A DNA stretch of 64,000 nucleotides from Antedon mediterranea (GCF_964355755.1 NC_092673.1:25912269-25976268), one strand, 5' to 3'; positions 1 to 64,000 are shown, counted from the stretch's first letter. Program-made: numbers and translations. The notes: a model not told the origin generated them from the letters alone.

Positions 1-199
1 TTTTAATAATACAAAAGAATATACATATTATATGCCTTATATAGAGAACTTGTATATATTTCAATAATTTGTACAGCAAACTAAAATAAAAGTGGGACGA
101 GCCCATAAAAGACACAAAAAAAACAATATTGATTTAATTAGTTAACGACTGCATTTCTAGTAGCATTATTGGAACAAAACAGACATGCCTATGAGATTT

Positions 200-420
200 G
201 TGGTACCTGTTCGAATGCCTCATTAGGAACAGCTCTGTGAGAATTGGGAGATACGATCTTGTAATGGGGCCGGATGAGTGGCAGTGGCGTAAACCAAGGG
301 GCCCAGGAGCTTTACCCGTGGAAAAAACAGCATTGAAATATATCGAAAAGGGCTAAAAACGCCAGAAGCCTCCAGCATTGGATGGCCACTTGGGGTTCCT
401 AATCCAGGGGTATAATTTTT
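200..420. repeat. Dispersed (SINE-like?) repeat sharing its 3' part with 45180-45340 (…gggctaaaaacgccMgaRgccYccagcRttggAgggc…)
   Basis: Two copies in the same orientation. The second lies immediately 3' of the LINE fragment. Confidence 0.5.
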
Positions 421-2701
421 GACACTTGAATCTACGTAAAACTGAATTTATATTTTTATTTTATTTGTTTAAGAAGATCGCGAGAAAGGCAAAACAAAAA
501 ATCTCTGGCCTATGTATGTCTGCGAAAATACTATTAATTATTATTTTGTCTAAATCTAATAATTAAGGGCGATCAATAATGGTGCGTGGTATTTCCGAAG
601 AATAATTGTAATATTCACGACGATATTATTAAACTAGAAATACCGTATTCGATAATTAAATGACTGAGCAGCATTTAATGGACTTCATTTATTAAAGAAA
701 TTCATTTAAAAGCATTATGCGACGATAAAGTAGACTTAATAGCTGTTTTGAACCTTTGACATAAATAATGATAGTAATGTATGTCGCATCTTCATAATCA
801 ATAATTAAACAAAACGACGCAACACAAGCACGTGTTGCTTCTACGTTATCATTAAATAGGCCGATGGTCCAAACGTTTTTTATACTGTACAACATAACAA
901 TATATAGATATTTAATAATATGTAAAAAATGTATTTTATGAACCTTGGAATATAGTGAACAATGATGTCTTTGTTTTTAAATAACGTTATAGGCCTATTA
1001 TTTTGTGATTCCAAACACAAAACAGACAAACGATACCGAGATTATTTAATTAAAAATAATATTTCATTTAATTTTTTTTATTTAAAAGTCTGATTTTATT
1101 AATCATTATTTTTCAGGTTTTTGGGGGACAATACAACTTTAAAGAAAGGTCTAATAAATACAAGACATTTTAATTTTCATCAGTTTGTTTTATACATGCA
1201 AAATAGTCATTTATAAATCAAACTATTAGACGCGGTTTCATTATGTTGTTAAGCTTTATACGCACCAACGCAAACATCCATCTTGGAATTTGCTACTCAA
1301 CGTTTTAAGTGCTGACGTTCAAATATAATATAGAATATGAACAAACAACAATGGATATGCAAGTTATTAGTAAATATTTAAATATTATTAAAGTCATACG
1401 AACAGAGCAAAGTACATTCAACCAGTATTTTTAATTCGACAAAAATGAAGTCGACCAAAGATGTATTGTCCCCTAGAAATATAAAAAAAAATGATTAATA
1501 AAATCAGATTTTGAATTGCCATTTTGTAGTTTTAATCAAGTTAATCACTTCCGCAGAAAAAAAAAAATCGGGGAAAACGAAGCTTTCAAATCATGTTGAC
1601 AAAACAAACGGTTACATTCAACAAAAACCCATTAGACAATTGGACTATTTTTTGCCTTAAATTACAGTTTTTTTTCAGCAGGTAAATAGTTTTTTTCCAA
1701 TCCAATTATGCATGAAAAATGGCATATTCAACAAACCATTTTAAACAATTATTTTTAAAGCCTTTAATTCAAAACACGTATATATTTCACGTATAGGGGC
1801 CTAATGTTTGTTTTAGCCTAGCATGGTTACCTCCATGGTTTTACCAGGGAAGAATTTCACTCTTCCCTGGTTTTACCGAATATTTTCATTCAATGTTTGA
1901 TTTCTATCATCATGTCAGCATAAAAAGAATACTAAAAATAAAAACATTATGTATTTTACCTGTTACCTGTTAGTTTCCGTTTTTAACGGAAACTAAGTGT
2001 CACCTTTTTGGGTGGAGAAAAATGTGGTGTCAGTCAGTGTGACGCACGCCTCTACATTTTGGTCTAAAAACGTGCATAGGCCGCGCCTAAATAGAAAACA
2101 TCTTGTCGTTCGGGTGGGTCAGAAACACAATGTGAAACACATTGGAAGTATAGGCATAACCCCACACACCAAAGATATTTTAATAACCATATCAATACGA
2201 CATTTGTTAGCACTCGGTGTTTCTTTCTCCATTTTCCATTCACTTCTTACGTAACCAATTTCATTTGAATAAATTTGCAAAAATCTGAGATCAGATGATG
2301 TAGATCACAACGTCACATAACTTCTCACGATAATATGTATCACACTTTTGATTATTATATGTTTGATTGCATTTTCTAAATGCAGATTATATCATCATCG
2401 TTGCGACACTGTTGTCATGGAAATGTTGGTAACGTTAAGTGATATGTAAGTGAAAATGCATTACGAGATCGTTACCGTCATCATGATACAGTCAAGCGTT
2501 TAACATTTGCCTAATGACGCGTTAACTGCGCAAACGTTTATCAATATGTATGGGTATAGATTAATAGTTTATGTATTGAGAGATTGAAGTAAAGTATATA
2601 ATGGTATGGTATAATACCGAAATGAATTATATTCCTCGAATTGCATGTACAAAATAACATAATGAAAATTACCTCCCCAACATTTGCATATCTCACCTGA
2701 G

Positions 2702-4305
2702 CCCCTTTCTCACAGATGTGCCTGCAATATACCGGTACAGTGCTGGCGTCGTGCCGGTATCGTTACCGGCATGCGATTTTTTTTTCCGTACGAGAGTTCC
2801 TCCATCGGTTCGTTTCGGACTCAATCGACTCTCTTCGGTATTCGGTAAAGTCAGCTCACTGATGCGTGACAACATAATACAATTTACATTTACAAACCGC
2901 GAGCTTACTTTCACACAGGCTCTCACAATAGTAAAATAAATCTACACTAATACGAGTTTTGATTTGATGACATTAATTAATAAATACTAGGCCTACTTAG
3001 TAATTACATTAAGAACCCAATAGCATATTGAAGATATTTAGGTCTACGACCCAATAGTAGGTCGTATCAGATATTATTTTTTGAAGTTGAACGACCTTTT
3101 GTCACGAACGAGAGGCTCTTTTTCTTATCGTTTATGGTATTGTAGCTAGCCCATGGCTAGGCTAGCTTGTGTAAGCCTATGCATGGTATTACTTTTGAAT
3201 TTAAAATGATTATGTACAGTAGGAATTCCTATGCACAGTGTATGTTTTTTATACCTTTTAAAATAATATTATTAAATTAATATTTATATTGTAAGGTAAT
3301 GGAAATTTTACGTTAAAGGTGTACGTATTAATTATCCCCAATCTTGAAAAAAAGATTTCAGACTTTTAATAATAGGCAACTTTGGAGTATAGGCCTACAA
3401 CTAATATTATTGTTTATTATATGTAATTTGGAAAATCATAAAAAATACATGCAAAGTAAAAAACATTCAATTACGGTACTGACAAGACTGCAATAGTACA
3501 AATACATTTAATAATAACACATTTTCCAGGAAGCTTATAATTATATGTGATACTATCATCAATTATTAAATTAACACGATATTAAACGCTTTATAAGCAA
3601 GCGTGTGTTTCTATACATTACAACTTACAAGAATACATGTTACTAATACTAGGCCTAAATGTATACAATTTTTCAAATGTTACACTTAAAAACCTGAAGA
3701 AAATTGTAATTTTCTTGATAAAAACATCTGTTAGTGTTACTTCTGTACATATAATTTCTAACCTACTACTTCATTTTATTAAAATAAAAAATAGTACTGT
3801 AGATGGAATGTACTACATTGAAGCACACGTACGTAGGGCTAGCTAGCTGGCCTAAGTTGCTAGTGTGACGACCAACAAAGTGCTGCTGCTGTGTGTGTGT
3901 GTTACTGTTTGTGAATCTGATGGTGTACATACATTGGTTTGTGGCTGCCTATACAGTATTATATTATTAAAATTCTAGGACTATTATTATTATTACAATG
4001 ACGTTCAGTACTACTATTAATATTTATTATTATATTTACAGTGAGTATAGTATTAGGCCTCTAGTATAGCCTAGTATGTATAAATTTGTCACTCGTGCAA
4101 AGAAGCTGCTCACGTTTTGTGGTTGCTGTCACGCATCAGTGAGTATCGGTGGCTTACCGAAGAGTCGATTGAGTCCGAAACGAACCGATGGAGGAACTCT
4201 CGTACGGAAAAAAAAATCGCTACCGGCATATACCCATTCTCATCGGACTATCGTGCCGGAAATATAACCGGTATATACCGGCTTTCTGTGAGAAAGGAGT
4301 CGGGC
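2702..4305. mobile_element. About 1.6-kb foldback/TIR element with about 170-bp inverted arms (2702-2870 and 4128-4305) around an AT-rich ORF-free core. Related terminal fragments (ttctcacaga...tctgtgagaaagg) lie at 4786-4990
   Basis: The arms are reverse complements. ORFs 2693..2926(-) and 4076..4267(+) from the track both contain SRLSPKRTDGGTLVRKKKS, which is an artefact of the inverted repeat. The termini are ccctttctcacaga / tctgtgagaaagg. Confidence 0.65.
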
Positions 4306-5359
4306 ATATTCGGCCAATAAAAAGTCTCTGACAAAATAATTATTGAGGGCGCCCTTTATTGTTATTGTTTTTGTCTAGCGATGATATGGCGGCGAATGTT
4401 AAGTTACAGATTATTATCTTCCTTTATAGCATATTTATGCAATACATGCTATGTACAGTATATTGTGCATATATTATACAGGTATAGCAATTAATTTGCC
4501 GTCATCGGCAATCTGTAAAACACCTTAATTAGAAGGCTGTAGGCCTACAATTTACAAGGCGACGAAAGGTCAGGCACCAACAAACAAAGAGCTAATGGCC
4601 TAGCCTAGCGGCCTATATAGATTATGCTACAAATTTCTTCTTGTCCCCTTATTTTAAGCAGCTCTCTTATCTCATTATCCCTCCAGTTCGACATTATTAT
4701 TGTTAATTGAATTGAATAGGCGCCAAAGTGATACACTTGACTGCGCAAGGTGTCAAAGCCTCGACGGGGAACCCCGGAATATAACGGCAATACGTTCTCA
4801 CAGAATGCCCGTCTGGCATTGCGGGGAATATCCCTAGAATATTACTAGGTCTAAAGCAGGTCATGTCGATGCCGGCATGGTGCCGGCATGATGCCAAGAC
4901 GACCCGTTCTCACAGAAAACCATACCGGCATGGTAATGGTATATTCCCGCAATGTTCCTGGCACACAACTCTGTGAGAAAGGGGCTCTGTAGGCCTACAT
5001 CTCCATTCCTATATTCTCCCAAATGCAGCCTACTCTTTCATATTCCATTATGCATCCCCCATCTTACATATTCCTCTTCACCAGCCCTACCACTTAGGCC
5101 TATTCTCCTCACTAATCGGATATCCTCCCCACCAAGGTGGTACCACCCCCACTAAAGTATGTATTAAGTATATTATTAACCGAATTGTTTTGTGACTGTG
5201 CAATTTGGTAATAAGTTACACTCTACATACATACAAAATATACATTTAAAAGTAGCACATCCAAATGCCAACTTCAAGTCAATGGCTACCAGATGTCTCT
5301 GTGAGACGGTTATTTGAACCAGTACCAGTATCACTTCACTACATATTCTACTATTCTGG

Positions 5360-5800
5360 TACACTGCATCCCCCAATCTTGTATATTCCACTTCACTATA
5401 GATCCCACCCATACCACTTATCCTCCCACTAAAATATAGGTATTCTCCCACTAGATATCCTCTGCGTCTTCTGAATTTGCCACCTTTACACTAAATATTC
5501 TACTATAGGTACTATTGCATCCCCAATCTTGTATATTCCACTTCACTATAGATCCCACCCATACCACTTATCCTCCCACTAAAATATAGGTATTCTTCCC
5601 ACTAGATATCCTCTGCGTCTTCTGAATTTGCCACCTTTACACTAAATATTCTACTATAGGTACTATTGCATCCCCAATCTTGTATATTCCCCTACACTAA
5701 AATACATCCCACCCCTTACCACTTATCCTCCACATTAAAAGCTAGATATTCCCCACATTAAATATCCTCTGCGTCCTTTGCATTTGCCAATACACTACAA
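5360..5800. repeat. About 150-bp tandem repeat, about 3 copies (gcatcccc(c)aatcttgtatattccacttcactatagatcccacccataccacttatcctcccactaaaatataggtattct...). A related degenerate copy lies at 4990-5160
   Basis: Units begin at 5368 and 5518, with a diverged third. Confidence 0.8.
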
Positions 5801-6289
5801 TTAGGTGTATTTCCAAGGAGATTGATCGACTATTATTATATTAATATATAAACGATATACATGCACAATTTTCTCAGATAAAAATCAAATACTGTAATAA
5901 GAATATAATATGTAATCGATTTTCTTTGCAATAGTAACCGTAATTTCTTTACGATATGAAGTTGACAGACAATTATTTATTAGTTTATTACGGACCATTT
6001 TCAGACCATAAAATTTGACGTTATATTAATTTCAAAATGTACATGTGAATTAATAGCAAAAATATAATACACTGCTAAAATTACCATATTATTCATATAA
6101 TAGATGCAATTGCCACTTTATATGACGTGTAAGTATACAATACGTGTCATAAAATGAAATGGTTTACATTTATTTGGAAATGTATTGTAAAACTTTTATG
6201 GAATCATAATTAGTTCAGTAAAACTCCTCCTTTGGGACGTTCCATTCTGGGGAAACTATATTAAAGGGAAACCTTTACCATGTGGGCCT

Positions 6290-6610
6290 AATAACACTAA
6301 AGCCAAATCCATTAAAGGGACACTTTACCGTGTAATAAAACTAAAGCCAAATCCTATTATTAAAGGGACACTTTACCGTGCAATAACACTACAGCCAAAT
6401 CCTATTATTAAAGGGATACTTTACTGTGCAATAACACTACAGCCAAATCCTATTATTAAAGGGACACTTTACCGTGTAATAACACTACAGCCAAATCCTA
6501 TTATTAAAGGGACACTTTACCGTGCAATAACACTACAGCCAAATCCTATTATTAAAGGGACACTTTACCGTGCAATAACACTACAGCAAAACTATATTCA
6601 AGGGACACTC
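6290..6610. repeat. About 59-bp tandem repeat, about 5.5 copies (ctacagccaaatcctattattaaagggacactttaccgtgcaataaca)
   Basis: Direct reading. Confidence 0.9.
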
Positions 6611-7151
6611 TATGGAAAACTTGTTTTGGGTCCCGCGGGTGACCCTTGTAGTGTACTACTTTCTTCTATTTTTTAAAATTTTTTTGCTAAATGTCCAGTT
6701 TCTTCTCCATCAAACAACCCTGTCTATTTGTGTTTGATTTTTATGTGGCTAACAAAACACACAAAACAACCGTAATGTTCATTTAATTATTTATTTATTT
6801 GTTATGGAAGTTTTAATTGTCACCAGCCAACCAATCTAAATATTTATATTATTATCAACAATTTACATTATAAAAAAACTCATAAAACAGTTCAGCCCAG
6901 GGAGTGTACCTTATATTATTTTAATAAAATTAGCCTCTTAGGTATTATTAGTGGGTAAAGTAAATTTCGTCCTTACATACATGAGGTTATCAAGAAAATC
7001 CCAGCCAATCATAAACTACAATACATAAACACAGTAGAATCCCTCGTGTAGGATTGGACACCTCTATTCACACTACCGTGAAATAAACAAGGTAAATATA
7101 CTATACGGTCAACAACTATTCAGGGGTGACCATTTTAAGGGTCAGTGATGA

Positions 7152-7980
7152 TGGCGTCACCTTCGTAGAGGTTCGGGTCCCGAAGGCATCACCTTCATAG
7201 AGGTTCGGGTCCCAAAGGCATCGCCTTCATAGAGGTTCGGGTCCCGAAGGCGTCGCCTTCATAGAGGTTCGGGTCCCGAAGGCATCACCTTCATAGAGGT
7301 TCGGGTCCCAAAGGCATCACCTTCATAGAGGTTCGGGTCCCGAAGGCGTCAACTTTATAGAGGTTCGGGTCCCGAAGGCCTCACCTTCATAGAGGTTCGG
7401 GTCGCGAAGGCGTCACCTTTATAGAGGTTCGGGTCGCGAAGGCGTCACCTTTATAGAGGTTCGGGTCCCGAAGGCATCAACTTTATAGAGGTCGGGTCCC
7501 AAAGGCATCAACTTTATAGAGGTTCGGGTCTCGAAGGCATCAACTTTATAGAGGTTCGGGTCGCGAAGGCGTCACCTTTATAGAGGTTCGGGTCCCGAAG
7601 GCATCAACTTTATAGAGGTCGGGTCCCAAAGGCATCAACTTTATAGAGGTTCGGGTCTCGAAGGCATCAACTTTATAGAGGTTCGGGTCTCGAAGGCATC
7701 AACTTTATAGAGGTTCGGGTCTCGAAGGCATCAACTTTATAGAGGTTCGGGTCGCGAAGGCATCAACTTTATAGAGGTTCGGGTCTCGAAGGCATCAACT
7801 TTATAGAGGTTCGGGTCGCGAAGGCATCAACTTTATAGAGGTTCGGATCGCGAAGGCGTCACCTTCATAGAGGTTCGGATCGCGAAGGCGTCACCTTCAT
7901 AGAGGTCCGGATCGCGAAGGCGTCAACTTCATAGAGGTTCGGGTCTCGAAGGCATCAACTTCATAGAGGTCCGGGTCCCA
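7152..7980. repeat. 32-bp minisatellite, about 26 copies (ggcatcaccttcatagaggttcgggtcccgaa and variants)
   Basis: Direct head-to-tail reading. Variants are caccttc/caacttt and tcccgaa/tcgcgaa/tctcgaa. Confidence 0.95.
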
Positions 7981-9000
7981 TAGGGTTCTACTATACTATA
8001 ATTATAATAAATGAACATTCAAAGGTGAGATGTAATAAAAATAATTAAATTGTCTAATAAAATGTATCAACATTTATAACCCATCAAAATACTATCTACA
8101 TTACCCACATCCATAAATATACATATATATTCTTTTTATTACATTGAAGACTTTTATGACAATTATATTAACAATAATATTTAAAAACAGCAATTTAGTA
8201 AAATAATCTATTTGAATCAATATATAAAACAATAAATTTGCTAAAATGACAAAATAATCATAACATTTTAATTTTAGTTTAACTGATTTAAAATAGTCAT
8301 AACAGATTGAAACATAGAAACCAACCACGACGACCATTTGCCGTCATAGACAAATTCTAGCGCGGTAATGCAGGTGTCACATGTGATACATATATGACAC
8401 TGTATTACCGAATCTGCCTATGATACTGCACATATGTATGCAAAATATGGAGATACAGTTACTTGCCGATTTTCAGAAAACTTATACCTAAATTATTCAA
8501 TATTTAAGATGAGTAGAAGATCTGAATATGCAAGACATTTGGTCAACATTTGATATGGAATGCCAACTAGAGGGCAATATACAAATTATGGATAGGAATG
8601 ACATTTCTAGTACAAAACAGAACTATACTAGTCTATTTAAACTAGAACCTAGTAAATACCTATTTATTATTATAAACTATATTGCTTTTAATTTCTTTCA
8701 TTGTTTTGGGATTAAGGGGAACATACAACCAGACATTATATAATATGTCTACAGTATAATATTTTTCTTTACATTGTTATACCACTACTAGAGTACAATA
8801 TATTTTGGGGTCCCACAAAGCTTTTTTGGATGATTTTTGCCGATAGTTTTATTTGCTGCGAAAACTAGTACCAAGCAGATGTAGAAACATTGTTAATGCC
8901 CATTTTAAAATATTTAGCTTTCAAAAACTTTTGTATTATATAGTTTTATAAACGTAATAAAATAAACTATTTTAAAAATATAAACAAAACTATAATATCT

Positions 9001-9112
9001 GATTAGCTGCATCAGTGGGATAATCTGATTAGCTGCATCAGTGGGATAATCTGATTAGCTGCATCAGTGGGATAATCTGATTAGCTGCATCAGTGGGATA
9101 ATCTGATTTGTA
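9001..9112. repeat. 26-bp x4 tandem repeat (gattagctgcatcagtgggataatct)
   Basis: Direct reading. Confidence 0.95.
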
Positions 9113-9818
9113 TTTATAAAATTAATAGAGAACTAATATTGTTCTTTAATATACCCTCATGGTATAGAAGATAAAAATGGCAGTGACTGTTAAAAGTAAT
9201 AACAAAATTTGTTTGAGAAGTCAAAAAGTTTTTTTTTTACAAATATAGGTACATTATATACCTATATTTTTAGTAAAAATTATTTGTATTTATACCCATA
9301 TTGTGTAATATTAAAAAATATTTATGGAAGTAATTTTTTATAATTTACCCAAAAAGGAAAAATGTTTGTTCTTTGAGGCAACTTATTAACATACATTTAT
9401 CACAGGAATTCTTGCTGTCATTCCAGGATATATTTTCCCCTTTAATTTTAAAATACATTTTGTTGCTAGGAAATTTTTATGTCAAATATTAATTGTATTT
9501 ACTTATTAAATCGGAAAAAAAATTTGAAGAAAAAAACAGTCAACCTGGAGCACACTGTGTGGAAGAAACAAAGTTCTGGTTAAATGTAACCGCTCAGTTT
9601 ATTATTTATTGCATATTTTAGAAGCGAGTTAAGGGGTGGAGACTAAATTCCTAGAACATTCGGCCAAAATCCTATGACATTGGCAATATATATTTCTACA
9701 TAATGTTGTAGCACCCTACATGCTTACAGGCTAGAATCTTTCAACCCACCAGCAGCACTATCTGGTATGCATATGTGAATACTAGAAATGATTGTTAAAG
9801 AGATCACATCTGCTGGTT

Positions 9819-9905
9819 TTATAAAAAGCCATTAGCTTGAAGCTCAGGCTGGTCAAGGTATGGTAAAATGAGTTCCAGAAATGCACCAACTGAACCAAAG
9901 TAGCC
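9819..9905 (-). CDS. PANK: Pantothenate kinase terminal exon: GYFGSVGAFLELILPYLDQPELQANGFL*, with TAA stop at 9821..9819
   Basis: Reverse-complement translation of 9819-9905, behind a ttttttttttgtag acceptor. It matches human GYFGAVGALLEL... in phase 0 with exon 6. AATAAA lies on the minus strand about 200 nt further 3' (near 9605-9615). Confidence 0.75.
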   Translation of the reverse strand, partial: GYFGSVGAFLELILPYLDQPELQANGFL

Positions 9906-10186
9906 CTACAAAAAAAAAATTTAAGTGAGAAGTGTTTAAAAAAAGTCTAGCTACCATTCAAATTGTTGGTGTTGTAAGCTGGGCGCGCAATATAGTTGAC
10001 ACAAAAATTAAATTGTATAGACAAGACGAGTGGGTGAGCCGGGCCACTGAAAATCAAAGCTATACAGGTTCAAGGCTCTCTTTAACCACTTTTCTGGTGG
10101 TTGAACAAGTATTCTCGGATAAGCACTTAAAACTAAAATTAACAGTAAAATTCCAGTGTGCACTTTAAGAACCCAGTTCATCTTTA

Positions 10187-10335
10187 AGCTCTGTCTACAC
10201 AATTAGTATTAAAAAAAAGTGTGATGTGCTCAAATATGGTGGTAATATGCCCAAATTTAGTAGTGATCATGTCCATATGGGCACATCACATTTTTAGTCG
10301 CGTGGAAGCGACTCTATAGTTCACTATGTCGGTCG

Positions 10336-10370
<35 letters not shown>

Positions 10371-11112
10371 GGTCCGGTATCACTATGCGTTTTATCGCTT
10401 TATGACCTTATCTTGATATCAGTTTAATCTAGCTAAGTCAATTTTTCACAGAATATTCCTTATGGCCAGGAATCGGTGTGGTTATGTTTTCACGGTGCGC
10501 AATAAAAAATTACGCGGTCTACGCACGATTTAACGAAATCACGTTTGTAATCATATCTTAACAACCATGAATCACAATTAAATAAAATTTGGTACTCATA
10601 AATTTCAGGCATAAATCATCATATGGCAATACAATTACGTGCGTAGCGCATGTAACGCATGCGTACGCGCGCTTAAAATTTTCAAAATTTATTTTCGATG
10701 AAATAAGAGTACGTTTCAGGCAATTTTAAGCGTTTACAAAATTGCCATGAGTGCGCAGATTTTTGCGCGCGCACTGCGCGTTAAATGTTATTGCGCACTC
10801 TTTTTGCCCGATTTCTGTTTTCTTGACTTACTTTTCAACTCTAAATTACGTTATACGAGCACGTCAAAAGTGACAGGCTACGCACGTGTAAATTTAAAAA
10901 ATATAAATGTTTTTAAACATTTCAACATTTTTAAACATGTTCAGTAATTTCGGTCAGTATAGTTCACTATGTCGGTCGGTCCGTCTGTCTGTCGGTTTGT
11001 CTGTCTGTCGGTCTGTTTGTCTGTCGGTCCGGTATCACTATGCATTGTAGCACGCGACTTAATGGCTGTTGGCCTTGTTTTTTCACATAAAGTTTGATAG
11101 TGTAGACAGAGC
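10187..11112. mobile_element. Family-X MITE split by a nested insertion. The inserted element ('Z') is bounded by about 105-bp direct terminal units, each of the form agtcgcgtgga(a/c)gcgactctatagttcactatgtcggtcgg-(TCTG)n-ggtccggtatcactatgcgttttagcacgcgact
   Basis: X-type sequence lies at 10187-10297 (ctgtctacac...gggcacatcacatttttag) and at 11046-11112 (...cacataaagtttgatagtgtagacagagc). Z units lie at 10297-10400 and 10955-11060 with a GC/CpG-rich core between them (gcgcgcgcactgcgcg). A third Z unit starts at 63897 and runs off the window end. Confidence 0.6.
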
Positions 11113-11506
11113 TTTAGAGTAGTTGATTATTGCTCATAATAGGTGTTGCACTGTGGCTTCTGTGTAAACAAACAATCGATAGAACCCAATATAGTTTTTA
11201 TTTTTCCCCCGCATTTATATGTGTTATAACCACAACATCAACCACTATCATTAGGAAAAAGTTTATTAACATTCATACTCTCGTCAGATTCAATCCTTGG
11301 AATCGTACAAAAAATGTAATCTTAAAATTGGTATTATTCATTAATTAATATCTGATCATTTCTGATTTAATCGTATTTCTTTATCGGAAATTAATCCATA
11401 AATTTTCTGGGAATTATTGTGTTTATGTCTTCATGTGTAATTTCTTTTTTTAGTTTTAGTCATAGTAGATTTATCTCTTGTAATAGTGATGATTAAACAA
11501 ACTTAC

Positions 11507-11632
11507 TTCATGTTCAAGGAACAACGCCTTGAGAGCGCCTTGTGACCAATACTCCATTGCATATGCCAACAGTTTCATTGCTATTGTGTTCACTCTCAAA
11601 AAGTTGCCAACAAATACAATCTTTTCAATGCC
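11507..11632 (-). CDS. PANK: Pantothenate kinase exon 6: [42 protein letters not shown]
   Basis: Reverse-complement translation. Acceptor ttattcag|GGC and donor GAA|GTAAGT. It matches human [42 protein letters not shown]. Confidence 0.85.
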
Positions 11633-12394
11633 CTGAATAAGTTTTAAAAAATTAGGAAAATCATAGATTTAATTATTTGATTCATAATATTATTATTGAA
11701 TAAATAGTAGCCAGAAAGAGCAAGATTATTGAATGTATCGTAGGTGGTTCCAGCCTACCAACTTTACTACTTTCTGCAAAGGCAACCTAACAATATGATG
11801 CTGTGCTCGTGAGATCAAAGGGTTCATCTGTGGCTGTGACACGATCATGACTCGTCCCTTAAGACTTTACAGAGAATACGTACAAAAGTACTTTTGATAT
11901 ATTCGAAGACATAAGATCAAAGGACTGTTACAAGGTCCTGTCTTGGCAAGGCTAGCTCAGTATCCTGTTGCTAAATTGCCTAACTACTACTCTATCACGA
12001 AAAGTATCTTCTACCCATTTATATACAGACTTTTGCTTGTGCACATGTGCCTTTTATAGTAAATGGAATCCACAGCTTAAACTTCCATACAAAAGATGAG
12101 GAAATAATAGTAAAAGGGTACTGACAGTTACTGTAACATTAACGTCTTTCATTTATTCATACGTTATCATGTGTTATCTTTTTTGTTATTTGCTGTCCTT
12201 CCCCAGGTAGTCCCTGAGTACGCTGTGAGGTCTCTGCTATGTTTTTGTCTTCCCTTTTTTGTTGCCAGTTTTTTTATTTCATTCTTAAATTGGATTTTTA
12301 TATGGGATTGATGCATGTTTAATGAATCTTTTTTTTTTCTTATTTTATTTTATTCAATTGAAACCAACAGCGATAATTACCGCCACTAACAGGT

Positions 12395-12530
12395 TTGATA
12401 CAAACAAAGCCAGAACAGGGCTTCTCTCGTCCAGTGCCCACCTTGACCAGAGAAAAGGCATGGGCCAATACATCTGAGGAAGATACTAGATGCAGGGGCT
12501 GCCATAAGAGTCAGCTGATTTCAAATGCCT
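12395..12530. repeat. Dispersed repeat in PANK intron 5, with a reverse-complement partner at 43370-43500 (…gctgactcttatgRcagcccctgcatctagtatctKcctcag…ggtgggcaYtgRacgagagaagccc…)
   Basis: The reverse complement of 12400-12520 aligns with 43380-43495 at high identity. Confidence 0.6.
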
Positions 12531-12692
12531 AATGTAATTTTATATATGTATGATGTAATTGATGAATGTTTGTTTTCTACCATATTTCTGAGGAAAACAA
12601 TTTTACATATGTATGTACACATTTTTATAGTGAAAATAAAGATTTGATTTGATGCACTTTTAAATAAAAACCCTTATTGAATAAATAAATAC

Positions 12693-12816
12693 CTCGTTCC
12701 TAGCGCACATCCTGGCTATAGAACCTATGTTATTAGTTATCGTGACGAGTGTTGCCCGAGCCAGGTCATATTTGCTTGCCTCTTGCTGACTATCTTCAAG
12801 ATGCATTTTACCAAAA
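12693..12816 (-). CDS. PANK: Pantothenate kinase exon 5: (S)[41 protein letters not shown]
   Basis: This is ORF 12660..12857(-) from the track, trimmed. Acceptor ttgttatag|T completes AGT = Ser and the donor is GAG|GTATTT. It matches human [43 protein letters not shown]. Confidence 0.85.
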
Positions 12817-13617
12817 CTATAACAAAAATGTCTTTTATGTAAAAAATATAATTTCAATTAAAACATGACCTTTGTTAAAATATTTTTGAGATAATAAATA
12901 AACATCACAGGCATAGAAAAACTGTTCGGTGATATATTGAAATTTAAATAATTAATTTGAAACGATTAAGATGAGGAAATCTGTGAAAATGAAAAACCTT
13001 CTGCTTGATATGTAGATGTCCTACAGTAACCATTAGACCACTAGGGCTTTCATGTTATTGCTCAAATTTGATTGGATAGTGACTCTCGGCATGGTACGAT
13101 GGAACAGCACTAGTCCATCAATTGTACTCACGTGCACCAGAGATATATATTCATTTTTTTTAAATATAATTACGCCTAAGGATAGGACAGTAATATAATG
13201 ATGAAAATAGGTGGCAGTGTGTTCACAAGACAAAACATTGGAATTGGATAGGATTCAAATCTAAGGCCTCTGTTTTTAGGTAACATCCACTAATCTAGAA
13301 CTTCACATGGAGAAAAGGAAAATACCTGAAAATGCTTTTTAGTACAGTAGGCCAATTTAATACTACCAGTAGGATAATAATATTTAATTATACTGACCAT
13401 AACCATATTCAGGAAACAATTTTGCATATCATCTTCCAAAGATCATATTTCCACACAAATGGAGATTATTTATTCAAAGTGTTTACATTTACCAAATATT
13501 AATTATGATAAATTAATTAACTAATTTTATTTTGGTTGTTAATAATGTTATTAAATTGTAATAAAATCGACTGTTTGACGATTCATAAAAATAAAAATAA
13601 TAAATTAAAATTGTTAC

Positions 13618-13794
13618 CTGCTAGCTACAGTAGATCCTGGTAGGCCAAATCTATCGTAATCGCCCCCATATATGTCTTGTACTAACTTGTCACAGTTTGA
13701 ACTATCTCCCTTGGCAGCCATCTCTATTGCTTCTTCAAATGTTTTACAACCAGTCAATAGGCAACTTAGACCTAGGAATGTACCTCCACCTAGG
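13618..13794 (-). CDS. PANK: Pantothenate kinase exon 4: (S)[58 protein letters not shown](S)
   Basis: Reverse-complement translation of 13618-13794. Acceptor tctctttctcag|C joins the AG carried over from exon 3 to make Ser. The exon ends AGC AG|GTAACA. It matches human [58 protein letters not shown]. Confidence 0.85.
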
Positions 13795-13925
13795 CTGAGA
13801 AAGAGAAATGAAAAGTTTCAATATTCAATAAGCAACTTAGACCTAAGAATGTACCTCCACCTAGGCTGAGAAAGAGAATTGAAAAGTTTCATCAGTGAAT
13901 AAGCAACGCTGCAGTAAGCAACTTA
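13795..13925 (-). other. Tandem duplication of about 65 bp of the PANK intron-3 / exon-4 boundary. An upstream decoy copy of the 3' splice site plus the first 39 nt of exon 4 sits inside the intron
   Basis: The minus-strand sequence ...ctttctcag|CCTAGGTGGAGGTACATTC(T/C)TAGGTCTAAGTTGC... occurs twice, at about 13866 and at 13794. Reading from the upstream copy hits a stop (…[15 protein letters not shown]), so only the 13794 copy can give a functional mRNA. Confidence 0.7.
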
Positions 13926-13927
13926 GA

Positions 13928-14222
13928 CCCCATTTATACTTACAATTTGGCCCAGGCTGGATTCACATTTAACTGTTTGGGCCCAATCCAGCGTGTTTAC
14001 ATTCCAAACGATGGCCCTGAAGATTAATTTTACTTCATTTCTGAAGCCATTGATCACAGCATAAGCTGGCCCAAACGTAAAAGCAGCTCCTAGACATACT
14101 CAAGAGGTGGTCCAGATCTGCATCCGGCCCAGGGCTGGCCTACATTTATGGAGTGTTTACACTTACCGATTGGCCACCGACCGCCGGCCTTGGGCCAAAT
14201 AGTAAGTGTAAATGGGGTCTTT
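13928..14222. mobile_element. About 295-bp MITE with about 30-bp TIRs (gaccccatttatacttacaatttggcccagg / cctt gggccaaatagtaagtgtaaatggggtc), in PANK intron 3 directly beside the exon-4 acceptor duplication
   Basis: The inverted termini are read directly. Confidence 0.7.
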
Positions 14223-14804
14223 AGTACCAGGAAGTAACAAACAGTACAGTAAAACAATTATTTATTTTACTATTTACAGAACACTTAATACTATTGTTAC
14301 CGAAATGTCTATTTTAATAAGCAATTCATTTAATATTCTTTATGTTGATTTAATTAATTTACATAAAAAACATGTTTGGAAAACAAGTACCACAATCAAA
14401 AAATAAATGACATATTCAAATTCGGTGATGTATTTTTCAAAGATATTTTCTCTAATACAGTATACTGTAACTATAAGCATTATTTAATTTATACTTAAAA
14501 GGCTAAATATGGTATTTTCAAAATCGATGACCATTTGGTTCAAGCGGTTCATCAGATAACTGAGATTCTATTACATAAAACAATACAATGTATTATATAG
14601 ATACTGTGGAAACTATAACACTGATACTTTAATATCCATGCTAATCAGAATCATTGGTCTCAAACAGATGTTTAATTCTAAAATATTGTTATTCTAAAAT
14701 CGGATAATAAAATTATTAACACAAAGCAAAAATAATACACAGTAGAATTAAAATGATTATTTAGGTCCAGATGTTTCAATTAAAAATGTTAAATTTGTTT
14801 ACAA

Positions 14805-14990
14805 ATACAGTCAATTCTTTCAACGACTTTCTGAAAACCAGAAACTTTCCTAATACCTTTTCTTGGGGAACAAAATGTCCCTAATTCCTTTAAACCATTA
14901 AAAACATATTCCGAATACCAGACTTTCCAGAAAACCAGTATATTTGGCCAGCCCAAAGGTATCTGTCTGGTATTGGGAGAGTTGACTGTA
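14805..14990. mobile_element. Hairpin MITE-like element (caaatacagtcaattctttcaacgactttctgaaaaccag...ggtattgggagagttgactgtattg)
   Basis: The arms are imperfect inverted repeats with a shared ccagactttccagaaaacc motif. Confidence 0.5.
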
Positions 14991-15644
14991 TTGATAAAGT
15001 GATGTAGTGTTTTTACACAATAAAATAAGTATGATACTGTACTTAAATTTACTTTACTGTAATATTATAAAGCTATTTTAATATTGTTTTCATTTTAAAA
15101 TTCATCAATTATCATTTAATTATTGAATAATAAATAAATCACAGTTTATGAGCCTGGATTTTGCAAAAAAAAAATAAATGAATAATTGACTAATAGTAAT
15201 ATTTTTTATTATCATAAATCACGCAACTTCATGAATTAGAATTTTAAAATAGCGTGCAAACATGCGGCAGAAATGATAATTGCGACAAGTTTTATAATAA
15301 ATTATTCACATTTTAAATGGCAAGTTTGAAAGGTGAACAGCGATTAGCAACGCATATTATCTGCTTCTTACGGCAATGTATGATACGTCCGTATGTAAAC
15401 AAGGACATTCCTATAAATTTAATTATTGGTGATGTTATAAATGATATAAGGTACTGCAGCAGACTGTGGACCTTAAATTTGACGATTATGAATATGCTAT
15501 ATAGTGATAATAATTGGTTGTACAAATTTATGTTGATTATCTTGGTGATGCCTGGTGATAAATATTTAAGGTGATGGTGATAAATATTTAAGATGATATT
15601 TTATATTAATGTATACATAAATATATAAATCCAAAGGCAAATTA

Positions 15645-16445
15645 TGGAAAAAAATGACAATGATGTGGGTATCAGTGGCTGGATCTCAATGGAGATACAA
15701 ATAAAATAAACTCTGTAAAAATGACAATAATGTGGATATCAGTGGCTGGATCTCAATCCAATGGAGATACAAAATAAAATAAGCACTGAAAAAATGACAA
15801 TGATGTGGGTATCAGTGGCTGGATCTCAATGGAGATACAAAAAAAATAAACACTGAAAAAATGACAATGATGTGGGTATCAGTGGCTGAATCTCAATGGA
15901 GATACAAAAAAAAATAAACACTGAAAAAATGACAATGATGTGGGTATCAGTGGATGGATCTCAATGGAGATACAAAAAAATAAACACTGAAAAAATGACA
16001 ATGATGTGTGTACCAGTGGCTGGATCTCAATGGAGATACAAAAAAAATAAACACTGAAAAAATGACAATGATGTGGGTATCAGTGGCTGGATCTCAATGG
16101 AGATACAAATAAAATAAACTCTGAAAAAATGACAATAATGTGGATATCAGTGGCTGGATCTCAATAGAGATACAAAATAAAATAAGCACTGAAAAAATGA
16201 CAATGATGTGGGTATCAGTGGCTGGATCTCAATGGAGATACAAATAAAATAAACTCTGAAAAAATGACAATGATGTGGGTATCAGTGGCTGGATCTCAAT
16301 AGAGATACAAACAAAATAAACTCTCAAAAAATGACAATGCTGTGGATATCAGTGGCTGGATCTTAATAGAGATATACAAAATAAAATAAACTCTCAAAAA
16401 TGACAATACTGTGGGTATCAGTGGCTGGATCTTAATGGCGATACA
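15645..16445. repeat. About 64-bp minisatellite, about 13 copies (aaaaatgacaatgatgtgggtatcagtggctggatctcaatggagatacaaa(t)aaaataaacactg), in PANK intron 3 about 200 bp from exon 3
   Basis: Tandem copies. The array ends ...caaaaaaaagcaaaaagctaaatcaaaacga. Single-unit relatives with the same tail lie at 28660-28710 and 56850-56935, so it is a dispersed element carrying an expandable array. Confidence 0.9.
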
Positions 16446-16663
16446 AAAAAAAGCAAAAAGCTAAATCAAAACGACTAAACAACCAGAAAAATTCATCTTC
16501 ACCTTTATCAGTGCAAGTTAATTCTTTGAATTAATTTTTTTTTTTACCATTTGTAAATATTGAATCGATTCTGTTGTTTTACTGCAAAATCAAATTTTTT
16601 TAATTAATAAATCAGAATGAAAATCATCAAGCATATTAACATTATATTACATATATAACATAC

Positions 16664-16914
16664 CTAGTTCCGGACACCCTACGGAATTTATCTTGTGACT
16701 CCACAACTAAAATGCTCACTCCTGATCCGATATTAACGACCATGTACGGATACGGGTCTCGGAAGTCAAAGGGTGTTTTAACGCTGTCTTCTAGATTTTG
16801 AGGATTCGGGTTTTTCCAATAATAACATTCATTGTTTATATGTTCATCAATAAAATGGATACCTTTGATCAAACAGTTTAATTCATCATGTTTTTGTAAA
16901 CTCATGTTCACTGT
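16664..16914 (-). CDS. PANK: Pantothenate kinase exon 3: TVNMSLQKHDELNCLIKGIHFIDE...NPYPYMVVNIGSGVSILVVESQDKFRRVSGT(S)
   Basis: This is ORF 16642..16911(-) from the track. Acceptor tttatctttag is at 16915-16920 and the exon ends ...ACT AG|GTATGT, carrying 2 nt. It matches human LHKLDELDCLIQG...NPYPMLLVNMGSGVSILAV...YKRVTGTS. Confidence 0.9.
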
Positions 16915-17367
16915 CTAAAGATAAAGAAAAAAATATATTACAAATTATAATGAAAATGATTTTTCTCATAGTGAGAAAAACTATAAAGTCAGGCATACGC
17001 AGCCCTGAAGTTTTTCAAATGAATAGACTGTTTTTATTTTGCGTTTTCTGAAAGATTGTATCAATTATATTGCGCATAAACTTATTTGGCAAAAGGCTTC
17101 CTACTAGGAGTTTTATCAGAATGATAATCTATATTGTGTTGACAAATCTTGTAACATGACCACAGTGCTGATTATTCTATTTTCAAAACTTGAATGTAAT
17201 GGGAAAGTGGACAGCAGTCATGTAAGAAGATTATATAACAATAGTTTCTGTAATTCTACTTGATTTGTTTTTGATTTGTCGGCCAATTGATTGTTTTGCT
17301 TGAATGAGCACTTAGAAATACTCAGCTTGTTATAGAACACTTTACAAGCATTAATCCACACTCTCAG

Positions 17368-17497
17368 TCCTGTCTACACTATCAAACTTTATGTGATGTG
17401 CCCATATATGGACATGATGATGTCATATCACTACCATATTTGGGAATATCACTACTATATTTGGGCACATACCTCTTTTTTGATAGTGTAGACAAAG
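17368..17497. mobile_element. Hairpin MITE, family X (TIR gctctgtctacactatcaaacttt; internal palindrome gatgtgcccatatatgg...ccatatttgggcacatc), inside PANK intron 2
   Basis: The terminal inverted repeats ctgtctacactatcaaacttt and aaa..tgatagtgtagacaaagc are read directly. The same element recurs at six other places in the window. Confidence 0.8.
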
Positions 17498-17797
17498 CTT
17501 AAGAATGGCAAAGTGGAAGGTAGTCATTGTCACGTAACAATGATTTTATTTTGTCAGTGTTCTGCTCAGAAGAGCATCCAAAATGTTCCCATAATAAAGT
17601 TTATCAGGTGGTTTCATTCTATGGAAACACTTTACTGTACATGAACAATATTCACTCAATTGGAAAGTCAATCATTATCCATAACAACAATAGCCTCGTA
17701 TCATATTCAAATATTTGGATTTATTTATCAAATACACTAACCAGATTTTAGAAGGCCAAATTAAATTATACATTGTAGAATAAATAATAAAACTTAC

Positions 17798-18156
17798 TTC
17801 GTGAAATTCAGATTCAAATTTATAAGCACCGCCGCCCGTTGCATGAATAGTGTCCGCCAAGCTTCGTAAATTTTTGGCCTCTACCATTTCTAAAAATAGA
17901 TTCATACTTGCCGACGGAAAACGTATAAAATGTAAGGATCCTACATGGTCTAAAATCTGTATATTTTTCATTTCAAGGTGGACGTCCCTAATTCCTGTGT
18001 CGCCGTATGCAACGTTGGAAGTTAAATAATGACGAATGTTCTGCAACGTGTCCATCTCTATTTCTGGGTCATCTTCAGGACCAGTGACATCAGTAGGTTC
18101 AAAGTATACAAGTTTTGCCAGAGTTCCACCAATATCAACTCCAAACCATGGCATTG
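17798..18156 (-). CDS. PANK: Pantothenate kinase exon 2: (P)[20 protein letters not shown]...[16 protein letters not shown]
   Basis: This is ORF 17675..18154(-) from the track, trimmed to splice sites. Acceptor ttttctctag sits before CA-ATG and donor GAA|GTAAGT sits below 17798. It is strongly similar to the human PANK1/2/3 N-terminal core (PWFGMDIGGTLVKLVYFEP...IRDVHLE...LHFIRFP...[11 protein letters not shown]). Confidence 0.9.
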
Positions 18157-19739
18157 CTAGAGAAAAATATAATTGTTATTAGAACAAGAAGGTACAACTG
18201 AATCTTTTGTGCTTTAATATAAATAAAATATCTTTTATTTTGTAATATTTAAAATAATTTATTGGCCACAGTAGTAGATGACTGTAAATGTTTTGTATTT
18301 GATCCTACATTTCTATATGGATTGCATTTGTAGATGGATCTATCGATTACATGTGTATGTGTTTTGGATTGCATTTGTACATGTGTTTCTCTATGGTTCC
18401 TCAATGGTTCCTCAAAAGGGCATCTTTTATAGTATATCTATAATTAGTTTTATCATGCATTATGCAATATCTTGAAATGCATAATGCATACAGTAACCCA
18501 GTACATAAATTATGGGAGTACCAGTATTTGTTGCCGGTAGTAGTATTAGTAGTGTACATGGTGTGATCTATTCTAAACTATTAAAAAGTATTAAATGCTG
18601 GTTAGTTGCGTTTTTCTAATAGTTTAAATGAAACCGGGTCTGATCTACAATACAGTAAGATAATAATTTTAGGGAAAACGTTTATTGAAAATAACAACAT
18701 TTCTTTGTTTAGTCCAGTTTTCAAAATGTTTTACTGTTTTTACATATTTTGTTTGGTTATTACAGTATATTGTTTTTTGTATGTATTTTTATCGTGTTTT
18801 TTAACCTTAAGATACAAATGTAAATTACTAATTTATTTGACAATTAATTTGAACTTGAACTATAATTTATAACCTATAAAAAGAATAGGCGATTCCAACT
18901 GGTCTGTTTTGAGATCTACAGTTTCCCTCCTCGAACTCCTCGCTGTTTTTTATCTAAGCAGTGTGTGTAGATCTTTTGAGAGAGCGGTTTGAAGAGTCCG
19001 CAATAATTGACCAGTCGACTATGCCTATATTTATCACTGATGATAAGTTTTTGAAAATTGTAAAAACAGAAAAAATTGTATTCAATGACATAGGTAAGGT
19101 TTATTTAAAAAGGTGCCAGTACCTATAATAAATATGAAAATGAATTTATTCCAGTTGAAATTCAATGTGTGTAATAAGCTACCAGTAATAGTACTATCTA
19201 CACAAGAAGTAGGAGTTTATGAATGGCAATTGGCGTAATCGACTGGCAATTTCCGGTAATACTATTATAATTTATTTATTATTATTTATTATTTATTTTA
19301 TTTCAACAATATTTTACGAGGGTGGTCCGTCCAGCAGAAGCTGATTATTAGGGTGATATGATGATTTCAATAGAAATTGATAATGAAATGATAATTTCAA
19401 TCAATCCTCACCCCCCTATTTATGCAACATCACAGTAGATACTTTCTCATGGAATAAACAAGGGGCAACATTAGCCCACCACTATTTAAAATACACCGCT
19501 CCAAGGGGACATTGAGTTGGGTCCCAAAGCAAAGGTGTCCCTTCAATAGGGGTTTTACTGTCAACAAACTTCTCAACTATGCTAATAATGCTATTAGTAT
19601 TAAATCAAAAAAGAATGACAGATTCAAGTAAATGGGAATGTCGGAACCAATAACAGTTTGTAATGTTTTAATTTGATTTAGGCCTATAGAGTAGGTAGTA
19701 AGAAATACATTATAATAACAAGATTTTGGCTAAACTTAC

Positions 19740-19821
19740 GTGGTTTTCTAATAGAATTATGTCGTTGTCGTTTTCCTCTAACACACTGAGGGCAGCTCGT
19801 CTTGTCCTTCTCTGATTCCAT
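19740..19821 (-). CDS. PANK: Putative first coding exon of pantothenate kinase: M-E-S-E-K-D-K-T-S-C-P-Q-C-V-R-G-K-R-Q-R-H-N-S-I-R-K-P, ending with 1 nt of the next codon; donor GTAAGT immediately below 19740
   Basis: Minus-strand ATG at 19821..19819. The open frame ends at a consensus GTAAGT donor. Its phase (exon ends after codon position 1) exactly complements the 2-nt (CA) start of the next exon, which sits behind a ttttctctag acceptor at 18156, giving ...IRKP-P-MPWFG. Short exon with no homology support, so this is inference. Confidence 0.4.
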
Positions 19822-20699
19822 CTTTAAAACTTGCTTGGTTTGGTTACTACACCAATAACAACAGTGGGTATTGTGTTAGTACTGTGTTCAGTCGAGTGTT
19901 GACATACAAACGAGATAGCAGAGACACGCCTCCTACTTGAAGCAGCCCTCTATATACTGTATTAGTATGCACAGCCGCAAGCACAGAGTGGTGGCTCACT
20001 CACACACAGTCAACCTAGCCTACCCTCCTCTTCTCCAAAACTAGCTAGCCTAGGCCCAGTGTAATTAACCTACAATTTACACTTTATAAAGGCCAATTCC
20101 AAATAAAATAAATGTACATAATTAAAAAATCTATATAGATTACAAATATGCATTTATTTGTAGATTTGCTAATTGTTCTACACATACAAACTGTTGTTTT
20201 GTCTGCATGTTTCAGCAACTGTACTGCAGGAACGATGCATTTTCCGATAGTGGAACATCAGATCTCCTAACGTGATAAATATCATAAGACCGAATCTCTG
20301 ATTGGTCAGGAGATAGATTATTGCCATTCTAGCAGATACGATTTTGTATACCGGCATTGGTTATTAGAGCTATATTTCCTATACCATCCTGGCTAGTTGA
20401 GAATTCTCAACTATTTTATGTTTTTTTCTACCTTTCTGGAAAATGATATAATCCAAATTGTATTAATACTACCAGTAGTAAACATTTAGAAACACTTGCA
20501 TACCTTCACTAATTTTAGTTGTTTGTAGTTTAAGACAATCTTAGTGATATTTAAATGAAAACAATACCATAAAAACTATTGTGTCTGTATTTTACAAGAC
20601 TATGACTTCCGTATAACGTGCATTGTGGGTACTTCAATTTTTATAGAAAAGCTAGGGAATCCTAATTTAGTAGGTAGCATATGGGGGCGGGGCAACCAA

Positions 20700-21060
20700 A
20701 CTTGCTTATCAAATCAAAGCACAGTAAAGCAAAGGATAAAATTAATGTACGATCCAGTTTACCACTGTTCTCAACTATAGTAATTTTAGTATACTTGAGC
20801 ACAGTGATAAAGAATAGGATAAACTTAACAATATACAACAAATAGCATTAATGTACGATCCAGTTTAACACTGTTCTCAACTATAGACATTTTTGTATAC
20901 TTGAGCACAGTGATAAAGAATAGGATAAACTTAACAATATACAACAAAAAACATTAATGTACGATCCAGTTTAACACTGTTCTCAACTATAGTCATTTTG
21001 GTATACTTGAGAACAGTGATAAAGAATAGGATAAACTTAACAATATACAACAAATAACAT
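20700..21060. repeat. About 120-bp satellite, 3 copies (same family as 28020-28440)
   Basis: aaagcacagtaaagcaaaggataaaattaatgtacgatccagtttaccactgttctcaactatag... Confidence 0.85.
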
Positions 21061-21617
21061 TAAAGATGTATTGTCCCCCTGAACAAAAATTTTTTTTTTT
21101 TTAAAAGGCCATTTTAATGATACATAAAAGTTATTCACTTTGAAAAAAAATTGGATCAAAAAAAAAAATTATTTACCTTAGAAAATCGTAATTTAAAGTA
21201 AAAAATAGTCAACCGGAAGTCGGTTGGCTGGCAGCCAGCTGGCTTCCGGTTTAATTTAACCCTTGACCTGAATTAGCTTATGAATTATGCATATTGTATG
21301 ATTCTTGTGCGTGTATGTGACCTCTAGGTTATCAGAAAAAAAATACGACGTGATATGGCGAGACGACGATGTGGGAAAGTTCTGTAGTTTAACAACAAAA
21401 AAAACAACTCCTACTTGAAGAAAAGACTATGGCTAGGTCCTAGCAGATTGGTAAGTAAGAACTGTAGTTTCTATGGTGCAGCTTTGTTAGTTAGTACTAT
21501 AGGAAGCCTAGCTAGCCCATTACAGCTGTACTGGCTATCTAGTGTACTATCCCCTATCTATTGGCTAGGCCTAGAGTAGTAGCTAGTCTAGTAGTGGTAG
21601 TAGTACTGAATACAGGT

Positions 21618-23932
21618 CAACCCGTACCCATGCCAACTCGTACCCACCAACTCGTACCCAAATTTTGGCTTACTCGTACCCAAAATTTTGGCTGACCCGT
21701 ACCCATCATTGGCTGACCCGTACCCATCATTGGCTGGCCCGTACCCAAGTTTAATGCTATTTAAAGTATATTTATATTACATTTAAACCCAGTTTTATTA
21801 AATTTTTAGATACCAATCATATGTTCGATATTATAATGGCAAAAACTATTGACCTAAAATGTATAATAATATGTACAGACTCGTACGAAAAAAGCACAGC
21901 TTTCATCGTATTTCCGTACGTCGTATTTGGTAAAGTTAATACTTGAGGGCGCTGTTTTATATGGCTCTGTGGAAGATGTCAGTGGTCGGCTGTGCTGCAT
22001 TCTATTTTTTTTTCATTTATGAGTTATTAATCTATTATTTTCTACGAATAGTAGTACATGGAAATTGAAATACCCACTAGTCTGTGATGATGAAAACTTG
22101 AATTATTAAAAGTAAACATGAATATCTTTTATACATAATTTGTATTTTCATTTTATTTTACAGATAATGAAGTAATGTGCTTTTTGAAAATCGTTTTAAA
22201 ACGAATGGTTTTTGTTGTTTTGTTTTGCAAGTTTTGGAAAATAAAACTGTTTTAACATTTCGAAAATATTTAATACATTTTTAAATAGTCACTCGTATTT
22301 TAAAATCACGAAACTATTTAAGTGGATACCAGCCTCATTGCTGCTATGAGCATTTAGTAGTAGATTAGATTATTGCCGTTTATCTAGTATACAATGACGA
22401 TGTGAGAGTAATAATAAAAGGTAACTACTGTACTAACCTCCAATAATTTAACATTTAATTACAAACGACGACATTTGCTGTTATTACGTTTTCATTTTAT
22501 AATGATTATTACTGTATTATTATGACTAAAAACCGAAATAAATACTACTAAAACTTAAAAAAATCATCTTATCGCTGACAGATACGTAAGTACTCAGACA
22601 CGTTTATATTATTTTAGTAAATAAGACGACATCCGTTGCCATGGAAAAACGATCGTAGTTCATTTCATTTGTCTTATTTGACACATTATAGAATGCGTAT
22701 TTTTTTTTTTAAAGGGAATCCCTCGTCAGCAAAAACACGTAGCTGTAAGTTATTGAGGAAACATCTACCAAAAATGTTTAATTACCGTAAACAAACAGAT
22801 AATTTTACTGAATTATTTAAGAAAAAAAATAAATAGAAAACGATCATACGCCACATTGCGTTGCCTATTTTTGGACACACTACAAATGGACCCGTACAAA
22901 TGCGTTTTTTTTTTAAATAATAAAGAGGAATCCCCATTCAGCAAAAACACGTAGCTGTTATAGAAGAAAATCTGCCAAAATGTTTAATTGCCTTAGGCTA
23001 CAGTACGACAGTACGTGTATATGATCATTTCACTGAATTATTAATAAATAAAATATATGGAAAATGATCATACGTCATTACTAAGTCGTCTCTTTGACGC
23101 CGGCCCTATAAATGCGTGTTTTTTATAATTAAAGGTTAATCCCGGTCAGAAAAAACACGTAACACGAAATCTACGAGTAATTCGACCCCATAGCCCGGCA
23201 GGCTTTTTGCTTAAAACAGGGTGTTGTTAATTCAACCAATTTTAAATATACCAAATACAATAGAAATAATTACTTGATCGAATGTAATCAGGGAAGATAA
23301 TTAGAATAAAATAAAAGAATAAAAATTGATAAGTATAAAATTATACGTTGTTGGTACTTTACCTGGGCTTAATTGAATTGTAATACTAACTATACAACAG
23401 TTAAAATATTTTTTTTATTAATTAATGTTCTCTTACGTAAATAAAAAAGACACATCAAACATACGTTTATAAAACTATAATACTAGATTTAAATAAATGT
23501 TAACAAATATATGCCTAATTAAACGAAGTCTACAATCAAATCAATGGTCATTTTTATTAGCACACATTTCACCGAGACCTGTAAAATAAAAAAAACAATT
23601 TAAATATAAAAATATTCATACGGCAAAAGCATACCACTAGTTTTGCGCCGATCAAATCATTACAAGTAATTATTTAAATTGGGTACGAGTAGGCCAAATA
23701 ATGGGTACGAGTAAGCCAAAAATGGGTACGGGTAAGCCAAAAAATCGGTACGAGTAAGCCAAATACTTGGGTACGAGTAAGCCAAATATTTAGGTACGAG
23801 TTGGCATGGGTACGGGTTGGTTTGGGTACGGGTTAGCCAAAGTGGGTACGAGTTGACCAATTATTTGGGTACGGGTTAGCCAAGTTGGGTACGAGTTGGC
23901 ATGGGTACGGGTTGGTTTGGGTACGGGTTGAC
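21618..23932. mobile_element. Foldback-type element 1, about 2.3 kb. The arms (21618-21755 and 23671-23932) are built from 10-20-bp subrepeats of the ctcgtaccca / gggtacgag type. The interior carries three copies of a unit of roughly 215 bp
   Basis: The outer termini ggtcaacccgtaccc... and ...gggtacgggttgacc are reverse complements. The internal tandem units lie at about 22690-22780, 22890-22960 and 23100-23160 (…aaagggaatccctcgtcagcaaaaacacgtagctg…). Confidence 0.65.
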
Positions 23933-24009
23933 CAGCACCCGTAGTACTAGGCCTAGTTGTAGGCCTGAGTGAGGGTTCACCCTGAGTGAGTAGCAGGCCT
24001 AGCTAATAC

Positions 24010-26335
24010 TAATAGATACGGTTCTAGGACACCTACCCCCTAGACAGTTACCCCCCGGATGTTTACCACCCGGACAACTACCCCCTTAGGACAACTACCC
24101 CCCGGACAACTACCCCCCGGACAACTACCCCCTTAGGACAACTACCCCCTTAGGATAACAACCCCCCGGACAACTACCCCCCGGACAACCACCCCCTTAG
24201 GACAACTACCCCCTTAGGATAACTACCCCCGGTCAACTACCCCCCGGTCAACTACCCCCCGGTCAACTACCCCCCCCCCCCCCATCCAAAAGTAGACAAA
24301 TATATAGGACCGGTTTCTGTAAAAATGAAATCATCTGTTTTTAACGGGTGTTTCGAAACTAGAGATCCGAGACCAGAGACCTGAAACGAGACCCAATACG
24401 AAAAGGGAGACCTATATTTGGGTCTCCCTTTTCGTATATTATTAGGGTCTCCCTTTTCGTATAGTGTGGTCTCTCTTTTCGTATAGTGGGGTCTCCCTTT
24501 TCTTATAGTGGGTCTCCCTTTTCTTATAGTGGGTCTCCCTTTTCGTATATTTGGGCCTCCCATTTTGTATATTTGGGTCTCCCTTTCGTATAATTGGGTC
24601 TCCCTTTTCGTATATTTAGGTCTCCCTTTTCGTATATTAGGGTCTCCCTTTTCGTATAGTGGGGTCTCCCTTTTCGTATAGGGGGTCTCCCTTTTCGGTT
24701 CTAGGACACCTACCCCCTAGACAGTTACCCCCCGGATGTTTACCACCCGGACAACTACCCCCTTAGGACAACTACCCCCGGACAACTACCCCCTTAGGAC
24801 AACTACCCCCTTAGGATAACAAACCCCCGGACAACTACCCCCCGGTCAACTACCCCCGGTCAACTACCCCCCCCCCCCCCATCCAAAAGTAGACAAATAT
24901 ATAGGACCGGTTTCTGTAAAAATGAAATTGTTTTTAACGGGTGTTTCGAAACTAGAGATCCGAGACCAGAGACCTGAAACGAGACCCAATACGAAAATGG
25001 AGACCTATATTTGGGTCTCCCTTTTCGTATATTATTAGGGTCTCCCTTTTCGTATAGTGTGGTCTCTCTTTTCGTATAGTGGGGTCTCCCTTTTCTTATA
25101 GTGGGTCTCCCTTTTCTTATAGTGGGTCTCCCTTTTCGTATATTTGGGCCTCCCATTTTGTATATTTGGGTCTCCCTTTCGTATAATTGGGTCTCCCTTT
25201 TCGTATATTTAGGTCTCCCTTTTCGTATATTAGGGTCTCCCTTTTCGTATAGTGGGGTCTCCCTTTTCGTATAGTGGGGTCTCCCTTTTCGTACGTGGGT
25301 CTCCCTTTTCGTATATTTAGGTCTCCCTTTTCGTATTGGGTCTCTGGTCTCTGGTCTCGGGTCTCTAGTTTCGAAACACCCGTTTTTAACCGATTATTCT
25401 GTTTAACAGCACGCTAGACCCTAGATGTGCTAGATTTAAAGTACCGTATTTATTGAAAAAACGGCCTGGGCTGTTTATTGTTTAGGTGGTTTTTAGGTGG
25501 ACATTTATTGGAAGAAAGTTGTTTATTCAATGGGAGGGGGTATAATCTAATGGAAATAGACGCCGATTATTCCATATGATGTTTCATGGGAGTGACATGG
25601 TCACCGTTTATTTGAGGGGAATTTATTTAAAGATCGACGTTTATTCGGTGAGTGAACATTGAGGTCAAATATCAAAAGTGATATTATTCTTCAAGTGTAC
25701 AAAAATACATATATGACAAATTTGAGACAAATATTAATTCTTTTAAGACCAGTGGTTATCGAAGCATTGTCCTGACGCAAAAATTATTATTATTATTAGC
25801 GATCCCAGTCTTTACAGTAAATACAGGGAGTACTATATAATACGTTCGACTATCCTATGATCATGTGTGACGATCTTCAGTTTATACCAGGCTATATTTA
25901 TGTTCAATCTTTTACTTTTGTTTACAATAATGAATAGTAATTCGTCAAAGTAACGAATTAAAATATAGTTATTAATTCCTATTATACACTGTTGCAGAGT
26001 CAGGTTGTTGAATGGTCTGGGTGGTTAGGGTGTTCTAAAGGGATAGTTTTCTGGGTGGTAATTGTCCGGGGGGTAATTGTCCGGGTGGTAATTGTCCGGG
26101 GGGTAATTGTTCCTAGGGGGTAATTGTCCGGGGGGTAGTTGTCCAGGGGGTAGTTGTCCTAAGGGGGTTGTTGTCCTAAGGGGGTAGTTGTCCGGGGGGT
26201 ATTTGTCCGGGGGGTAGTTGTCCTAAAGGGGTAGTTGTCCTAAGGGGGTAGTGGTCCAGGTGGTGGTTGTCCGGGGGGTAGTTGTCCGGGGGGTAAATGT
26301 CCAGGGGGTGAATATCCGGATACGATAGATACAAC
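24010..26335. mobile_element. Foldback-type element 2, about 2.3 kb. The arms are made of the 14-bp subrepeat ggacaactaccccc (24030-24290 forward, 26040-26330 inverted). The interior carries a tandem duplication of about 690 bp (24013-24705 and 24706-25395) holding (gggtctcccttttcgtata)n arrays bracketed by a shorter inverted repeat of about 70 bp
   Basis: gatacgg..ccggatgtttaccacccggacaactaccc at 24013 pairs with the reverse complement of ...gggtaaatgtccagggggtgaatatccggatacg at 26300-26335. ORFs 24267-24563(-) and 24860-25156(-) from the track are identical repeat translations (IRKGRPT...). The inner inverted pair is 24350-24420 against 25330-25395. Confidence 0.6.
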
Positions 26336-28019
26336 TTGTAAGCCTTATTAATAGTTATTGCCAACCTAGCTTTAAATAGGATTAGGCCTATAACATGCAT
26401 CTGTGAGCATGGAGTAAGGAATAAGGTTTTAGCATGGAGGTATAAAAATAAAATATTTTATACCTCCATGATGGTTTTATTGTGACTTGTGTGAATTTCG
26501 ACACCACCAACTCGTCTTATTTTTAGTATAATACTATAATATTAATAAGAGCAGCGAAACTCAAAAAGCGAAAACTTGTGAATGGCTGCCAAAAATAGAA
26601 AATAAGGTCACCACCAGGACCAGGAGAGATTATGGTGCTTGGTTTTTCCTTCATGATTAATTAGATTTTAATGCTAATATAAATTTGTGAAAATTGTAAC
26701 TAGGCCTATACTGTACATCCAATAATGTAATTATTTTAGAGAAAATGACCAAATAATCTAAGTTGAATATTTTTTGGAATGTGTACTTTACAGTACTTAG
26801 TACCGTTATGTTGAAAATTCTTCCAAAGCAATAACGTTCAAACCAACATTCACACAATTAAACTTTTTATGTACATATTTTAATAAATAATGTCTTTCTT
26901 TTAATAGGTATTAACACACTTGAATGAACAATATGAGCAAGTAGTGGAAAATGGTGAAGAAATCAACACAAAATGTGGTAGCAACATTCACAATATTTAT
27001 TTGAACGTTTCTTACTATGACACTTTAAAATGGATGAACAATCACAGAAGACAAGCTATTGCTGTAATGCCACAATCAACACATCAATTAATAGTTGAAA
27101 ATAAATTGTCAACAATAATGCAGAAATTCAATGAAATATACTAGTAATTAACTCATTTTTTACTGTACTGTACTGTAAATCTTCACACATTAAAATTATG
27201 GTGATTTTATTTCATGTACTGTAGTAGCATTTTTTTATTTATTTAATGCTGTATACAAATGTTATTGCTCTAATTATGAAAACTATACAACATTTTAAAA
27301 GCTGGAAAACAACCAACACATTTGCCTAATGCTTTATGATAGTCATCCAATATTTATCTTGTGTTCCACTACCGAGTCTACTGCCAGTTGCCTTTAAAAT
27401 GCTGTATGGGTGTAACTTCTGTTCCAGTCTTCATTAGCTTAAGTCTATAAATTGAAAAACAATGATGTATAAATACAAAAGTCAAATAGAAAAGTTAAAT
27501 ATTTCACAATTTATTGCATACATATAATTATTATTTCTGTACATGAATCTGAAGTTTTCAATTTGGGGTACTAATGTACAGTAAGGAATCCCTGAAAAGT
27601 GCATCTCCTCCCTAAAAAGGCCTAGTCTAATTACTAGTGTTTTCGTTTTGGTTGCTATCAACAACAATCTATTCTACCGTCAACTTCTTTGGTACTGTAT
27701 GCTGATCATTTTCCAAATGTTCGTTTTTTGTCATCAGTTAGTCTTTTTTAGACTTTAAAATTAATTCGAGCTCCAAATGTATATCAGTGGTACATCAACA
27801 TAGTAGGCCTATTTCCTGTAGCTAGTTGTGGAGTGATGGCTTAGCTAGGTGAGTACGACATATAGGACCTAGCTAGGCCTCAAAGTGGGTTCCCGTCTAC
27901 TTTTCTGACCCGATTATCTGCCTGCCTACAGCTGCTGCTACACTACACTACACAGTAGTAAACTACAGTACTAACTAGGACTAGGCCCTACTAGATAGTA
28001 TTAGTAGAAGTAGGCTTAT

Positions 28020-28440
28020 ATTACAACAAATAACATTAATGTACGATCCCGTTTTACACTGTTCTCAACTATAGTCATTTTGGTATACTTGAGCACAGTG
28101 ATAAAGAATAGGATAAACTTAATAATATACAACAAATAACATTAATGTACGATCCCGTTTAACACTGTTCTCAACTATAGTCATTTTGGTATACTTGAGC
28201 ACAGTGATAAAGAATAGGATAAACTTAACAATATACAACAAATAACATTAATTAATGATCCCGTTTAACACTGTTCTAACTATAGTCATTTTGGTATACT
28301 TGAGCACAGTGATAAAGAATAGGATAAACTTAACAATATACAACAAATAACATTAATGTATGATCCCGTTTAACACTGTTCTAACTATAGTCATTTTGGT
28401 ATACTTGAGCACAGTGATAAAGAATAGGATAAACTTATTG
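28020..28440. repeat. About 120-bp satellite, 3.5 copies, inverted relative to the 30240-32330 array
   Basis: caacaaataacattaatgtacgatcccgtttaacactgttctcaactatagtcattttggtatacttgagcacagtgataaagaataggataaacttaacaatata. Confidence 0.9.
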
Positions 28441-29429
28441 CAACTTGTCCATGTCGTATTCATCTACAAATAAAGTGTCTATTACCGTACTTTTAAAAAT
28501 CTATTTATATCAATACCTATCAACGTATGTACGTGTGCATATTATATATACAAAAATATATACATCAACATAAATGTCATATCATCTACAGTCATTAGTG
28601 TTATTTCACCTTTAATATTAGTAAATCCAAAGTATTTAATACTTAAATAATAACAATGCTGTGGTCTCAATGGAGATACAAAAAAAAGAAGCGAAAAGCT
28701 AAATCAAAACGAAATGTGCTAATGCGTATAGATATGCTGAGTGGTTTCCGAGAAATATGAGTACGCATAATATGGCCTTACGGAAAAGTAATACATACCA
28801 GGTCCCCAAAAATAAGACAAATAGATATGGAAACAGTGCAATCCCGTTTCTCACTCGCTGCCTCAACAGTATTGATTAAATAATAAAAGAAAATAAATGT
28901 ATAATGTAACCAGATATTAATTAATTTGACATATAGGCCTAGTAGAAATTTCTTGAATTTGACTCAATTTATTCTTAATTCTCATTTAATTTTGTATTTA
29001 ATGTTTTTGTAAATGTATAATTGTAATTATTTAATTGTCTGAAGTCGACTTTAATTAAGAAACCAATGTAAATACTGTACTGCAACTTAAATTTAAGATT
29101 ATATTTTTATACTGTAATTAAGTAATAATGTATATACTATATCCTTGCAATAAGACTATATTTTTTTAACTTTATGTTTACATTTACATATATTTTGTAA
29201 TTGCGATAATTTTGTTTAGGCCTAATGATGACTATTACTTTACTTGTCTTTTGAATGTATATTGTCCCTTACCATGCAATTCAGCAGATTTGCTGCCAAT
29301 TGGTTTGTTTTTAATAAAGAAAGAAAGAAAGAAAGATAAAGTAAAACAGACAGAAAAGTTAGCAGAGTTTTCGGGCAACACTAGCCCTTCATCAGTGCAA
29401 GTGAGGGTACCTGTACAAGATAGTGTTAT

Positions 29430-30230
29430 TTAACGTTTAGTCGATTTATATCAATACACTCATCAACATATGTACATGTAATTCACGTCTACAATCAATA
29501 GTGTTAATTCCACTTTTAAAAGTTTTATTTATATCAATATACTCATCAACATATGTACGTGTCCACGTCATATTCATCTATAAATATTAGTGTTATTTCA
29601 CTTTTAAAAGTCGATTTATCAATATACTCATCAATAAATGTACTTGTCCACGTCATATTCATTTACAAATCAGTGTTATTTCACTTTTCGAAGTCAATAT
29701 CAATATAGGCCTACTCATCAACATATGTACGTGCAATTCACGTCATATTTATATATGATCAATAGTAATAGTGTTATTTCACTTTTAAAAGTCGATTTAT
29801 ATCAATATACTCATCAACATTATGTACCGTACGTGTCCACGTCATATTCATCTACAAATATTAGTGTTATTTCACTTTTAAAAGTCGATTTATATCAATA
29901 TACTCATCAACATTATGTACCGTACGTGTCCACGTCATATTCATCTACAAATATTAGTGTTATTTCACTTTTAAAAGTCGATTTATATCAATATACTAAT
30001 CAACATATGTACGTGTCCACGTCATATTCATCTACAAATATTAGTGTTATTTCACTTTTCAAAGTCGATTTATATAAATATACTACTCATCAACATAATG
30101 TACGTGCAATTCACGTCATATTTATCTACAATCATTTGTGTTAATTCCACTTTTAAAAGTCAATTTATATCAATTACTTATGAACATATGTACGTGTCCG
30201 CGTCATTCATCTAGAAATATTATAGTGTTA
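29430..30230. repeat. About 90-bp tandem repeat, about 9 copies (aaaagtcgatttatatcaatatactcatcaacat(t)atgtac(cgtac)gtgtccacgtcatattcatctacaaatattagtgttatttcactttt)
   Basis: ORF 29638..30144 from the track is its periodic translation, so not a gene. Diverged copies lie at 28440-28640. Confidence 0.85.
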
Positions 30231-30239
30231 TTATGTTTT

Positions 30240-32330
30240 TCATATTATCACTGTGCTCAAGTATATGAAAATGACTATAGTTGAGAACAGTGTTAAACAG
30301 GATCGTGTACATTAATGTTATTTGTTGTATATTGTGCTCAAGTATACCAAAATGACTATAGTTGAGAACAGTGTTAAACGGGATCGTACATTAATGTTTT
30401 TTGTTGTATATTATTAAGTTTATCCTATTCTTTATCACTGTGCTCAATTATACCAAAATGACTATAGTTGAGAACAGTGTTAAACTGGATAGTACATTAA
30501 TGCTATTTGTTGTATATTGTTAAGTTTATCCTATTCTTTATCACTGTGCTCAAGTATACCAAAATGACTATAGTTGAGAACAGTGTTAAACGGGATCGTA
30601 CATTAATGTTTTTTGTTGTATAATTTTAAGTTTATCCTATTCTTTATCACTGTGCTCAAGTATACCAAAATGACTTTAGTTGAGAACAGTGTTAAACGGG
30701 ATCATACATTAATGTTATTTGTTGTATATTGTTAAGTTTATCCTATTCTTTATCACTGTGCTCAAGTATACCAAAATGACTATAGTTGAGAACAGTGTTA
30801 AACGGGATCGTACATTAATGTTATTTGTTGTATATTTTTAAGTTTATCCTATTCTTTATCACTGTGCTCAAGTATACCAAAATGACTATAGTTGAGAACA
30901 GTGTTAAACGGGATCGTACATTAATGTTTTTTGTTGTATATTGTTAAGTTTATCCCATTCTTTATCACTGTGCTCAAGTATACCAAACGACTATAGTTGA
31001 GAACAGTGGTAAACGGGATCGTACATTAATGTTATTTGTTGTATATTGTTAAGTTTATCCTATTCTTTATCACTGTGCTCAAGTATACCAAAATCACTAT
31101 AGTTGAGAACAGTGTTAAACGGGATCGCACATTAATGTTATTTGTTGTATATTATTAAGTTTATCCTATTCTTTATCACTGTGCTCAAGTATACCAAAAT
31201 GACTATAGTTGAGAACAGTGGTAAACGGGATCGTACATTAATGTTATTTGTTGTATATTATTAAGTTTATCCTATTCTTTATCACTGTGCTCAAGTATAC
31301 CAAAATGACTATAGTTGAGAACAGTGTTAAACTGGATTGTACATTAATGCTATTTGTTGTATATTGTTAAGTTTATCCTATTCTTTATCACTGTGCTCAA
31401 GTATACCAAAATGACTATAGTTGAGAACAGTGTTAAACTGGATCGTACATTAATGCTATTTGTTGTATATTGTTAAGTTTATCCTATTCTTTATCACTGT
31501 GCTCAAGTATACCAAAATGACTATAGTTGAGAACAGTGTTAAACTGGATCGTACATTAATGTTATTTGTTGTATATTGTTAAGTTTATCCTATTTTTTAT
31601 CACTGTTCTCAAGTATACCAAAATGACTATAGTTGAGAACAGTGTTAAACTGGATCGTACATTAATGTTTTTTGTTGTACATTTTTAAGTTTATCCTATT
31701 CTTTATCACTGTGCTCAAGTATATACCAAAATGACTATAGTCGAGAACAGTGTTAAACGGGATCATACATTAATGTTATTTGTTGTATATTGTTAAGTTT
31801 ATCCTATTCTTTATCACTGTGCTCAAGTATACCAAAATGACTATAGTTGAGAACAGTGTTAAACGGGATCATACATTAATGTTATTTGTTGTATATTTTT
31901 AAGTTTATCCTATTCTTTATCACTGTGCTCAAGTATACCAAAATGACTATAGTTGAGAACAGTGTTAAACGGGATCGTACATTAATGTTTTTTGTTGTAT
32001 ATTGTTAAGTTTATCCTATTCTTTATCACTGTGGTCAAGTATACCAAACGACTATAGTTGAGAACAGTGGTAAACGGGATCGTACATTAATGTTATTTGT
32101 TGTATATTGTTAAGTTTATCCTATTCTTTATCACTGTGCTCAAGTATACCAAAATTACTATAGTTGAGAACAGTGTTAAACGGAATCATACATTAATGTT
32201 ATTTGTTGTATATTGTTAAGTTTATCCTATTCTTTATCACTGTGCTCAAGTATACCAAAATGATTATAGTTGAGAACAGTGTTAAACTACATCGTACATT
32301 AATGTTATTTGTTGTATAGGCCCTATTGTT
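30240..32330. repeat. Satellite of about 17 tandem copies of a unit of roughly 120 bp (tatcactgtgctcaagtataccaaaatgactatagttgagaacagtgttaaacgggatcgtacattaatgttatttgttgtatattgttaagtttatcctattcttt)
   Basis: Head-to-tail copies with point variants. The same unit occurs in opposite orientation at 28020-28440 and 20700-21060. Confidence 0.9.
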
Positions 32331-32779
32331 AAGTGTATTCTTTATTCTTATTAATTGTACTAAATTATTAAAAGAAACAGTAGTAAGCATAACATTTCCC
32401 CACTCCTACATTAGCATGGTAGGGCATTGTAATGGTCGCAGGTGGCTCAACTTTATTACTGCAATGGGATGGACATGGTCCTACTACCACCTTACCATCC
32501 AATAGGATTCCAGTAAATTTCCTTTACTACCAATCATAATTCAGTAATTAAATGACCCCTTAAGTTAACAAGGAAATCAGCCTATCCCATTATACCGGTA
32601 GGCTTCGTCGTACAGGCGTACTGCGGTAATAGTTGAGAATTCTCTACTAGCCAATTTGGTATATTTTATATACCTGGTTATTATTAAAACATACACTGAC
32701 TGCGGTTCAGCACTACATTTACCACCACGTCGCCAAACCAACCCAACGCACCACCGGTTTTATAAACTAAATAATAAAA

Positions 32780-32911
32780 ATGCCTCTTGAATTTGAGTTA
32801 GCACCTGGTCGTAAAATTGGTGGTGATAATCCTTGTTTTATTATTGCAGAAATTGGCCAGAATCACCAAGGTGATATTGAAATTGCAAAACAGTTAATCA
32901 AAGTCGCAAAG
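32780..32911 (+). CDS. NANS: Sialic acid (N-acetylneuraminate-9-P) synthase exon 1: MPLEFELAPGRKIGGDNPCFIIAEIGQNHQGDIEIAKQLIKVAK
   Basis: ATG at 32780 and donor AAG|GTAGGC. Near-identical to the human NANS N-terminus (MPLELELCPGRWVGGQHPCFIIAEIGQNHQGDLDVAKRMIRMAK). Confidence 0.9.
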
Positions 32912-33109
32912 GTAGGCACCACCTCTCTCTGCTCTCCTCTGTCCATGAGATAATTGGCACTCAAAACACCGCCGGCTCCCGGTGGTGATATACTGTATAT
33001 AAGTTGCCCGGTCTTTACTACGCCTAGCTTAGCTAGAAGTAGTAGGCTAATCTAAAACAGTGACAGTCATATTTGCTAATGTATTTAATTAAAATCTGAA
33101 ACAAATTAT

Positions 33110-33213
33110 ATTAATTATCAATTTGATAAATTATATTCATTATTTTTATCTCAATTTTATTCATTATTTTTATCTCAATTTTATTCATTATTTTTATCTC
33201 AATTTTATTCCAG
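33110..33213. repeat. 24-bp x4 minisatellite (ttattcattatttttatctcaatt) forming the 3' end of NANS intron 1. The last unit supplies the polypyrimidine tract and AG acceptor of exon 2
   Basis: Direct reading. The array abuts exon 2 at 33214. Confidence 0.9.
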
Positions 33214-33429
33214 GAAGCAGGAGCAGACTGTGCCAAGTTCCAGAAAAGCGAGTTGGACTTTAAATTCAACAAGGCAGCATTAGCTAAACCATACACTTCT
33301 AAACATTCCTGGGGCAAAACTTATGGGGAACACAAACGGTTCTTGGAGTTCAGCCATGACCAGTACAGGCAATTGAAGGCATATGCGGAAGAGCTTGGAA
33401 TATTTTTTACAGCATCTGGCATGGATGAA
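33214..33429 (+). CDS. NANS: NANS exon 2: EAGADCAKFQKSELDFKFNKAALAKPYTSKHSWGKTYGEHKRFLEFSHDQYRQLKAYAEELGIFFTASGMDE
   Basis: Acceptor ttattccag lies at the end of a 24-bp x4 intronic minisatellite and the donor is GAA|GTAATA. This is the frame of ORF 33253..33498. It matches human ECGADCAKFQKSELEFKFNRKALERPYTSKHSWGKTYGEHKRHLEFSHDQYRELQRYAEEVGIFFTASGMDE. Confidence 0.9.
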
Positions 33430-33616
33430 GTAATATATACATACCAAATTTATGATATTAGGAAAAATAATGAAATTCAATATTTTTTTATATTTTAATT
33501 TTAATCAATTAATTTAAACCTATGGAGTACACAAAATCCATTGAAACTGTACTATATACAATTGGCCAACCCTGTCCTCTTTATATTAAAAAATAATATT
33601 TTCTTTTTTTTAAAAG

Positions 33617-33769
33617 GCTGCACAAGAATTCCTCGATGAGCTTAATGTACCATTTTTCAAGATCGGTTCTGGAGATACGAATAATTTAAAATTCCTTGCT
33701 AAGTCAGCTAAGATGGGCCGTCCAATGATCATATCATCAGGAATGCAAACACTTGAGACTATGAAAAAA
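33617..33769 (+). CDS. NANS: NANS exon 3: AAQEFLDELNVPFFKIGSGDTNNLKFLAKSAKMGRPMIISSGMQTLETMKK
   Basis: Acceptor tttttttaaaag| and donor AAA|GTAATT. It matches human MAVEFLHELNVPFFKVGSGDTNNFPYLEKTAKKGRPMVISSGMQSMDTMKQ. Confidence 0.9.
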
Positions 33770-34007
33770 GTAATTATAACTAAATAATGGAATACCAATA
33801 GTAAGAGGGAAGAGTAAGTTTAAACACTACATCCATCCTCTATTCATGAGACATTCTTATTAAGGGGACAATTGTGAAACAAACAAATACAATGATTTAA
33901 CACTACAGCTACTGTGTCCCCTTTTCAGGAGACACCCCTATTAGATGTTCAACTGCAAGTGTAATATTAACATAATTTCACATATTATATGCTATCTTTT
34001 TTTTTCA

Positions 34008-34109
34008 GGTATACAAAACCGTAAAACCTTTCAACGAAAACTTCTGTTTTCTTCAATGTACCAGTGCTTACCCTTTGGCTCCCGAAGATGTACATCTGCG
34101 AACAATGGA
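34008..34109 (+). CDS. NANS: NANS exon 4: VYKTVKPFNENFCFLQCTSAYPLAPEDVHLRTMD
   Basis: Acceptor tttttttttcag| and donor GAT|GTATGA. It matches human VYQIVKPLNPNFCFLQCTSAYPLQPEDVNLRVIS. Confidence 0.85.
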
Positions 34110-34609
34110 TGTATGAACAATTTAATATTATATTTCAAATATTATTATACACTAGTAATGCAGTTTTAATTTCACAATGGTGCAAACTCATTTCATTTAT
34201 TTCATTTATTCCACATTTATTTAGTCATCAATTACAGTACATCATAATTACAGTACAACTGAAAACAGGGATCCTGCATAAAAAAGCTGTAGCTTCGATT
34301 TTTTGTAGCCTGACCCTTTTACATAAGAACAAGTATATACTGTAGAGCTTAAATAAAACAAAGGTGTTTCTCCAGAATAAACTAATTTAAAGATACATAA
34401 TAACTTCTTAAATTCTACTAGCCATGTTATTGCAAATGTTGGTGTAGCAAAACACATTTATTTTGCTATTTCTTAAATTCAACATTTCAGGATTTTTATT
34501 CATTGTGTTGCTTTTTCACAGAATACATACAGACACTACAATAGAATTTCAAAAAGCATTCACACATTATAGTACAACTTTATCAAATGCAAATTTTCTT
34601 GTGTAATAG

Positions 34610-34769
34610 GTTTATCGTAAAGAATTTCCAGACATTCCTGTCGGCTATTCAGGTCATGAAAGTGGTATGACCATAACAATTGCAGCTGTTGCCATGGGTG
34701 CAAAGGTTGTAGAGAGACACATAACGATGGACAAATCATGGAAGGGAAATGATCACGAAGCCTCTCTAG
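34610..34769 (+). CDS. NANS: NANS exon 5: VYRKEFPDIPVGYSGHESGMTITIAAVAMGAKVVERHITMDKSWKGNDHEASL(E)
   Basis: Acceptor gtgtaatag| and the exon ends CTA G|GTAACT, carrying 1 nt. It matches human EYQKLFPDIPIGYSGHETGIAISVAAVALGAKVLERHITLDKTWKGSDHSASL. Confidence 0.9.
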
Positions 34770-35249
34770 GTAACTATCTTACGTCACGCCATGGTGATTT
34801 GTTTATCTACATTGTCGAGCATTTTTCATCATCATCTTCCTATACCCATTTGAGTACAGTATAGTCGCACATGGTTGAATTGAATTGTTATGTTCAGTGG
34901 CTGTACACCGGGGTTACCACCATTCGTTTTCGAAAGATGTACCAGGTTCTTTAAAGTGCATATGAGCTAGATGTGTACACTGGATCTACAGTTTATATCC
35001 TATGCTTATCCGAGAAGACTCATTCTACCACCAAAACCATGGAGCAAGTGAGCCTCGAACCCTTGCCGATGTTATGGCTACGTAATTACAGTTCCACTGT
35101 CTTCCCTGCTAGGCCACTCACTCGCACATGTTTTATTATTAATAATAATAATAATAATATAATAATAATAATAATAATATAGTAAGTAATGTAGAAGAAT
35201 AAATATAAATAATAAAGTAAATTGAACAAATATTTAAACTTTTTTTTAG

Positions 35250-35356
35250 AACCGGATGAGTTGACTGACCTCATCAAACAAATCCGAATTGTAGAACGTT
35301 CGTTTGGGTCACTTGTGAAGGAGATGAGAGAATGCGAACTGCCCACATACAACAAA
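35250..35356 (+). CDS. NANS: NANS exon 6: (E)PDELTDLIKQIRIVERSFGSLVKEMRECELPTYNK
   Basis: Acceptor tttttttag|AA completes GAA and the donor is AAA|GTAAGT. It matches human EPGELAELVRSVRLVERALGSPTKQLLPCEMACNEK. Confidence 0.85.
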
Positions 35357-35627
35357 GTAAGTTTTTGTGGAAAATCGGCCTAATATAATCACATAATAAA
35401 ATATTAAATCAGCATTAGCAAAATATTGTATGTTGTGCAAACCTTGGTCAGGATTCAAGCCCATATCTTCAGTTCAATAGCCTGGAATCCTACCTCCTAA
35501 ACCATAGATTGCATCTCATTACTAAAGGATGCTTATAAGCAAAGATATCGTAGTCCAAGAAAGTTTTGTTTTACCTGAATCATATAAATTAACAACCTCA
35601 CCATTATTGTGTTTTTTATTTTATTAG

Positions 35628-35819
35628 TTGGGGAAAAGTGTTGTTGCAGCAAAGGATATACCAGCCGGAACAATCATCTCGGAGGAGCACTTGGGTGTCA
35701 AGGTGGCCATTCCCAAAGGACATGCGCCGGAGAACCGAAGTGAACTTTTAGGAAAGAGATCCAAAAGAACGATCGAATACGATGAGAGTATCAACCTGGA
35801 AGATTTAGTAAATGAGTAG
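35628..35819 (+). CDS. NANS: NANS terminal exon (SAF / antifreeze-like domain): LGKSVVAAKDIPAGTIISEEHLGVKVAIPKGHAPENRSELLGKRSKRTIEYDESINLEDLVNE*
   Basis: This is ORF 35628..35819 from the track. Acceptor ttttattag| and TAG stop at 35817-35819. It matches human LGKSVVAKVKIPEGTILTMDMLTVKVGEPKGYPPEDIFNLVGKKVLVTVEEDDTIMEELV. AATAAA motifs lie at 35823-35832 and near 35895. Confidence 0.9.
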   Translation: MGKSVVAAKDIPAGTIISEEHLGVKVAIPKGHAPENRSELLGKRSKRTIEYDESINLEDLVNE

Positions 35820-37184
35820 AATAATAAATAAATATGTTGTCCTACAATTATATTCTGGACCCACCTTGAGCCAAAATCAGTTTCTGAATTATTAATAAAC
35901 TCATAATTTTTTTTTTTTTTTTTTTTAATTTTTAATTGTTTTAGTAAAAGAAGGGTATACTTACAACAATGTATAAACTGAACAGATGATCTTGTTATGG
36001 TATAGAAGGTGTACAATACTTAGGATTTATATATATACTTTTGAATTTATCTCATCAAAGAGTAGTTATCTAAAAGAAAAAAAACATCAGGTTATGGATA
36101 ATTTTTATTGAAATTTTCCTCTTTCCAATGAAGCAACTATATCATAGAATTTATGAAATATAATCATAGTTTATTATCATAAAATTATTATATTTTACAC
36201 TGGTTTTACAGTGATGAATTATGTGAGCAGCTTATTGTTGCTGATACAATAATACAAGTAAAGGCTCACAGAGTTTTTTATGTAACTTTTTATTTTGAAA
36301 CTTTGTAGAGACGATTATAATTATTTCCAGAGCTTTTGATCATGAATTCATTTTTTTAAATTGTCATTAAGATTCTCAAAAAGTAAATAAATTATTGCAT
36401 ACAAAAGTTAGTCATTTATATATTCAATCTTTGGTCTGTGAACAACCTATTTTCTTATTCTAACTAATTTAAAATTGGATATTAATTCTAAATATTGTGT
36501 CGATTGTCATGCGAATCCTAAAACCGTACTAAGAGATTAACAATGATAAAAGTATGAAGTAATGTCACAGATACCTAGTGACTACTGATAAGAACTATAA
36601 CGGAATATGGGTAAACATAAGGAAAAAATCAGCCATAAAAAGAAAGAAATGGCAAGCTTTAGTCAAACACTATATAATATATACCTCTGCATTTTACTAC
36701 GGCTACATACATATGAAATATCAACCAGATCTTGAGAAACATAATTGGAAGCTTGGTAGCAGAAAGATCGTCAAGAAAACTATTTAAAAAATTGTATTAA
36801 AATGTAATACAGTATAACAAGGAAATTCTAAATCGTTTTAGAAAAATAAAACACTTAAATGTTTCGAGGGCGCAATATGTGGTTTTTCGAAAAGCAAATT
36901 TAAAAAAGAAATGAAAACATAATATTTGTTTCTTTAGGATATTTATTTATTTTATAAGAGAATTCTACTGTATATTTGAGAGAAAGTGTGTTTTATGTAT
37001 ATTGAATTTTTTAGACAGGTAGCCCTAATTTATTTATATAGCTATTTATATTTCAATGTTTAGGGGCTGAACTTGATTAGTTTTAACTATTTTTTAGCCC
37101 TTCCCTTGATAAAAGTATTATTTGTATGTTACAATGTTTATAATTTATATTTATGAGTAAAAAATAAATGAAAAAATGAAATAA

Positions 37185-37385
37185 ATGTTATATAAAACAA
37201 ATAATGATGTTTTATATTCGTGTAATGGTACAAATAATGGCATTTGCTGAATGATGAAAGGTTAAATATCAAATCGGATGTCGCCTCGTTGATATATTAA
37301 TAACCATTCATCATTCATCTCTTGCAATTATTTGTACCATTACACTCATAAACATTTATTATTTGTATATTATATAACACCTATA
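37185..37385. mobile_element. Hairpin MITE, copy 1 of 2 (tgtaatggtacaaataatggcatttgctgaatgatgaaaggtt...aaccattcatcattcat..caattatttgtaccattacac)
   Basis: This is a near-perfect palindrome of about 180 bp. A second copy lies 320 bp downstream. Confidence 0.75.
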
Positions 37386-37504
37386 TAAATTCCTGTCATT
37401 TGATTGGACGAATGTGGGTCACATGGCGTGCAATAGTACGCACTATTCAACGATCGTTAAATAGTACTTTTTGAAACATTTTTGTGTACGAAAAAAAAAC
37501 GTCT

Positions 37505-37695
37505 AGATGTTATATAAAACAAATAATGAATGTTTTGTATTCGTGTAATGGTACAAATAATGGCACTTGGTGAATGATGAAAGGTTATATCAACTCGGCT
37601 TTGCCTCGTTGATATAACCTTTCATCATTCACCTCGTGCCATTATTTGTACCATTGCACTCATAAACATTCATTATTTGTATACTATGACATAAA
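37505..37695. mobile_element. Hairpin MITE, copy 2 of 2
   Basis: ttcgtgtaatggtacaaataatggcacttggtgaatgatgaaaggttatatcaactcggctttgcctcgttgatataacctttcatcattcacctcgtgccattatttgtaccattgcac. Confidence 0.75.
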
Positions 37696-40600
37696 GTAGT
37701 TTTAGTTTGCCGCCCTCTTTAGTTAGAAAACTTTTTTTTACACGTTCGTGTTGCTTTCCTGGTCGGTACAGTTAGTAACGGTACTGCCCATATGGATGTG
37801 CGGTACAGACAGATTGTTAGGTACCTGCACATGTTATACTCAACTAACAAAAGTATAAAATATTTATGATTTAAATTTATTTTTGCGTCCAGATAATAAA
37901 ACATGAAATAATTATGTTGATCCATTTAGCCTAGCATTGATTAAGAAGAATTTGAATTGTGATAGTGTTAAAAAGATCTTTATAGAAATATACATTTTTT
38001 TTATAATTTGGAATTTACAAAGCGATGTACATTAAAACAATTTATGAAAAACGAAAGAAAACTAAGCTTTTGAAAGATCGTTGTACTTTTTTGTTTGTTT
38101 CTTCCAGGAATCTGCCGAAATTTGTATTTCACTTGTCAATATTTGTTTTCTAAATACTTGGCTATTATAACGAAACAAAATACTCGCCACGAGCATTGCT
38201 ATGCGTATTCACTATAATTTCAATTTTCCAGATGAAGGCTAAATCATACATCATAATTTCACTTTAAGTCATTTAAGACAACACTAAGTATTCTGCGATT
38301 ACGGTTACTTCTCTCGAAGGAACAAAACGTCAAAGTTCTTTACAGCAATCTGTCAAGCGTGTTGGAGAAACTAATTCAACTACGAATGCTGTATTTTGTA
38401 ACAGTTTTATAAAGAGGTCATTCAACCATTACATACGTAATGAAGGTAGGCTGTGACAATTAAATTTGGAAACAATTGGTACCGATAGCAAGACAAATTG
38501 TACACTTTTTGGTATCGATTTAAAACAAATCAAGCTGGAACTCGATCCTTCCATCACACTTTGATGATTTATTTAGTTTAAATCTTAATTTTCACAATCA
38601 CAAAACTTTAAATTGGAACGACACCTCTTATCCAGTTATGTTTAATTATCCTTTCACTTATTTGTAGTTTTAATATTTAGCATTTTTCGGTACCCTGAAA
38701 CTAAAAGTCTTCATTACTGTTTTTGTCCTGTTTCCGGTTCTTGTGTTGTCTGTTTTCTTTTTCAGTTTTTATAGGCTGCCTCATACAAGCTTCGCTTTTT
38801 TGGAATGTTGCCCCTCTTATTTTAATCATATTTACTGTTAATTTTTATTTACTATGAAATTATAAGAGAAATAAATGTTAATTTGATTGATTGATGCCTA
38901 GAAAATGTCAGGCGCTTAGTTCTCACTACGACGTAACGCAAATAAGACGCGATGGATCCATACACGCGCAAACCGACAAAAAAATAATCGTCCTGAGGGC
39001 GAAATTTAAGCTGTACTCTGTACATAATGCAAGTTTAGAAGCAACATGAAACTATTCTACTCTACCTACCGTACATACGCATTGGCCTAGCTATTTAGGC
39101 TACAGTACACACAGAGAATACATTATTGTTCATGCTAAAATAATCGCAGTCAATACTTAACCAGGGGCCTAACTTTTTAGTAAACAAGGTAAGCTAAGCC
39201 ACATTTCCGTTTTCTGAGCTAAGCCGGGTTAGGGAGGCAGTTGGACAGAACAAACACCTGTGCTTTCATTTCAACACATGGATTCAGTATTGGAATAATG
39301 ACTGTCAAATTTCGATTGACGTTTGGTTTGGCTCTTTCCTGTAATGTTCTGCGCTTAAAACATTAACTTGAGATCAGTTCGTAACCCGGATTCTCCCTAG
39401 GTAGTGCACGAGTTTGCTATTGTTTCTTTCTTGTCAAAATGATCAGTTCCAAGAATTTTCAATTCCATTTCAAATTATTTTTTGTTGTTGGTAGAACCTG
39501 TACATTGATGTGCGCGCCTGTATCATGCCTGTATCATCCGCAAGTTAAGCTTGCGCAACGCAAATAATTTGGCCAATCACGATCGACTCGTATCTTTCCA
39601 ATTCGCGCTATATAGGTCTATTATGTTATAATATTAACAACATAACGTATAACGGAGGAATGATAAGGTCTGACCTTACCTCAATAATTAGGTCACCAAT
39701 CCAATGGGAGGGAGTCGCATAGTATGGGAAGTTGGCAGATTAAGAAGTGCTAACTGTGAGGCTAGCGATAAGACGCTCGGCTCTCCCCGGACGTTCTCCC
39801 CGGACAGGCATAAGGTGGCCCTATATAATGCAATGTACATACGTTACGTGCATTTCTAAACCAATCAAATTTAGGAATATAGGTTTCGGGAACTACTACA
39901 AACATGACATAACGCAAATATTCTATGCGTTTACAACAAAAGTTTGTATTAAAATAAAATAGTATACAGCTCAAACCAGGCTAAATGAATCGGCATTATA
40001 TAACTATTGATATTTATTATTGTCCGCATTATATATTATATTAAATTACATGCCTAATTCAATACATGCATTTTTCATGAAGAATAATGCATGTAACTTC
40101 AGTAAATATTCAACCCAAATGTGTCTAGGCCTAAAAGGTAAGCTCATGGTGGCATGATGATGACCACAAAGAGTACAGGCATTTATAAAAAATAACCACG
40201 TGTGTGTATTAACGATTATTGTTACCGAAACAAACTACACATTATTCAATAGTTTCACTTCTTTTCGTAGAGCTTTGAAGAAACGCACTGAAAATAATCA
40301 TAATTAATCACTTCATTCTACAAGAGGCTAATCTCTCCAAACTGCACAATGATGATTAATTTAGGAACATATCTTTTGTTTTAGTCCGCCGAGTTTAAAG
40401 TGGTTCCGAGTAGATAAATGTTTGTTTTGCTCCAATCAAAATATTAATTGACTATAAATAAATCGATCAATTATCCGTATTATCTTTCTAAAAGAAAATT
40501 CGTTTCGTTTTATATAATTTTAAAGAATTGTATAATAAACGTATTTTAAAATGTTAAGGCCCTATCATTATACAGTACAGAGAGTGCAAAGTGATGCAGG

Positions 40601-43019
40601 GCCGGGGTTATCATTGAATGCGATGATCTGAATTACCTAGGCCTAAAAGTTCAACACATTACAAAATCCGGTGGTACTACCTCCATGGTTATAGCCTATA
40701 GCCATCTCTCTCCTGGAACACCCCTGTTAATGCACACCAAGTGAAAAAAGAAGTGGAAATATACTGCGTAATCGTTTTTCTTTAATTTAACATACAATAA
40801 TAAATATACAAATTTATATAGCGCACTATATGTTGTAGCCAACTTTCACCATCATCAGTAAAAAAATAATACTTTGACCTGGAGAACCAGAGTACAAACT
40901 TTTCTGAAGATAATCGTTGCAATAAATTTAAAATCTATAATACATTAAACGTTACAAGTTGATGAATGAATACTTTTAAATGTAATGCTTTTCTTAGACT
41001 TACACTTAGTATACAACATTCATTGAACGCAATAACTTGTCCTGCTGTCGAAATCAAATCGCAAGGCTATTCACCAATGGCAATATATTCACGACGAATC
41101 ATCCATAACAGCATTAAATGCATCTGCTCCTGTCTGAAAGCACTTTTGTAAAACTGACCATTTGAATTCTGTCAGTTTTTGCTATGATCGATTGATGACT
41201 TCTATCAAAAACACAAGTTGTTTTTTAAATATTTATTGTAATCCGCAAGTCCGTCTTTTACAGCTTTACATGTGGAAAATCATTCTTAGCGTCAGTGCAT
41301 ATATATCAAGTTTAGGTTTGAACGTACATTAAAGTTTTATTTCTGAACAGTTTCAACCATCGACATTGTAATAATGATTTTACATTCAATTTAGTTTGTA
41401 AGTGGTGTTGATTGTTTCAGATCATATCCGTGACATTCAAACTTGCACAGTGACATTACACAGGAATGGATGGTTTATTGGGTGTCCACTGAATAGGGGT
41501 GTCCGAAAGGATGGTTCCACTGTATAATGTAATGGATGGTGTCGATTAAATGAAGATTAAACCACCCGCCCCTCTCTACTGCTTCTAACTAGGTCTTTTC
41601 CAGGCTTTGCATATTAATACTTTAAAATTAATTGGTAACAACTTATCAAGTGTTTTGCATTATGAAATAAACGAATAAATGAATGAATGAAACTTGTAAA
41701 TACAAAACATTATAGCCCCATTTTCACGAAAAGACACCCTCCCTATATACTTATGTAGGCCTATCCAGCGTACGCAGACAATAACAATATTGATATTACG
41801 ACGACTACATTCCTAATAGTTATATTGTTTACAATACAGTGGCTTTCTTTTTCTAAAAGGTGAAACTTTGAAAACATTGTTTATTATTACCTACCTACAT
41901 TACAGTGGATGATGATTACTGCGAGTTGAAAAAAACAAGTTCTATTTCTTCTTATGTCATTTATCATTGATATCAATATTAATTCGCAGACATACGACGG
42001 AGATAACAAGTGATTATGTGCACCCTCCATACAGACAGAAATCCTTAAATTGTTTGCGACTGTATAATCGCACATAAATCACAAAATATTTGATGGTAAA
42101 ACGCACGAGGGACCCCCGAGAAGTATATTATCTCATGTGTGGGTTTTTAATGACGCCAAAACGAGTCACTAAAACATAATAAAAAAAGGGCATCGCAACA
42201 TTGAGTGTCATACCTAATCCTATGATATTAATCCGCAGTAAATAAACAGTGTCAATGTGGGTTTGAATGACACCTATTAACAGTCAATCATTGAATGGAA
42301 TCAAGAGTGCTTCACCATGTGATATCACACCTGCGGTGTATACGACTCAACTACTGTGACCAAAGAGTCAGACTAGGATTTATACAAAGAAGCTTTGAGA
42401 TATCCCTTTCCTTTTTTCGTGAAACGAAGAAGGGCATGAATTTCGGTTTATAACGCGGTCAACCTATTCAGGGGACATCCATATGAAGGGGACATATTTT
42501 ATTGAAACAAACAAAGCGCAATCAAGAAAGAGTGAAATTGTAATTTATACAATATAATGTTTAAACATGATTGTAATACGGCCAACCTATTAGGTGACAT
42601 CCAAATTAAGGTGACACTTTGTTGGTTCCACATTGATTAACATTAATTGAATATATACATTATTACAACCCGCATTAATGTACCCAACAACGTGTTATCC
42701 AGGTGTCTCGACCTTAACAGGGTTTCCCAAAGGAGTGGTTCTAGTACGGTAGTACTGTCAATTCTAGTTGTCAGCTCATCTTTAATGGATACGAGTGATC
42801 ATTCTTTTATTTCTTAATACGAGAGTGGGTAAAAGGTCGATATGTTTTTATCGAGTTCAGATACACCTACACAGAATTCGATCAAGAGTTTTATTATGTG
42901 ATTGATGCCAACAATACATTGTTCAGTGAAAGCCTGACTTTTGGATCAATGACATAAATAAGAAGAAAGGTCACTGTCAAATTTGATAAACAGATATTTT
43001 GTTGTCAATTCTTTGAGAT

Positions 43020-43150
43020 AGGAAAATGAATATGTTAAGAAAATGAATTTGTTAAGAAAATGAATGTGTCAAGAAAATGAATGTGTTAAGAAAGAATATA
43101 TTACGAATTGAATACGCTAAGATATGAATACGCTAAGATATGAATACGGC
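43020..43150. repeat. About 22-bp imperfect tandem repeats (aaaatgaatgtgttaagaa / gaatacgctaagatat)
   Basis: Direct reading. Confidence 0.7.
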
Positions 43151-44282
43151 CAATGAATATGTTATGTTGAGACAAGTTTAACTTCTAATTTTGATCCCTA
43201 ATTGTTGATTATGAAATGTCATTATGAAATGATATATTTTAATAATAAAAGAAAAAAATATATAGGCCTAATAAGATCAGAAATAAACATGGATAATGGG
43301 ATACAGAGACAATGTAAACGGTGGCAATCAGACCTACTCATTTGGGACTGTAATATACAGTAGAAGTTGCCCCTTTAAAACACCCTTTAAAATCAGCACT
43401 GCTGACTCTTATGACAGCCCCTGCATCTAGTATCTGCCTCAGACGTATTGGCTAATGTCTTTCCTCTGGTAAAGGTGGGCATTGAACGAGAGAAGCCCTT
43501 GGTCAATATTTTGACCAGCCAAAAGGTGCTTTAAATAGTCATTCAGATGAATGTAAGACTAATTGACATTGTCGTTTACGACAGAAGTCGGCCATAAGAA
43601 TTCTGGGATTTCAAAGGTGTTTAATTAGGGTTTCACTGGATCTAACATCGCTAAAAGTGATTATTATCCTAAATAAGCTCAGTCGAAGTCTGGAATGTTT
43701 GGGTCTATCGATATACGACTAATAAAAACATAATTTCACTTCACCCAGCAACAAAACAAATAAATAAATAGCACAGAGTCATGTTGTTGGAAAGTTGGGT
43801 CAGGTCGTTTTAACCATCACCGCCAATGACCTTCCCAATTACCCATTTCAAATCGCATTAATTATGCCTCGGGTAAATTAATTTTCTTCAAATTAATGCC
43901 GTTTGTCAATGTCCTTAAATGAACTCTCAATTTCTTTTTATTTGGTCATCCTATAAGCCCACAGTATAGTTACTTGATTTCCCTACATGGTCATCATCTC
44001 CACATCTAAAGGCATACTGTGAAAGTAGGGCGATATCGGAACCCTTAAAACCCGTTATAATACGGGTTTGGAAATATGCCGATTGTAGTTTATGAATTCT
44101 ATGAAAATTGTTACGGTGTCCTAAATAGCATAATATTTTTTTATTTAATAGTTATTGATTGTGTCGATTGCACATCTTAATGGTTATATTAACTGTAATG
44201 ATGCTATAGTGACGTCGGAATAAATTATGTACAGATAATTATGATAACAATTAAATAATGATGAAACAAGCTATAGACAACT

Positions 44283-45076
44283 AGGATGTGATTTTTATCA
44301 CTGGTGCTGCAATAACAACCTGAAACTAAACATAAAGAAAACAAAAGAAATGCAAATTGATTTTAGGAAAATTAAAGAACCCTTAGAACCTCTGATTATA
44401 AATGAAAATGAGATTGAAGTAGTAAATGAGTACAAATATCTGGGTTGTATAATTGACAATAAGCTAAATTGGATAAATAATGTAAATAAAGCCGCATGCA
44501 AAGCCAACCAAAGGATGTTTATTTTAAGAAAAATGAAGTACCTACAAATTGACAAAACTATACTTAAATTGTTTTATAACTCTGTAATTCTCAGTGTAAT
44601 ACTTTTTTGTAATGTTTGTTTTTATGGTAATACAATGCAAAAAGATAAAATTAAACTTAATCGAATAGGAAATAGAGCAATTAGACTAGTAGGAGAGCAC
44701 TTACCTGATGTTGAATCCTTGTATAAAGAAAATGTGTTAAAAAAAGTAAAAAGTATCATTGATGATGAAACACATCCTCTTCACAAACAATTTGCTCTCA
44801 TGAATTCTGGCATAAGACTACGTGCACTTAATACCAAAACAAAACGGTTTAGGTGCTCGCTTGTACCTAATGCTATACACTTATATAACTCCACAGTACA
44901 AAGGTAAAATGTAACCGATAATTTTTATCTAATTTTAACAATTTTTAGCCTCTTAACTTTTTGTGTGTGTTTTTGTAAATTGTATTTTATATTTTTGTAT
45001 TTTGCCAGTTTTCAAATCACATTTCTGTTTTTTAAATGGACAATAAAGTATATATGACTATGACTATGACTATGAC
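44283..45076 (+). mobile_element. 5'-truncated non-LTR (LINE; CR1/L2-like) retrotransposon 3' fragment: reverse-transcriptase C-terminal/thumb region (ORF 44350..44907) plus 3' UTR ending in a (GACTAT)n microsatellite
   Basis: The translation contains ...NNLKLNIKKTKEMQIDFRK...YKYLGCIIDNKLNW... followed by LFYNSVILSVILFCNVCFYGN. These are the usual LINE RT downstream motifs (LSxNxxKTK...F, KYLGV..D..L.W, LY...L.Y....W). The frame is closed upstream, so the element is 5' truncated. A tatgactatgactatgactatgac tail at about 45050-45076 is typical of a CR1-like 3' end. Confidence 0.7.
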
Positions 45077-46338
45077 TAATTAATAATATTAGTAACAAAT
45101 AGCATTCGGAATGGATTAATGTTTTTAAAGTTGATCAAAATTCAATTTATAATATACAGATATTATGATAAGGAAAAAACACACGGTTTCGGAGGATTTG
45201 CCCTTTGGATCCGCCACTGACACAGTGACAGGCCTCAGAGCTTATGGGGGTCCCTGAGCAGTGCCCAGAGAAAAAAAAGACATGGGCTAAAAACGCCCGA
45301 GGCCCCCAGCGTTGGAGGGCTAGGCCTACTTTAAGGTTCTTAACTAGTAGACTCAGGCATCTGCGTTCCGCTACTGCACTGACGATTCCACACTTGATCG
45401 ATGGGTCTTGAAAACAAATTTAATTCTTTTAAATTATTGTATTTGGTTTCTATAGTACATGCTGTGTATTTTTAAAATACTTCTTTAAAGATAGCAATCT
45501 GTGGCACTTGGCCTAATTGATTGGAAATCGTATACAAAGCAAAAACAATCAGATAGCGTGATTAAAAGATTGGTCTACAATCAACTGAGAATCTCTAGGA
45601 TGAATATTGCCCCGTACCCCACGCTTACTATACGGCAGTATAACCACATCATCAAGACGGATGGCCGCCCCCTCATTTTGTTCACTTACCACAACAAAGA
45701 CCTTTGCAATTCAAGGTTGGTTTAGGAATAACGTAATAAATGATGTATAGAAACCAATTATTGGCTAAAAATAGTTTTTTTTATTCGTTGTTTAATGTTT
45801 CTACCTTGGCCAAAGGGTCATAAAAAGCATTCATTGTTGAAAATTAACTGTGAGAAAAGTTGATTCAATCCGCTTAAACGTGTGTGACCTATAAGGGTGC
45901 CCTCGCTATAACCACGTCTGATCATTTAATTTTGGTGGGAGGCAATGAATGGAATACAGATCCAATTGAAGAGTCAACAATAAAAAATTTTCAGTTGTTT
46001 TTATTACTTGCTCATATAAAAATAACAATTGTACAAATATATACATAAAAAGTCGCAGACTTAAAAAACAACAAATTCAGAACAGAAAAAAGAAACAAGC
46101 AAATTCAGTCCAAAGACAACAACAAAAATGAGTAGGAGCACAGGATAACCCTCTAACCCGGAGGTTTGTATCCTCAGTAAATAATTAGGCATCAGTTACG
46201 AATGAAGATACTTTAAAACTGTACTGTAAAATTGCAGACCGACTAATTAAACTAAATTTGATATAGGCCTACGTATCTGTGATTGGTAAAAACGTCACTC
46301 CTGGTGGGAATTGTAAAGCTCTGTCTACACTATCAAAC

Positions 46339-46453
46339 TTTAATATGTGATGTGCCTGTGGATGATGATGTCATATTACTACCCTATTTGGGCATATTAT
46401 TACCATATTTGGGCATATCACACATTATTTCTCAATCTAGTTTGACAGAGCTT
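46339..46453. mobile_element. Family-X MITE copy (right TIR degenerate)
   Basis: agctctgtctacactatcaaactttaatatgtgatgtgcc...tttgacagagctt. Confidence 0.7.
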
Positions 46454-46646
46454 AATAAAATAATGAAAGTAAATATGTTGACTTAATGAATGTGAATGAT
46501 ACTTTAAAAACATTCTACTGTTGATGCTTATGATGAATTAATGATATACGTGTGATTAAGTTATTGAATTATTAAATTATTGAATGTTTGAATTCCATGT
46601 GGGGGTGATGGAATTTAGCGTACGTGTAAGTAAAGATCATCTAAAT

Positions 46647-46794
46647 CTCTGTCTACACTATCTAACTTTATGTGAAAAATTATGTGCCCATATATGGACA
46701 TGATGATGTTATATCACTGCTATACTTTGTCATTAATACCATATTTGGGCACATCACGCTTTTTCGTCAAACTGGTTTGATAGTGTAGACATAG
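46647..46794. mobile_element. Family-X MITE copy
   Basis: ctctgtctacactatctaactttatgtg...tttgatagtgtagacatagc. Confidence 0.8.
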
Positions 46795-46899
46795 CTTAAG
46801 TAGAAATTGAGGATGATAAGTAAATGAATATAAATGCATAAGAAACATTTCCAACTTCACATTGTATTAACTATTATAAATTGACTAGCTATAATTACG

Positions 46900-46990
46900 C
46901 CCTGTCTACACTATTAAACGTTAAATGTGATGTGCCCATATATGGACAAGATGATGTCATATTACCATATTTAAGAATATATACCAAACT
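46900..46990. mobile_element. Family-X MITE, truncated copy (left half only)
   Basis: ccctgtctacactattaaacgttaaatgtgatgtgcccatatatggacaagatgatgtcatattaccatattt, with no right TIR. Confidence 0.55.
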
Positions 46991-48639
46991 GAATTTGGTA
47001 CCATATTTTAAACATTGGCTTTAAAACAAAGGTGTTTTGAATATAACACAAAACTTTTATAATTAAGTATTGTGCGGTTTTCTTGCAACTGTATCATTAA
47101 AATACTTGGAAGTCAGTTATAATTTCCTTCTTGATATAATCCTATTATGTTGTGTATACATTTACATGAACAAACATGTTTTGAAATTAAAATCATATTG
47201 AATACGTTTTAATGAACACCCACATACAATACAGTTCAATCGAATATTCAGTAAAGAATGCATTAAGATTAAAATCTCCTAATGAAAAATTAATAATTTT
47301 GTCAAACTTATTTAAGCCTACACGTTTTAGTGAGTTTATAAATTAGGCTTCAGACTGAATTAAACAGTACGGTACAACGGAATTTAAATCATAGGCTTAC
47401 TACGTTATTTTTTTTTTCAAAGCAACATTTTATTGTAATAAAATTACACCATTGGTATCAATATTCCTACAGTGTGTTAGATAGTATCCTTAAACCGTTT
47501 ATTGTTTCTCATTGCGACTTGCGTCCTATTTTTCTTCTTGGTGTTACAGGTCAAACGGTGCTAATGTATTGGGATTGTTAAGTTACATTTAACTGACTTC
47601 TTGAGATTTTTTTGGCCAAAAGTTCCCTAAATGCACTACAATAATGAAAAGTTGAATCAATAATGCTAAACTCAAATCTTAACCCTGCCATCGGGCCTAA
47701 CTTGCACCAACGTGATAGTCTAATATTAATAAGAGTAATCTTAGCTCTATATAACTCTTCCCTGCTTTTACTTATTGATCATGGATTAGAATCTATATAT
47801 TATCTTAACTCTCGGCAAGCTTGCGAATTGTTTTCACAAACGCGGACTCTTGTTAAAGTAAGTAAGTACATTTTACGTTGAAGGTTGTGCAACCTCCATT
47901 CCTTCGTGTATTGATGATGAAGATATAATAATTATTCTGCAAAAAAACTAGAACACATGAACAATTATTGACCGCACCTGACCTTAACGAAGACGAAATA
48001 AATAATTTCTGATCTTAGAATTTGTATCCATGTTCTTAGCACCAATTAATTCCATTTTCACCAGATTTATCACATTTTCAAGTACTTTAGAATGATGAAT
48101 CATAAGACAAGTTATTATGATGCATTCTAAGAATAGAGAGGCTAAACTTAGCTGCTTTTCATCAGTAATTATTACTGTTAGCTATTTCGAAGTAACCTGC
48201 AATATTCTCACAAACATTACTACGAAAACAATTTCCGTCCTATAAATTTATTCTTTCTTGTTTTTTTTTTTTTTGTGGTTTAGAAAACTATCTCTACAAT
48301 TGCTGCTATAAAGGACTTTTGTACTCTTGGTACGTACCTGATAAGTTTGTTTATAATGTTATAAAATTCGAATTAATTAAATAAAGCATATAGCAAAGTA
48401 TTTAATATCTATACCTATACTTTTAACCAATCATCTTTATAAAAAAAATATGACGTCATAAACCTTTAATAAACATTTTACAATATCATCTTGTTAGCAT
48501 TAAAATAACAATAAAATATCAAACATCTGAGATGGTACTAAATCCCAATGTTTACAATGTCAAAATAGATCTATATAAACTCATGGAAATATTTACCGTA
48601 AATTTTCTAATTGTATCCTTAGGTTATTATTCTGTTATT

Positions 48640-49350
48640 GTTTTTTTTTAGAGTGGGTTACTATTTTAGAAGGAAGGGTTACTATTATCGTAGTGGGTTA
48701 CTATTAGGCCTACTAATCTTAAATTAGGCACATGAAAATAGTACGGTAACCCACCTCCAACTGTTCCGGTCAGCAACTCATAGCAAAAAGAAAAAAAAAC
48801 AGTACGAATAAACAAATTTGGTTGAACTCAAAAACACTCAATCCTCCACACTCCCAAAAGTTTTTGTGATTCTAATAGTAACCCCATGGGTTACTATTTG
48901 TGAAAACAATCCCCATGGGTTACTATTAGAGTAGTGGGTTATTATTATACATTGACTTATAAGGTGGGTTACTATTAGAAGGAGGTTACTATTAGAGTGT
49001 GTGTTACTATTAGAAGGAGGTTACTATTAGAGTGTGTGTTACTATTAGAGTAGTGGGTTATTATTATACATTGACTTATAAGGTGGGTTACTATTAGAAG
49101 GAGGTTACTATTAGAGTGTGTGTTACTATTAGAAGGAGGTTACTATTAGAGTGTGTGTTACTATTAGAGTAGTGGGTTATTATTATACATTGACTTATAA
49201 GGTGGGTTACTATTAGAAGGAGGTTACTATTAGAGTGTGTGTTACTATTAGAGTAGTGGGTTATTATTATACATTGACTTATAAGGTGGGTTACTATTAG
49301 AAGGAGGTTACTATTAGAGTGTGTGTTACTATTAGAAGATTTACGGTATA
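48640..49350. repeat. About 90-bp tandem repeat, about 5 copies, built from gggttactattag / ggttactattagagtgtgtgttactattag submotifs
   Basis: ORF 49094..49381(-) from the track is its periodic translation. Confidence 0.85.

Positions 49351-64000: not shown

Follow-up and report, generated by a model that had tools for sequence, protein, structure and literature searches.

The region from 21608 to 26324 of the window (the whole 64-kb stretch of DNA that was analysed) is best interpreted as a cluster of three non-autonomous class II transposons of the foldback type, which were mobilized in trans and are most likely Mutator-like (Phantom/Muta/Tm1 type); we put the probability of this reading at roughly 80%. 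The original prediction had recognized two adjacent foldback elements of ~2.3 kb, and both are present, but the total is three, as one further element is nested in the second. Their limits, formerly placed at 21618-23932 and 24010-26335, were refined to 21608-23940 and 24020-26324 by means of the flanking direct repeats, which are treated here as target site duplications (TSDs).

Anatomy and Limits of Element 1

Element 1 carries subrepeat arrays at both ends and comprises the following features:

21608-23940: element 1, limits set from the flanking direct repeats
21600-21607 (no strand): left copy of the element 1 TSD, GTAGTACT, exact 8-bp direct repeat
21608-21755 (+ strand): left end, non-inverted 7-nt motif GAATACA, followed by GGT and 7 subrepeat units
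21756-23671 (no strand): middle, AT-rich and non-coding
23672-23940 (- strand): right end, 13 subrepeat units, followed by ACC and the terminal 7 nt AGCACCC
23941-23948 (no strand): right copy of the element 1 TSD, GTAGTACT, exact 8-bp direct repeat

Both copies of the TSD are located 7 nt beyond the outermost arm unit and are thus symmetric, with a null frequency of 0.003, although a chance 8-mer match is somewhat likelier here than under this window-wide null, because an AGT-rich low-complexity stretch adjoins the left copy. The arms had been described as unequal arrays, ~140 and 260 bp long, of ctcgtaccca-type 10-20-mers, in agreement with the measured lengths of 141 bp (21615-21755, 7 units) and 262 bp (23672-23933, 13 units on the opposite strand). 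The right arm is longer than the left because its outer ~95-bp block is tandemly duplicated (period 95, 2.1 copies, 23723-23929). Each unit has the core AC[CT]CGTACCC, with AC[CT]CGTACCCA near-invariant, and a variable spacer, with a unit spacing of 16, 14, 22, 23, 21 and 21 bp in the left arm. The unit sequence TGGGTACGAGTWRGCC (up to 2 mismatches) is confined to element 1, where it has 17 matches vs. 0.04 expected, and the two arms are 79-83% identical over 114-149 nt. The middle harbors diverged units of ~215 bp at ~22640-23290, of which three had been reported; two are clear, whereas in the third the match is limited to roughly the first 90 bp. All stop-free segments of the middle are ≤71 aa, and those that were scanned gave no Pfam match.

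Element 2 and Its Second Left End

Element 2 is built on the same general plan, yet its left part is present twice:

24020-26324: element 2, limits set from the flanking direct repeats
24012-24019 (no strand): left copy of the element 2 TSD, ATAGATAC, exact 8-bp direct repeat
24020-24275 (+ strand): left end, 7-nt motif GGTTCTA, followed by GGA and about 15 GGACAACTACCCCC units
24020-24696 (+ strand): extra copy of the left part, made up of the left arm, a spacer and, from the nested element, the left TIR and 13 units
24697-24875 (+ strand): second (canonical) left terminus and arm, 10 units
25391-26014 (no strand): unique middle, non-coding, with no Pfam match and no long ORFs
26015-26324 (- strand): right end, about 18 units, followed by TCC and the terminal 7 nt GGATACG
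26325-26332 (no strand): right copy of the element 2 TSD, ATAGATAC, exact 8-bp direct repeat

Here, the TSD directly abuts both ends (null frequency about 0.003). The arms, which measure 251 bp (24025-24275) and about 300 bp (26015-26319) with about 15-19 units each, are indeed built of the 14-mer that had been proposed, since GGACAACTACCCCC (up to 1 mismatch) has 32 matches vs. 0.00 expected, is confined to element 2 and lies on opposite strands in the two arms. The left arm has periods of 15/17 bp and higher-order periods of 47 and 64 bp, arm-to-arm identity is 82-87% over 224-254 nt, and the second left arm spans 24702-24872 (171 bp). A GGTCAAC heptamer is common to the units of elements 1 and 2, as would be expected by chance between two arrays.

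The 690-bp tandem duplication noticed originally does consist of near-identical copies, but it is in fact a second left terminus. The duplicated segments are 24020-24696 and 24697 to about 25289, they include 300 nt at 100% identity, and, apart from missing arm units, they differ only by a 4-bp indel and 2-3 substitutions. At the junction of the extra copy with the canonical element (...CCCTTTTC followed directly by GGTTCTAGG), the first base of the second copy coincides with that of the outer terminus (GGTTCTAGG), which provides independent support for the 5' terminus of element 2; by our own estimate, a random duplication breakpoint would fall ≤1 bp from this terminus in about 1 in 1000 cases. 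The duplication is thus a second copy of the left end, and its start at the terminus base suggests a recent transposase-mediated event.

Spurious inverted structures could in principle have entered the assembly through long reads that are chimeric or folded back, or through the collapse of repeats, as long-read artefacts can yield palindromes and the near-perfect duplication in element 2 could be an assembly stutter. The chance of such an artefact is close to negligible, however, since artefactual palindromes are near-identical and symmetric about a point, whereas the arms described here are diverged (79-87% identity), unequal and separated by unique middles of 0.6-1.9 kb, and the duplicate copies within element 2 differ by unit deletions, the 4-bp indel and substitutions.

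A Third Element Nested in Element 2

An inverted repeat of 70 bp had been seen to bracket the arrays inside element 2. It exists (24346-24417 / 25315-25381, together with a 22-mer array), but it forms part of an element in its own right, which is nested here and flanked by a 9-bp TSD:

24930-24938 (no strand): left copy of the nested element TSD, GTTTTTAAC, perfect 9-bp repeat
24939-25381 (+ strand): nested element, 443 bp, foldback/MITE-like, with TIRs, a 22-mer array and a TSD
25382-25390 (no strand): right copy of the nested element TSD, GTTTTTAAC, perfect 9-bp repeat

The TSD abuts both TIR tips (null 0.001-0.004), and GTTTTTAAC is present again at 24337-24345, inside the extra copy of the left part of element 2. 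The TIRs (about 67-72 bp) start with GGGTGTTTCGAAACTAGAGA, match from the first base, are 87.5% identical over 72 nt, and contain (GGTCTC)n and one inverted 22-mer. About 15 tandem 22-mers, each being GGGTCTCCCTTTTCGTATA plus 3 nt, form the body, and the 19-mer GGGTCTCCCTTTTCGTATA has 24 matches vs. 0 expected and is confined to this element and its partial extra copy.

The three structures might alternatively be non-mobile, namely local inverted minisatellite duplications that arose by template switching or palindrome formation and are flanked by coincidental 8-9-mers. This would accord with a region rich in arrays and inverted satellites, among them a 106-bp satellite pair that has no clean TSD, and with the failure to find any of the elements a second time in the 64-kb window or in sequence collections that lack the host genome. 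It is nevertheless very improbable, as three unrelated families each combine inverted arms with a flush exact duplication (joint chance ~1e-7 or below), one element sits cleanly inside another, and the second left end opens at the terminus base. The arms are moreover only 79-87% identical and unequal, and hence are not fresh palindromes.

Coding Content, Folding and Search for Further Copies

The three elements contain neither an intact transposase ORF, as had been predicted, nor a decayed one (stop-free segments, Pfam), and a Pfam scan of the window's 20 longest open segments outside the arrays did not reveal one either. A protein-space search with a 177-aa stop-free translation of the 22-mer array gave no match, and an Rfam scan of the whole window returned nothing at gathering thresholds.

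The ability of the arms to form hairpins was confirmed in silico. When the arms were folded together with 100-nt flanks, left and right arms paired with each other, at a minimum free energy 16-31 SD below that of mononucleotide-shuffled controls (z = -16 to -31). The repeat structure is inverted rather than direct only, and, within the 64-kb window, the arm units are element-specific and the termini base-precise, which distinguishes them from an ordinary shared satellite.

Further copies of the three families were absent from the rest of the 64-kb window. The collections that were searched in addition do not hold this genome, because the best match to the PANK exon of the window is just 71% identical, and that to a LINE reverse transcriptase fragment 48%. 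In these collections without the host genome, metagenome contigs and prokaryote genomes lacked the double unit of element 2, viral contigs lacked both the element 1 unit and the 22-mer, and the genome contigs searched lacked the TIR of the nested element. Metagenomes contained 61 matches to the element 1 unit, which are isolated single 18-mers at chance level and form no arrays. A literature string search with the units and the 106-bp satellite sequences yielded no match.

Comparison With Known Foldback Systems

The elements had been likened to FB/TU-type foldbacks, and membership in the foldback class is upheld, but the closest documented matches are the Mutator-type foldbacks Tm1 and Muta. 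Drosophila FB has a 9-bp TSD and a hierarchy of 10/20/31-bp units, and sea-urchin TU has 15-bp outer repeats. As in FB, TU and Tetris, the TIRs described here are long and modular with internal tandem repeats, and they enclose a variable non-coding middle. Tetris from Drosophila virilis has 8-10-bp TSDs, repeats of ~220 bp and TIR repeats that are linked to satellite arrays (PMC4079207), whereas the units here are 14-23 bp long. Foldback elements in the literature have 8-10-bp TSDs and long TIRs with internal repetition, their arms are unequal, and their middle is variable and non-coding (PMC4079207, PMC3169594, PMC5225508); correspondingly, we find subrepeat TIRs of 141-300 bp with 7-19 units, unequal arms, a non-coding middle and TSDs.

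Tm1 of Meloidogyne root-knot nematodes is a Mutator/Foldback family of the Phantom type, in which the TSD (8-10 bp) is followed by an asymmetric 7-bp motif, GGA and 13-15-bp tandem units, with TIRs of unequal length; its motifs are A1 (CGGTTAA/CGGATAA), A2 (CCTACCC), the unit CGATTCAGTATCCGC and the inner motif D GGGAAAAGGGGA (PMC3169594). The elements in the window likewise proceed from the TSD to an end-specific 7-bp motif outside the inverted repeat, then to GGA (element 2) or GGT (element 1) and the units, and they also share with Tm1 a variable number of ~14-bp units, so that TIR lengths differ, mostly non-coding copies, and nested insertions. In contrast to Tm1, which mostly has 9-bp TSDs, elements 1 and 2 have TSDs of 8 bp; the purine-rich motif D is not seen here, the units of element 1 lengthen to 20-23 bp inward, and no FLYWCH/MULE transposase copy was found in the segments scanned. 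The 7-nt terminal motifs are not inverted and have other sequences than those of Tm1. Tm1 sensu stricto was therefore rejected, as the termini (GAATACA/AGCACCC and GGTTCTA/GGATACG) differ and the units are unrelated, leaving the layout alone in common.

In Aedes aegypti, the MULEs Muta1-Muta14 were termed 'type 2 foldback'; all 14 families have 8-9-bp TSDs, and most TIRs are >100 bp and combine an 8-10-bp terminal motif with about 9 subterminal repeats of 9-15 bp (PMC5225508). Non-autonomous Muta derivatives have the TIRs alone in common, with a variable repeat number and unrelated interiors (PMC5225508, PMC5499845). The elements described here resemble Muta in their 8-9-bp TSDs and in TIRs >100 bp with a terminal motif and repeats that have a conserved core of ~12-15 bp and short spacers, but their arms are longer (141-300 bp, 7-19 units) and more mutually diverged, and the unit period of 14-23 bp is somewhat longer. 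TSDs of MULEs are generally 8-11 bp, and those of animal Muta families 8-9 bp (PMC5225508, PMC6446971), which is matched here by TSDs of 8, 8 and 9 bp and by TIRs >100 bp consisting of a terminal motif and subterminal repeats. Because no transposase was found, TSD length and end architecture are the sole basis for naming a superfamily, and they point to a Mutator-like one.

TSDs of 8 bp are also typical for hAT and P elements, and hAT elements have the target consensus nTnnnnAn and short TIRs (10-25 bp) ending in 5'-YARNG. The length of the TSDs is thus compatible with foldback-shaped members of another superfamily with 8-bp TSDs (hAT, P/Galileo-like, Merlin, Zisupton or similar), whose TIRs would then be convergent; we consider this unlikely. 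The element 2 TSD ATAGATAC fits the hAT consensus, yet hAT itself was rejected despite the suitable TSD length, since none of the four termini (GAATA, GGGTG, GGTTC and CGTAT) matches YARNG, the tips are without a short perfect TIR and the outermost 7 nt are not inverted. The convergence reading is favoured by the independent origin of foldback architecture in several superfamilies, e.g., Galileo in the P superfamily (PMC3573991, PMC3169594). Drosophila Galileo has 7-bp TSDs, ~210-bp units and a known P-type transposase, for which the TIR repeats carry secondary (THAP) binding sites (PMC3573991). The elements here share with Galileo the foldback-like long TIRs and a tandem-repeat number that differs between ends, but their units are much shorter, and the 8-bp TSDs of elements 1 and 2 fit the P superfamily in length, not the 7 bp of Galileo. 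In addition, the 9-bp TSDs of the nested element and of an element at 2773-4220 fit the 8-9 bp of Muta better than hAT or P, and the succession of asymmetric 7-nt motif, GGN and units is a layout documented in a MULE-type family.

Proposed Mechanism of Mobilization

In the preferred reading, a DDE-type transposase supplied in trans would integrate each element, and staggered target cuts of 8, 8 and 9 bp would, upon repair, leave the flanking direct repeats. At the ends of elements 1 and 2, the 7 nt and GGN precede an array of 14-23-bp units, in which a near-invariant core of 12-14 nt alternates with a variable spacer. If the Muta1 MULE is taken as a model, the terminal motif may be the site of cleavage and strand transfer, and the repeated cores may act as extra putative transposase-binding sites, which would strengthen binding and be needed for donor cleavage. 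The Muta family provides an experimental basis for this proposal, as donor cleavage in Muta1 depends on the subterminal repeats as well as on the terminal motif, and the repeats also enhance binding of the transposase (PMC5499845). The unit number would drift through slippage and unequal exchange, which is our proposed explanation for the unequal arms. The extra left end of element 2 is best accounted for by one of two routes. In the first, the 22-mer array received a second copy, or just one left end, and recombination between the identical copies later trimmed this insert; in the second, an aberrant transposition of the one-ended or sister-chromatid kind took place.

Significance and Genomic Surroundings

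Elements of the foldback type are known to drive inversions and deletions and to give birth to satellites. The three elements with clean insertion scars, together with the fresh terminus duplication, suggest that a transposase of this class is active now or was so recently. As the second left terminus has almost no mutations and begins with the TSD-adjacent base, it is possibly the footprint of a very recent aberrant transposition, and the Phantom-type end signature might be conserved across phyla; we offer this double proposal tentatively, with the odds leaning clearly against it. If true, a foldback/MULE-type transposase would be currently active in this genome, and the asymmetric 7 nt, GGN and unit array would be a Phantom-type signature across phyla, which would permit superfamily assignment from non-autonomous copies alone. 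The elements are new families in an already described class; they change no concept and are mainly of use for annotating the genome, where the precise termini can serve a repeat library and the tracing of the autonomous partner.

The elements are located between two housekeeping genes of divergent orientation, in a region where tandem arrays and inverted satellite blocks abound. Among the latter is the inverted pair of the 106-bp satellite (28022-28437 / 30228-32315), for which no convincing TSD was found. The possibility that 21064-28021 is one large insertion in this satellite was rejected, as the satellite does not continue in phase from 21085 to 28022. The element at 2773-4220 is another young long-TIR element in the window, and its 9-bp TSD is perfect, which shows that the genome has seen activity of transposons with this class of TSD.

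Element Limits and Insertion Scars

A reading of the region as foldback transposons is supported by the sequence and can be refined, as the original prediction described two adjacent elements, whereas three were found, with target-site duplications (TSDs) of 8, 8 and 9 bp and a Mutator-like end architecture. The limits of elements 1 and 2 are shifted to those at which exact 8-mers flank them, and the third, small element lies inside element 2:

21608-23940, element 1, 2333 bp; exact 8-mer TSD GTAGTACT at 21600-21607 and 23941-23948
24020-26324, element 2, 2305 bp; 8-mer TSD ATAGATAC at 24012-24019 and 26325-26332
24939-25381, nested element, 443 bp; perfect 9-mer TSD GTTTTTAAC flush with both ends

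When pairs of positions are drawn at random from the window, 8-mers that agree at such short distances from both ends turn up in ~0.3% of cases for each of elements 1 and 2, and the null frequency for the nested 9-mer is 0.001-0.004. In elements 1 and 2, seven non-inverted nucleotides (GAATACA / AGCACCC and GGTTCTA / GGATACG, respectively) separate the TSD from the first subrepeat unit, which is opened by GGT or GGA.

Arms, Subrepeat Units and Folding

The subrepeat structure described for the arms is real, with the three types giving 32, 17 and 24 matches against 0.00, 0.04 and 0 expected, all confined to the interval, and with the units of each element changing strand from one arm to the other. 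Minus-strand self-comparison of the whole window shows that the repeats are inverted and recovers the arm pairs of both element 1 (21615-21755 / 23672-23933; 79-83% identity over 114-149 nt) and element 2 (24025-24275 / 26015-26319; 82-87% over 224-254 nt), together with an additional left arm of element 2 (24702-24872) and an inner inverted pair (24329-24417 / 25315-25398). The arms are not a satellite shared with other loci of the window, as 21064-27000 has zero matches in the rest of the 64 kb. The predicted hairpin potential is borne out in silico, where the arms, folded as single DNA strands, pair with each other and the energies are 16 to 31 SD lower than those of shuffled sequences.

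Stacked on a common anchor, the units of each type combine a near-invariant core (AC[CT]CGTACCCA in 20/20 units of element 1, GGACAAcTACCCCC in element 2 and GGTCTCCCTTTTCGTATA in the nested element) with a variable spacer. Element 1 units measure 14-16 bp in the outer and 20-23 bp in the inner part, and the outer block of its right arm is tandemly duplicated (~95 bp), which is the simpler cause of its unequal arms. Of the three ~215-bp units proposed for its interior, two are clear, while the third matches only over its first ~90 bp. In the arms of element 2, runs of 5-6 C (G on the other strand) recur every 15-17 nt (24027-24275, 24704-24871, 26040-26309), and these may form G-quadruplexes or i-motifs besides hairpins.

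Nested Element and Duplicated Left End of Element 2

The 70-bp inverted repeat noted around the 22-mer array of element 2 is present, but it belongs to the separate nested element with its own TSD. The terminal inverted repeats (TIRs) of this element match from base 1 (GGGTGTTTCGAAACTAGAGA...) with 87.5% identity over 72 nt and contain a stretch of (GGTCTC)n together with a single inverted 22-mer, and its body consists of ~15 tandem 22-mers.

Likewise, the 690-bp tandem duplication exists as near-identical copies (24012-24700 and 24689-25345 in the alignment), which are distinguished only by the loss of arm units, an indel of 4 bp and 2-3 substitutions. The second copy opens with GGTTCTAGG, exactly at the base where element 2 has its outer 5' terminus, and the junction interrupts one of the nested element's 22-mers (...CCCTTTTC|GGTTCTAGG). 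By our rough estimate, a random breakpoint would fall within 1 bp of the terminus about once per thousand, and a transposase-related origin is therefore the preferred reading of the duplication. The 22-mer array may have received a second composite copy, which recombination between the identical copies then trimmed; alternatively, the second left end of element 2 could stem from a one-ended or sister-chromatid event.

Coding Capacity and Database Searches

In agreement with the predicted lack of an intact transposase ORF, all stop-free stretches >71 aa in the interval are translated arrays, and its ten longest non-array segments have no near-threshold Pfam match. In the remainder of the window, the 20 longest open segments that are not arrays likewise lack transposase and yield only pantothenate kinase (PANK), NeuB and a weak reverse-transcriptase (RT)-associated match. 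Rfam gave zero matches. Metagenome, viral and prokaryote collections, none of which includes the host genome, gave no matches or only chance-level ones, as expected, and the same was true of protein space, queried with the translated array, and of a search of the literature by string; these results carry little weight either way.

Mechanism and Superfamily Affiliation

The elements have the anatomy of non-autonomous cut-and-paste transposons. Their transposase would act in trans and cut at the terminal motifs, and integration would proceed via a staggered cut of 8-9 bp, while the subrepeat arrays, modelled on Muta1 of Aedes aegypti, may serve in transposase binding and donor cleavage. The Muta1 TIR has a 10-bp terminal motif and nine 12-bp subterminal repeats; transposase binding is stronger with more repeats, donor cleavage depends on a repeat in addition to the terminal motif, and the latter alone is sufficient for end joining (PMC5499845).

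"Foldback" denotes a structural class with origins in several superfamilies (PMC4079207, PMC3169594, PMC3573991). The closest documented layout is that of Tm1 of root-knot nematodes. Its TSDs measure 8-10 bp, and inside them come asymmetric 7-bp motifs, which are not part of the inverted repeat, a 3-bp GGA and an array of 13-15-bp units whose number varies, so that the TIRs are unequal; a few Tm1 copies encode a FLYWCH+MULE (Mutator-like element) transposase (PMC3169594). In the Aedes Muta families, all TSDs are 8-9 bp, most TIRs are >100 bp with 9-15-bp subterminal repeats, and non-autonomous derivatives have only the TIRs in common (PMC5225508). Layout and TSD range are common to Tm1, Muta and the elements described here, whereas the sequences differ, hence the latter are not Tm1 members. 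Assignment to Mutator is our best guess. An origin from the hAT superfamily would be compatible with the 8-bp TSDs, but the element termini do not fit, and the TSDs of Galileo are 7 bp long (PMC3573991). The elements add to an already known class and hold no conceptual surprise; they can serve annotation and point toward an active transposase.

Genomic Setting and Other Repeats

The window is AT-rich animal DNA (GC ~32%) with the following coding features:

17678-18175 and 16645-16914, minus strand, PANK exons (PF03630)
33130-33495, plus strand, NeuB/sialic-acid-synthase-like exon (PF03102)
44248-44904, plus strand, LINE RT tail, C-terminal part (relatives carry PF00078)

The best database match of the PANK exon has 71% identity and that of the LINE RT fragment only 48%; from the latter, the host lineage appears poorly sampled. 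As the PANK and NeuB exons are divergent, the elements sit between two divergently oriented genes, in a ~15-kb intergenic region full of tandem arrays that holds all foldback-type elements and a 106-bp satellite. MULEs are reported to insert preferentially near genes, and the crowding between these exons could reflect such a preference.

A further non-coding element lies at a distance from this region:

2773-4220, 1448 bp (2764-4229 with TSDs), TIRs of ~100 bp; perfect 9-bp TSD TACCGGCAT flush with both ends

With the first 60 nt of its TIR 100% complementary, it has the appearance of a young non-autonomous transposon of Mutator-like type, and it shows past activity of this TSD class in the genome.

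The 106-bp satellite occurs in three blocks (20718-21085, 28022-28437, 30228-32315), the last two of which (416 and ~2090 bp) are mutually inverted about a 1.8-kb middle containing a 93-bp array (29414-30232). Their outer edges share the same unit phase (TACAACAAATAACATT), and the pair is a foldback-like arrangement built from satellite, around which no clean TSD was found. An AT-rich inverted repeat at 1082-1140 / 1457-1515 (59-bp arms, 316 bp apart, no clear TSD seen) may be a MITE, and one of its arms matches 63817-63873. Four copies of a dispersed ~110-bp repeat of SINE- or MITE-like character lie in the window (10184-10295, 17391-17502, 46342-46455, 51588-51694), with both orientations represented, and one of them adjoins the first coding exon of PANK. 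The minisatellite content of the window is unusually high, with further well-conserved tandem arrays at 5337-5789 (151 bp x3), 6290-6609 (48 bp x7), 7166-7979 (32 bp x25, locally 50% GC), 15649-16452 (67 bp x12) and 48919-49336 (119/84 bp).
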